A stretch of 48,003 nt of DNA from an uncultured Candidatus Saccharibacteria bacterium (GCA_964401135.1 CAYNXC010000001.1:72775-120777); one strand, 5' to 3'. Counted from the stretch's first letter, positions 1-48,003 are shown. The notes: generated by a model from the sequence alone, not told the origin. Program-made: numbers and translations.

Positions 1-55
1 AGGTCACTCCAGAGATGGTAAGTCTTGTTGTTGTCGCATTCGTGGAGGTGGAGTT
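1..55. repeat. Copy 1 of a 55-nt perfect direct repeat inside the surface-protein gene
   Basis: aggtcactccagagatggtaagtcttgttgttgtcgcattcgtggaggtggagtt is identical at 1..55 and 712..766. The offset is 711 nt (237 codons), so the copies are in frame. Both encode NSTSTNATTTRLTISGVT. Confidence 0.9.
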
Positions 56-1495
56 CGTACTAATGAGACCATTGAGTGTAGTGAGACCTGTGGTGGTGAG
101 CGTCTGCGCGCCAAGATTAACCGCTGAGGTAGCACCGGTGTATGGAATGTAGTTTGCGAGGGTAGTAGAGGTAGAGACCCACATTGGTGCTCCTGTTCCG
201 CCGCTCATTAAGATTTGTCCTGCGGTACCTGCGGCGGTGATTTCAAGTGAGTCTGCGTCAGAGTAGACGGCTCCTCCGGCAACGGCAGTGAGTGATTTGC
301 TGGTTCCGCCAGAGGCGAGTGAGAGAGTGCCACTTATGTTTGCGAGGGTGGTGGTAGCAACCCAGGTGGGAGTGCCTCCCACAAGTGCGAGAACTTGTCC
401 GTTAGTACCGGCTGACGTTGTAGCAAGTCTGCCAGTGCCGTTGCCTAAGAGAATGGAATTCGCCTGGAAGTTTGTCCATCCTGTACCGCCGTATGGTACT
501 CCGATGGTTGATGAGGAGAGATCCCACTTGTTATTAAATGTTGTCCAATCGGCAGCAGTGAGACAGCCAAACACAGAGCCTGATGCGGTGTCACAATCAA
601 AGTCATTGAGTGTACGGGTGAGACCATCGCCTGCGGTGAGTGATGACTCGTAGTCGGTGCCAGCAGTTGCGGCGCGTACCACACCAAGCGCGTCTGTCTT
701 GAGAAGTGATGAGGTCACTCCAGAGATGGTAAGTCTTGTTGTTGTCGCATTCGTGGAGGTGGAGTTTACCATCACTAAGTTAGTGATGGTGGAGGTGGCG
801 TTGTTGATAAGAATAGGCACTGATGAGGTGGGAGTGAGGACGCCACCAACTAATCGCCACTCTCTGAATGAGTCAGTGAGATAATCCACTCCTGCTTCTG
901 CGGTGGTAACAATGTTATTTACCTGTTTAAGCAGTCCGGAAAGAGAACCGATCCTAATGCGACTCGCATCAATGTAACCCGGGAATGTAGTTGTGCCGGA
1001 ACTTGAACCAACTGATCCCACATTCGGGATAGAGAAGGTTGAAGTTGCAATGAAGTCGGTACTTATGAGTCCTCCTAATTTTGCAGAATCAAGTGCATAG
1101 TGTGCAGAAGGGACCGAGCCGAGACGCTTGCGAGGAGACATCTCTCCATCGCCATTCACCTCAACGCCGAGATAGAGTGTCGTCTGACTCCAATCTACAT
1201 CCGCGGTTGATGACCCAGCACTACCAAGGAGAGTAGAAAAGAGACCGTTACTCACTGTGACCGAGTGAGTCTCGTCAAAGTAGGTAGTACCTCCAGAGGA
1301 GGCATCGTAGATACGAAAACGCACCGTGTAGGTACCATTAGCTACTGCTACATTACTCGCATTGGTGAGCTTGCCTTGGTAGTTAATCTGTGTGTTTGGA
1401 GCCGCATAAGCAGGCACAGCAAAGAAGCCAACTAGAACACTTGCAACTACTACCCACGCAACAAAGTGCCAGTGCGTGCGTTGCCTGTGATTCAT
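1..1495 (-). CDS. Large secreted repeat-rich surface protein with tail-fibre-like G/T/S-rich repeats. The N-terminus is present and the C-terminus runs off the window edge. It is absent from the supplied ORF track.
   Basis: The ATG at 1495..1493 (minus) opens a frame that I translated by hand without stops down to position 2 (498 codons). It begins MNHRQRTHWHFVAWVVVASVLVGFFAVPAYA/APNTQINYQGKL, which has a basic n-region, a hydrophobic core and an AxA-type cleavage site. Repeats follow, such as GTDYESSLTAGDGLT, CLTAADWTTFNNKW, GTNGQVLALVGGTPTWV and GTAGQILMSGGTGAPMWV. The + strand ORFs at 288..653 and 657..884 are antisense shadows. Confidence 0.7.
   Translation of the reverse strand, partial: MNHRQRTHWHFVAWVVVASVLVGFFAVPAYAAPNTQINYQGKLTNASNVAVANGTYTVRFRIYDASSGGTTYFDETHSVTVSNGLFSTLLGSAGSSTADVDWSQTTLYLGVEVNGDGEMSPRKRLGSVPSAHYALDSAKLGGLISTDFIATSTFSIPNVGSVGSSSGTTTFPGYIDASRIRIGSLSGLLKQVNNIVTTAEAGVDYLTDSFREWRLVGGVLTPTSSVPILINNATSTITNLVMVNSTSTNATTTRLTISGVTSSLLKTDALGVVRAATAGTDYESSLTAGDGLTRTLNDFDCDTASGSVFGCLTAADWTTFNNKWDLSSSTIGVPYGGTGWTNFQANSILLGNGTGRLATTSAGTNGQVLALVGGTPTWVATTTLANISGTLSLASGGTSKSLTAVAGGAVYSDADSLEITAAGTAGQILMSGGTGAPMWVSTSTTLANYIPYTGATSAVNLGAQTLTTTGLTTLNGLISTNSTSTNATTTRLTISGVT
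712..766. repeat. Copy 2 of the 55-nt perfect direct repeat
   Basis: Identical to 1..55. The flanks diverge immediately (cgtac versus tacca). Confidence 0.9.
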
Positions 1496-1585
1496 GTTGT
1501 TACAAGAAAAAGTATACCATTTCTGACTCTCAAAAAGACACGATCGTGTACGAAAATGGTGGATAAAAAAGAGAGGAAATTATGT

Positions 1586-3613
1586 TCAGTTAGGAGTAAA
1601 TTCTAAATCGTTCAAAAGCATCCCTGTAGGCATATGGATGACCTCTGAAGTAAATACTTTTTTATAGCTTCCATCCCCTTGTAACTCTTCAACACTCACC
1701 TTGTAATCACCCGGGCGCAAAAGCTGGTAAAAACGCCCCAGTTCATCACTCACAACCTTTGAAACAGTATCTGCAACACCGGGAATACTGAAGCGGATAA
1801 TTGCAAATGGAACTGGTTCTCCAGTCTGACTGTTTCTGACAGACACCACCTTGTGTCGTCCTCGCCAATACAGAGTAGAAACGAAGATGCCGCAATATAC
1901 TGCAACCACCCCTACATTAAACCACGCGGGACTAACAATGAGTGTGATGCACGCGGTGGAAAATCCAAGCACATAGAGCGTATTAAATATGCGCAGACGA
2001 AGTTGCTCCCGACGCGAGTGATACTTAACAAATTTGGACTTATTTTTTACAAATTCATTCCAGTCAAATCCAATCGGATCCATTGGGATATTCCTACTCA
2101 CGAGCTCCCCTTCTCCAACAATAATTTCTTCGCCAAAGTAGAGTTTGTCATAGAACTCATCTTCGCTCCGCCCACGGAGACGAGCAGAAGGGAACTGATA
2201 GTGAGTCTTGTTTGCAGATAGAGTATAGGTGCCAGGAGGGAGTAGAAATCCAAAACGGCCATCAATGTCAGTAATCACACTTTTGTACTCCTTATCCCAC
2301 CGCAGTGCAGAGACATAGGCTGGGTCTAGTGGCCGTTTTGTGATCGCATCGTATACTGTTCCCCATGGCGCATGACGACGACGCAAGCCGAAGGCTCCAA
2401 GCAATGCGCCAATGAGACGGAGTGAGAGTAGGTACAGATCGTAGAATGATCGCACATTGGACACGGCGAGTAATCCTTGCGCAAGTCCCGCTACCGCTCC
2501 CCCTGTGACTACAAAAGGTACCGCGACTGTAGTTGTAATGCGAAGGGCTAAAGGAACAGAGCTCGTGCTCACCACAAGATACCCATGTATCTTTTGCAGG
2601 CGACGATTTTCGTAATCAAACACATGCACGGTCACAGGGTAGCGACCAGGTCTTGAGAGTGTGCCCACGGTCGCACGGTATGCCCTCGTTGTACGATCTA
2701 TATGGAGGATAAAAGATGATGTCTGTTGAGTATTTTCAGCGTTATAGATGGTTACGCCGATCGTCTTCAGCACCTCCGGTAAATGTGTGTAGTCTATTGA
2801 AAAAGTCACTGGCGTATCACTCCGCACCCCAACATTATCTCCAAACAATTTTATACTACTACCTTGGATTACCTCGATAGTAAAGGTGGGTGATGATGGG
2901 CCCCCAGGGATAGAGGGGAAGGTCTCAAACACATCTGTCGGCTCGGTACCCTCTTCGTCTCCATGCTGAAGTAATACACTTGCGATAGCAGGGGAAGAAA
3001 CATCCCCCGCACGGCTGTATACATACGCTGCGTAGTAGTAGCGGGTATCAAGTATCAATCCTTCGTCGAGAGCAGTGGTCCCCCTCCCTTCGTACACAAG
3101 TACACCATCTGTAGGGCCAGAAGGGAGAGTGGGGGTACGGATAATACGCACACGATCAAAATTAAAGCCTGCACGATTCACAGGGTTGTCCCACGAGAGG
3201 GATGCCGTTTTTGTCTTACTGTCTCCCTGCGCAGTGAAATTTTCAACACCAAAAATAAATCGGCATGATCCGTCGTCTCGTGTTGCAATGGCTTGATAAT
3301 TCAAAGCACCTCTATCTGTACACCCTTGTACCGCATACACACAAAGACCAAGAGCTCCGTAGTTCTGTGCAGTTCGGTCTGTGCAGACCTCATCTCTATC
3401 GCCAGTCGAAGGTGGTTTAGGGGTCTCTTCCGAGCAATCGCTCGCACAGTTGCTTACTGTCTCATTACCAGTGCAGGCTCCGTCATTATTGCATGATGCT
3501 GTAACAGAGAGAGTGACATCTACCGAATCAGTCACTGCAAGTACAGGAAATGCAAAGGCGCTCCCTGTTGTCGCGAGAGCACAGAAGATAAACAAACGAA
3601 TAGCTTTGAACAT
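1586..3613 (-). CDS. Multidomain envelope protein: signal peptide, Cys-rich modules, an Fn3-like region, and two CarboxypepD_reg-like beta-sandwiches interleaved with transmembrane segments
   Basis: 675-aa ORF with an N-terminal signal (MFKAIRLFIFCALATTGSAFA). Two C-x-D-x-x-A-x-NY...C modules are present (VCTDRTAQNYGALGLCVY; GCTDRGALNYQAIATRDDGSCRF). The motif DIDGRFGFLLPPGTYTLSANKTHYQF and a second one, DELGRFYQLLRPGDYKVSVEE, resemble carboxypeptidase-regulatory-like domains. Hydrophobic helices lie between them. The gene is tightly packed with its neighbours. Confidence 0.6.
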   Translation of the reverse strand: MFKAIRLFIFCALATTGSAFAFPVLAVTDSVDVTLSVTASCNNDGACTGNETVSNCASDCSEETPKPPSTGDRDEVCTDRTAQNYGALGLCVYAVQGCTDRGALNYQAIATRDDGSCRFIFGVENFTAQGDSKTKTASLSWDNPVNRAGFNFDRVRIIRTPTLPSGPTDGVLVYEGRGTTALDEGLILDTRYYYAAYVYSRAGDVSSPAIASVLLQHGDEEGTEPTDVFETFPSIPGGPSSPTFTIEVIQGSSIKLFGDNVGVRSDTPVTFSIDYTHLPEVLKTIGVTIYNAENTQQTSSFILHIDRTTRAYRATVGTLSRPGRYPVTVHVFDYENRRLQKIHGYLVVSTSSVPLALRITTTVAVPFVVTGGAVAGLAQGLLAVSNVRSFYDLYLLSLRLIGALLGAFGLRRRHAPWGTVYDAITKRPLDPAYVSALRWDKEYKSVITDIDGRFGFLLPPGTYTLSANKTHYQFPSARLRGRSEDEFYDKLYFGEEIIVGEGELVSRNIPMDPIGFDWNEFVKNKSKFVKYHSRREQLRLRIFNTLYVLGFSTACITLIVSPAWFNVGVVAVYCGIFVSTLYWRGRHKVVSVRNSQTGEPVPFAIIRFSIPGVADTVSKVVSDELGRFYQLLRPGDYKVSVEELQGDGSYKKVFTSEVIHMPTGMLLNDLEFTPN

Positions 3614-3615
3614 AT

Positions 3616-4368
3616 CTAGAGTGTCATAGCTGTCGCTATAATCGTCGCTGTGTAGGCACCTGCGGCTTGATTTGCACTCGCTCCTACTTCAGCCTTCACC
3701 GTGACTGTTGTCGTAGCACCAGCAGGACTATTAGCACTTGCGGCACTTGCAACAGTAACATTACTTGTTGAGAAACCATCCCAACATGTGTCCGCGTTCG
3801 CGGTCCCTCCCGCTTGATTACAACTCGTCCCATTGTCTAAAAAACGAGTCGCGGTATCAGTTCCTCCAATGGTGTACCCAAACACCGCGGTACTTGCGGA
3901 CACAGTCCACGCATAATCTGGAATAGCCGCACTAGGGAGATAATCATCAAAATCACCCGCGGATGAAGAGAGTGCTGGGGTCCCTCCTGCTTTCACAAAG
4001 AGTGAGTACCCCGCTGCGTTATCGGTCTTCACTTGCCACTCAATATCACCACTTGTCGTAGCCCCATAGAGACCATTGATTTCAGAGAGGGTAAGGTCAT
4101 CTGGAGAAGAGATAGAGATGCTTGAAGAACTCATCTGTTGATACCCCGAATGTAGGTAGTATGTCGCGGAGTTTGAATCCCCGGTAGCTATCTCGCCAAG
4201 TGTACTCTCTGTTTTGTATGAGACAGAATTCCCGATACCACCTCCAAAGTTAACACTGTCAAACTCCATACGGTAACTCGTGCTCGAAGATACATAGGCA
4301 GAGAGAAGGAGTGGGCAAACACTAATCCCTATAAAAATGATCTGTCTCATATATTTGCCGCTTCTCAT
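3616..4368 (-). CDS. Secreted surface protein, possibly WxL-domain-like
   Basis: 250-aa ORF with a signal peptide (IIFIGISVCPLLLSAYVSS). It is Ser/Thr/Ala/Gly-rich. Motifs read by eye: DIEWQVKTDNAAGYSLFV, YAWTVSAS and the C-terminal AGAYTATIIATAMTL. The start overlaps the upstream stop as ATGA at 4365..4368. Confidence 0.5.
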   Translation of the reverse strand: MRSGKYMRQIIFIGISVCPLLLSAYVSSSTSYRMEFDSVNFGGGIGNSVSYKTESTLGEIATGDSNSATYYLHSGYQQMSSSSISISSPDDLTLSEINGLYGATTSGDIEWQVKTDNAAGYSLFVKAGGTPALSSSAGDFDDYLPSAAIPDYAWTVSASTAVFGYTIGGTDTATRFLDNGTSCNQAGGTANADTCWDGFSTSNVTVASAASANSPAGATTTVTVKAEVGASANQAAGAYTATIIATAMTL

Positions 4369-5231
4369 AGGCGTGAATGCTTAATCCTAACAAAAACTAG
4401 CCCTGAAAGCGTGAGAAGGACGAGGATCCCAATCCACCAAGGAGTATAGACGACCCACAGAGTACGGGTATCAATAATATCTTGGTATCCACGATTGAGC
4501 TCCAGCGTCACACGATAGAACCCGGGGATACCTGGGATCATAAGCATAAACTCCCGTGAGCGTTCCGAATCAGAAAGCACATACCAAGGGTCGACGCGAT
4601 ACTGTGCTCGGACACGCCCAAAGAGCGAGCGAATGGTGAGAATGCCATATGGATTTACCTGTACAGTACCTTGATTGTGGAAGCGCATGATAAGTGTTAG
4701 TCGTCGCGAAGTGGTGATACGACGATGGTTAGCAACATTGAAAAAGCTGAGCTCTCCAGAGGGGCGCAGATCTCCTGTAATGGTGATGAGTACTGGGACA
4801 GCGACGCGGGAAATAATTTGTGCCTGCGCAGTTCCATCTCTCCTTCGTTCATGCGTCAATAGGAGTACTGTAGCAAGACTCCCCGCCTTTATACCGGCTT
4901 GGGGCGCAAAAACAATCGGGATGCGCCCTTCCCCGTGAGGAGGGATGACAACCACTGGCTCTGGCACATCAATGAATGGGGGGACTGGACGCGCCAGCGC
5001 AAGGTCAGTATCCTCTATAGAGAGTCCTCTGTCGGTAGGACTCACTGCCTTAAGAGAAGTGCGTAAAGTCACCTCTTGGTCAGAAGTATTAGAGACAGTC
5101 ACGAGAAAAGATTGTCGCTCTCCAGGATCAATGAGTGCTTCAATCTTTGCAGGAGAAACAACAACTGCCGCAAAAAGATAATTTGGGACAAGGAGGAGAG
5201 AAAAAGCTAATAGTGTACGGAGAACAAACAT
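4365..5231 (-). CDS. Signal-peptide protein with a C-terminal TM anchor; architecture resembles DUF916/DUF3324 (CscA-like)
   Basis: The ORF track gives 4365..5282. The start at M18 (ATG 5231) removes the overlap with the upstream stop at 5233 and yields a classic signal, MFVLRTLLAFSLLLVPNYLFAAVVVSP. The motif IDPGERQSFLVTVSNTSDQEVTL looks like a beta-sandwich. The C-terminal anchor is WWIGILVLLTLSGLVFVRIKHSRL. Confidence 0.55.
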   Translation of the reverse strand: MFVLRTLLAFSLLLVPNYLFAAVVVSPAKIEALIDPGERQSFLVTVSNTSDQEVTLRTSLKAVSPTDRGLSIEDTDLALARPVPPFIDVPEPVVVIPPHGEGRIPIVFAPQAGIKAGSLATVLLLTHERRRDGTAQAQIISRVAVPVLITITGDLRPSGELSFFNVANHRRITTSRRLTLIMRFHNQGTVQVNPYGILTIRSLFGRVRAQYRVDPWYVLSDSERSREFMLMIPGIPGFYRVTLELNRGYQDIIDTRTLWVVYTPWWIGILVLLTLSGLVFVRIKHSRL

Positions 5232-5232
5232 A

Positions 5233-5997
5233 CTATCTTTCAAGCGGGACCATGATGTAGAGATACTCTTGTATCTTTCCACTCAAGAATACAGGACGAA
5301 TAATCCCTGACTTACCTGATGCATCCAACTCAACAGTTACATCATCAGAAAATGCTTCTTGGATATTTTTCACTGTGACTGCATCAGTCGCGGGATCACC
5401 GTTACTCTTTGTCACTACAATCCCTTGGTGCTGCCCGACACTGGTTGCAGTCATCTCGCGTAAGAGCTCTTTTTTTAATTCAGCTTTCAGTGCCGCGCGA
5501 TCAAGCGGAGGCAATTGCTCTGTAGCAGAATTGCCAGATACAAAACTCCCCCAATTATGTCGTATGAGATCAATGCTCATGCGGGCGAACGATGAGATGG
5601 TGTCCCACAATGCACGGAGTATGTTGAGCGGGACATCAAGAAGCAAAGCGGTCTGTGTTCCAATATGGAGAGAGGCGGAGAGCACAGTACTCTGGATGCG
5701 TTCCCCTGAGAGGGCTGCGTACAGCAATGCTGAATAGGTACTCCGTTCTATTGCGAGCGTCACTCCAAGCACACCAGGACGCCATGCACCACTCATGCCA
5801 AGAACAAAAAACGCATACACCGTCAGTGCTGTAGCAACATATAGTGGCAACTTTTTCTCATGTAGTATGAGAGAGCGTTTATGGTAGTTCTCCAGTGGGT
5901 AGTGACTCGCAGCTTGGGGGATGGAAGGGTCAGGAATATGAGCAAGCGGAATAGTGTCGATGCACAAGAAACTCCCGGTTTGCCGGTCTTCATCCAT
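5233..5997 (-). CDS. Hypothetical membrane-anchored protein, first gene of the surface operon
   Basis: 254-aa ORF with one hydrophobic helix (LPLYVATALTVYAFFVLGMSGAW). It abuts the next gene with a 1-nt gap. I recognised no motif. Confidence 0.45.
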   Translation of the reverse strand: MDEDRQTGSFLCIDTIPLAHIPDPSIPQAASHYPLENYHKRSLILHEKKLPLYVATALTVYAFFVLGMSGAWRPGVLGVTLAIERSTYSALLYAALSGERIQSTVLSASLHIGTQTALLLDVPLNILRALWDTISSFARMSIDLIRHNWGSFVSGNSATEQLPPLDRAALKAELKKELLREMTATSVGQHQGIVVTKSNGDPATDAVTVKNIQEAFSDDVTVELDASGKSGIIRPVFLSGKIQEYLYIMVPLER

Positions 5998-6023
5998 ATG
6001 CTTATTATATCGTCTATTGAAAG

Positions 6024-6063
6024 AAAAAACGCCCCTGTGCCTGTGGACATATTGGCGTTTTTT
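6024..6063 (-). terminator. Rho-independent terminator downstream of the DsbA-like gene
   Basis: The arms aaaaaacgcc (6024..6033) and ggcgtttttt (6054..6063) are complementary. On the minus strand the stem is followed by a T-run. Confidence 0.6.
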
Positions 6064-6072
6064 CTTTTTTAT

Positions 6073-6783
6073 CTATTTTTTGAGTGCTGAGTCTATCTTT
6101 TGCCTCATCTCTGCAAGCGGTACCGCCCCACCGACTGGAATGTACTCTCCCTTGGCAGTAATAATGATACTGAAGGGAGTCCCATCACCGCCAGAGTCCT
6201 GTGCATCTTGGGACTGCGCCGCTACCCGTGCTGAGTGTTTGCCGCTGGCAAGACAAGCTTCAAACTTTGTCTTGTCTAGACCAAGGGAGGCAGCAATCTT
6301 AGGAAGCTCTGCCGGGTCTAGTCCATCGTTTGACGGAGTTATCTCAAATACCTTGGTAATGTAGTCCCAAAATACCTCATCACCTCCCAGCTCACCTGCG
6401 CACTCTGCTGCTTCAGCTTCTTTGGAAGCTTTTGGGTGGAGATTAGTGAGTGGGAAATGCCGGTAGACCCAGCGCATCTTCCCATCCGCGCCATACTCAT
6501 CCATAAGCGATTGCATGGTCTGATGGAAGGTCTTGCAGAAAGGACACTCGAGATCAGAAAACTCTATCACCGTAACAGGAGCCTTTGCGTCACCTTGTAC
6601 ACGGTCTGTGTTACTCACTGGCGCAACATTCTTAACGAGATCAAGGATGTTAGGCTGAACGGCTCCATTGGGTACTGTCCCAGAAGTACCACGAGAGCTA
6701 CCAAAGAAGATGCCTACCGCGATGAGTGCACCAGCGATGATAATTGCCGCGGGGATCAGCACATTAGTTTTTTCTGTATTCAT
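6073..6783 (-). CDS. DsbA-family thiol:disulfide oxidoreductase (thioredoxin fold), membrane-anchored
   Basis: 236-aa ORF with an N-terminal TM helix (VLIPAAIIIAGALIAVGIFF) and the CPFC active site in VTVIEFSDLECPFCKTFH. Confidence 0.8.
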   Translation of the reverse strand: MNTEKTNVLIPAAIIIAGALIAVGIFFGSSRGTSGTVPNGAVQPNILDLVKNVAPVSNTDRVQGDAKAPVTVIEFSDLECPFCKTFHQTMQSLMDEYGADGKMRWVYRHFPLTNLHPKASKEAEAAECAGELGGDEVFWDYITKVFEITPSNDGLDPAELPKIAASLGLDKTKFEACLASGKHSARVAAQSQDAQDSGGDGTPFSIIITAKGEYIPVGGAVPLAEMRQKIDSALKK

Positions 6784-6830
6784 AACAACAGTATACAGAT
6801 TATATTAATAAAGGCAAACACTATATAGAC

Positions 6831-9332
6831 TCACTTCCCATGACACTTTTTATATTTTTTTCCACTCCCGCAGTGGCAGGGATCGTTGCGGCCAATCTTT
6901 TGTTCATTGCTTATTGCCGGTGAGGGAGCGGCAGATGAGACAGGGCCGCCTTCTCTAATTTGTGAAAGATCAATCACTGGAGTAAAGGTCTGCTGCGCAG
7001 GTACTAGGCGAGGTAAATGCTTGAGGATGGTATCAAAAAGAGAGAACTCCAGATCCTTGTAAAGTCGCAAACCTTCTTTTTTGTACTCCACCAATGGATC
7101 ACGCTGACCGTAAGCACGCAGAGATACCGAGCCACGCAGGTAGTCCATCGCCTCCAAGTGTTCAATCCACAAAGTATCCAAGGTCTCTAAAGCAAGCTGA
7201 CGCACTGCTTGCAAAAATGCATCTTCTCCCAGCTCTTTCTCCTTCTCCTCAACAAGCATCGTCACTTCCGCCGCCTCTCCTGTGGTGCTAGCATGATCTT
7301 TCAATCGGCCAACAAACTCAAGCAAATACACCGGATCTCCAACAAGGAGCTTGCGTCGTCGTTCATACATCACCATACGCTGATGGTTCATCACATCATC
7401 GTATTCCAATACATGCTTGCGTGCGTCAAAGTTCAACCCCTCAATTTTATCTTGTGCATTTTCAATTATTTTACTAATCATACGCGCCTCCATCGGCTCA
7501 TCTTCCGCCACGCCAAAGCGGTCGTAAATCGCTTTAATACGATCACGACCGGGGCCAAACACACGGGCAAGATCGTCCTCCATAGAGACAAAAAATTGCG
7601 TCGTCCCCGGATCCCCTTGGCGCCCCGCGCGGCCGCGCAACTGATTATCTATGCGCCGCGCCTCATGCCGTTCTGTACCAAGCACAAAGAGACCCCCGAG
7701 TCCTTTCACAGTCTCATGCTCGGTAGGAGTCGCGAGCGCACCTCCTAATTTAATATCCACGCCACGGCCTGCCATGTTGGTAGCAATCACCACACTCCCC
7801 TTCCTCCCCGCATCGGCAATAATCTCTCCCTCCCGTTCGTGATTCTTTGCGTTCAAGACCTGGTGTGGGACTCCTTCTTTTGTGAGATAGGCAGAGATTA
7901 CCTCATTTTTTTCAATAGAAATTGAGCCAACCAAGACTGGTTGCCCTTTCTCATGTAGCTCACGCACACGGCGGACAACCGCGGTAATCTTTCCGCGCTC
8001 GTTCTTAAAAATCTGGTCAGAGAGATCGTTACGCTGACTCACAGTATTTGAGGGGATAGAGACCACATCCAATCCATACACCTTCCTGAACTCTTCTGCG
8101 CTCGTTGCGGCAGTACCGGTCATGCCGGAGAGCTTCCCGTACATTCTGAAGTAATTTTGGAAGGTGATGGAGGCGACAGTTCTACTCTCACGCTGTATTG
8201 GCACCCCCTCTTTAGCTTCAATTGCCTGATGCAATCCCTCCGACCAGCGTCGTCCCGGTTGGAGTCGTCCCGTAAATTCATCTACAATCACAATGGCCCC
8301 ATCCTTCACCACATACTCCCGATCACACTCAAATAGCGCCTTAGCACGGACTGCGGTCTCAAGGTGGTGCACATACTTCACCCCATGCTCGGTATACATA
8401 TTGTCTATACCAAGCTGTTTCTCCGCACGAGAGATGCCCTGCTCTGTCACAAAGATTGCTTTTGCTTTCTCATCCACAGTGTAATCTTCTCCAGGCACAA
8501 GAGTACGTGCAATCTGCGCAAATGTTTGGTAGAGCGATCCGGACTCTGCCGCAGTAGCGGAGATGATGAGCGGAGTGCGCGCTTCATCTATAAGAATAGA
8601 GTCAATCTCATCAACAATAGCGTAGGCATATTCTCGCTGCGCGAGATCTTCAGAACGGAAGGCGATGTTATCTCGTAGGTAATCAAAGCCATACTCATTG
8701 TTTGTCCCATAGGTAATGTCACAAGCATAAGCCTCTCGCTTAGAACAGGGAGAAAGAAATTCGTGCTCTATATGGTATGCACCCTGTTCATCTCGTGCTG
8801 TATCATTCGCGTTTGGGCGTGCACGATATTGGTACGCGCCAGTCTGTGTGATCACTCCGACAGAGAGACCGAGTGCATCATAAATTTGTCCCATCCACAC
8901 CGCATCACGACGCGCAAGATAATCATTTACCGTCACCACATGTACCCCCTCTCCTGTGAGCGCATTCAAGTACGCAGGAAGGGTCGCGACTAGCGTCTTC
9001 CCCTCCCCTGTCTTCATTTCTGCAATACCACCGCGGTGCATCACAATGCCACCCATTAACTGCACATCAAAATGGCGTTGTTTGAGTGTACGCTTGCTCG
9101 CCTCACGCACCAGCGCAAAAGCGTGAGTAAGCAGTTCGTCAAGTGGCGTCCCTTGTGCAAGCTTCTCTCTTAACCATAGTGTCTTTTTAGTTAATTCCTC
9201 AGGGGAGAGAAGGCTGTATTCCACTTCTAAAGCATTAATACCAGCGATGAGTGGCTCAAGAGAATCTACTGTGCGGCTTGATTTATTTCCAAATAATTCA
9301 GCTAACCATGACATGGCTTGACATTCTAGCAT
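6831..9332 (-). CDS. secA: Preprotein translocase ATPase SecA
   Basis: 833-aa ORF with the Walker A motif [12 protein letters not shown]-like [18 protein letters not shown], and the C-terminal zinc motif [14 protein letters not shown]. The likely true start is M7 (ATG at 9314, MSWLAELFG...). Confidence 0.95.
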
Positions 9333-9342
9333 CTCTCGGACG

Positions 9343-9384
9343 AAAAATAAAATCTCCCTCCGCCTTGGCGAAGGGAGATTTTAT
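9343..9384 (-). terminator. Rho-independent terminator between the micro-ORF and secA
   Basis: aaaatctccctccgcc (9349..9364) pairs with ggcgaagggagatttt (9367..9382) with one mismatch. On the minus strand the stem is followed by TTTTATTTTT. Confidence 0.7.
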
Positions 9385-9403
9385 TGTAGTGGTAGAAGAT
9401 AAA

Positions 9404-9493
9404 CTACCTCTTCTTTGAGCGCTTTGTGCTCTTCTTCTTAGCAACTTTCTTTGTCGTCTTCTTTGCTTTTGTTGCTTTCTTTTTCTTTGCCAT
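9404..9493 (-). CDS. 29-codon lysine-rich micro-ORF (MAKKKKATKAKKTTKKVAKKKSTKRSKKR); alternatively a purine-rich small RNA
   Basis: Manual translation runs from ATG 9493..9491 to TAG 9406..9404. It is below the ORF-track length cutoff. A TATAAT box lies upstream and a strong terminator downstream. No Shine-Dalgarno sequence is visible. Confidence 0.35.
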   Translation of the reverse strand: MAKKKKATKAKKTTKKVAKKKSTKRSKKR

Positions 9494-9560
9494 GCGAGTC
9501 GTCTGAGTTTTGTTAGTAAGGGATGGATGCGGTTCGACCACTACCGCTCACGCTTGTATT

Positions 9561-9566
9561 ATTATA
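9561..9566 (-). promoter_or_regulatory. Candidate -10 box (TATAAT) for the micro-ORF transcript
   Basis: attata at 9561..9566 reads TATAAT on the minus strand. A T10 tract lies upstream, which could act as an UP element. I found no clean -35 box. Confidence 0.3.
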
Positions 9567-9784
9567 GTGCAAAAAAAAAATACGCGACAGAAAATTCGCG
9601 TGATTTATGTGGATAACTAAAAAAAATTTTTATCTCTATTTTTATTTTTTAAAAAATTTTCTGCACATTCGTGGCTGGTGAATGCGAACTCCAACAAATA
9701 TCTTATGTGAGTGCTGTCACCAGCCGCGGATATGCAGACAAGTAAAGTATATCAGACTCTATCATGTGGAGAAAGAAGAAAACG

Positions 9785-9819
9785 AAAAATCCGTTTCGCT
9801 AGTATGCGGACGGATTTTT
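9785..9819 (-). terminator. Rho-independent terminator downstream of the ligase-like/TPR gene
   Basis: aaaaatccgt...acggattttt forms a hairpin. On the minus strand the stem is followed by TTTTTCGTTTTC. It lies 92 nt after the stop at 9911. Confidence 0.6.
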
Positions 9820-9910
9820 CGCAGATATTCGTTGCGCATCCGCTTCGCCGAAGCGAACGGAAACACTCACAAAAAGAATAATAGCAATTCTGTAAGAAAG
9901 ATCAAGTGGA

Positions 9911-12130
9911 TTACTGCTGTAATGGGTTACGGCCAGCCTTGATCTCAACAATCAAAGCTCTTGTCTGTGTCGCATGCTCGGGGAATCTCTCACCAATATC
10001 TTCAAGCTGGGTAATGGCGTGTCCTTTATCTCCTGTCTGGAAGTAAGCTGCCGCGAGGGAGAACTGGAGTTGAATATCCGAGGGATTCTCTTCAGCATAG
10101 CGCTTCAAAGAGAGTATTAGATGTGTGTTGTCTCCTTTTTCCAAAAAGTAATTAATGAACCGTGCATCCGGAGCGGCAATATCTCCATAAATTGGGATAA
10201 GAATTTTCTCTGCCTCGGATTGATTTCCCTTGATTAAGAAAATGTACGCATAGTTTTTTGCAATGGACGGATTTGTTGTATCAAGTTCATAGGCCTCTTT
10301 GACCAACCGCTCACTCTCTGTGGTGTTGTTTATCTGCGCATATACTGACGCGAGTTCTACGAGTATTTGCTGTTTCTGTGGAGAAAGTTCTCGTGCTTTC
10401 ATAAGCTCAGTAATTGCGCCTTGAGTATCTCCCCCGCTCGCGAGCAAGGATCCGAGGTACATGCGGTATCGAGCATCATCGGGATATTCGGCAACTTGCT
10501 TCTTCATCTCGTTCACCGCATTAGTTAATATTGCTACCCGTGTCTCTTTAGAGACTTCCTGATTGGCAAGGATGCGACCCGCAAACTGCGCATACTGCTC
10601 ACGCGCTTCTCCAGTCCCGAGAGTATTGTAGCCAATGGACCGAATAAAACCGGCATTTCTAACCCTTGCAAAATCCTCACTCTTTTCTTTCGTCTGTTGC
10701 GGGATTATTCCCTGGATAAGAGCCCGATTTGCAAGAACAGGGCGGATATTAATCAGGTATATTCCTGCTCCAAAGATAACAAGGGTGACGATAACAACAC
10801 TTAAGATGAAAGGAGGAACAGCGCGTCTAGAGCTGAAAAATGTTTCCTGTGTACGCACCATTCGTGAATGTACATACGCAAGCACAGTGAAAAAGAGTAT
10901 ATAACTTACGACATTGTCAAACACAAAGAGGTTTTGAAAGAGGTATCCTGCCAAAAGCCCAGTAAGAAGAATGCGCTCTGGGGACGAGAAGGAAAGATCT
11001 GCTCGATGAATTTTATCACCGCGCCATAAGTACAGTAGGGATGTAACATAGAGAGCTAGGTACGAGGCGAGCCCAATGATACCTGCACTGACTAACCAAT
11101 CAAGGAATACATTATGAGAGCGATCAAACCATGGTTCTTGTCGCCAGAGATGAGATTCATAATACTTATTGAAGAGGATGTTAAAATTCTCTGGCCCCCA
11201 GCCAAAGATTGGATGCTCTGTAAAACCGCGCAAAGCCATCCCCCAGATAATGAAGCGTGATTCCGTTGTCGTCTCGGTCGTAGAGATGCTCGCAAAGCGC
11301 GAGAGCACCATACTATTTCGGATGAAGGATGAATCCCGTAAGGTGTAGAAAACGCCAATAAGCACAATAACACCCGCGAGGGTCACAAGCGCGACTTTAC
11401 GCACACGGAGCCGGTCCCAGTGTGAGATCAGTGTGAGAGATGCAACAGTGATAACAGTAACGATGAGACCAAGGAGCGCTCCGCGTGTCGCGGTAAGGTA
11501 CAGCACAACAAATTCAATTACTATGAGTGGGATATAGAACATCCGCGTAGTCACCGACTTCCACTCTCGCATGAGTAAAAACGCAATGATACAGATGTGA
11601 AAGTACATATAGAATGCGAGATATGTTGGATTACCTAAACTCGCATCAATACGGCCTACTGCCCCTTGCTTCAGCTGTTCAGCATATTGAGAGAATGCGT
11701 AAATGCTCACAATAATACTTGCTCCCACAGAGGTACGCAGGAGCCACATCCATATCTTCTCTGTCAGTAATACGCTGCTCGCAATAATGAAATAAAGGAA
11801 GAGATGGAGATGTGTCACCAGACCTTCCATACGCTCAAAATTTGACCAAAAACTCTTATAGGGATGGAGACCAAACACTGTAGCAAGTGTTATCGCCACA
11901 AGGAGCGCTGAGGCAGCATAGAGCACCCATGACTTTCGTGGACGATATTCTGGATCTCGTACTGCAAGAATGATCCACAGGAAGGCCATGATCTCTACAA
12001 GCACACGAAACGCGATATTCTTTCCAACAATGTAGGGGAAGAAGAGAGAAGAGCTGACAATAAGAGGAACGAATGGGACGAGAAAGGCGCAGGCGAGGAT
12101 CCCATTGCGCAACAGGGGGTTAATTTTCAT
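9911..12130 (-). CDS. O-antigen ligase/polymerase-like (Wzy_C-type) polytopic membrane protein with a C-terminal TPR domain
   Basis: 739-aa ORF. About 12 hydrophobic helices fill the N-terminal 450 aa, including TATRGALLGLIV. The C-terminal roughly 250 aa has TPR-like repeats (ARYRMYLGSLLASGGDTQGAITELMKARELSP...). Confidence 0.6.
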   Translation of the reverse strand: MKINPLLRNGILACAFLVPFVPLIVSSSLFFPYIVGKNIAFRVLVEIMAFLWIILAVRDPEYRPRKSWVLYAASALLVAITLATVFGLHPYKSFWSNFERMEGLVTHLHLFLYFIIASSVLLTEKIWMWLLRTSVGASIIVSIYAFSQYAEQLKQGAVGRIDASLGNPTYLAFYMYFHICIIAFLLMREWKSVTTRMFYIPLIVIEFVVLYLTATRGALLGLIVTVITVASLTLISHWDRLRVRKVALVTLAGVIVLIGVFYTLRDSSFIRNSMVLSRFASISTTETTTESRFIIWGMALRGFTEHPIFGWGPENFNILFNKYYESHLWRQEPWFDRSHNVFLDWLVSAGIIGLASYLALYVTSLLYLWRGDKIHRADLSFSSPERILLTGLLAGYLFQNLFVFDNVVSYILFFTVLAYVHSRMVRTQETFFSSRRAVPPFILSVVIVTLVIFGAGIYLINIRPVLANRALIQGIIPQQTKEKSEDFARVRNAGFIRSIGYNTLGTGEAREQYAQFAGRILANQEVSKETRVAILTNAVNEMKKQVAEYPDDARYRMYLGSLLASGGDTQGAITELMKARELSPQKQQILVELASVYAQINNTTESERLVKEAYELDTTNPSIAKNYAYIFLIKGNQSEAEKILIPIYGDIAAPDARFINYFLEKGDNTHLILSLKRYAEENPSDIQLQFSLAAAYFQTGDKGHAITQLEDIGERFPEHATQTRALIVEIKAGRNPLQQ

Positions 12131-12156
12131 ACAGGATTACTATAGCATAGTCTCTA

Positions 12157-13242
12157 TTAAGATAAAGGACTATAAATCCTCATCAATTTTTGTGTAAGTA
12201 CGGGGAGAGAGAGATTCTCGTCAGCAAATTTTAGAGCTCGTCGCCCCATCACATCTCGCTCTGCATATGAACACTTAGCGAGTGTGATAATTGCTTGAGA
12301 GATATTCTCTGCATCTAATGGATCAACTACTGTTCCGCACTGTGCTTGCTTAATAACTAACGGTTGATCACTTGCGGAAGATACGATGACCGGACGACCA
12401 GCAGCAAGATACTCCGAAAGTTTGTGAGGAAACTGGAGATCGCTCACTCCCTCGGTAACTCGCGGAGAGACGAGAACATCACATCCTCTTAGAAAAGAAA
12501 GGACCTGATCTCGCTCTACACGACCGAGATATGTGATTGATGGAAGCTGTGGAAATTGAGAATGGTCAGAACTGTCGAACCCTGCAAGTTGAAAAGTGAT
12601 ATTTCTCTCCCCTGCCAAAAGTGTAGCTGCTCCAATAATATGATGTAGCCCTTGCCACCATGCGGCGTTACCAATGTAACCAACCACGAGATTCTCGCGT
12701 CTAGTCGGGGGGACATATGGCGCACCAAAATCTACTGGATCCCAAACAGTCACTACTCGATGAGACTTCCATGTACGACGCGACAAGAACCGGCGCTCAG
12801 CATCGCTTACTGCTATAACTCTTTGCACACTCCAGAGACCAATATAATCTAATAAGCAAAAAAGGGTACGAACTATCGGTCTATGTACCTTACCCAGCTC
12901 AAGCCACGCCCATCCATGCATTTCAAAGATCAGCACAACGCGAGGGCTAAAAAATAATTTAAAAAGAAGTAAGGGAACAATGGAAGCAGTAGTTACGCCA
13001 TGCACAACTGTCGGCCGTATAATGCGAAGAAGTGTGAGTGAATGTTTTGTAAATGAGAAAAGAGAACATTCTCCAAGTGTATGTACAGTGAGCGAAGGGA
13101 TAGGGTGAGAATACTGCGTAGCAATGACTGATACAGGCATCTGCGAAGAAAGCGCACGAAGGGTTGTCCTCACTCGGATTGGAGTGCCCGTGAGGCGATC
13201 AAGGCTGAAGGGGCAGACAAGGACAGTGTGACAGATTCCCAT
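12157..13242 (-). CDS. Glycosyltransferase, GT4-like (GT-B fold)
   Basis: 361-aa ORF with a C-terminal E-x7-E-type motif, PRVTEGVSDLQFPHKLSEYLAAGRPVIVS. Confidence 0.65.
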   Translation of the reverse strand: MGICHTVLVCPFSLDRLTGTPIRVRTTLRALSSQMPVSVIATQYSHPIPSLTVHTLGECSLFSFTKHSLTLLRIIRPTVVHGVTTASIVPLLLFKLFFSPRVVLIFEMHGWAWLELGKVHRPIVRTLFCLLDYIGLWSVQRVIAVSDAERRFLSRRTWKSHRVVTVWDPVDFGAPYVPPTRRENLVVGYIGNAAWWQGLHHIIGAATLLAGERNITFQLAGFDSSDHSQFPQLPSITYLGRVERDQVLSFLRGCDVLVSPRVTEGVSDLQFPHKLSEYLAAGRPVIVSSASDQPLVIKQAQCGTVVDPLDAENISQAIITLAKCSYAERDVMGRRALKFADENLSLPVLTQKLMRIYSPLS

Positions 13243-13245
13243 ATA

Positions 13246-13950
13246 TCAGCGTCGAATAAACAATGAATCTTCAAAAAGAATTTCCCCAGTGTGTGGGTGT
13301 AATTTCTGAGTAAGGGAACCGGCATAATAAAAGCCAAGCGATAAGAGGATAGGATATAGATCTTCAAAGAGAGACTGACCTGTATACCGTGGAACATAAG
13401 AATTTTCTATCACGAGAGCTTTTACTTGTAAGAGGGTACGACGGCCTCCTTCTATTACAGCCCGCTCGTATCCTTCGGCATCAATCTTGACTAAAATTTC
13501 TCCCCCTATATGTAGATTTCCAGAAAAGAAATCATCCATTCTTTGCACAGCGACGATTTCATCTTCTAAATTATGAGCATGCCCCAACGATTCTGTGTGT
13601 AATTGCTCCATGGGAAGAAGCGAAGAAGTAAGACTGTAATCACTACGATGAATAGAAAGGGTGCCATTAATGTCTCCGAATGCAAGTTGGTAAGCAGAAA
13701 AATTTTTATCCCCCCTCATTGTGTGCTCAAGATTTTTAAAACTTTCCTGCACTGGTTCAAATGAATAGATATAAGCTTTAGGCAAGTAAGAACGAAAAAG
13801 GATGGCTGATTGCCCTACATTTGCACCAACATCAATAACACTCTCAATATTCATTGAGCATACCCATGTAAGCCGATCAGGAGAAGGATGATATCGGTGA
13901 ACATCAAGTCCTACTGTGCGTAAGAGTCTCCGAAATGGGTGAATGTACAT
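13246..13950 (-). CDS. FkbM-family SAM-dependent methyltransferase
   Basis: Motifs VIDVGANVGQSAILF and KIDAEGYE are present. The ORF track extends to 14046, but the ATG at 13950 (MYIHPF...) avoids overlapping the upstream gene's stop at 13958. Confidence 0.65.
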   Translation of the reverse strand: MYIHPFRRLLRTVGLDVHRYHPSPDRLTWVCSMNIESVIDVGANVGQSAILFRSYLPKAYIYSFEPVQESFKNLEHTMRGDKNFSAYQLAFGDINGTLSIHRSDYSLTSSLLPMEQLHTESLGHAHNLEDEIVAVQRMDDFFSGNLHIGGEILVKIDAEGYERAVIEGGRRTLLQVKALVIENSYVPRYTGQSLFEDLYPILLSLGFYYAGSLTQKLHPHTGEILFEDSLFIRR

Positions 13951-13957
13951 GAAGTAT

Positions 13958-14554
13958 CTATTTCTTCGCAAAGAGATAGTAACCACTTGTCGTAGTCCTT
14001 TTTTCTGTCCGAAACAGTCTATCAAGAACTGATGAGAGAGGATCAATTACTCGACGCAATTTATGTTGAAAGGGGGAAAAAAATAAGAGGGCCTTAAAGT
14101 ATCCCCCGCGTTTTACCATCTCTACATGAGAGAAGTCTTTAAAGAGCATTACTAATGTATCATCAAAAAAACGCCAATAATCAGGGTAGTGGCCCTTTCG
14201 TGCATGATACGGATAGATAGACGGCACATGCACAAAAACCATTCCTCCTGGCTGAAGAATCCTATATAGCTCTTTCACTGCACGGATCGGGTCCTCAACA
14301 TGTTCAAGGACGCAGTGGCAGATAATGGAGTCGACGCTATTGTCCGCAAGCGGTATGGCGTGTATATCTCCAACGACATCAGCCCCGGAGTGAGAATCAT
14401 AATCCATGGTCTGGTACTCACATGACTGGAAGAGTGGCTGATATTTTCCTAGCCATTTTTGGAAACGTTCTCCACCACCAATATCTAGTACGCGATGAGT
14501 TTTGCTAATCTCCAATATCTTTTCGTCAATAAACCTCGTGTAGTTATCTTGCAT
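13958..14554 (-). CDS. Class I SAM-dependent methyltransferase (Methyltransf_11-like)
   Basis: 198-aa ORF with VLDIGGG (motif I) and DSIICHCVLEHVEDPIRAVKELYRILQPGGMVFVHVP. Confidence 0.75.
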   Translation of the reverse strand: MQDNYTRFIDEKILEISKTHRVLDIGGGERFQKWLGKYQPLFQSCEYQTMDYDSHSGADVVGDIHAIPLADNSVDSIICHCVLEHVEDPIRAVKELYRILQPGGMVFVHVPSIYPYHARKGHYPDYWRFFDDTLVMLFKDFSHVEMVKRGGYFKALLFFSPFQHKLRRVIDPLSSVLDRLFRTEKRTTTSGYYLFAKK

Positions 14555-14574
14555 AGGTATTCACTCTACTACGA

Positions 14575-15726
14575 CTAAAAGACAAAAATGGAATCATATA
14601 TTTCTTCTAAAGAGCGTCGGTAACGATGGATATTGAGTACACGCCCATCTGCATACTGACGATATACACTGCGATGCAGTCCTAATAGTGGTTCAAGTAT
14701 TAGATTAAACAGCCGAGCACCAAATGGGGTAAAAAATTCTTCTTGTTTTAAATGCAATGCTTCTCCACCATAGGTAAAATTATACCAGCGACTTTCTATA
14801 AAAAGTATCTTCCTTACCCCTTGGTGGTATGAAAGAAAACAATTCTCATGAAAATATGGGTGAGCAAAACTCATGATCACATCTTCCGTCTTTAGAGGAA
14901 GCGCTTTAATGAGACGGGCAGTACGCATTGCATCAATAAACTTTGACGGATAGGCAGAATACCAAATATATGGAATATCTCGTTCCTCATCAAATTCAGA
15001 AAAAATTCCTTCTGAAAGCGAGACCAGATTCCATCGTCGATGATGTAATTTTAATAATACCGTACGTAGTGTTGGGTTGGTACGACGTAGGTGACGAATA
15101 ATAATAGCGGCACGGAGAGCAGTAGAGGGTTCATTGGCAATAACCCAGAGAGTAGGAGGAGTGCCAACCGCTTGTGCAATTACAGAGAGAGATGCCCTTT
15201 CAATCTTTTGCGACACAGAGAATTCTTGTTTTGGGGCTAAAGAGTCAAATGATCGTATAAAAAAAGAGTTTGGGAATCCTGCATAGTAACCACGAGTTCC
15301 TTTCATCGTCTCTTCTGAGAGGGCACCAGTAAAGGCATCAAATAAGACGGCAGCCTGTAAGCCCATAAGATATGCAGATGCTGACGCCCATGAATTTATA
15401 GAAAATACATATTCGATCTCCTCTGAGCGTTCCAAGAGCAATACTTCTGCTATGGTCGGTTCTCCTATAGTAAACCCTGTAAGATCCAAGTATTTCCGCT
15501 CATCATGTTCATTTGGATGGACTTGGTAAAGTAGCGTCCGTCCTGGAAACTGTGTCCTGATGTATTCAAGCGCTTGATTGGTACGCTCTATAAAGAGATT
15601 TCGATTTGAATCTGCGGGAAGATTAAAAAAATCTGTGCTAAAAAATATCACCACATGTGGCTTGTTTGATAGTTTAGAATTACGATCAATCAGATACGGG
15701 AAGGGAATTTTTTGGATTGTACCCAT
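14575..15726 (-). CDS. Hypothetical protein; possible HP-motif (sialyltransferase-like) nucleotide-sugar transferase
   Basis: 383-aa soluble ORF. LLYQVHPNE is followed about 40 aa later by FSINSWASASAYLMG, which resembles the HP and Ser-rich motifs of bacterial sialyl/NulO transferases. It sits immediately downstream of the ulosonic-acid genes. The call is tentative. Confidence 0.3.
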   Translation of the reverse strand: MGTIQKIPFPYLIDRNSKLSNKPHVVIFFSTDFFNLPADSNRNLFIERTNQALEYIRTQFPGRTLLYQVHPNEHDERKYLDLTGFTIGEPTIAEVLLLERSEEIEYVFSINSWASASAYLMGLQAAVLFDAFTGALSEETMKGTRGYYAGFPNSFFIRSFDSLAPKQEFSVSQKIERASLSVIAQAVGTPPTLWVIANEPSTALRAAIIIRHLRRTNPTLRTVLLKLHHRRWNLVSLSEGIFSEFDEERDIPYIWYSAYPSKFIDAMRTARLIKALPLKTEDVIMSFAHPYFHENCFLSYHQGVRKILFIESRWYNFTYGGEALHLKQEEFFTPFGARLFNLILEPLLGLHRSVYRQYADGRVLNIHRYRRSLEEIYDSIFVF

Positions 15727-15731
15727 AAAAA

Positions 15732-17012
15732 CTAATGCGGGCGTTTTTCTTTTTCTTTCTGAAAGTAGCGTATTGTCTGTTCTAAAGCCCGCATCTGCAA
15801 GTTCATATCCTTTTCAATCCCCTGATTACAAGTAAACTGCATCAATTTGGGCTGCAAGAGTTCTGCTTGAGGGCACTGGGTATGCCCTTTCAGAAATCCT
15901 TTATACTGTTTAAGTTGTACCGGCCCATCCTCAAAACATTTACCTTCTTTGTGGATGAGTTGAAACACAGGCTCATTGTAGACAAGGGCCCACGCAGCAT
16001 AGATTCCATCACCCCCGTATTCTATAAACTTTTTACGAAAATCATACCAGCTTACACCAAGAACTTTTTCTCCCTCGTAGCGCACACCAAACGTAAAGTA
16101 AGAATTAACGGAACCCTTTGGAACGTTTTGAGGAATGAGCCATGTGCACTTTGTCTTACGTATGGCCGCGAGGTATTTTTCTGCAATGCGCTGACGGCGC
16201 GAGACGAGGTAATCAATGCGTTCCATCTGTGCAAGACCAACAGCGGCAACGATCTCGGGCATTCGGTAATTAAACCCGAGTGAATCGTGACGAAGGTACT
16301 TTGGATCCTGAAAGATATTTTTATCTTTACGGACTCGAGCATTCTCTGCGGTAATATTCTTAAACCCGATACCGCCAAATTTTCTCATACGGCGTGCGAG
16401 TTCTGCATTATTAGTAATAAGAATACCGCCTTCTCCAGTTGCTACATGTTTTGAATTCTCAAAGCTAAAACTCCCTACATGCCCAATGGTACCCCCGAGG
16501 CGTCCCCGTGTGTCAGTACCCAAAAAACACTGCGCACAATCTTCAAGTACAAAGAGCTTATATTTCTTTGCAATTTTTATGATGGCATCCATATTACACA
16601 CTGCTCCGTACAAGTGTACTGCCATGATTGCCTTCGTCTTCTTTGTAATTTTCTTCTCAATGTCCCTTGGATCGATTAAGAAAGTGTCAGGATCGACATC
16701 AGCAAAGACAGGAGTCGCCCCTGTGTGGAGTACTGCAAAGCCGCACATAACGACGGTGAGAGCAGGGATAATAACCTCATCTCCTGGTCCAACACCAAAG
16801 GCCATTAGAGCTTGATGCAGTGTAGAGGTACCAGACGTTGAAGTAACAGCGTAAGTCACACCAAAACGCTTCGCGAATGCTGCTTCAAGTTGCTGGTTCA
16901 TGCTACCGAGCGTTGAGCTACCGAAGCCAGACTCTAGCACACCTCGCACGTACGCAAGCTCATTTCCAGAAAACCGCCATGTATTACTTGTTTGAACAAA
17001 TTTTTGCTTCAT
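15732..17012 (-). CDS. DegT/DnrJ/EryC1/StrS-family PLP-dependent sugar aminotransferase
   Basis: 426-aa ORF with the PLP-lysine region GSFSFENSKHVATGEGGILITNN. The N-terminal region has typical features (AFAKRFGVTYAVTSTSGTSTLHQAL). Confidence 0.85.
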   Translation of the reverse strand: MKQKFVQTSNTWRFSGNELAYVRGVLESGFGSSTLGSMNQQLEAAFAKRFGVTYAVTSTSGTSTLHQALMAFGVGPGDEVIIPALTVVMCGFAVLHTGATPVFADVDPDTFLIDPRDIEKKITKKTKAIMAVHLYGAVCNMDAIIKIAKKYKLFVLEDCAQCFLGTDTRGRLGGTIGHVGSFSFENSKHVATGEGGILITNNAELARRMRKFGGIGFKNITAENARVRKDKNIFQDPKYLRHDSLGFNYRMPEIVAAVGLAQMERIDYLVSRRQRIAEKYLAAIRKTKCTWLIPQNVPKGSVNSYFTFGVRYEGEKVLGVSWYDFRKKFIEYGGDGIYAAWALVYNEPVFQLIHKEGKCFEDGPVQLKQYKGFLKGHTQCPQAELLQPKLMQFTCNQGIEKDMNLQMRALEQTIRYFQKEKEKRPH

Positions 17013-17776
17013 GCAGATGTATCAAGAGCTTTTCTCATCGTGGCTCGTTTAGCAAGATAATCCTTTTGTCGGAATAAATTATGCTCTACGATATCACGTC
17101 TACCCGATAAGAACTTCATAATCTCACTCAAGGGAGTCTTGGGGTCAGTCAAGGGCATCTCAGTAATAATTTGTTTAAAAAACTCGTAATCTTCAACATA
17201 ATCAAGTGTCAAACGAGCATCACTCCCACAGAGTATTGCCGGAGCAGTAATAGGTACTCGCCGGAGATCAGTGACGGCATCGATGTAGGGATCTATCATC
17301 TCTGTATCGTCGGAAATCTTTTGTGAGACAATTCGTTCTAAGGCCTCTTTGGTAAAAGCGAAATCAAAACCACCGCAGACAACTTCTTCTGGTGGATATA
17401 CCATATCACAACTACCAGAGCGAAGCAGATCTGCAGCTTGATCAATGAGACTAGGGTCAACAAATAGATCGTCATTATCGTACGTTACAAAACCATCTGC
17501 ACCAAACATAGTGAGTGCACCAAGCCAACGCACTAGCTTATCCTTGACACTGCCACGGAAGACCTGTGCACCAGCAGTCTTTCCTACTTCTGCAAGACGG
17601 TCATCAGAAGGATCGTCTGTTGTACACAAAACAACGTACCGGAGATGTGACGCTCCCTGTGCTCGTAGAATGTTGTGCTCGATTACTGTTCTCTCTCCAA
17701 GTGGTAATAGTGCTTTCCCAGGGAGACGTGTAGAGCTCGTCCGCGCAGTAATAAAACAGTCAATATCTTTTGACAT
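17009..17776 (-). CDS. Cytidylyltransferase (SpsF / acylneuraminate cytidylyltransferase-like)
   Basis: 255-aa ORF with the N-terminal motif CFITARTSSTRLPGKALLPLGERTVIEH. It overlaps the downstream aminotransferase gene by 4 nt. Confidence 0.65.
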   Translation of the reverse strand: MSKDIDCFITARTSSTRLPGKALLPLGERTVIEHNILRAQGASHLRYVVLCTTDDPSDDRLAEVGKTAGAQVFRGSVKDKLVRWLGALTMFGADGFVTYDNDDLFVDPSLIDQAADLLRSGSCDMVYPPEEVVCGGFDFAFTKEALERIVSQKISDDTEMIDPYIDAVTDLRRVPITAPAILCGSDARLTLDYVEDYEFFKQIITEMPLTDPKTPLSEIMKFLSGRRDIVEHNLFRQKDYLAKRATMRKALDTSA

Positions 17777-17852
17777 AAGTATGTAATGGTCAAGTGTAGC
17801 ACAGCATTTACTCTACCAGCAAGCACTCTTTCACCAGTGACATAAAGGTATA

Positions 17853-17881
17853 TTGACATGAAACTTAAAATCTAGTAGTAT
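17853..17881 (+). promoter_or_regulatory. Sigma70-type promoter for the NeuB-like gene
   Basis: TTGACA (17853..17858), a 17-nt spacer, then TAGTAT (17876..17881). GGAGGA at 17914..17919 lies 5 nt before the ATG at 17925. Confidence 0.6.
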
Positions 17882-17924
17882 CCTCTCCAGACAAAACAGA
17901 TCATTGACACAAGAGGAGGAAAAA

Positions 17925-18911
17925 ATGGAACGAAAAATAAACCCAGTCCTCATAGGAGGACATACTATTGGCCCCGGCAAGTCAACATGTATTGTCGCCG
18001 AAATTGGGATCAATCATAATGGATTTCTGAAACATGTGTTTGCACTCATTGATGCGGCAGTTGCCGCTGGGTGTGATGCTGTGAAGTTTCAGAAACGAAC
18101 GATTCCCGTTGTGTACTCACCGGAAGAATTGGAACGTCCAAGGGAAGTACCGAGAGATGTATTAGAGAATGCGCTCCAGAGGAATGCACTTCCTCACAAG
18201 AATGCACAGCGCCTGATAGAGAGTAAGTTTTCTAACTCAACAAATGGAGATCTCAAGTACGCACTTGAATTTTCCGCACAAGAATATCAAGAGATTGCCC
18301 GCTACTGTGCATCTCGTTCTATCATGTGGTTCGCCTCTTGTTGGGATACTGGGGCGATCGAATGTATCGAGCAATTCAATCCTCCTTGTCACAAAATTGC
18401 ATCGGCATGCAACGAGGATGATGAATTGCTACGGGCACTCCGTGCGACAGGAAAGCCTCTCATACTCTCTACAGGAATGACTGACCTGCAGGGAGTTCAT
18501 GACGCAGTACGAGTACTCGAAGATCATGAACTGATCATTTTGCACTGCACCAGTGTATACCCAACAGGAACACAGTTTGGCACCGACATGCTGAGTTTGA
18601 TCAACCTCGCGGGAATAGACACTCTACAGAAAGAGTTCGGAGTCCCCGTTGGTTTTTCCAGTCATGACAGCGGCATTATGCCCACCTATGCAGCAGTGGT
18701 ACGAGGCGCTTGCATGGTTGAAAAGCACATCACACTTGAACCAAGTATGTGGGGTTCTGACCAGCGGAGTTCTATTCCTCCTCACACACTCATTGATCTG
18801 TGCCGGATGATACGCGAATTTCGTTACATCTTAGGGAACGGGGAAATCACAATACTTCCCAGTGAAGTGCCGCAGATGGAGAAATTACGACGAGTCCGCA
18901 GACAAAAATGA
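17925..18911 (+). CDS. NeuB/SpsE-family ulosonic-acid synthase (PEP-condensing TIM barrel), lacking the C-terminal SAF domain
   Basis: Signature IVAEIGINHNGFLKHVFALIDAAVAAGCDAVKFQKRT, then EKHITLEPSMWGSDQ. The track start at 17904 is a TTG; the ATG at 17925 has a good RBS. The protein ends about 25 aa after the ILGNGE motif, so there is no room for a SAF/AFP-like domain. Confidence 0.8.
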   Translation: MERKINPVLIGGHTIGPGKSTCIVAEIGINHNGFLKHVFALIDAAVAAGCDAVKFQKRTIPVVYSPEELERPREVPRDVLENALQRNALPHKNAQRLIESKFSNSTNGDLKYALEFSAQEYQEIARYCASRSIMWFASCWDTGAIECIEQFNPPCHKIASACNEDDELLRALRATGKPLILSTGMTDLQGVHDAVRVLEDHELIILHCTSVYPTGTQFGTDMLSLINLAGIDTLQKEFGVPVGFSSHDSGIMPTYAAVVRGACMVEKHITLEPSMWGSDQRSSIPPHTLIDLCRMIREFRYILGNGEITILPSEVPQMEKLRRVRRQK

Positions 18912-18921
18912 AGGAGTCTCT

Positions 18922-18960
18922 AAACCGCCAATCATAAGATTGGCGGTTTTTTATTTTTTT
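18922..18960 (+). terminator. Rho-independent terminator after the NeuB-like gene
   Basis: aaaccgccaatc (18922..18933), loop ataa, gattggcggttt (18938..18949), followed by a T-tract that runs into the 3' end of the convergent AKR gene. Confidence 0.75.
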
Positions 18961-19928
18961 CTATCTTTTGTATCCGCAGAGATTTCTGGAGGCCAATTTC
19001 TCAATTCTACCTGCATAACATCCTCTACCGCTAAAGTACGGAGTTGAGTCAGTACATCCTCTGGTAGGGGCCCCATGAGTGCTGCATCAAGCGCATTTTG
19101 AATATGTGAGGACTTGTTACTCCCTACGAGAACTGTTGTAATTGCCGTATTAGAAAGAGCGAAGCGAATGGCAAGTTGCGGTAGCGTGATGCCAAGTTGC
19201 GCTGCGAGCACTGCTGCGCTATCAGAATTCTTTTTTAAATCGGGGAGCGAAGAAGCGAGAAACTGTGACGCGGGAGTCAGCGCTCCCTTCATTAATACAG
19301 AACGATTAATGATACCGAGATCATGCTCCTTTGCTTTAAGGATAACGTTCTTTGCCATACGCTGATCAAGGATGCTATGAGCAAGTTGCAGAGTATCAAA
19401 GAAACCAGATTCAATGGCGGCAAGCGGAGCCTCCTCTCCTCGCGTAGAAATTCCAACGAAGCGAACCTTGCCTGCGTCTTTCAATTTCTGCATCGCATGA
19501 ATGATGCTTCCATTGCGGATCCGTTCTTCCGTGCCGCCGTGTACCTGCACTAATTCAAGGTGATCCAAGCCAAATGTGCGCAGACTTGCTTCTACCTCAG
19601 AGACCATCGCCCGGGCTAGTTCAGCATCACTGATAGTTTCTCCCCTATCAAGAATATGCCCGCACTTAGTGCTCACGATGATTCCGGGTAGATGTTGTAT
19701 ACCAGAAGCAGCAATTCGTTCTTCGGCAAGTTGATAGTAGGGAGCAGTATCTATAAACGTTATTCCTGCTTCTACAATCTGACATAAAAACTGTACTGCT
19801 TCTTCATGAGAAGGCAGAGTGCGTGGACCTAATCCATAGAGATAGCCGATAACAGTCGTCCCAAGACCAATCTCTGATATGGAGAGCTCGGTACGTCCAA
19901 GCCTACGCTGCGCAACTTTTTGTGACAT
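18951..19928 (-). CDS. Aldo/keto reductase family oxidoreductase
   Basis: 325-aa ORF with the N-terminal motif RRLGRTELSISEIGLGT, then FIDTAPYY and later LVQVHG. Confidence 0.75.
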   Translation of the reverse strand: MSQKVAQRRLGRTELSISEIGLGTTVIGYLYGLGPRTLPSHEEAVQFLCQIVEAGITFIDTAPYYQLAEERIAASGIQHLPGIIVSTKCGHILDRGETISDAELARAMVSEVEASLRTFGLDHLELVQVHGGTEERIRNGSIIHAMQKLKDAGKVRFVGISTRGEEAPLAAIESGFFDTLQLAHSILDQRMAKNVILKAKEHDLGIINRSVLMKGALTPASQFLASSLPDLKKNSDSAAVLAAQLGITLPQLAIRFALSNTAITTVLVGSNKSSHIQNALDAALMGPLPEDVLTQLRTLAVEDVMQVELRNWPPEISADTKDRKK

Positions 19929-19964
19929 CGGTTAACTATAAGCACAATGAAGTAGTAACGCAAA

Positions 19965-19996
19965 TTAAAACCCCACCCGCTGTAGCGGATGGGGTT
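19965..19996 (-). terminator. Rho-independent terminator after the KdsC-like gene
   Basis: ccccacccgc (19971..19980), loop tgta, gcggatgggg (19985..19994). On the minus strand this is a 10-bp stem with one G-U pair, followed by TTTTAATTT. Confidence 0.65.
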
Positions 19997-20010
19997 GTGC
20001 GAACACGAAT

Positions 20011-20601
20011 TTAGAATGGTCGCAATGTTGTCTGGTCAATTCCGCGGACACGGAGGATCTCGTTTGCAAAGTCTCGTACCGCACCATTACCTGCTGGACG
20101 GATACTCACATAGTCTGCCATATCCAGGATAACTTTCTCTGCGGTGGCAGGAGCAGCCCGGAACCCAACAACGATAAGCAGTGGAACATCAACCAGATCA
20201 TCCCCCATTGCGGCACAGTGTTCAGGATCAATTGAGAGAGCAGTGAGCCACTTTTTCACTGCATCCCGCTTGGCATTATGCCCCACTCCTGTGAAGAGTT
20301 TGATAGGGTACCATCCTCCTTGGCCCAAGGGTATCTGTGCCGAGGGAAGTCTGTTCCACTTATCTACGAGAAATCGTGCAGCAATCGCATTCTGCTCGCT
20401 CTCGTTCGTTGCAATAGCAATACGGAGACCAATGTCACGCAAGAGAGAGATCCCCTGCCCATCATAGTGACTTCTTGATTTAACGATAGCTCCATCTGGA
20501 TAGCCGATTTCTTCCGTGTTGTCAGTACATACCCCGTCAAAATCAAGGACGAGCGCCTTGAGAGCGAGGAGTCTCTGGATGCGGACCTGCAAATCAAGCA
20601 T
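20011..20601 (-). CDS. KdsC-family HAD phosphatase (ulosonate-phosphate phosphatase-like)
   Basis: Motif I is LVLDFDGVCTDN and motif IV is MGDDLVDVPLLIVVGFRAAPATA. The start is chosen at M23 (ATG 20601), which has GGAGGG 8 nt upstream. The track start at 20667 would overlap the SDR gene. Confidence 0.75.
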   Translation of the reverse strand: MLDLQVRIQRLLALKALVLDFDGVCTDNTEEIGYPDGAIVKSRSHYDGQGISLLRDIGLRIAIATNESEQNAIAARFLVDKWNRLPSAQIPLGQGGWYPIKLFTGVGHNAKRDAVKKWLTALSIDPEHCAAMGDDLVDVPLLIVVGFRAAPATAEKVILDMADYVSIRPAGNGAVRDFANEILRVRGIDQTTLRPF

Positions 20602-20641
20602 TACTAAACCCTCCTTTTTTTCAAATATGTCTTCGTTTATT

Positions 20642-21436
20642 CTACCACGCGGTCTTCCCTCCGTCAACGACTAGATTTGCCCCAGTCATCATAGTTGACG
20701 CATCAGAACAGAGAAAGATAATAGGCCCAGAATATTCCCCATACTCCGCCATACGGCCAAGCATATTTGCTCCGCCGTAGCTCTCCACAAAATCTTTCGG
20801 GAGTGTATCCATGCGCATCCCCGTAGGAGAAAAGGCATTCACTCGCACACCAAAGCGTCCGAGCCGTGCTGCCCACTGACGGGTGAGCCCGAGGATACCT
20901 GACTTAGTCGTCGTGTAGGCAATAGACTTAAAGCGTTTTTCGTCTGGATCGTTATATACACGGTGGTCATGCGCAATGAGTGAGAGGTCGGATGCAACAT
21001 TAACAATTGATCCAGACTTTTGCTTCATCATTATGGGTGCAACAGCTTTTGTACAGATCATGGTACCCGTTAAGTTTACGGCGAGCTCTTTCTCCCATAG
21101 TCCGATGTGGTACTCTTCATAGGGCACAAAGGCTTGTGCTGCATTTTTTGCTCCTACGGCAGGATTGAGTGCCGCGTTGTTGATGAGTGCATCTATCTTC
21201 CCAAATTTTTTTATAATCTTTTTGACTGCAGTTTGGACAGCTTTCTCTGAAGTAATGTCTACATTCTCATAGATGACTCCAGAAACAGGAGTCGCAGGCC
21301 GACCGGTATCCCACACAACCACCTGCGCTCCACCGTGAGAAAGTGCCTCTGCGTACTGTGCTCCTAAATACCCCACGCCACCAGTGAGGATGACTACTTT
21401 CCCGTGCACAGAAAACAGTAATATATTTTTTTTCAT
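20642..21436 (-). CDS. Short-chain dehydrogenase/reductase (SDR)
   Basis: 264-aa ORF with TGGVGYLG (TGxxxGxG), NNAA, and the catalytic YTTTK (YxxxK). Confidence 0.8.
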   Translation of the reverse strand: MKKNILLFSVHGKVVILTGGVGYLGAQYAEALSHGGAQVVVWDTGRPATPVSGVIYENVDITSEKAVQTAVKKIIKKFGKIDALINNAALNPAVGAKNAAQAFVPYEEYHIGLWEKELAVNLTGTMICTKAVAPIMMKQKSGSIVNVASDLSLIAHDHRVYNDPDEKRFKSIAYTTTKSGILGLTRQWAARLGRFGVRVNAFSPTGMRMDTLPKDFVESYGGANMLGRMAEYGEYSGPIIFLCSDASTMMTGANLVVDGGKTAW

Positions 21437-22263
21437 AGATGAGAAGCAATAAGATTTTTTACAAAAGTACGCTGTGTATCAGCATTATTGAGATACTCCG
21501 CACCTCGCCACGCCTGTAAAGTAAACTGCCCATGGTATCCCACATCTTTCAATGCTTTGAAGGATTCTCCAAACGGTACAGCTCCCTTCCCGAGCAATGT
21601 AGAAGCTCCTCCGAGCACCCGATCTTTGATATGGACTAATGTAATCGCATTACCAAGTTGTCGGATTTCTGCGGGGATATCAACCCCGTAGGAAGCGGCA
21701 TTCCCTAGATCATAGCAGACACCAACATTCGGTCCACAAGCAGAGACAAATGAGAGTAATTCAGGAGCGGGCATCTCAGTCTCAAGGGCAATGCGTAAGC
21801 CAAGTGCCTGTGCCTGCGTAGCGAGTTTATAGATCGTCGCCTGTGATTCTTTTTTTTCTTCTTCTGAATGAGGAGCAAATTTCTCTACCAGTGGGATAGA
21901 GACAATCGCACTGGCAAGTCGAGGAGCAAGTGCAGGGAGAAGCGTAGGGAAGTCGGCAAGGGTACGCTCTGCCGCAGGACCAAAAGTTCCATAACATCCG
22001 CAGTCAATAGAACCGATTGGGAGCATTCCCCGTGCACGATCAATCTTTTCAACTATTTCTGGCTTACCCCACACATCACAAATAGGGTCAAAGTGAGGGA
22101 CATCTACATCCAAAAACCAATCAATGGAGTCAAAGCCGTGCTCCTGTGCAATTGAGAATTCGTCTTCCCAGATAGGAGGGAAAAATTGAAAACGACCGTC
22201 GAGAGAAGGAGAGAGTCTCCCCTGCATAATACTGATGGGATACATAGCGAAGTATAATGTCAC
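21433..22263 (-). CDS. Xylose-isomerase-like TIM-barrel protein (sugar phosphate isomerase/epimerase family)
   Basis: 276-aa ORF with IALETE, LVHIKD and GQFTLQAW-type motifs. The start could instead be one of the internal Met residues (M7 or M13). Confidence 0.6.
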   Translation of the reverse strand: MTLYFAMYPISIMQGRLSPSLDGRFQFFPPIWEDEFSIAQEHGFDSIDWFLDVDVPHFDPICDVWGKPEIVEKIDRARGMLPIGSIDCGCYGTFGPAAERTLADFPTLLPALAPRLASAIVSIPLVEKFAPHSEEEKKESQATIYKLATQAQALGLRIALETEMPAPELLSFVSACGPNVGVCYDLGNAASYGVDIPAEIRQLGNAITLVHIKDRVLGGASTLLGKGAVPFGESFKALKDVGYHGQFTLQAWRGAEYLNNADTQRTFVKNLIASHL

Positions 22264-22300
22264 TTTCTATGTAAGCAGTCAAGGCTCACTCAAAAAGGTC

Positions 22301-22328
22301 TTGTAATTTTTAAAAAATGATGTATAAC
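22301..22328 (+). promoter_or_regulatory. Candidate promoter for the radical SAM / flippase transcript
   Basis: TTGTAA (22301..22306), a 16-nt AT-rich spacer, then TATAAC (22323..22328). The purine-rich AGGAAGAG lies just before the ATG at 22393. Confidence 0.4.
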
Positions 22329-22392
22329 TTATAGTAGAAATGGATCCTTGAGATTCGTTATATTTGTCTAGAAAAGAAAGGAAAGGAAGAGA

Positions 22393-24039
22393 ATGGCACA
22401 GATATCCCTCACCCCGTATACAGCACGAGAGTATGTGAAAGCACTTCCACCAGATACGCTAAGAGGGCTCAAGATACTCTTCATCAACATGCCTCTCCGC
22501 GAGTCTGCGCGGCCAAATACTCCTCCGCAGGGTCCAGGGCTGCTCGCGGCACGGCTCCGTCGCTACGGCGCAGAACCAACAATCGTGGACATTAATGCGT
22601 ATCGTATCCGAGATGAAGCGGCAGAGACGCGAGGGCTCCCCTACGGGAGGCATCTCAGTATAGAGGAGACGAGGGGCTTACTCTCTCGGCATATCAACAA
22701 GCACGGGGAGCCGCATATCATTGCCCTCTCAGGGATGATTACCACACTCCGTTGGCAAGAGCATGTTGTCTCAATGTGTAGAGCACTCGTCCCCGGAGCC
22801 TTCATTGTCTCTGGTGGCGGGCTGGCAACCGATATCAAAATGGGTCTCTTTCAGTGGATGCCTGAGCTTGATGCAATCGTACACTCTGAAGGAGACGACA
22901 TGATGCTTGTCCTCGCACACCGTTTCAAAATCGGCATTCTGGACGAGATGAGTCACTACTGTGTTGGGATGCACGATGGACGTCTGCACTTCCTCTTCGC
23001 AGGAGATCGTCCAGAAAATCTGGACGATCTCCCCTACGCCGCATGGGACTTACTCCACGAAGATGTTGATGGTCATCCACTACTTGAGTGGTATATCCAG
23101 ACACCGGTCTGGGGAGGTTCTGCCAACAACAGTTCAGCAACCCCCTTCACGATGGAGCGAAGTTTGACAACAGTGTCTAGCCGCGGTTGTCCTTATGCTT
23201 GCGGGTTCTGTGACAGACAAGCGCAGGGTGAGCGGAACTACGGGATGCGTAGTGCCGAGAGTCTTGCGCAAGAAGCCGAGTGGCTTGTCACAAGCTACAG
23301 AATTGATTTTCTCGGATTCCCTGATGATAATTTTGCAGTAGATCCACGACGCACAAAAAAGCTCCCTGAGGTATTTGCTCCACTCAAGGGATTACGCTGT
23401 GGCACTCATACGCGTCTTGATGAAATTGACGCACGAGCCTTTGATATGGCTCGTGCAGGATGTATCTACATTGGAGTAGGAGCAGAGAGTGCAGCAGTAC
23501 GGACTTTGGAATCTATGAACAAGGGGGGATTTATTCTCCGTCCGCGGGGAAGTAAAGAAAATCAACTCACCAAGATTAATGGGTTCCACTTTCCCACAAC
23601 GATGGTACGCGGGATTGAGACTGCACAGGAAGCAGGTATCCATGTCAACTGCACATGGATTATGGCTTACCCAGAAGAGACATTAGAGGATCTCAAGACC
23701 AGCGTCGGGTTCATTCTGTGGCAAGGAGAAACATCACCTCCTTCTGCGGTAAACAAAAAGATGTTTGTCGCTACGGCCTACCCCGGCACAGAGATGTTCC
23801 GTCATCCAAAAGTGAAGCGTCTCATCTCAGAACACTTTGACGTCCGCTACCAAGGGGACGGCACCCCCATCGCTGATGAAGCGTTCCATTCGTACTTGCT
23901 CGAATTGGATGATGCCACTAAAGTCATGTACGGAAGAGACGGCTCCCCACTCAATTTTGGCGAGATGTCAGATGATGACTTTTTGCAGGCACGAGAGTAC
24001 GTCAATTCCGGACAAATTGAACGAATTTTGGACATGTAG
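22393..24039 (+). CDS. B12-binding-domain radical SAM enzyme (class B-like)
   Basis: 548-aa ORF with the CxxxCxxC cluster in SSRGCPYACGFCD. The N-terminal roughly 200 aa is Rossmann-like (ILFINMP..., IIALSGMITT...), as in cobalamin-binding radical SAM proteins. Confidence 0.75.
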   Translation: MAQISLTPYTAREYVKALPPDTLRGLKILFINMPLRESARPNTPPQGPGLLAARLRRYGAEPTIVDINAYRIRDEAAETRGLPYGRHLSIEETRGLLSRHINKHGEPHIIALSGMITTLRWQEHVVSMCRALVPGAFIVSGGGLATDIKMGLFQWMPELDAIVHSEGDDMMLVLAHRFKIGILDEMSHYCVGMHDGRLHFLFAGDRPENLDDLPYAAWDLLHEDVDGHPLLEWYIQTPVWGGSANNSSATPFTMERSLTTVSSRGCPYACGFCDRQAQGERNYGMRSAESLAQEAEWLVTSYRIDFLGFPDDNFAVDPRRTKKLPEVFAPLKGLRCGTHTRLDEIDARAFDMARAGCIYIGVGAESAAVRTLESMNKGGFILRPRGSKENQLTKINGFHFPTTMVRGIETAQEAGIHVNCTWIMAYPEETLEDLKTSVGFILWQGETSPPSAVNKKMFVATAYPGTEMFRHPKVKRLISEHFDVRYQGDGTPIADEAFHSYLLELDDATKVMYGRDGSPLNFGEMSDDDFLQAREYVNSGQIERILDM

Positions 24040-24047
24040 TTTCTTAA

Positions 24048-24075
24048 ACCCATTCGCCATGGCGAATGGGTTTTT
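24048..24075 (+). terminator. Rho-independent terminator after the radical SAM gene
   Basis: Perfect palindrome cccattcgccatggcgaatggg (24049..24070) followed by ttttt. Confidence 0.7.
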
Positions 24076-24122
24076 CATTGATTTATGCATCTGGTAAGTC
24101 GTATAATGGCGCGATAGACTCT

Positions 24123-25370
24123 ATGGGAAACCCTCTCGCATATCGGATACTCCGCTCAAGCGAAAAATACTTCAAGACCGATATGGTATACCTCGCAAAA
24201 GGAGGATTTTGGCTTGTGAGCGGGCAGGTGGCAATCTCCGTGTCATCCTTAGGCCTATCAGTCGCATTTGCTAACTTACTCTCTCCGGAGATCTATGGTA
24301 CTTATCGTTATATTCTAACAATCTCTAACTTTCTTGCCATACCAACACTCACTGGTCTCAATGCCGCACTTGCACGATCCGCGGCGCAAAAGATGGATGG
24401 GTCACTCCGAGCCGCTTTCAACACGCGATTACGGTGGGGCTTATTCAGCACTCTGCTAGGTCTTGGTGTTGCGGGGTACTATCTCTGGCAACATGATCTA
24501 GTACTTGCAATGAATATCTTTCTCATTGCTCTATTTGCCCCCTTGTTCTACTCTTGCGAAGTATACTCATACTTTCTCCGTGGTAAAAAACTTTTTAAAG
24601 ATTTTTCACTCTACAGTTCTATCGCAATCATCATCCCCACATCCACGGTCATTGGAACACTCTTTCTCACAAAAAACTTAACACTCATTCTCTTGAGTTA
24701 CTTTATACCATACACAATACTGAAAGGATTTTTCCTATTTCTCACCACTCGGCGCATACCGTCAGCGAGTCCAGTCGATGCAGGGCTTATATCGTATGGA
24801 AAACATTTGAGTGTGATGAGCATATTCGGTGTTGTGGCACAAAATATAGATAAATTCCTACTGTGGCATTACTTAGGAGCTGCACAGCTTGCTGTATATA
24901 CATTTGCGATGTCTCCTGTCAGTAATATGGAAGCGGTCATGGGGAAATTAGATGCGCTCGTCTTTCCAAAAATTGCAGAGCGTGATATCGGAGAGATACG
25001 CAAGACAATTTACGGAAAAACATTTCGAATATTCTTAGTTGTCGCGAGTGTAGTGACGCTCTACATCCTCTGTGCTCCGTTCTTATACTCAATTGCCTTT
25101 CCACAATATCTTGAATCAGTCGCATACTCCCAAGTACTTGCTCTTACATTACTCATTTCCCTCCCGATCATGCTCGTGAGTAATGTATTTATTGCGCACG
25201 CACGAATTCGTGAAAAATATTACCTAAGCCTTATTGGTCCAGGAATAAAGATACTACTTTTTATTGTCTTAATCCCGAGTTATGGCATCTGGGGATTAAT
25301 CTTTGGGACATTAGGATTTCATCTCGTATCGGCTACTGCGTCCATACTCTTTTTTAGGAAGATCGCTTAG
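24123..25370 (+). CDS. Wzx-type oligosaccharide flippase (MOP superfamily)
   Basis: About 12 to 14 hydrophobic helices. The start is placed at ATG 24123 because the track start at 24066 lies inside the terminator hairpin. The 3' end overlaps the convergent GT-C gene by 17 nt. Confidence 0.6.
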   Translation: MGNPLAYRILRSSEKYFKTDMVYLAKGGFWLVSGQVAISVSSLGLSVAFANLLSPEIYGTYRYILTISNFLAIPTLTGLNAALARSAAQKMDGSLRAAFNTRLRWGLFSTLLGLGVAGYYLWQHDLVLAMNIFLIALFAPLFYSCEVYSYFLRGKKLFKDFSLYSSIAIIIPTSTVIGTLFLTKNLTLILLSYFIPYTILKGFFLFLTTRRIPSASPVDAGLISYGKHLSVMSIFGVVAQNIDKFLLWHYLGAAQLAVYTFAMSPVSNMEAVMGKLDALVFPKIAERDIGEIRKTIYGKTFRIFLVVASVVTLYILCAPFLYSIAFPQYLESVAYSQVLALTLLISLPIMLVSNVFIAHARIREKYYLSLIGPGIKILLFIVLIPSYGIWGLIFGTLGFHLVSATASILFFRKIA

Positions 25371-27006
25371 GGCAGTCATACACTGTCCCCATAATATGCC
25401 CAGACTGAGTGCGGAATACTACCGTGCAAGAACGGAAAAAAGATTCATAATAGCTCCCTCCATAGATACGAGGGATATCTACAATGAGAAAGTGCCCATC
25501 GAATTCAGAAAAGCGTGTTTTATGTACAGATTCATACTCTGGTACAGCGTAGAAACGATTTGCATATTTCCCCATACGGGACAACTCATGCGCACCGGTA
25601 TCGTTATAGGTAATTACTGAAGAGATGTCTGAACGAGACTGTACCACCAAAAGTGTTTGCCGAAGTACTCGAGCAGGACTCCCGTTAATGTTCCCCCATT
25701 GATACTCTTCAATAAATACAGCATTGTAGGCTACCCCTAATATGAGGAGGATGATCACTACTGAAGAAACAGAAAAAATACGGAGACGGGCAGTAAGTGC
25801 GAGGAATAAAGAGAGTAAAAATACCACCGCAATGAAGAGGAACGAGACATAAAAACCGATTGGACCAGAACCGCCAGTGAAAGGTATGAGCATATCCCAA
25901 TCCCCATGGAAGACTCGCGCGAACCATTCTTGCTTTGGATAGAGCGGGAGTACGGTCTGATGAAAAAAATTCAGTGCGAAGACCGCGAGAGAGAAGAGCG
26001 TGCCAGCAAGTAAGGTACTTTTAATATTTCTAGATAGAGGAGTTAGTGATGCTAGTATCGATCCTGAGATCGCGGCAAGTGGGATGATGCTGAACATGAG
26101 ATACTTATCAAGTGCGCCACGAGAAAAATCAAAAAGCACAAAGTAGAACAAGGCTCCAAGGATCAGGTAGATAAGGAAGATACGAAGTACACGGAACTGC
26201 GCCCGTGTCCCAAGGAGTAATGGGATCAGTAATAACGGGGAGAGATACTCCAGAGCTTTAATCGCTTGTACAATGACTTGTGTAGTATTTCGTCCTGAAA
26301 GATGAATATATGAGAGTGCATGCGCAAGCATAGCCCCAAGAGAGAATGCGGGAAATAAAAGCGGAGCGACAAACAGTATCAGAAGAAACGATACAGCGAA
26401 AGAGATGGTCACAAAGATGATCTTCAGTAACTCTTGTCGTCTAAACTGAGAGCGTACCGTCAGCACATACTCACAGAGAAAGGCGCCGAGAACAATGACA
26501 AAACTCAACTTCACCATACAGCCAGCAAGTAAGGATGCGCCGAATCCAATAAGCCAGTACCAACGACGCTCCCCTTCAGCTTGTCTCCATCGCTCGTAAC
26601 ACACAAGAGAGAGAAGGAAAAAGAATGGGAGCAGTGCTCCGTCAGTATCAATCATGTGCGAAGCTAGCACGCTATAAAAAGAAATGCTGTATAGAAACAC
26701 AGCAAAAAGAGCGGCCTTATTTCCGACATAGTGTCGAACTATGTATGCAAGTAGAAAAAGGGACAGGGACGAAAAGATGAGAGGGAGGATGCGCAAGTTA
26801 TCTACGCCAACAGCTTTTTCTGCTACAGAGTATGAGAGCTGTGTAAGCGGAGGATGCGCGATTGCGGTACTTCTCGTCTCTACTGCGTGTGCTGTTTTCC
26901 ATTCATCTTGGTGATACGGGAGAGTAAGCCCAGGAAGACGGATGAGTAAAAAGAATATCGCAAGCGCCACAAGTTCAATGTGAAATCGCTTTTTAGATGT
27001 ATTCAT
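25354..27006 (-). CDS. GT-C fold membrane glycosyltransferase (ArnT/PMT, GT39/GT83-like)
   Basis: 550-aa polytopic ORF. The first periplasmic loop carries LPYHQDEWK (a D-E motif). The C-terminal roughly 130 aa appears soluble. Confidence 0.55.
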   Translation of the reverse strand: MNTSKKRFHIELVALAIFFLLIRLPGLTLPYHQDEWKTAHAVETRSTAIAHPPLTQLSYSVAEKAVGVDNLRILPLIFSSLSLFLLAYIVRHYVGNKAALFAVFLYSISFYSVLASHMIDTDGALLPFFFLLSLVCYERWRQAEGERRWYWLIGFGASLLAGCMVKLSFVIVLGAFLCEYVLTVRSQFRRQELLKIIFVTISFAVSFLLILFVAPLLFPAFSLGAMLAHALSYIHLSGRNTTQVIVQAIKALEYLSPLLLIPLLLGTRAQFRVLRIFLIYLILGALFYFVLFDFSRGALDKYLMFSIIPLAAISGSILASLTPLSRNIKSTLLAGTLFSLAVFALNFFHQTVLPLYPKQEWFARVFHGDWDMLIPFTGGSGPIGFYVSFLFIAVVFLLSLFLALTARLRIFSVSSVVIILLILGVAYNAVFIEEYQWGNINGSPARVLRQTLLVVQSRSDISSVITYNDTGAHELSRMGKYANRFYAVPEYESVHKTRFSEFDGHFLIVDIPRIYGGSYYESFFRSCTVVFRTQSGHIMGTVYDCPKRSS

Positions 27007-28043
27007 AGCGTCGCAAAAATTCTATCGGCAAAGGTGTGTAGGCTGTGATGCCTTACCACTTCTTGGCGTAATGAATCTCGGAGCTCTTGCCGCTGGGCTG
27101 TTGGGAGCGCGAGATGCCATCGTAACGCGCGCATAAGATCTTCTGATGCCTGACGCCTCAACATCAGCTCGGGAGAGAGTCCCCCAATGACAGATCGAAA
27201 TGCCTCATTTGCTGTAATGACCGGCACCCCAGCAGAGAGAGCCTCAAGTCCTGCCTTATCTAGACTTCCCGTCGTGCTCATATTGATGCAGAGAGTCATA
27301 GTGGGAAGGATTGTTGCAAGCTCTGTTCTTTTTTTGGGGCCAAGGAATGAGACCATAGACCCTAGCTTTTGCTCGCGCGTAAGTTTTTCACACTCAGCCA
27401 GATACTCGTGATCGTGCGGATAGACTGGTTCTCCAATGCAGGTAAGTGTGATGGGGATTCCCTCTCTTTGTAATTGTGCAAGCGCCTGGAGTGCAAGGAG
27501 TTGACCTTTTGAGGTACTGATACGGCCGACGACAACGAGGCGGAGAGGAGAGACGCCTCCAGTGTTCTCTTGGGGAGAAAAGAGATCTGTGTCTATCGCT
27601 TGTCCAACAACACGGAGCCTGGGAGAACGGATCCGACACCCCTCCGGTGTTGAGGTGAGAATACGATCAGTAAACAGCACTGCGAGGCGGAGCTTCCAGG
27701 TAACTGTTCCATGTGCATACCAGAGAATGACTCGCTTCCCCATTAGTCTCCACCACAGCCCAGCGAGCACAATGTACTCTGGGTTCATATGTACAAATAT
27801 AGTGTCGTACTCGTGCCGCAGATGAAAGGTGAGCGCTAAGAAAGTATATATCTTTTGCAAACGAGAGGCTCCCCTCTCCTTCCCAAGAGAATACACAGGG
27901 AAAGAAGTGCTACCATCCCCCTGCTTCATACAGATAATTGAAACTGTCTTGCAGTGTGAAGAGAGGGCCTTCACCCATGATGGAACAAAGCCTAAAATAC
28001 TGTCCCCCTCATCCCATACCTGTGTGATAAATAAAAGCTTCAT
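27003..28043 (-). CDS. Glycosyltransferase, GT4-like
   Basis: The ATG at 28043 overlaps the upstream stop as ATGA. The N-terminus MKLLFITQVWDEG is typical. The C-terminal motif is TGSLDKAGLEALSAGVPVITANE. Confidence 0.7.
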   Translation of the reverse strand: MKLLFITQVWDEGDSILGFVPSWVKALSSHCKTVSIICMKQGDGSTSFPVYSLGKERGASRLQKIYTFLALTFHLRHEYDTIFVHMNPEYIVLAGLWWRLMGKRVILWYAHGTVTWKLRLAVLFTDRILTSTPEGCRIRSPRLRVVGQAIDTDLFSPQENTGGVSPLRLVVVGRISTSKGQLLALQALAQLQREGIPITLTCIGEPVYPHDHEYLAECEKLTREQKLGSMVSFLGPKKRTELATILPTMTLCINMSTTGSLDKAGLEALSAGVPVITANEAFRSVIGGLSPELMLRRQASEDLMRALRWHLALPTAQRQELRDSLRQEVVRHHSLHTFADRIFATL

Positions 28044-29497
28044 TTGTTTTTGAAGAGGATACGGTAAAACGTCAGTGACCAAAGCGCTAGAAAGACACCC
28101 ACACAGAGTTGCGCCGCGAGATAATGAAGACCGGTGGACTCGACAACTAGGTAGATAAGGTAAGAGTTAAGAAACATATTGAAGGTACCAAGCGCCACAT
28201 AGAGTGCAAATTGGGATTTGATATGCGAGAGAGCCCCATTCTTGAATGTCCAAAATTTTTGCAGTGTAAAGCTCACTACAAAGGCGGTGGGATAGGCGAG
28301 TGCAGCAGAGTACACATACCAGATGTTAAAGAAATCGGTAAAGATATACAAAAAGCTAAGATTGACAACAGTCGCCGAGCCTCCAGAGATTATATATTTA
28401 ATGGCAAACCATACTTTTTTACCCTTTCGCTCATAATAATGTGATTGAGAGATCTTTTTCCAATCCTCAACGATAGCGTGTGAATATGCTTCAACTCCCA
28501 CACAGTGGGGCTGGGGGGTGTGCGGTAGAGGGAGTCTAGGGAGAAGAAGCATGTCCGCTATTTTTTGAGCATCCCACGAGACAATAGTAGAAGGACTTAG
28601 CTCGCGAGCAATACCGACATCAGTAGAGACAATTGGGAGCCCACACAAAGCTGCTTCAACAAGAGAAAGTCCATACCCCTCATAATGTGAACAGCTGAGA
28701 TACACTGTAGCATCCTTATAGTAAGGAGTTACATCGGCTTTATGCCCTTCAAAAAATACAAAATCAGATATGCCCAGCCGTCTTGCCTCATCTTCAAGAC
28801 TCTGGCGGAGAGGTCCGTCTCCAACAATAGTAAATGTCGCATCAGGTCTCTGTGCATGAACAAGCGTGAAGGCATGGAGTGCAAGCGAGATATCTTTCTC
28901 AGGGGTAAGGCGAGAAACAGTCACAATGTGAAGCCCTGTTTCCTCTTGGTGCTCTTGCGGTGTAAAAGTAGTGGCAAAAAGAATGGGAGAAACAGTTATA
29001 CGAGATGGCTCTATGAGCTTTCGCTCAATGAGATCTCTTTTTATCTTCTCTGACACAACACGCACTCCTACTGCATGAGGGATAAGTATCCATGCAAGAT
29101 AAGAACGAATACGATTTCCAATACTGAAACGGGGAAATTCTCTACTAAACAAATCAGTATGAATCTGTATCTGTAGTGGTACACAGTAACGACGAGAAAA
29201 GTGGAGACCTATAAGACCCAAGAAAAAAGGATCTTGAGCAGTAACGATATCCGGCTTCTCTATTTTCTCTCCCATCGCAATAGCCAGATAGAGACCAGAG
29301 AGAGATAGAGTTGGGCTAATACTCTGCACAGTCAAATTTCCTTCTCGACGATCTCCTGTCACCGCGCGAGAAAAGATAAGTACTGAAAGTCTTTCACAGA
29401 GTCGTGCGTACTGAAATAGACGATGAGAGAGAGAACTTGTTGGGTCAAGGGCGGAACCATCACCAGAGATCATCAGTACGGAAGGATTCGTATTCAT
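28040..29497 (-). CDS. Fusion protein: GT4-like glycosyltransferase plus a C-terminal GtrA-like 4-TM domain
   Basis: 485-aa ORF. The GT4 motif is SHYEGYGLSLVEAALCGLPIVSTDVG. The C-terminal 130 aa (GGSATVVNLSFLYIFTDFF...FVVSFTLQKFWTFKN) matches the GtrA-family pattern. Confidence 0.65.
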   Translation of the reverse strand: MNTNPSVLMISGDGSALDPTSSLSHRLFQYARLCERLSVLIFSRAVTGDRREGNLTVQSISPTLSLSGLYLAIAMGEKIEKPDIVTAQDPFFLGLIGLHFSRRYCVPLQIQIHTDLFSREFPRFSIGNRIRSYLAWILIPHAVGVRVVSEKIKRDLIERKLIEPSRITVSPILFATTFTPQEHQEETGLHIVTVSRLTPEKDISLALHAFTLVHAQRPDATFTIVGDGPLRQSLEDEARRLGISDFVFFEGHKADVTPYYKDATVYLSCSHYEGYGLSLVEAALCGLPIVSTDVGIARELSPSTIVSWDAQKIADMLLLPRLPLPHTPQPHCVGVEAYSHAIVEDWKKISQSHYYERKGKKVWFAIKYIISGGSATVVNLSFLYIFTDFFNIWYVYSAALAYPTAFVVSFTLQKFWTFKNGALSHIKSQFALYVALGTFNMFLNSYLIYLVVESTGLHYLAAQLCVGVFLALWSLTFYRILFKNK

Positions 29498-30651
29498 AAA
29501 TATTCACATAAACGAGAGATGTGAGCGGAGGGAGTATATTGCTGCGCCGACCGCAAACCCGACACAACATATTCCTGTGTTCTTGTTTTGTCGGCAAGAG
29601 CGGTTTCCATGGCGGCTAGGAGCGCATCTGTATCTTCCGAAGGAACTAAAAATCCGCAACGCCCGCCTTCAAGCACTTCTCTGTTGCCACCGGAATCCGA
29701 GGCGATGACGGGGACGCCGAGAGCAAGTGCTTCAATGAGTAAGTGCGAGAGACCTTCGTACGTACTCATAAGAACAAGTGCCCTTGATTCGCGCATGTGG
29801 CGATGGAGCTCTTGAGAAGGGAGTCTCCCGAGGAACTGAACTCGCGATGCGACTCCCAAGGAATTAGCTAGAGTATTCAAACGCAAAGCGTCCGGCCCGT
29901 CACCTACAATGATCAGTAAAATATCGGGAAATTTTTTGAGTAAATCAGGCAGAGTGCGTATGATCAAATCAAATCGCTTCCACGGGACCAACCTGCCTGC
30001 TGTAATGATATACGCCGGGGTCTTGCCGCGTTTTTGTCCATTATCGTTATGAGGGTTGCCTCCAGTATTACTGGCGATCAAAGCGACATTTCTAATTACG
30101 ACGATACGTTCCGGCGAAACTCCCCAACGAGAGATGACTCCTTTCAAATATTCACTGGGGACTATGACGGAATCGGCAGAGAGGGCAACCGCCCTCTCAA
30201 GACGCGCAAGTATGCGAGCGCGCCATCCGTAAGAAGGCGAAAACGGGGTGCGAAGATATTCATCCAGAGTTTCCCTGATCATACCCGCCTGCACTCCCTG
30301 CTCCCACGCGTAATCGCCGACAACCTTTAAGATAAATTTTTTTCTCAATACTATCGCTGTTATCGCGGACGGAATACCTACAGAAATGGGATCGAGCGCA
30401 AAAATCGTCTTACGAGACAATGCTCTTGCAAAAAGCTCTGCGCCGTACCGAAGATGCCGCAGTCCTCTTGGTAGATGACGGAATCGTGAAAAAGAGACTG
30501 TACATAAGTCAAATCCGCAGGGAGGCAAAAAGCGCTCAAGCATGACCGTATATGTCGCAGGGCCGCCGATGTCAGGTGGGTAAAGTGGAGCAGCAAGTAA
30601 AATGTCTTTTCGCGTATGCGTCATAGCGGTTCTAGGTAAAAGAGATCTCAT
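29494..30651 (-). CDS. Glycosyltransferase, GT4-like
   Basis: 385-aa ORF with STYEGLSHLLIEALALGVPVIASDSGGNREVL. There are 4-nt overlaps with genes on both sides. Confidence 0.7.
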   Translation of the reverse strand: MRSLLPRTAMTHTRKDILLAAPLYPPDIGGPATYTVMLERFLPPCGFDLCTVSFSRFRHLPRGLRHLRYGAELFARALSRKTIFALDPISVGIPSAITAIVLRKKFILKVVGDYAWEQGVQAGMIRETLDEYLRTPFSPSYGWRARILARLERAVALSADSVIVPSEYLKGVISRWGVSPERIVVIRNVALIASNTGGNPHNDNGQKRGKTPAYIITAGRLVPWKRFDLIIRTLPDLLKKFPDILLIIVGDGPDALRLNTLANSLGVASRVQFLGRLPSQELHRHMRESRALVLMSTYEGLSHLLIEALALGVPVIASDSGGNREVLEGGRCGFLVPSEDTDALLAAMETALADKTRTQEYVVSGLRSAQQYTPSAHISRLCEYL

Positions 30652-31286
30652 ACGCGACCACAGACAAACACGAGATCAAACGAGAACATCCCGGGAAAAA
30701 ACGCATCCCATTGAGCGTAGGTCCCCAAGGGAGTGATACGAACCTCACCAAAATGATCTTTCAAGAGACCTGTTAGTTCACGGTAAGAAAAATGATTGAT
30801 GTGGGTCGGATCTTCCAGTGTGGAGTCTTTTTTATTTCCAAAAAACAGCCGGATCCTGTTCTTTAAATGGAAAGCGTTTGGAACAGAACCGATCAATACA
30901 CCTTCCGTCTTAAGAAGAGGAATAATCTTAGCAAGCGCACGATGCGGATAATAGAGATGTTCCAGTGTTTCTGCAAGTACAATTGAGTCATACGTCTGGC
31001 CGTGTAGTTCTTTCCATGCGCCGTGCAAATCCATATGAATCGTCCGTATGCCACGTGCAGCCGCTTTCTCGAGAGCGATCGCGTCAATATCAACACCAGT
31101 GACATCATTTCCAGAAACAAAATATTGGGTCAGCGCTCCATCGCGACAGCCGAGATCAAGAACTCTTTTGCCGGTACCAATTATGCGGGAAAAGAGCGCG
31201 CCTCGTTCTTCTTTCAAAATACTAAAGTCATCCCCACGGGCGCTGAGATTATGGGACTCATAGATTGATTGATTACTTGTTGCCAT
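30648..31286 (-). CDS. Class I SAM-dependent methyltransferase (MetW-like)
   Basis: 212-aa ORF with VLDLGCRDGALT (motif I), YDSIVLAETLEHLYYP and IGSVPNAFHLKNRIRLFFG. Confidence 0.7.
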   Translation of the reverse strand: MATSNQSIYESHNLSARGDDFSILKEERGALFSRIIGTGKRVLDLGCRDGALTQYFVSGNDVTGVDIDAIALEKAAARGIRTIHMDLHGAWKELHGQTYDSIVLAETLEHLYYPHRALAKIIPLLKTEGVLIGSVPNAFHLKNRIRLFFGNKKDSTLEDPTHINHFSYRELTGLLKDHFGEVRITPLGTYAQWDAFFPGMFSFDLVFVCGRV

Positions 31287-32412
31287 ACATTCTATTCAAT
31301 ACCCTTTTCGCTATACTTTCCCATGAATACTCTCTTTCCACAAGTAAGCGAGCTTTTCTGATGACGCTCTCTACATGCTCGCGATGGGTTGGATCAATGA
31401 TATAGCGCACACAGGCGGCTATAGATTCTGGATTCCGCACCTCTGCAAACCACCCGGTCTCTCCATCAGTGAGGAAGTCGGGTATACCACCAACCGGTGT
31501 CCCGATGACGGGGAGACCCACAGCAAATGCCTCTAAAAAAGAATTGCCGAGGCCTTCAGAGAGAGAGGGGCGAATAAAGATATCTGCTTGGGCAAGCAAG
31601 TCAGGTATCATCTCAGGAGCTTGAGTGCCGAGAAAAGACACTCGGGCACCCACGCCAAGATTTTTTGCCAATAGCTCTAAATTTTTTCGCTCTACCCCAT
31701 CCCCCACCACTGTGAGCTTCACCTGTTCAGGGAGGTGTGCAAGTGCTCGTATAATATCGTCCACTGCATTTTTTTTCACTAAGCGTGATGTTGTGATGAG
31801 CGTAGCACCATCCGAAGTCGGACTTCGGCCACTTCCGAAGTCCGACTTCGGAATCGGAAAACTCTCTATATCCACTCCATTTGGAATCACTACCGGCTCT
31901 ACGCGCGCGCCCATCTCGCGCGCCCAAATTCCTAGATACTGCGAGATCACCTGTATGGAATCGGCCCGTTTAAAGATCTCTGTGAAGCGTGTACCTAAGA
32001 CTTGCGCGCGACGGTGGATATGTTCTAGAGAATCCCCTTCTTGTAAGGTGAGAAGAAAGGGTACCTGTGGATGTGCCCGCTTGTATGCGAGTGCGGCAAG
32101 ACCTCCGTAACTTGCCATGATCGCCCAAACACAATCGGCCTCTCTTTTCTCAAGAGCCCGTTCTCCAATCCACTTCCCAAAAAAAGAAAGGAGTAGTTTA
32201 TCAAAGAAAGGGATGCCTATACCCACACGAATCACATCCGCTCGTCCGATATGCTCTCGTCGTGGGAGCGTAGCAGAGAGGCGTGCGGTGATGATGGTCG
32301 TGTGGAATGTCTCGGGAAAACGGTCGCTAATCTCTTTAAGCGCTAGCTCAGCCCCTCCGATATGCGGCAAATATGCAGTAGTATAGACGAGTATCTGTCG
32401 GGTGTCTTCCAT
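31273..32412 (-). CDS. Glycosyltransferase, GT4-like, carrying an in-frame palindromic insert in the interdomain linker
   Basis: 379-aa ORF with PSLSEGLGNSFLEAFAVGLPVIGTPVGGIPDFL. The linker PIPKSDFGSGRSPTSDGA is encoded by the inverted repeat at 31812..31851. Confidence 0.75.
   Translation of the reverse strand: MEDTRQILVYTTAYLPHIGGAELALKEISDRFPETFHTTIITARLSATLPRREHIGRADVIRVGIGIPFFDKLLLSFFGKWIGERALEKREADCVWAIMASYGGLAALAYKRAHPQVPFLLTLQEGDSLEHIHRRAQVLGTRFTEIFKRADSIQVISQYLGIWAREMGARVEPVVIPNGVDIESFPIPKSDFGSGRSPTSDGATLITTSRLVKKNAVDDIIRALAHLPEQVKLTVVGDGVERKNLELLAKNLGVGARVSFLGTQAPEMIPDLLAQADIFIRPSLSEGLGNSFLEAFAVGLPVIGTPVGGIPDFLTDGETGWFAEVRNPESIAACVRYIIDPTHREHVESVIRKARLLVEREYSWESIAKRVLNRMYGNK
31812..31851. 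repeat. Perfect 17-nt inverted repeat (two quasi-palindromic units) inside the GT4 gene
   Basis: ccgaagtcggacttcgg (31812..31828), ccactt, ccgaagtccgacttcgg (31835..31851). Unit 2 is the exact reverse complement of unit 1. Each unit is itself palindromic apart from its centre base. Confidence 0.9.
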
Positions 32413-32424
32413 ATAGAGAGCACT

Positions 32425-34110
32425 CTACCCGTTTTCTCGAGGCACCTCAAGCATTTGTTTAAGCTCCGCTTCTGGGACCTCTCTAGAGTCGGAAGTCGGA
32501 CTTCTGCTACCTTCGAAGCCCGATCTCTGCTGTTTAGGGACTGACTTGGTAACATTCTGCAAGAAGGACTTCAGGTCCTCTCTCCCCTTCGGCGTCGCTT
32601 TTGCTGAGACGCCGTGCCTCTCTGCTACCAAGGCCTCTAACGAGACACTGCCCTTGCGATCTCTTACCGCTTCACGGATGAGTTCCGCTCGTGGCGGAAT
32701 AGTAGGACGAGATTGCTGTACACGAGGCCTTGGGGGATCCTCCTCTCGCGAATGTTCTGCAAACTTTCTATCCTCTTTATTTGCCTTCTCAATAGATGAG
32801 AGCGCGGTCGCGTGCCACTCGCCAATCGCATGCTCCACCTCCTCGCGCAGGCGCGCATATCCTTGGCGGGAAGCTTCAACGATTCGCTCTTTCAGTCCTG
32901 CGCGCAATTCTTGCATCGCGTTCTCTATTGGCGGGAGCGTCTGTGCGGAGAAGGGAGGAGAGCCAACGCCGTCTATCATCAGAGTGAGATAGATTTGCGC
33001 AAAACCTAAGTTCACTAAATCCTCCTCAAGAAACTTTGGTGTAAATATTTTTTTTAATTTCTCGGCATCAAAGGGGCCCACGCGAAAAGCGATGGTCGTG
33101 CCCACATTACCAAACACTGCACTCTGCACCGTCTCGGGCATCTGGTCAATGTACTGATGCGCGATGGTAAGATTAAGTTTGTACTTGCGTGCCTCGGCAA
33201 GAATATCAGCAAAGGAGTCGTTGACGAAAGATTGGAACTCGTCCACATAGAGAAAGAAGGATGGCAGAGCCTTAAGCGCGTACTCGGAGGCACTGGCACG
33301 ACTCATGGCAGCAAGGTAGATTTTGGTAATAAGCATACCGCCCAAGAGGAAGGCGTTCTGCTCACCCACGCGCCCTTTGGAGAGGTTGACGATGAGGATC
33401 TTCTTCCCATCCATCACCTCACGAATATCAAAACTAGACTTGGGCTGGCCGATAATATTTCTGATGAGCGGATTACTGGTAAATTGACCAATTTTATTTT
33501 TGATCGCATCCCCTGCCTCCTGCATATAGCGCTCGTTATACTTTGCAAATTCATCTAACCAGAACGCTTTAACCGATGGATCAGAGAGATTCTCAACTAC
33601 CTTAGTACGGTAGTGTTTATCAGAGAGCATTCGGTTGACTCCGAGGAGTGTAGAGTCAGGGTACTCAAGGAGAGCGAGGAGGGTATTGTTTAGAATGTAC
33701 TCCATGCGTGCGCTCCACACATCAGGCCAGATCTTTTTAAACGATGACATGAGACCATTGGCTACGAGGTAGCGCTGATCTTTACCCACATCCTCCATTA
33801 CATTAAAAGAGATGGGGAAATCAAGATCATGTGGAGCGAAGTAGATAACATCCTTCATCCGCTCTTCGGGGATGTAATCAAGAAGTTTCTCCGCTGTGCC
33901 ACCGTGTGGATCAATGAATCCCATTCCCTCGCCATTGACCATATCTTGTATGGCCATATTCTCGAGGAGGGTAGATTTGCCCATACCCGTCTTCCCAACT
34001 ACATACACATGTTTAGCACGATCGTGATTTTTGATACCAAAGCGCGTACGCGCACCGCGAAAGTCGGTCTCAGCGATATACACCATTCCGGGCTTAAGGA
34101 TATCGGGCAT
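32425..34110 (-). CDS. P-loop NTPase of the FtsK/HerA/TraD-VirD4 (coupling-protein-like) superfamily with a charged low-complexity tail
   Basis: 561-aa ORF with Walker A VVGKTGMGKSTLL, Walker B FFLYVDEFQSF, and ARKYKLNLTIAHQYIDQM. The last roughly 140 aa are rich in Arg, Glu, Pro and Ser. Confidence 0.65.
   Translation of the reverse strand: MPDILKPGMVYIAETDFRGARTRFGIKNHDRAKHVYVVGKTGMGKSTLLENMAIQDMVNGEGMGFIDPHGGTAEKLLDYIPEERMKDVIYFAPHDLDFPISFNVMEDVGKDQRYLVANGLMSSFKKIWPDVWSARMEYILNNTLLALLEYPDSTLLGVNRMLSDKHYRTKVVENLSDPSVKAFWLDEFAKYNERYMQEAGDAIKNKIGQFTSNPLIRNIIGQPKSSFDIREVMDGKKILIVNLSKGRVGEQNAFLLGGMLITKIYLAAMSRASASEYALKALPSFFLYVDEFQSFVNDSFADILAEARKYKLNLTIAHQYIDQMPETVQSAVFGNVGTTIAFRVGPFDAEKLKKIFTPKFLEEDLVNLGFAQIYLTLMIDGVGSPPFSAQTLPPIENAMQELRAGLKERIVEASRQGYARLREEVEHAIGEWHATALSSIEKANKEDRKFAEHSREEDPPRPRVQQSRPTIPPRAELIREAVRDRKGSVSLEALVAERHGVSAKATPKGREDLKSFLQNVTKSVPKQQRSGFEGSRSPTSDSREVPEAELKQMLEVPRENG
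32490..32529. repeat. Second, diverged copy of the 40-nt palindromic module, inside the ATPase gene
   Basis: cggaagtcggacttctgctaccttcgaagcccgatctctg aligns without gaps to 31812..31851 at 31 of 40 positions, counted by hand. The orientation and codon phase are the same. It encodes QRSGFEGSRSPTS, compared with PKSDFGSGRSPTS in the GT4 gene. Confidence 0.75.
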
Positions 34111-34114
34111 TACA

Positions 34115-34150
34115 ATTATAGTATAGCACTCCGCGCGCGCTCAAAGAAAA
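34115..34150 (-). promoter_or_regulatory. Candidate promoter placing the transcription start at or next to the ATPase ATG (leaderless or near-leaderless)
   Basis: The minus strand reads TTGAGC, 18 nt, TATAAT (34120..34115). An overlapping extended -10 box, TGcTATACT, is also present. TATAAT ends 4 nt before the ATG at 34110, and there is no Shine-Dalgarno sequence. Confidence 0.4.
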
Positions 34151-34235
34151 AGTCCCACGCATTTCTGTGTGAGACGGAAAGAGCTAAGTACTGATGGATA
34201 AGGATTGAGTGGACTAAGGATCTCAGTCTCTGACA

Positions 34236-34811
34236 TCAACTTGCAGGGATAAGAATAGAGTGATCGGAACTCCAGTAGTCATCAAGCGAGCTGAAACTCC
34301 ATAGCCACATGTTGCTGAACCAATAGAGACAGCGGACAGACAGAAAGCCGGACGAGTTACGGTAGAAGGTGCCCCAAAAGAATATGTACTTACCTTTCCA
34401 TTCTTCGGGGATAAGTTCTGGATGAGAAAGAAGGTAATCTAGAACATTTGCATTGAGAACTGGTTTGTCTTTGAGCTCTTCATAGAGCTCACTGCCTCCG
34501 ATGAACTTCCTCTCTAGTAATAGAGTAGAGAGATAGAGAGAAACCTCACTTAAATCCCAAGTAAACATTCCTCCCCTCAGGTGCTCTTCCATACTCCAGC
34601 CGTCGGGGATGAATGGATCGGCATCCATATCAATAATGTGTTTTAATCCTCTCTGTACCGCGAGACGGCAATCGAGATTTGCCTTTGCATCACATACATC
34701 CGCGAGAATACCGTTTGACAGCAGTCTCTGAAAGCGTTCTGGCGTCATCTCCTTTTGCTCCAACAGAGTGAGGAACTGCGACATCTGTCCGCTCGTTATT
34801 GTGGTGTTCAT
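34236..34811 (-). CDS. Hypothetical soluble protein (Trp/Cys-rich C-terminus)
   Basis: 191-aa ORF with no recognisable catalytic motif. Notable strings are ADPFIPDGWSMEEHLRGG and NANVLDYLLSHPELIPEEWKGKYIFFWGTFYR. It is flanked by non-coding gaps of 252 nt and 125 nt. Confidence 0.55.
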   Translation of the reverse strand: MNTTITSGQMSQFLTLLEQKEMTPERFQRLLSNGILADVCDAKANLDCRLAVQRGLKHIIDMDADPFIPDGWSMEEHLRGGMFTWDLSEVSLYLSTLLLERKFIGGSELYEELKDKPVLNANVLDYLLSHPELIPEEWKGKYIFFWGTFYRNSSGFLSVRCLYWFSNMWLWSFSSLDDYWSSDHSILIPAS

Positions 34812-35063
34812 GACAAGTCTCCTTATTTCTGATTATTACTCCGTTAGGATAGTACTTACAGTCTGAGACCAGATCCATCCGCCACGATGGATAAACTTTT
34901 TCAATGGACTATTTACCATCTGCTAGGATTACAAATATATATAAAAAGTCAAGTCGATGACACAATCTACTTACGATCGTGAATGGATGGCACTGACTAA
35001 CTATTCAACTACTTTATACTCGTTCAACCTCGTAGGTTGAACGGATGAAAGATTTAATCATGA

Positions 35064-36242
35064 TTACTCGTCCAATAAAGCACCACGAGTGTACTTGTTA
35101 GATGGAGCCCAGAGCATCCACGAGTCAAGACCGGCATCATAGGTTGCTCGTATCTGCGCACGCACCATGTCCGCCGTGTAGTCAGCGCCAATATCAAAGT
35201 CTTGTAACCACGGCCGTATCTTATCTGGTGTAGTACTTGCCGCAACCGCGCGCGCGAATCCTGCATCCGACACAAACTTAACAAGTTCGTAAGGTACCGT
35301 AGCTGGCTTCTTCCACCCATTAAAGCCATTCGGATAGTGTGATGGATAGATCATAGGTGCTACATAATCAAAATATTCCAAGCCATTTTCTAAAATCTGC
35401 CCAATGTTCAAATCAGAAGTCTCAGTGAGCACCATACCAAAGAGATCCCCCGAGACGGGCACTCCGAGTTTCTCTTTATGCTTTGCAATGTATGCGTAGT
35501 AGCGGCGCACTGCATCCGCCTTTGTCTCTTCACTGGGGCGATAATGTGGATAGCTCGCGTCAGAGACCGGCCCGTCGGAGGGGAAGCGAATGTAATCAAA
35601 GTTAATCTCATCAAAGCCGCGATCTGCCGCCTCTTGCGCAACCAAGAGACTATACTTCCACACCTCTGGCGATGCAGTATCCAGCCATGCAATTCCTTTA
35701 TTATCTGACCAAATGCTACCAGTAGAGGCGCGCTTCACCGCGAGGTCAGGGCGCTTGCGCGCGAGAAAGTTGTCTTGAAAGACGGCCACACGAGCTATTG
35801 CATAAATATTTTTATCATGCAGCTCAGCAATAAGCGCATCAATATCTTTGATGCGCGATGGATCAGCTGATCCATAGCGAGCGAGTTCCGGATTATTAAC
35901 AGCAAAAGAGATGTGCCCCGTGTAATCCTTCACATCAATCACGATGGCATTAATCTCTGTCTCTTCTGCAAGTCTGATCAGTCCATCACGCACTGAAGGC
36001 GTCCCAGCTACCCAGCTGGACATATAGATTGCCTTCAGAGATTTTGGTGTCTCTATGTGTTTTGGCTTTGGTGGTGGAGGCGGGACAACAGGACTACTAC
36101 TCGCAATGGCAAGACCATCATTAGCCGAGTAGACGAGCGTCTTATCCATCCACGGCGCAACAAAAAAGAGAATTGCAAAGAGCGCAAGCCCTCCAAGAAA
36201 AATCAAGTACTGGACCAGCGGTTCACTGAGGCGCCTCTTCAT
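35064..36242 (-). CDS. Putative glycoside hydrolase (DUF4015-like TIM barrel), membrane-anchored
   Basis: 392-aa ORF with an N-terminal TM helix. Motifs: KAIYMSSWVAGTPSVRDGLIRLAEETEINAIVIDVKDYTGHISF and FDEINFDYIRFPSDG. Confidence 0.55.
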   Translation of the reverse strand: MKRRLSEPLVQYLIFLGGLALFAILFFVAPWMDKTLVYSANDGLAIASSSPVVPPPPPKPKHIETPKSLKAIYMSSWVAGTPSVRDGLIRLAEETEINAIVIDVKDYTGHISFAVNNPELARYGSADPSRIKDIDALIAELHDKNIYAIARVAVFQDNFLARKRPDLAVKRASTGSIWSDNKGIAWLDTASPEVWKYSLLVAQEAADRGFDEINFDYIRFPSDGPVSDASYPHYRPSEETKADAVRRYYAYIAKHKEKLGVPVSGDLFGMVLTETSDLNIGQILENGLEYFDYVAPMIYPSHYPNGFNGWKKPATVPYELVKFVSDAGFARAVAASTTPDKIRPWLQDFDIGADYTADMVRAQIRATYDAGLDSWMLWAPSNKYTRGALLDE

Positions 36243-36528
36243 TTGGTGTTTCTATCGGGTTTACAATGTCAGGAACGATCTCTCCTTGAGCAAGCTCACG
36301 AGATCTATGCGTAGAGCGGCGTCTGGCGGAAGTTTTGCTATGTCCGTGTACATTGTGCCGGGATGGCTCGTATGGCCAGAGGAGATTGACTGCAATTGCA
36401 AGTACCGTGAGGCCACAAATGACAAAAAAGAAATCCTTAATTCCCCGCGGGATGCCGGCGTAAGGTACCACCAAGGTGATGAGTCCTGTCGCAAAGAGTA
36501 TCCAGTTTTTCCACGATCGGATAGGCAT
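36223..36528 (-). CDS. Small membrane protein (2 TM) with a basic/acidic tail
   Basis: 101-aa ORF with two hydrophobic helices (WILFATGLITLVVPYAGI; FFFVICGLTVLAIAVNLLW). It overlaps the next gene by 20 nt. Confidence 0.45.
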   Translation of the reverse strand: MPIRSWKNWILFATGLITLVVPYAGIPRGIKDFFFVICGLTVLAIAVNLLWPYEPSRHNVHGHSKTSARRRSTHRSRELAQGEIVPDIVNPIETPNEEAPQ

Positions 36529-36561
36529 AAGGAGTAGTATACCGGAGAATAGACTCTGATT

Positions 36562-37461
36562 CTAGTAGCCGATAAGTTGGATTTCACTGCTCCGATTAAT
36601 ATCAAATTTTTTGGTTACCTGCAGGTTATTAGTGTTGGTATTTCCCGTGACTACGAATTGATCGTAGGCCGTCTTATAAAATCCTTCACCCGCAGTGTTC
36701 TCTCCTTGGATCACATACTCTACAAGATAAGAACCACTCTCACTTGCCCCAGAGTATACACCATCGTATGTGCCTGGGCTTAGCTGATCTTCAACCAGCA
36801 CCAGTGATGTCCTCTCTCCACCCGGTGTCACAATGTTTGCAGACACATGCGCGCCTGTAATTGCTACAAAGCCTTGAATGGAGACAGTCTCACCTACAGT
36901 GATAGCGATAGAGACTCCTTCTGTTGCACCCTCGACGGATGGGCTCTGGGTACTCGTCACCACAACCGGCGCGTCGTGTACATCAATGGAGTATGGAGCT
37001 GGAGAACTCGTGCTAGGGTTCTCTACTGTCACGCGATAGTCACCAACAGTACTTACTCCCGGAGCAGTGATGGTGACTTGGTAACTTCCGTCAGTTTTTT
37101 TCTCAACCGTATAGCGCTCCCCTTCTCTAGTATCAGCATTTCCTGTGTATACTGTTGTGGTGTAGGTAGTGCCCTTCGGATCGGTGACTTTCACCACCAC
37201 ACCAGCACTGGGGGTATCAATAGTAAAGCGGACAGATGGGGCTCTACCCACAGTAAAAAGTACACTCTCTGAATCATGTGGATTGATGGTACCTCTCACT
37301 GAAGTCTCTAATACAACAGTACTGGTCGCTAATGTCTGCGTAGGGCGAGTTTCCTCTGGAGTAAGAGAGAGGGTCGTCACCGCAAAGTATCCTGCAATAC
37401 CAAGGAGTACCACACCGACTACTGTGACAACAGGAAGAACAGTAAATCCTCGCTCATGCAT
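36562..37461 (-). CDS. Membrane-anchored extracellular protein, Thr/Val-rich and beta-rich (Ig-like)
   Basis: 299-aa ORF with an N-terminal anchor (FTVLPVVTVVGVVLLGIAGYFAV). The rest has alternating beta-strand-like composition. Confidence 0.5.
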   Translation of the reverse strand: MHERGFTVLPVVTVVGVVLLGIAGYFAVTTLSLTPEETRPTQTLATSTVVLETSVRGTINPHDSESVLFTVGRAPSVRFTIDTPSAGVVVKVTDPKGTTYTTTVYTGNADTREGERYTVEKKTDGSYQVTITAPGVSTVGDYRVTVENPSTSSPAPYSIDVHDAPVVVTSTQSPSVEGATEGVSIAITVGETVSIQGFVAITGAHVSANIVTPGGERTSLVLVEDQLSPGTYDGVYSGASESGSYLVEYVIQGENTAGEGFYKTAYDQFVVTGNTNTNNLQVTKKFDINRSSEIQLIGY

Positions 37462-37685
37462 ATACTTAAGTGTAACACGAGTGGAAAAACAAAAACCCTG
37501 TTAGGAGTGAGACTCCGAGCAGTGGTGAGTGCTAGAGAGAGATTGATGCAGAAGTCGCCCATAACTTGGCGACCTCTCTCATCGCGCCCAGCATAGCCAA
37601 TCAGTGGCACTAATCTATCCCCCTCTTCATCTCTGGGACATTGGTAGTGACCAAAGCAGACTCGCAGGACATCTTAGTTCTGTAT

Positions 37686-37772
37686 TGGTGCCGAAGAGAG
37701 GACTTGAACCTCCACGGGATTACTCCCACAGCGCTCTGAACGCTGCGTGTCTACCAATTCCACCACTTCGGC
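37686..37772 (-). tRNA. tRNA-Leu (anticodon CAG), CCA encoded
   Basis: Minus strand: GCCGAAG-TG-GTGG..CAC-G-CAGCG-TTCAGAG-CGCTG-long variable arm-GGAGG-TTCAAGT-CCTCT-CTTCGGC-A-CCA. The cloverleaf was folded by hand. The long variable arm is typical of tRNA-Leu. Confidence 0.9.
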
Positions 37773-37870
37773 ATTAGAGGAAGTGTACACCGCAAGTGGT
37801 ATTACGATCAATGTTATGTTATACTCCTTGATGAGAGGTCGTCTATTACTGGTTTTAAGAAATATCATAA

Positions 37871-38086
37871 ATGAATTGTAAGACATGTGGCGGAGCAGCT
37901 GCGGGATACAAGTGTGATATATGCAATGAGGAAAGCCTTGAGCACGATGCCGCTCACGCTTGTGGAGCAGATCACTGTGCACCTAAGTGTGCCGCCTGCA
38001 ACGAGTCAGAAGTTAAGTGCACTTGTGCGCCAGCCGCACCAGAGGCACCTGCTGCCCCCGAGGCGCCAGTAGCCCCTGCAGTATAG
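37871..38086 (+). CDS. Cys/His-rich 71-aa protein with a Pro/Ala-rich tail (putative metal-binding mini-protein)
   Basis: MNCKTCGGAAAGYKCDICNEESLEHDAAHACGADHCAPKCAACNESEVKCTCAPAAPEAPAAPEAPVAPAV has 10 Cys (three CxxC pairs and one CxC) and 3 His. A very strong terminator follows. Confidence 0.55.
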   Translation: MNCKTCGGAAAGYKCDICNEESLEHDAAHACGADHCAPKCAACNESEVKCTCAPAAPEAPAAPEAPVAPAV

Positions 38087-38090
38087 TACA

Positions 38091-38140
38091 AAAAACCGAA
38101 GTTAAACTCCCGTCATTGCTGAAGTTTAACTTCGGTTTTT
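38091..38140. terminator. Bidirectional rho-independent terminator
   Basis: 18-bp perfect stem: aaaaaccgaagttaaact (38091..38108) pairs with agtttaacttcggttttt (38123..38140). It has A-runs and T-runs on both sides and sits between convergent genes. Confidence 0.85.
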
Positions 38141-38148
38141 TATATGAA

Positions 38149-38535
38149 TTATCTTCGTAGTATTGCGCGAGCTGTAGCGTCTTTTGCTTCAAAAAATTTC
38201 TTAGAAAAGTCAACAACCACCTGCGGATCGTAGTAAGCACAGGAGAAGACATCAATGTACGCTGCATTAGTCGCGTTGGCGAAATGCCCGGACACGAGTG
38301 AAGTCTCAATCAACTGTACGAGAGAGTAGCCTGCAATCTCCTCTTTTTCACCAAAGTGCACAATGGTTGGCTCACCAAAGCGTGTCACCTTAATAAGGTC
38401 ACAGAGATCCTCCGTGTACTGTCGTATCTTTTCAGCACTCCGGATAGTATCGCCGTTGCATCCATGGAGATCTATACTCGTGAGAATGCCCCAGCTCCTC
38501 TCGCGATCGTAACTGTGTGATGTAATTGTTTCCAT
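38149..38535 (-). CDS. Pyruvoyl-dependent S-adenosylmethionine decarboxylase family protein (SpeH-like)
   Basis: 128-aa ORF. GYSLVQLIETSLVSGHFANATNAAYIDVFSCAYYD aligns by eye with the SpeH core G.S.V.VISESHLTIHTWPE.GYAAIDLFTCG. The processing Ser is conserved but is preceded by Thr rather than Glu. Confidence 0.55.
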   Translation of the reverse strand: METITSHSYDRERSWGILTSIDLHGCNGDTIRSAEKIRQYTEDLCDLIKVTRFGEPTIVHFGEKEEIAGYSLVQLIETSLVSGHFANATNAAYIDVFSCAYYDPQVVVDFSKKFFEAKDATARAILRR

Positions 38536-38608
38536 CGCGTGTGTATTGTAACAAACTCATCCTCTACGACAATCGCGTAAGAGTAAAATTGTTTATAACT
38601 TGAGAGGT

Positions 38609-38637
38609 TTGTCCACGCAAGATTTTTCTGCTATAGT
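38609..38637 (+). promoter_or_regulatory. Sigma70-type promoter for tRNA-Ile
   Basis: TTGTCC (38609..38614), a 17-nt spacer, then TATAGT (38632..38637). It lies 12 nt before the tRNA 5' end. Confidence 0.55.
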
Positions 38638-38649
38638 TTTCGCGAACAC

Positions 38650-38721
38650 GCGAGTGTAGTTCAGTGGTAGAACGCTGTCCTGATAAGACAGAGGTCGTAG
38701 GTCCGATTCCTACCACTCGCA
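38650..38721 (+). tRNA. tRNA-Ile (anticodon GAU), no encoded CCA
   Basis: GCGAGTG-TA-GTTC-AGTGGTA-GAAC-G-CTGTC-CTGATAA-GACAG-AGGTC-GTAGG-TCCGATT-CCTAC-CACTCGC-A. The T-loop reads TCCGATT, with C at position 55. Confidence 0.85.
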
Positions 38722-38989
38722 CAGGAAAGGCTCTTAGTGCTAGGCGCGAGAGCCAAGGGTAATGGGTCTCTCGGCTCTAGGAAGAACCGTTGGTGGGCAC
38801 AATAAAAAACTTTGGATAAAAGAGAACACTCTCTCCTGCTCCATTCTCTAACTCGTCTCTCGTAGGGCGAGTGTCTACAGCCCACTGTTATTGTAGAGTA
38901 CTAGGGCCATCACTCGGTTCTATACTCAATTGAGGTATAGAACATCAACCAGTAAATCAGATTCACACGAGGTGAAAAAGATCTTTTCC

Positions 38990-40446
38990 TTCGGAAGAAT
39001 TCCACGACCAGCTTCCGCTAGCCGTGCCTTGTTACGACTTAATCCCTGTTACCGAGCTTACCGTAGGTCCACGAATATGGAACTTCGGGTACTCCCGGCT
39101 CCCTTGACTTGACGGGCAGTGAGTACAAGACTCGAGAACGTATTCACCGCAGTATAGCTGACCTGCGATTACTAGCGATTCCGACTTCATGAGGTCGAGT
39201 TTCAGACCTCAATCCGAACTGGGGCTGCATTTGAGGATTAGCTCGGGCTTTCGCCGTCGCAGCCTTCTGTTGCAGCCATTGTATCATGCGTGTAGCCCAG
39301 GACATCAAGGGTCATGCTGACTTGGCGTCATCCTCGCTTCCTTCCGCTAAGAGCGGACAGTCCCGCGTGACACTTGTAACACACGGCAAGGGTTGCGTTC
39401 GTTACCCCACTTAAGGGAACAATTCAAACCACGAACTGACGACAGCCATGCAACACCTGTCCAACCGTCCTTGTGAGACGATCTACCTTTCGGCAAATCT
39501 TCGTTTGGATTTCTAGCCCTGGTGAGGTTCTTCGTTTAGCATCGAATTAAACCGCATGATCCACCGCTTGTGCGAGTCCCCGTCTATTCTTTTGAGTTTT
39601 AAGCTTGCGCTCGTACTTCCCAGGCGCTTCACTTAACGCGTTAGCTTCGCCTCTCAGAGGGTCGATACTCCGAAAAGCTAGTGAAGATCGTTTAGGGCGT
39701 GGACTACCGGGGTATCTAATCCCGTTCGCTACCCACGCTTTCGTGTTTCAGCGTCAGGTGCGCGCCAGCGTACTGCCTTCGCATGTGGTGTTCCCATAGG
39801 TATCAACGGATTTCACCCCTACTCCTATAGTTCCGTATGCCTCTCGCGCCCTCGAGCGTCGCCGTTTCTCTCGCCTCTTCCCGGTTAAGCCGGGAGCTTT
39901 AACAAGAGACTAACGATGCCGCCTACACACCCTTTACGCCCAGTGATTCCGGATAACGCTTGGACCACTCGTATTACCGCTGCTGCTGGCACGAGTTTAG
40001 CAGGTCCTTATTCATGAGGTAACGTCAATAACTTCCTCCCTCATAAAAGGTGTTTACGCCCCGAAGGACTTCATCCACCACGCGGCGTCGCTCCGTCAGA
40101 CTTTCGTCCATTGCGGAAGATTCTCGACTGCGGCCACCCGTAGGTGTATGGGCCGTGTCTCAGTCCCATCGGTGGGGGCCAGGCTCTCACCTCCCCTAAG
40201 CGTCATAGCCTTGGTAAGCCATTACCTTACCAACTAGCTGATACTGCGCAGGCCGCTCCCCAAGCGATAAATCTTTACTCTCGCGAGACTATCGGGAATT
40301 ATCCAACCTTTCGGCTGGTTATGCCCGACTCGGGGGTACGTTCCTACGTGTTACTACCTCGTTTGCCGTGGGTCTAAACCCACTCGACTTGCATGCCTTA
40401 TCCACGCCGCCAGCGTTCATCCTGAGCTAAGATCAAACTCTCAATA
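38990..40446 (-). rRNA. rrs: 16S ribosomal RNA (about 1.46 kb, no large insertion); the 3' end is uncertain by about 30 nt
   Basis: The minus strand begins AGAGTTTGATCTTAGCTCAGGATGAACGCTGGCGGCG. It contains GTGCCAGCAGCAGCGGTAATAC, ATTAGATACCCCGGTAGTCC, GCATGGCTGTCGTCAG, CTGCCCGTCAAGTCA, AAGTCGTAACAAGG and helix 45 with a GGAA loop. No 23S or 5S gene is in the window. Confidence 0.95.
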
Positions 40447-40560
40447 ATATATAGAGAATGGAACAAGAGAGAATGCACTTCCCCCTCGCCCCTCCTTTTT
40501 TTGGATCTTGGATATTTAGTGTTTCTTTTTTTGGCTCCTATTGTCAAAGTACGCCTACGC

Positions 40561-40588
40561 ATTATACAGATGCTTCTTGGAGAGTCAA
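40561..40588 (-). promoter_or_regulatory. 16S rRNA promoter
   Basis: Minus strand: TTGACT (40588..40583), a 16-nt spacer, then TATAAT (40566..40561). It lies about 115 nt upstream of the mature 16S 5' end and directly downstream of a terminator. Confidence 0.7.
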
Positions 40589-40594
40589 GCAAGG

Positions 40595-40618
40595 AAAAAA
40601 CCTCCCATGAATGAGAGG
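40595..40618 (-). terminator. Rho-independent terminator insulating the upstream transcript from the rRNA promoter
   Basis: Minus strand: CCUCUC-AUUCAU-GGGAGG (6-bp stem with one G-U pair) followed by UUUUUU. The + strand reads aaaaaa cctccc atgaat gagagg. Confidence 0.6.
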
Positions 40619-40622
40619 TGAT

Positions 40623-40694
40623 GGGACAGACAGAGCTTAAATCTGCAACATCTCTGTTTAGAGTGAAGTGCTCCGCTATTGAGCTACAGCTCCC
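40623..40694 (-). other. 72-nt tRNA-like remnant (D-arm, T-arm-like hairpin, defective acceptor and anticodon stems)
   Basis: The minus strand has U8-A9 and GCTC-AATAGCG-GAGC (a D-arm), then GCAGA-TTTAAGC-TCTGT (T-arm-like). Only 4 acceptor base pairs form, and there is no 7-nt anticodon loop (CTCT-AAAC-AGAG). Folded by hand. Confidence 0.2.
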
Positions 40695-40757
40695 GCAGAA
40701 CAGTAATCCGTCGGCCACCTTAGCAGAGGACCACAGTGGCTGTCAAGAATACAACAG

Positions 40758-40964
40758 TCACCATGAGTGGCGATACCATCCGATCCCGATGAGAATTCCG
40801 CAAAGGAGACCCGGTAACCCACCAAGCAGACCGATCCCTAGCCAGAAGTCTGGCAGGTTTCCACCCTCCGCGATAATCCGGCATACTGATCCGACAGCGA
40901 TAGCAAAAATGAGGGCAAAGGCGCATGTGCCAATGCAGATTGCCTCAACCATTTTATCCGACAT
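40758..40964 (-). CDS. Small hydrophobic protein (68 aa, 2 TM, Gly/Cys-rich)
   Basis: MSDKMVEAICIGTCAFALIFAIAVGSVCRIIAEGGNLPDFWLGIGLLGGLPGLLCGILIGIGWYRHSW. The purine-rich GAAAGGGGAA lies 4 to 6 nt before the ATG. A near-consensus promoter lies upstream. The antisense 130-aa ORF was rejected. Confidence 0.45.
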   Translation of the reverse strand: MSDKMVEAICIGTCAFALIFAIAVGSVCRIIAEGGNLPDFWLGIGLLGGLPGLLCGILIGIGWYRHSW

Positions 40965-41028
40965 TTTATTCCCCTTTCACAAAGACCCTTACTACCCAAG
41001 CTCTGCTTAGGTTATATAGCTAATATTA

Positions 41029-41057
41029 ATAATAGCATTTTTAACTAATTTTGTCAA
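41029..41057 (-). promoter_or_regulatory. Near-consensus sigma70 promoter for the 68-aa ORF
   Basis: Minus strand: TTGACA (41057..41052), a 17-nt spacer, then TATTAT (41034..41029). Confidence 0.6.
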
Positions 41058-41095
41058 TAACAAAGGATCCTAACGATGGTTAATCGTGCTAGCCC

Positions 41096-41281
41096 CTATT
41101 TTTTAACACGCATTTCCACCCAATACACAGAGAAACAGATTGCGGAAATAATAAAAAAACTACAGGATACTATTATTGCTAATAAAAGACCTCCTTCATG
41201 AGGAAAGACTCCCACGAGAAAAATCGGCGATAATACTGTTAAAAATGTAGAGACTAATCCAATTCTTTTTAAGACTTTCAT
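41096..41281 (-). CDS. Small membrane protein (61 aa, 2 TM)
   Basis: The start is taken at M26 of the track ORF (ATG 41281; MKVLKRIGLVSTFLTVLSPIFLVGVF...). GAGGAAG lies about 12 nt upstream. The longer form would overlap secF. Confidence 0.4.
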   Translation of the reverse strand: MKVLKRIGLVSTFLTVLSPIFLVGVFPHEGGLLLAIIVSCSFFIISAICFSVYWVEMRVKK

Positions 41282-41306
41282 GACTTCTAGAGGCTTCCTC
41301 GTATAA

Positions 41307-42182
41307 TTATACCTTCTTCCCCTCCCCTGCAAAGAGGATAAGTAAGGGAGACGCAATGAATATTGAGGAGTAGGTCCCTGCCGTCATACCTACAATGAGC
41401 GCAAGAGCAAAGTCGCGTGTAGATTCCCCACCAAAGAAGTAGACCGAGGTGAGTGCAATCAGCGTGGTGAGTGAGATGTTAATAGAACGAGCAAACACTT
41501 GATTGAGCGAGAGTCCCACCGTATCTACAAATGAGTTTGCCGCGCGGCGCTGGAGGTTCTCACGGACACGATCAAAGACCACAATGGTATCTGAGACCGA
41601 GAGACCGAGGATGGCAAGGAGTGCGGTCAAGAAGAGCGCGTTAATCTCAATGCCCTGCGTTGCTCCAAGATACGCAAAGAGTCCCGTGGGGATAGAGATA
41701 TCGTGCGCAAGCGCGATAATAGCCGCCAAACCATACTTCCATGAGGCCACCGGTTTAGAAATCTTTCTAAACGCGAGCGCGATGTAGGCAATGATGAGGA
41801 GGAGAACCAACGCAATCGCAATAAGTGCTTTATTGGCAAGCTCTGCACCAATAGTAGGTCCAATAGAGTCAAAGCGCTTCACTACCGCGGTAGTGCCAAG
41901 GAGTACGGTGCGATCTGCGTCAGAAATCTCCTTTGCACGAAAGATGTAGCCACTTTCTCCAATCGGCTGGACTAAGACATCACTCCGATTCAAGGCATTC
42001 AATTCTGTATGGATGCTCTCAAGGCTAGGGCGCGTACCATCAGGGTATTCCAACTCAAGGATAGTACCTCCGACAAAATCAATTCCTAGATTGAGTCCGT
42101 AGTAGAGAATAGAGCCCCACGATGCAAGCACCATTAATGCCGCGATGATGAGAAAAATGGAACGATGTCTAATGATAAACAT
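41307..42182 (-). CDS. secF: Protein translocase subunit SecF
   Basis: The motif LGIDFVGGT and six TM helices in an RND-like arrangement are present. The start at M8 (ATG 42182) lies just downstream of the secD stop at 42184. Confidence 0.85.
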   Translation of the reverse strand: MFIIRHRSIFLIIAALMVLASWGSILYYGLNLGIDFVGGTILELEYPDGTRPSLESIHTELNALNRSDVLVQPIGESGYIFRAKEISDADRTVLLGTTAVVKRFDSIGPTIGAELANKALIAIALVLLLIIAYIALAFRKISKPVASWKYGLAAIIALAHDISIPTGLFAYLGATQGIEINALFLTALLAILGLSVSDTIVVFDRVRENLQRRAANSFVDTVGLSLNQVFARSINISLTTLIALTSVYFFGGESTRDFALALIVGMTAGTYSSIFIASPLLILFAGEGKKV

Positions 42183-42183
42183 A

Positions 42184-43560
42184 TTAATTGAGACCTGAAC
42201 CAAATAAGAACTTATTTATTCTAGTCGCCCGGTGTGCGCCAGACGCACGCAAGAGTATTCGCGTCACCACAATCGCTGAGAACATAGAGATTATCACACC
42301 AAGTGCAAAGGTGAGCGCAAAACCCTCAATCAAACTCTCTCCAAACCAAAAGAGTATCACTGCGGTAATAAGTCCAGAGACATTTGAGTCGCGGATAGAG
42401 GACCACGCACGGCGAAATCCATCTTCCAGAGAATCAGATAACTCCTTCCCGCCACGGAGTTCCTCTTTCATCCGCTCAAAAATAAGTATATTGGCATCTA
42501 CCGCAAGCCCCATAGAGAGAATAAAACCCGCAATGCCAGCCGAGGTGAGCGTAATTGGAACCAATTTATATACCGCGAGTACCAGCGCAATATAAATAGT
42601 AAGCGCAATTACTGCGAGGACGCCAGGTAAGCGGTACCAAAGAATCAGGAATGCAGCGATTGCAATAAATCCATAGAACGCGGCGCTCACTCCCTTTGTT
42701 ACCGCATCATCACCTAAGGTCGCTCCAATCGTCTGAGACGAGACGAGGGTAATTGGCACGGGGAGAGCACCGAGGTTGAGATCGCGCACAAGTGACTTTG
42801 CGGAGTCTGGCGTGAAGTTGCCACTAATCTCTGCCTTACCATCTTTAATTGTCTCATTCACTGTTGGCTCTGAAATGGCCACCCCGTCTAAGTAAATGGC
42901 GACCGTCTTCCCTACATTTGCCTCGGTAATCTGACGAAAGAGTTTTGCCCCCTCGGTGTTGAATTCAATTGCAACGGTAGGAGTGATGGAGTTCTGACTA
43001 AATGAGACCTGCGCTCGTTTTAGGTAGCGACCGGTCAAACCACTTGAGATATAGCGTGGATCTTCTTTTAAGAGCGGGTTGAGCGAAATATCTACCTGAC
43101 CACCTGCCTCGATTGTTTTTTGCGCCTCTTGGTACGCGGCAGTAATTGCATCCTTTTCTGCGCCATCAGGTCGTTCTACTTTAAACTCCAGGTTTGGTGT
43201 TTTATCAATAAGTTTGATTGCGGCATCAATATCCGTCACTCCGGGGAGTTCCACAATCAGACGAGAGTGTGATCCGCTTACACCTCCTTCAATCTGCACG
43301 ATAGGCTCAGAGACGCCGAAGAGGTTCACGCGTCGCTCAATCACGCCACGCAATGAATTCATGGCATCAGAAATATCTGCATCAGAGATGTTAGTTGTAT
43401 CTCCCTCATACACAAGGTGTGTCCCTCCCGAGAGATCCAAACCTAGTTTAAAGGGGAAGGAGATCCATCGACTCGTCGAGCTCTGGCTTACATAGTCAAA
43501 GTATCCTATCCCAAGCCCTATGACGAGAACGAAAAGGGCAAGAATGCGTGATTTCCACAT
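42184..43560 (-). CDS. secD: Protein translocase subunit SecD
   Basis: 458-aa ORF with an N-terminal TM helix, a periplasmic domain containing GLDLSGGTHLVYE, and a C-terminal 5-TM bundle (ILSMGLAVDANILIFER). Confidence 0.9.
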   Translation of the reverse strand: MWKSRILALFVLVIGLGIGYFDYVSQSSTSRWISFPFKLGLDLSGGTHLVYEGDTTNISDADISDAMNSLRGVIERRVNLFGVSEPIVQIEGGVSGSHSRLIVELPGVTDIDAAIKLIDKTPNLEFKVERPDGAEKDAITAAYQEAQKTIEAGGQVDISLNPLLKEDPRYISSGLTGRYLKRAQVSFSQNSITPTVAIEFNTEGAKLFRQITEANVGKTVAIYLDGVAISEPTVNETIKDGKAEISGNFTPDSAKSLVRDLNLGALPVPITLVSSQTIGATLGDDAVTKGVSAAFYGFIAIAAFLILWYRLPGVLAVIALTIYIALVLAVYKLVPITLTSAGIAGFILSMGLAVDANILIFERMKEELRGGKELSDSLEDGFRRAWSSIRDSNVSGLITAVILFWFGESLIEGFALTFALGVIISMFSAIVVTRILLRASGAHRATRINKFLFGSGLN

Positions 43561-43590
43561 ACGCTACCGAGTATTGCATATCTTACGATG

Positions 43591-44361
43591 CTATTCAAGC
43601 CAGGTGAGCGTAACCATGAGAAAGACACCAATGCCAATAGCCGCAAATTGAATGAGCGCTTGTGTCGTCTTATTGTTTTCATTGAGGTGCGGCACAAGAT
43701 CGCTCCCCGCAATGTAGATAAAGCCGCCCGCGGTGATGGGGAGCGCGTAGCGAGTGAGCAATTCAAGGAGTGTTCCATTTCCCCCCAAGAGAAATACAAA
43801 GACTGCTCCCGCAATAGCAAGACACGCGGAGATGAGGTTCCAGAGTAACGCTTTTTTTGTGGTAAATCCGGAATGGATGAGAATACCAAAGTCAGAGATC
43901 TCCTGTGGGATCTCGTGCAGTATCACTGCAACGGTGGTTGCAAATCCAGTAATAGGAGAGACGAGGTACGAAAGCGCAATGACCATACCGTCAATAAAAT
44001 TATGCGCCCCATCAGAGACCAAGTTGAGATAGCCCACCGGGTGGATGTGGCCCTCATGCTCCGCCTCGTGCTCATGCGTCCAGTGAAAGAATTTTTCTAA
44101 CACAAAAAAGAGTCCTATCCCCAAGAGTACCCAGAATGAGACGAGGTTGAGATCCCCCATCGTCTCAAAAGCCTCCGGGATTAGATGAAGGAAAGCGTCC
44201 CCAAATAGTGCTCCCACAGCAAAGGAAACCAAGACAAAAAGATACTTACGCAAACGCTCTACAGAAAAAGAAAGGGTCAGGACTCCCGCGAGAGAAATGA
44301 GACTCACGACTATAACGCTCATAAAGGTGTACAGGATATTCATATTCATAGTATAGTCCAT
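43591..44361 (-). CDS. ZIP-family divalent metal transporter (ZupT-like)
   Basis: 256-aa polytopic ORF with the signature ILHEIPQEISDFGILI and a His-rich loop, HWTHEHEAEHEGHIHP. Alternative starts are available at M5 and M7. Confidence 0.8.
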   Translation of the reverse strand: MDYTMNMNILYTFMSVIVVSLISLAGVLTLSFSVERLRKYLFVLVSFAVGALFGDAFLHLIPEAFETMGDLNLVSFWVLLGIGLFFVLEKFFHWTHEHEAEHEGHIHPVGYLNLVSDGAHNFIDGMVIALSYLVSPITGFATTVAVILHEIPQEISDFGILIHSGFTTKKALLWNLISACLAIAGAVFVFLLGGNGTLLELLTRYALPITAGGFIYIAGSDLVPHLNENNKTTQALIQFAAIGIGVFLMVTLTWLE

Positions 44362-44363
44362 AG

Positions 44364-45506
44364 ATGACTATTTTGGGAATTGAGACCAGCTGTGACGAGA
44401 CGAGTATCGCACTTCTCACGGCAAATGGGACATCTCGTGCGCCTACATTTTGTGTGCAAAAAACAGTCATTCACTCCCAGATAGATGTGCACCGCGAGTA
44501 TGGCGGTGTCTATCCCACACTCGCTAAGCGAGAGCACGAGAGAAACCTTGTGCCTGTGCTCATTGAGGTACTCACAGATGCAAGATTGCTTCAAGAAAAG
44601 AAGAAAGATGAACAAACAATCAAAGAGTTTGCCGATATCTTTACCCATGAGCAGGAACTTCTAACGCAATTCACTGAAACGATTTTACAAATTAAGAAAC
44701 CAGCGATTAACGCCATTGCAGTTACGGTGGGGCCAGGACTACAACCTGCACTCTGGGCCGGCATCAATTTTGCGCGCGCGCTCTCGCGTGCATGGGAGCT
44801 CCCGCTTATCTCGGTCAACCATATGGAGGGGCATCTTATCTCATCATTACTTTCAGCAGAAGGAGAGGAGGGTAAGAAAGAAATCTTATTCCCTGCGATT
44901 GGACTCCTCGTCTCCGGAGGACACACCGAGTTAGTACAGATTGAAGCGTGGGGGAATTACAGCGTGCTGGGGAGGACGCGCGATGACGCTGCGGGAGAAT
45001 CCTTTGATAAAGTCGCTCGCATACTCGGCCTCCCCTATCCTGGAGGTCCTGCACTATCACAGCTCGCCGAAACGAGTATTGGGAAGACAGTGATCTCACT
45101 CCCTCGACCAATGATCCATTCGAATGATTACGATTTTTCATTTTCTGGATTAAAGACTGCGGTGCTGTATGCGACACGAGAACGATCGGAGTCGCTCACT
45201 AATGGGCAGTCCCGTGCTGCACTTGCACACGAGTTTGAAGAAGCAGTAATAGAGGTACTCATTTCAAAAACAAGACGAGCGCTTACCAAGACACAAGCAA
45301 AGACGCTCATCGTTGGTGGTGGCGTGATTGCAAATAAAAAACTCCGTGCCGCACTTGAGCTACTTGCAACAGAAATAGGGGTACAACTCTCCCTCCCTCG
45401 TTCCGAGTACACAGGAGATAATGCCGCAATGATCGCGGCAGCAGGATACCTCCACAGAGAAGAGGCCGGGCACTCGTTTGAGGCAAGCGGGACGCTTTCG
45501 CTGTGA
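44364..45506 (+). CDS. tsaD: tRNA N6-adenosine threonylcarbamoyltransferase TsaD (Kae1/Gcp family), with an insertion of about 45 aa
   Basis: The protein starts MTILGIETSCDETSIAL and contains VNHMEGH, SGGHTEL and GDNAAMIA. It is 380 aa, with an extra segment (LLQEKKKDEQTIKEFADIFTHEQELL...). Confidence 0.9.
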   Translation: MTILGIETSCDETSIALLTANGTSRAPTFCVQKTVIHSQIDVHREYGGVYPTLAKREHERNLVPVLIEVLTDARLLQEKKKDEQTIKEFADIFTHEQELLTQFTETILQIKKPAINAIAVTVGPGLQPALWAGINFARALSRAWELPLISVNHMEGHLISSLLSAEGEEGKKEILFPAIGLLVSGGHTELVQIEAWGNYSVLGRTRDDAAGESFDKVARILGLPYPGGPALSQLAETSIGKTVISLPRPMIHSNDYDFSFSGLKTAVLYATRERSESLTNGQSRAALAHEFEEAVIEVLISKTRRALTKTQAKTLIVGGGVIANKKLRAALELLATEIGVQLSLPRSEYTGDNAAMIAAAGYLHREEAGHSFEASGTLSL

Positions 45507-45508
45507 GA

Positions 45509-46027
45509 TTAATAAAGGGAGACGGGTTGGGCAAAAAGCTGAACAACAAAAGTGGCAGTATGTCCCTTATAGATTCCTTGTGCGGTACCTACTCCAATTT
45601 CTGTAAACTTGCTGTTGAGGATGTTGGTACGATGTGTGGGTGAGTCCATCCATGCAGTAGTAACTGCATTGCTTTTGTTAAAATTGACTGCCAGATTTTC
45701 TCCGGCAATGGTGTAAGCGTAGCCCACTCGATCTAGAAAGACCCACGGATCTTCACCTTCTGGCGTTTGATGTGAGAAGTAAGAGCGCTCTGCCATATCA
45801 CGCGCTTTTGCCTCCGCAGCCATTGTAAGCTGTGAATTTTCTACAAGGAGCGATGTTCCACTTTCTCTACGGTACTCGTTGGTGAGCTTCACAAGTTCAC
45901 CCGATGCAACGGCACTTGTTTGAGGCGTTCGAGAGGGAAGAGATGTATCTGCAATAAGTATGAGCGTAAGTACTACAAATAGAGCAAGCGCAAAAGCGCG
46001 CGTCTCAGTGTGTGTATTACGACGCAC
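45509..46027 (-). CDS. CAP/SCP/PR1-like (YkwD-type) secreted protein
   Basis: Motifs YRRESGTSLLVENSQLTMAAEAKARDMAERSYFSHQTPEG, GENLA and MDSPTHRTNIL are present. A GTG start at 46027 gives an N-terminal anchor and avoids a 149-nt overlap with the upstream gene. The track start is 46165. Confidence 0.7.
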   Translation of the reverse strand: MRRNTHTETRAFALALFVVLTLILIADTSLPSRTPQTSAVASGELVKLTNEYRRESGTSLLVENSQLTMAAEAKARDMAERSYFSHQTPEGEDPWVFLDRVGYAYTIAGENLAVNFNKSNAVTTAWMDSPTHRTNILNSKFTEIGVGTAQGIYKGHTATFVVQLFAQPVSLY

Positions 46028-47078
46028 TCGGCGATGTGCCCTGCGTCGTATGTGAGTTGTTGTTGGGGAAGGCACGGTTGATGAAAAACCAGATGACAAA
46101 TAGTGCGAGCACAAACGCGAGCGGCGGGATAATGCAAGGGTAAGGAATGAGATATGCAATGACAATTGCCGTCACCAATCCTGCGATGAAAAAGTAAATA
46201 CGCTTTTCTACAAATTCCTCTCTCGTAATCCGTTCACGCTCCCAATTATTATTCCATGTTCTGTATAAAAACCAAAGTACCCAAATGATAATAATAATGA
46301 TGAGCCAATAAACAAAACAGGTCCCCCAAGCACCGAGCACTTCAGAGAGTGAAGAAAAGACGGATGCCGTCTGTGCAGAATCTCTCGTCGTATCCGAATT
46401 ACTCGCAGTCGCACCAAGTATTGCTGGAGCGGATGATTTGGGGAGTATACGATGAGTAAAGGCGCCGAGAATTTCCCCTAGCTCATCAGGCGCATTCCCA
46501 TCTCCTCCCTGTCCCCCGGTAAATGAGGTGGAAGTGGTAGTTCCAGAACTACCTCCGCTAGTTCCTCCGTTACCACTACTACCACCTTTGCCACAGTTAC
46601 TGATACATCCTTCTTCCACGGTGCCCTCTCCAGAGATACCGATGAGGATATCAAACTGCACGCTCTTCTCTTGGTAAGGGTTCCCCGTCTCTGGAGCAAA
46701 GCGAACAGAAAAATCATACCGAGCTTGGGCGCCACTTCCGAGCGTTCCGAGCGGGATAAGTGACTCGTTTAAAAAATTGGTGAGTGTATTCGTATAGAGC
46801 GTAGTTGCTCCATTCTTTATGATGATGGTCATCATATCTCCTAAACCATCCGCATTTTGTATATTTTCTGCCTTCACTGCAATGGGGATACTCTCTGTGG
46901 TGAGGTTCGTTGTTGTTGCAGAGCGTGTGACGGTGTCACCCGGCATAAAGCTTGCTTCAGAAAAAAGTGGCGTCGCCTCAAACGCTACTTGGAGATGGGT
47001 CCCCGCGTGCACACGATTAAAAGGGACTAGTGTGAGTAGTAAAAAGTAGAAATAAATGATAATAAGCTTTTTATTCAT
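46017..47078 (-). CDS. Secreted protein with a TasA/camelysin-like N-domain, a Gly/Ser linker and a C-terminal 3-TM region
   Basis: 353-aa ORF with the signal MNKKLIIIYFYFLLLTLVPFNRVHA. FEATPLFSEASFMPGDTV...RYDFSVRFAPETGNPYQEKSVQFDILIG resembles the TasA/CalY family pattern. The linker is GGSSGNGGTSGGSSG. Confidence 0.4.
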   Translation of the reverse strand: MNKKLIIIYFYFLLLTLVPFNRVHAGTHLQVAFEATPLFSEASFMPGDTVTRSATTTNLTTESIPIAVKAENIQNADGLGDMMTIIIKNGATTLYTNTLTNFLNESLIPLGTLGSGAQARYDFSVRFAPETGNPYQEKSVQFDILIGISGEGTVEEGCISNCGKGGSSGNGGTSGGSSGTTTSTSFTGGQGGDGNAPDELGEILGAFTHRILPKSSAPAILGATASNSDTTRDSAQTASVFSSLSEVLGAWGTCFVYWLIIIIIIWVLWFLYRTWNNNWERERITREEFVEKRIYFFIAGLVTAIVIAYLIPYPCIIPPLAFVLALFVIWFFINRAFPNNNSHTTQGTSPSAS

Positions 47079-48003
47079 TGATTGTTTCTTCTTGTTTCTC
47101 CGGCATTATCGCAGGTACCTCCTCTGTTACCAGAGGTGTTGTTTCCTCTTCGGTATTCACTTGCGGTAATTCCTCTTCATTCTCTTCACCCACTTCTGCC
47201 TCCAGTTCTTCATCATTCTTTAGCTCTGTAGTTGTTGCGGTCTCGGTAGGGAGATCTAGGGGCTCAGTACTACTTGCTGTCCCCTCTTCATCATCAACGC
47301 TCGGTGGGCCGGGGATGATAATAATGCTCTCATCACTTGAGGTAGCGGTACTGGTCGCAGTTTCTTCTAACGGTACTTCGGGAATAGATCCAGAGGGTAC
47401 CAACGCACTCTCTTCTACTTGAACAGGGACATCTCCTCCATCATCTGAAGCGAAGGGGAGTGCCACAAAAAGAGTATCAGGGAGTCCTTGTAAGGCGTCA
47501 GCAACCATCACACCCTCTGCGGTGAAGCGCATTATTTCTCGCCCCGATGATGAAGGATTAGTACCTGGATTTGGACTCGCATTGATGATAAAGTCCCTCG
47601 CCGTATCAGTATCATAGCCCTTTACAATGCGCGCAAGTGAGTCACCCTGCCGATCTCCCGGGAGAGAAAGATAGGTGTTGTCGTCTCCATAACTCATTGC
47701 GTCAATGAGAAGATCGCTTGCGTCACGAAGCTCTACTCTATCTCCAACATCACTCAAGCCATTACTGCCAAGTTTTGTTCCTACCGCAATAGTAATTGCT
47801 GAAGTAGAGGCAATCTCTGGCCACTGTAGTGCCCAGGTACTTGAACTGTTTGCAACGACAGCAAATCCGTATGCAGGGATAGTAGCGGGGGAAGTAATAC
47901 TGTCACATCCTGCATCATCACAAAGCTGCCACCCGTACACATCAACTGCAGCGGCAGTCGGGTTATAGAGCTCCACCCACTCGTTGTTGGTATCTGATCC
48001 ACG
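47071..48003 (-). CDS. Lamin-tail-domain (LTD) protein with an acidic low-complexity C-terminus; the N-terminus lies outside the window
   Basis: The frame stays open to the window edge (RGSDTNNEWVELYNPTAAAVDVYGWQLCDD). The EWVELYNPT...GW.L motif is the LTD signature. The track start at 47976 is an internal GTG. The tail is rich in Glu and Thr. Confidence 0.6.
   Translation of the reverse strand, partial: RGSDTNNEWVELYNPTAAAVDVYGWQLCDDAGCDSITSPATIPAYGFAVVANSSSTWALQWPEIASTSAITIAVGTKLGSNGLSDVGDRVELRDASDLLIDAMSYGDDNTYLSLPGDRQGDSLARIVKGYDTDTARDFIINASPNPGTNPSSSGREIMRFTAEGVMVADALQGLPDTLFVALPFASDDGGDVPVQVEESALVPSGSIPEVPLEETATSTATSSDESIIIIPGPPSVDDEEGTASSTEPLDLPTETATTTELKNDEELEAEVGEENEEELPQVNTEEETTPLVTEEVPAIMPEKQEETINE

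Follow-up and report, generated by a model that had tools for sequence, protein, structure and literature searches.

The biosynthesis of Kdn is a precedent for a phosphorylated route to an ulosonic acid (PMC6200933), and ElaABC, which oxidises and reduces a CMP-nonulosonate, provides a mechanistic precedent for tailoring at the CMP-sugar level (PMC13656337). Here we compare with these systems a cassette at positions 15732-24039 of a 48,003-nucleotide stretch of DNA (the window). The initial annotation counted nine adjacent genes in this interval; there are eight, as many as that annotation itself listed. All eight gene families that it named were recovered by Pfam and NCBIfam searches:

15732-17012, minus strand: DegT aminotransferase gene (Pfam DegT, 284.6 bits)
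17009-17776, minus strand: SpsF-like cytidylyltransferase, CMP-ulosonate synthetase (Pfam CTP_transf_3, 50 bits)
17904-18911, plus strand: NeuB-family synthase ORF, NeuB domain only (Pfam NeuB, 209.4 bits)
18951-19928, minus strand: aldo/keto reductase, AKR (Pfam Aldo_ket_red, 120.4 bits)
20011-20667, minus strand: KdsC-family HAD phosphatase ORF (best NCBIfam match KdsC subfamily, E 1.5e-18)
20642-21436, minus strand: classical SDR oxidoreductase (Pfam adh_short_C2, 135 bits)
21433-22263, minus strand: xylose-isomerase-like TIM barrel (Pfam AP_endonuc_2, 54.3 bits)
22393-24039, plus strand: radical SAM enzyme (Pfam Radical_SAM, 53.3 bits)

The motifs DFDGVCTDN, GDDLVDVP and CPYACGFC were all found in the cassette translations. 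The names of homologues point to Patescibacteria, Ryanbacteria, Kaiserbacteria and others, in agreement with the CPR origin suggested earlier, and the host genome is of the Parcubacteria type.

The synthase and its phosphatase partner

The synthase lacks a SAF domain, as had been noticed, and Pfam finds the NeuB domain alone both in this protein and in all 120 of its best homologues; SAF-less NeuB is spread over many phyla. The gene and its flanks are best described as follows:

17925..18911, plus strand: NeuB synthase, 328 aa, ATG 17925 behind a GAGGAGG ribosome-binding site
17853..17881, plus strand: promoter-like site, TTGACA-17-TAGTAT, upstream of NeuB (consensus match only, 10/12)
18922..18949, plus strand: terminator-like hairpin, 12-bp stem then T-run, where the NeuB and AKR genes converge

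ATG 17925 is most likely the NeuB start, as (i) GAGGAGG lies upstream and (ii) 328 aa is the length of homologue P0001 (99% identical). With N. meningitidis NeuB (NmNeuB) as reference, the metal and PEP ligands are all retained, which upholds the view of a coherent ulosonic-acid module: E33, K61, Q63, K164, S167 and S189 align with NmNeuB E25, K53, Q55, K129, S132 and S154, and H214, Y219, H254, E273, H275 and D286 with NmNeuB H181, Y186, H215, E234, H236 and D247. In contrast, NmNeuB E134 is replaced by C169 in the cassette NeuB, and by Cys or Ser in the SAF-less clade, so the sugar-site chemistry may differ from that of NmNeuB. Family-specific features are D172-D173 and the C-terminal K327-L-R-R330. 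NeuB proteins with the former more often have a phosphatase gene close by (odds ratio 6.3; Fisher p 2e-7, without phylogenetic correction).

The phosphatase gene was also redefined:

20011..20601, minus strand: KdsC-family (C0 HAD) sugar-acid phosphate phosphatase, 196 aa, ATG 20601 behind AAGGAGG

With ATG 20601, most likely the phosphatase start, the apparent overlap with the SDR gene disappears. The protein carries an insertion of ~25 aa, aligns with PDB KdsC/YrbI relatives including the DxD and GDDxxD motifs, and is 35% identical to its counterpart in the syntenic sister locus L084. In 64/83 genome loci, SAF-less NeuB has a KdsC-like phosphatase no more than 10 kb away, directly adjoining it in 53 of those 64, and phosphatase-cytidylyltransferase fusions occur in 12 SAF-less NeuB loci. 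This linkage fits a phosphorylated intermediate. In addition, SIS isomerases adjoin SAF-less NeuB in 24/69 loci and some related cassettes include transketolase or another TPP enzyme, both of which point to sugar-phosphate precursor supply. The proposed phosphorylated-intermediate route is supported for the SAF-less NeuB clade, to which the phosphatase is tied, but marine radical SAM cassettes possess neither phosphatase nor AKR, and the radical-SAM-linked pathway thus does not always follow this route. The AKR, the cassette's second oxidoreductase, is found mainly in Patescibacteria versions (L001-3, L006, L016, L085, L104, L110); elsewhere an additional SDR or an enzyme of the Gfo/Idh/MocA type takes its place, and it is missing from L084 and from the marine versions. 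The AKR and the KdsC-like phosphatase are the variable parts of the cassette.

Tailoring enzymes and their recurrence

In a census of 51 radical-SAM-anchored loci with enough flank, the partners were NeuB (44/51), cytidylyltransferase (42/51), an oxidoreductase (40/51) and an aminotransferase (34/51), the last in line with the amination predicted at the outset. The genes for NeuB, cytidylyltransferase, AP_endonuc_2, SDR and AKR are kept together in other Patescibacteria, and the order in marine locus L086 is rSAM-CTase-DegT-NeuB-SDR-APendo-SDR. Over hundreds of contigs from several phyla, some with single operons, the genes for the radical SAM enzyme, DegT, SDR and TIM barrel vary in step with those for NeuB and the cytidylyltransferase. 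The cassette genes thus stay together in relatives rather than being scattered, and a composition first regarded as unusual recurs across hundreds of environmental genomes.

The aminotransferase is a DegT/DnrJ/EryC1-family PLP enzyme with the Schiff-base Lys context SFENSK188, 60% identical to its L084 counterpart. In the PDB, perosamine synthases come closest to it; the match to Kdo8N transaminase 5K8B has E 2.4e-42. The start of its gene overlaps the cytidylyltransferase stop by 4 nt, and an aminotransferase of either class adjoins the cytidylyltransferase in 28/41 cases. The cytidylyltransferase scored best against PDB 6OEW (E 6.7e-22), KdsB reaching only ~1e-4.

The nearest NCBIfam families to the SDR act on sugar acids or polyols (e.g., gluconate 5-dehydrogenase and KduD), and SDR and AP_endonuc_2 genes are adjacent on the same strand in 26/27 radical-SAM-anchored loci. 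The TIM barrel is weakly similar to L-ribulose-5-P 3-epimerase and IolE. Its subfamily invariants are E161, D185, H211, K213, D214 and Q250, and Gln occupies what we take to be the site of the second catalytic Glu in ketose 3-epimerases. It belongs to a distinct subfamily and is predicted to use a metal and to isomerise or dehydrate a sugar.

The radical SAM enzyme carries the cluster motif C266-x3-C270-x2-C273 and has no NCBIfam equivalog; its family comprises 782 homologous protein clusters and 395 metagenome contigs. Pfam scored the B12-binding domain reported earlier at 23.0 bits, under the cut-off of 32.1, but the structural model (pLDDT 89.4) has at its N terminus a Rossmann fold resembling the B12 domain, which gives it a class-B architecture. 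The top Foldseek matches in the PDB are TsrM, AprD4, TokK, CysS and OxsB (E 1e-15 to 1e-13). This enzyme had seemed odd in a CPR genome; on the contrary, NeuB and the cytidylyltransferase have a dedicated partner in this family, and its named homologues are mostly from Patescibacteria.

The surrounding Wzx/Wzy glycan locus

The cassette is flanked on both sides by genes for glycan assembly:

9911..12130, minus strand: Wzy_C (O-antigen ligase/polymerase-like) membrane protein with C-terminal TPR repeats (Pfam Wzy_C, 83.6 bits, and TPR families)
12157..13242, minus strand: GT4 glycosyltransferase (Pfam Glycos_transf_1, Glyco_trans_1_4), 77% identity in L084
13246..14046, minus strand: FkbM-family methyltransferase, candidate sugar O/N-methylase (Pfam Methyltransf_21, 69.7 bits)
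13958..14554, minus strand: class I SAM methyltransferase (Pfam Methyltransf_11, 56.2 bits), 86% identity in L084
14575..15726, minus strand: 383-aa protein, GT-B-like fold, invariant Y67...H70-P71 motif (AF2 model, pLDDT 89.5)
24066..25370, plus strand: Wzx-type flippase, transcribed in the same direction as the radical SAM gene (Pfam Polysacc_synt, 43.2 bits)
25354..27006, minus strand: PMT_2 (GT-C) membrane glycosyltransferase (Pfam PMT_2, 41.1 bits)
27003..32412, minus strand: right-hand part of the locus, four GT4 glycosyltransferases (one with a GtrA domain) and a methyltransferase (Pfam)

The Wzy_C gene marks the left end of the locus and is 79% identical to its L084 counterpart. The flippase keeps the same position in L084 (78% identity), where the genes of 27003..32412 are mostly 69-76% identical and syntenic; the third GT4 (29494-30651) differs in being just 34% identical, and the methyltransferase at 30648-31286 lacks a counterpart there.

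The 383-aa protein matched no Pfam family at E<=1, and its weak Foldseek matches (GtfA, polysialyltransferase 5WCN, UDP-GlcNAc 2-epimerases and TagF-like polymerases) reached TM ~0.2. Among 296 relatives retrieved by profile search, some of which directly adjoin NeuB or DegT, P0404 matches the PF07388 polysialyltransferase family at E 1.9e-4, under the gathering score, and the matching region aligns with residues 6-132 of the 383-aa protein, HP motif included (hhalign probability 97.9%). By this weak, chained similarity, the protein looks like a candidate CMP-ulosonate glycosyltransferase of sialyltransferase-like type.

Proposed pathway and its alternatives

We give a probability of about 0.6 to the following reading: the eight genes and the 383-aa protein form one module of a Wzx/Wzy locus, which makes and transfers a CMP-activated, amino-modified 3-deoxy-2-ulosonic acid other than Neu5Ac, Pse, Leg, Kdo or plain Kdn. 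For the substrate sugar, the product and the order of steps, we infer the scheme below. SAF-less NeuB would condense PEP with an aldose phosphate, possibly derived from a ketose phosphate isomerised by the TIM barrel, much as KdsD supplies KdsA by ketose-phosphate isomerisation. The KdsC-family phosphatase would then take off the terminal phosphate, and the SpsF-like cytidylyltransferase would form the CMP-sugar. The SDR and AKR would oxidise or reduce a hydroxyl, the keto intermediate possibly being isomerised or dehydrated by the TIM barrel as the partner of the SDR, and the DegT enzyme would convert the keto group to an amine, most likely on the CMP-sugar, as in ElaABC and most DegT reactions. 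The radical SAM enzyme would act on the same scaffold, by C-methylation or by an AprD4-like diol dehydration to a deoxy-keto group. The neighbouring methyltransferases may decorate the sugar, the HP-motif GT-B protein would put it on a lipid-linked repeat unit, and Wzx would flip this unit for polymerisation or ligation by the Wzy_C protein.

The C-methylation raised initially is one option only, as the fold resembles that of AprD4, a diol dehydratase without cobalamin, no less closely than that of the methylases; judging from the model, the reaction may be methylation or dehydration. A serious but tentative possibility is that the enzyme is no cobalamin-dependent methylase but a 1,2-diol dehydratase that, like AprD4, needs no cobalamin, or else some other radical oxidoreductase. 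The SDR or AKR would reduce its deoxy-keto product, or DegT would aminate it, setting after condensation the deoxy and amino groups that Leg and Pse pathways owe to a 4,6-dehydratase; the window has none. AprD4 (6FD2) is among the best Foldseek matches, with the highest target-normalised TM (0.65), and was also recovered by NCBIfam (E 3.6e-8) and by PDB sequence search; SDR and aminotransferase partners are frequent, as for AprD4/AprD3. Moreover, Patescibacteria, in which the family mostly occurs, are expected to lack B12 synthesis, and PF02310 is detected in just part of the family. On the other hand, TsrM, TokK, CysS and OxsB match the model equally well, NCBIfam matches to BchE, ApyD and P-methyltransferases outscore AprD4, and the N-terminal domain is very highly conserved. 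This domain retains a degenerate form of the textbook B12 motif (DxHxxG/SxL/GG) at canonical spacing, namely D66-x-N68-x-x-R71, 42 residues, S113-G-M, 26 residues and G141-G-G, which is compatible with the base-off/His-off mode in which class-B methylases bind cobalamin.

In a rather unlikely alternative, the redox enzymes, TIM barrel, aminotransferase and radical SAM enzyme would do all their work ahead of condensation and turn a central ketose phosphate into an uncommon aldose phosphate (amino, deoxy or branched), which NeuB, phosphatase and cytidylyltransferase would simply carry on to the CMP-ulosonate. The pathway would then be linear and Kds-like, its precursor coming from an elaborate branch. 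In each of the Pse, Leg and Neu pathways the hexose is tailored before it is condensed; L084 encodes a NeuB-SAF protein fused to an AP_endonuc_2 domain distinct from the one in the cassette, suggesting that the TIM-barrel product passes to NeuB; and the SIS isomerases, transketolase and TPP enzymes of related cassettes would suit such a branch. Class III aminotransferases, which prefer non-nucleotide substrates and for which nucleotide sugars are not usual ones, stand in DegT's place in 14/51 loci, and this weakens the case for amination at the CMP-sugar level. Against these points, the aminotransferase gene adjoins, and here overlaps, the cytidylyltransferase gene, the normal substrates of DegT enzymes are nucleotide-linked keto sugars, the nearest families to the SDR use sugar acids such as KDG and gluconate, and ElaABC demonstrates that CMP-level tailoring exists.

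To our knowledge, Pse and Leg routes use no phosphatase. As the initial annotation stated, the standard Pse/Leg set is absent: no 4,6-dehydratase, N-acetyltransferase or Epimerase_2 was detected in any scanned ORF of the window, nor was a recognisable NeuC or an N-acyltransferase for the amine. Every cassette gene also widely missed the NCBIfam equivalog cut-offs for Neu/Pse/Leg/Kdo/Kdn enzymes, in line with the suggestion that the route may match none characterised so far: the synthase scored under NeuB and PseI, the DegT enzyme under PseC and LegC, the cytidylyltransferase under KdsB and PseF, and the phosphatase under KdsC and the Kdn-9-P phosphatase (profile match at E 8e-16). An ordinary CMP-Kdn, CMP-Kdo, CMP-Pse or CMP-Leg, with the extra genes serving other sugars or the missing Pse/Leg genes lying outside the 48 kb in view, is thus improbable given these margins, the co-variation of the tailoring genes with NeuB and the cytidylyltransferase, and the DegT overlap, even if NeuB, phosphatase and cytidylyltransferase alone make up the known Kdn route (PMC6200933) and Streptomyces, a maker of Kdn teichulosonic acid, has a SAF-less NeuB with a cytidylyltransferase-HAD fusion, which may be orthologous to SCO4880/4881. 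A literature search found no description of this cassette, which, compared with these known systems, would constitute an ulosonic-acid biosynthesis route not yet described, within the surface-glycan locus of a candidate-phylum bacterium.

Gene content of the cassette and its surroundings

The cassette at 15732-24039 carries eight closely packed genes, as in the gene list of the initial annotation and one fewer than the nine it counted; the motifs reported there were all present. The genes are as follows:

15732-17012, minus strand: DegT aminotransferase, overlapping the cytidylyltransferase gene by 4 nt
17009-17776, minus strand: SpsF-like cytidylyltransferase (CTase), with the 4-nt overlap with DegT
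From ATG 17925, plus strand: NeuB-family synthase, start set by a ribosome-binding site
18951-19928, minus strand: aldo/keto reductase (AKR)
From ATG 20601, minus strand: KdsC-family HAD phosphatase, start set by a ribosome-binding site
20642-21436, minus strand: SDR, overlapping the TIM-barrel gene by 4 nt
21433-22263, minus strand: AP_endonuc_2 (xylose-isomerase-like) TIM barrel, with the 4-nt overlap with the SDR gene
22393-24039, plus strand: radical SAM protein, with the Wzx flippase gene coming directly after it

A promoter-like site lies upstream of the NeuB gene, and hairpin terminators were predicted from the sequence after NeuB/AKR and after the phosphatase gene. The flanks form a surface-glycan locus encoding a Wzy_C-TPR protein, five GT4 enzymes, a PMT_2 GT-C enzyme, three methyltransferases and Wzx; SecA, SecDF, a 16S rRNA gene and tRNAs are also encoded in the window. 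Named homologues came mainly from Patescibacteria/Parcubacteria, the closest being a Ryanbacteria protein (82% identity).

Several other features of the window deserve mention. The ORFs for an FkbM methyltransferase (13246-14046) and a Methyltransf_11 protein (13958-14554) overlap by 89 nt (13958-14046). As the FkbM homologue in the syntenic sister locus, L084, is shorter (234 aa), the FkbM gene probably begins further downstream than its listed ORF. A gene for a VirD4/TraG-like type IV coupling ATPase (32425-34110, minus strand), recognised by weak matches (T4SS-DNA_transf, TrwB), adjoins glycosyltransferase genes, and its counterpart in L084 occupies the same position with 84% identity. The 16S rRNA gene is complete (38990-40448, minus strand; 1373.8 bits) and lies near tRNAs at 37689-37772 (minus), 38650-38721 (plus) and 40622-40693 (minus). 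A 23S or 5S rRNA gene was not found in any part of the window, and the rRNA operon is apparently unlinked. Beside this region, a 128-aa ORF (38149-38535, minus strand) matched S-adenosylmethionine decarboxylase (AdoMet_dc, 78.4 bits).

The SAF-less synthase and a probable phosphorylated route

The TIM-barrel domain of the synthase scored 209.4 bits for PF03102, far beyond the Pfam gathering cut-off of 22.1. The initial annotation had made its assignment depend on the metal and PEP ligands, and these are kept. In the profile alignment, H254 and H275 correspond to the metal histidines H215 and H236 of Neisseria meningitidis NeuB (NmNeuB), and the PEP/sugar ligands are retained as E33, K61, Q63, K164, S167, S189, Y219 and D286 (E25, K53, Q55, K129, S132, S154, Y186 and D247 in NmNeuB). 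The metal/PEP ligand residues were invariant in 148 ORFs of the family. The position of NmNeuB E134 is occupied by C169 in the window and by Cys or Ser across the SAF-less clade, to which a D172-D173 pair is specific.

In NmNeuB, the SAF domain gives Arg314 to the neighbouring active site. We found no match to the SAF/antifreeze-like domain (PF08666) in the NeuB of the window, in which only the NeuB domain was detected and the C-terminus lies 5 residues past an invariant K-L-R-R motif; the SAF domain is likewise missing from all 120 best homologues. The protein did not reach the curated NCBIfam (equivalog) cut-offs for N-acetylneuraminate synthase (TIGR03569; 199.9 versus 399.65) or pseudaminic acid synthase (TIGR03586; 157.6 versus 340.25). 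Its closest solved structure, 6NCS (290 aa), is also SAF-less; we take 6NCS and 6OEW, the solved structure closest to the CTase, to be Leptospira proteins. Judged from its conserved residues, the window NeuB is predicted to be a genuine enzyme of a distinct clade.

The other enzymes around the synthase also belong to recognisable families and score below the curated cut-offs. In the phosphatase, motif I (DFDGVCTD) and motif IV (GDDLVDVP) align with the solved KdsC structures 3MMZ and 3N1U, and ~25 aa are inserted between motifs II and III; the scores were below the cut-offs of TIGR01670 (67.2 versus 106.95), NF007019 (62.3 versus 208) and NF058599 (58.6 versus 180). The CTase carries a CTP_transf_3 domain (50 bits versus a cut-off of 22.6) and fell under the cut-offs for KdsB (at most 39.2 bits versus 193-281) and PseF (21.9 versus 205.7). 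DegT was under those for PseC (218.7 versus 423.5) and LegC (218.2 versus 420). PDB sequence searches with the SDR and the TIM barrel returned family-level matches only, with no functional lead. As the initial annotation had claimed, the 48-kb window contains no recognisable gene for a 4,6-dehydratase, an N-acetyltransferase or a hydrolysing 2-epimerase among ORFs of at least 150 aa and the small ORFs scanned, nor any Epimerase_2 gene. The best PDB matches of DegT are perosamine synthases, and we considered a separate perosamine-like NDP-sugar branch; this was rejected because there is no 4,6-dehydratase and DegT is coupled to the CTase both here and in relatives.

In a scan limited to one genome for each species, 80 loci were found to encode SAF-less NeuB relatives (41-50% identity); their hosts include Saccharibacteria, Peregrinibacteria, Acidobacteriota, Chloroflexia, Melainabacteria, Polyangia, Planctomycetes and Streptomyces, among others. 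Partner genes were counted in these loci together with three fetched earlier (n = 83) by iterative profile searches of the locus ORFs with jackhmmer, which replaced tblastn because the latter missed diverged cytidylyltransferases and phosphatases. A KdsC-like phosphatase was encoded within 10 kb of NeuB in 64 of the 83 loci; it directly adjoined NeuB in 53 and was fused to the cytidylyltransferase in 12. SIS-type sugar-phosphate isomerases were found beside NeuB in 24 of 69 loci. NeuB proteins with the DD motif of the window tended to have a phosphatase gene close by (odds ratio 6.3, p = 2e-7, phylogeny ignored). From these gene neighbourhoods, the phosphorylated route appears to be the norm for the SAF-less NeuB clade. 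The Kdn pathway of Bacteroides thetaiotaomicron and Prymnesium parvum follows the same phosphorylated logic (PMC6200933), and in Streptomyces a Kdn teichulosonic acid is made from a cluster with NeuA/NeuB homologues (PMC13011467, PMC3479208). The Streptomyces loci of our scan (L071, L074-L083) show a CTase-HAD-NeuB arrangement and, by gene order and annotation only, are probably orthologous to SCO4880/4881.

Conserved partners, the radical SAM protein and a candidate transferase

NeuB, CTase, AP_endonuc_2, SDR and AKR occur together in other Patescibacteria, where this core is surrounded by variable aminotransferases, methyltransferases, sulfotransferases and KpsC/S-like or TagF-like transferases. 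The radical SAM family comprises 782 clusters (E ≤ 1e-10), of which the best 120 are at least 54% identical, and a metagenome scan found it in 395 contigs. In a census anchored on the radical SAM gene, covering 51 loci with 8 kb or more of flanking sequence, NeuB (mostly 275-295 aa) was encoded in 44, a cytidylyltransferase in 42, an oxidoreductase in 40, an aminotransferase in 34 (DegT in 22, class III in 14), the TIM barrel in 21, a phosphatase in 20 and an MptE/Maf-like gene in 14. The SDR adjoins the TIM barrel in 26 of 27 cases, the aminotransferase adjoins the cytidylyltransferase in 28 of 41, and on one marine contig the genes form a single operon, rSAM-CTase-DegT-NeuB-SDR-APendo-SDR (rSAM, radical SAM; APendo, the TIM barrel).

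The sister locus L084 is fully syntenic; its radical SAM protein has 82% identity to that of the window, and its flanks 62-86%. It retains DegT (60%), CTase (37%) and phosphatase (35%), lacks the AKR, and encodes at 4456-6354 a 632-aa NeuB-SAF-AP_endonuc_2 fusion, seen also in L087-L089, in place of the separate SAF-less NeuB and TIM barrel. Given this fusion and the swapped genes, it seems that the cassette core can be exchanged while the locus around it stays fixed, and a functional tie between the TIM barrel and NeuB is predicted. The census and the synteny of L084 bear out that the cassette genes are syntenic rather than scattered in relatives. The cassette thus appears, on comparative grounds, to be a recurrent, conserved module, in which the extra genes are most likely conserved partners and not passengers. 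The initial annotation was largely right in proposing a phosphorylated, aminated and uncharacterised route, but it wrongly treated the composition as an oddity; the same holds for the presence of the radical SAM enzyme in a CPR (Patescibacteria-type) genome, as the family is most visible in CPR genomes.

The related loci vary in their other genes. Thiamine-diphosphate enzymes are encoded inside some cassettes, namely a full transketolase (L168, 9192-11096), a split E1/DXP-synthase-like gene (L150, 18690-19388) and an acetolactate-synthase-like enzyme (L056, 11436-13256), a hint that the sugar precursor is branched, or extended by a C2 unit, in certain variants. In L150 (8001-8936) and 13 more marine loci, an MptE-like (Maf/DUF115-type) gene lies directly upstream of rSAM-NeuB-CTase, suggesting that marine bacteria use the same sugar for flagellin or protein glycosylation. 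In one Kaiserbacteria version (L002, 5270-9717), the module is flanked by genes for a sulfotransferase, a fused pyruvate-kinase-like/ATP-sulfurylase and an APS kinase, and these neighbours suggest that the sugar or the glycan is sulfated in this variant. In the cassette of a Candidatus Sungiibacteriota genome (L085, CP066690.1), the AKR-aminotransferase-CTase-MT-NeuB genes are separated from the radical SAM gene by a diversity-generating retroelement (12152-13555) with a reverse transcriptase (RVT_1) and bAvd.

The radical SAM core of the window protein (PF04055, 53.3 bits) carries a CxxxCxxC motif whose three cysteines, C266, C270 and C273, are kept in all 29 homologues compared. Its match to the B12-binding domain was sub-threshold (PF02310, 23.0 bits versus a cut-off of 32.1), and no NCBIfam equivalog was reached or approached. 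In the AlphaFold model (pLDDT 89.4), a Rossmann domain of the B12 type at the N-terminus is joined to the radical SAM barrel, which is the class-B architecture, and Foldseek retrieved TsrM, AprD4, TokK, CysS, OxsB and MgmA (E 1e-15 to 1e-12, TM ~0.55); sequence identity to any solved member is 17% or less. The N-terminal domain is strongly conserved. Residues 66-143 contain a degenerate B12 signature, D66-x-N68-x-x-R71, 42 residues, S113-G-M115, 26 residues and G141-G-G143, most residues of which are invariant in the 29 homologues. Its spacing is that of the textbook DxHxxG/SxL/GG motif, and the signature would fit His-off cobalamin binding. The protein belongs to a family of its own, tied to NeuB/CTase cassettes. 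Fom3, a class-B enzyme, acts on a cytidylylated substrate. AprD4, cobalamin-free but of the same architecture, forms a deoxygenation pair with the SDR reductase AprD3, so AprD4-like dehydration followed by reduction or transamination, instead of C-methylation, is a live alternative for the window protein; the fold matches TsrM, TokK, OxsB and the cobalamin-free AprD4 equally well.

The gene at 14575-15726 encodes a 383-aa protein with no Pfam family and 22 word-indexed homologues, the named ones all from Patescibacteria; in relatives, the gene directly adjoins NeuB or DegT. The structural model (pLDDT 89.5) has two Rossmann domains, with weak GT-B matches in Foldseek that include the polysialyltransferase 5WCN (TM ~0.2), and H70-P71 is invariant. 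An exhaustive profile search recovered 296 relatives, in many of which the C-terminal half aligns with the N-terminal, HP-motif half of the 383-aa protein. For one of them, P0404, hhalign linked residues 218-346 to residues 6-132 of the 383-aa protein (probability 97.9%), and the same region scored 21.5 bits for the polysialyltransferase family PF07388 (gathering score 23.3). The domain order of the 383-aa protein is apparently swapped relative to P0404. With moderate confidence, we regard this protein as a candidate CMP-ulosonate transferase. Weak 2-epimerase fold matches could instead point to a hidden NeuC-type epimerase, but this is less likely given the HP-motif link to polysialyltransferase and the occasional fusion of relatives to methyltransferase domains.

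A proposed pathway and its closest known counterparts

On the model that the data favour, PEP would be condensed with an aldose phosphate, and the product would then be dephosphorylated and subsequently activated with CMP; redox, amination and radical tailoring would follow, and the sugar would finally be transferred into a Wzx/Wzy glycan. We tentatively propose, at a probability of roughly one in three, that the cassette stands for a fourth kind of route to ulosonic acids in bacteria, in which a sugar phosphate is condensed first and the groups that mark the product (deoxy, amino or C-branched) are added after the condensation. The radical SAM protein, the SDR/TIM-barrel pair and the aminotransferase would tailor the ulosonate or its CMP ester into a new sugar, for example a C-methylated or deoxy-amino Kdn/Kdo analogue, and a transferase of a new, domain-swapped family resembling sialyltransferases would serve its display on the surfaces of CPR and many marine bacteria. 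Kdo8N is formed by oxidation and transamination of an ulosonic acid, and in IolG/IolE a dehydrogenase is paired with an AP_endonuc_2 dehydratase. The clustered oxidoreductases of ElaABC oxidise and re-reduce a hydroxyl of a CMP-nonulosonate (PMC13656337). The order of events may instead be reversed, with tailoring preceding condensation; this rival ordering is supported by the fusion of NeuB to a TIM barrel, by the class III aminotransferases and by the transketolase, TPP-enzyme and SIS genes that some cassettes carry. It is unlikely that the cassette makes a plain known product, because the equivalog cut-offs for Pse, Leg, Neu, Kdo and Kdn were all missed and the dehydratase, acetyltransferase and Epimerase_2 genes are missing from the window.

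Nonulosonic and related ulosonic acids shape the recognition of bacterial surfaces. To our knowledge, the characterised routes are few: Neu, Pse, Leg with its epimers, Kdn, Kdo and Kdo8N. Literature searches on nonulosonic acids in Patescibacteria and on radical SAM enzymes in nonulosonic acid gene clusters found nothing, and those on SpsF with aldo-keto reductase turned up only a Vibrio SpsF-AKR fusion. The locus offers a defined entry point to a further ulosonic-acid route that is genomically common in Patescibacteria and marine metagenomes, and brings with it a radical SAM family without known function, the conserved pairing of SDR and TIM barrel, and what may be a new CMP-sugar transferase family. 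CPR envelope chemistry and host-attachment surfaces are barely known, and we predict a zwitterionic or methylated acidic sugar in the Wzx/Wzy glycan. Does a CPR organism depend on scavenged cobalamin for envelope synthesis? We consider the cassette a good lead, of solid interest, for new sugar and radical SAM chemistry.

Among known systems, the Kdn pathway of B. thetaiotaomicron (BT1713-1715) and P. parvum, with Kdn-9-P synthase, Kdn-9-P phosphatase and CMP-Kdn synthetase, shares the three-step logic: a NeuB-family enzyme that joins PEP to a sugar phosphate, then a HAD phosphatase of C0 type (KdsC family), then a cytidylyltransferase with a CTP_transf_3 domain. It differs in that the window phosphatase falls short of the Kdn-9-P phosphatase cut-off (58.6 versus 180 bits), the cytidylyltransferase is SpsF/6OEW-like, and DegT, SDR, AKR, TIM barrel and radical SAM protein have no Kdn counterparts. 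KdsD-KdsA-KdsC-KdsB runs in a similar order, from ketose-phosphate isomerase through PEP condensation and a KdsC-type phosphatase to CMP activation, and the window has a KdsC-family phosphatase and a distantly KdsB-like cytidylyltransferase. However, the window synthase is a NeuB-type TIM barrel and not KdsA, the putative isomerase is AP_endonuc_2 and not SIS, and all scores are under the Kds equivalog cut-offs. As far as we know, CPR bacteria are not expected to have LPS.

Shewanella Kdo8N synthesis, by KdnB oxidation and KdnA transamination, also pairs an oxidoreductase with a DegT-fold aminotransferase, which together aminate a 3-deoxy-2-ulosonic acid, and the DegT of the window is clearly related in structure to KdnA (5K8B; E 2.4e-42); nevertheless, perosamine synthases are closer to DegT than KdnA is, and SDR and AKR take the place of a KdnB-type iron alcohol dehydrogenase, which the window lacks. 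In common with the Pse/Leg pathways, including Bacillus subtilis SpsC-G/M, the cassette has an aminotransferase of the DegT type, a synthase of the NeuB family and an SpsF-type cytidylyltransferase, in a context of glycan or flagellin glycosylation; marine cassettes carry an MptE/Maf-like gene. In contrast to them, the window has a SAF-less synthase and a phosphatase, has no 4,6-dehydratase, N-acetyltransferase or recognisable hydrolysing 2-epimerase, and misses the PseC, LegC, PseI and PseF cut-offs. ElaABC of Acinetobacter baumannii KL49 and Vibrio vulnificus, which acts in CMP-Leg5,7Ac2 synthesis and C8 epimerisation, resembles the cassette in clustering a cytidylyltransferase with two NAD(P) oxidoreductases (PMC13656337). 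The Chloroflexia locus L018 has a Gfo/Idh/MocA enzyme and an SDR beside NeuB and CTase, whereas the SDR of the window is partnered by the AKR, an aminotransferase, TIM barrel and radical SAM protein are added, and the upstream Leg genes are missing. Finally, the radical SAM protein shares its modelled Rossmann fold and its CxxxCxxC barrel with the class-B enzymes TsrM, TokK, CysS, Fom3 and GenK and with AprD4/AprD3.
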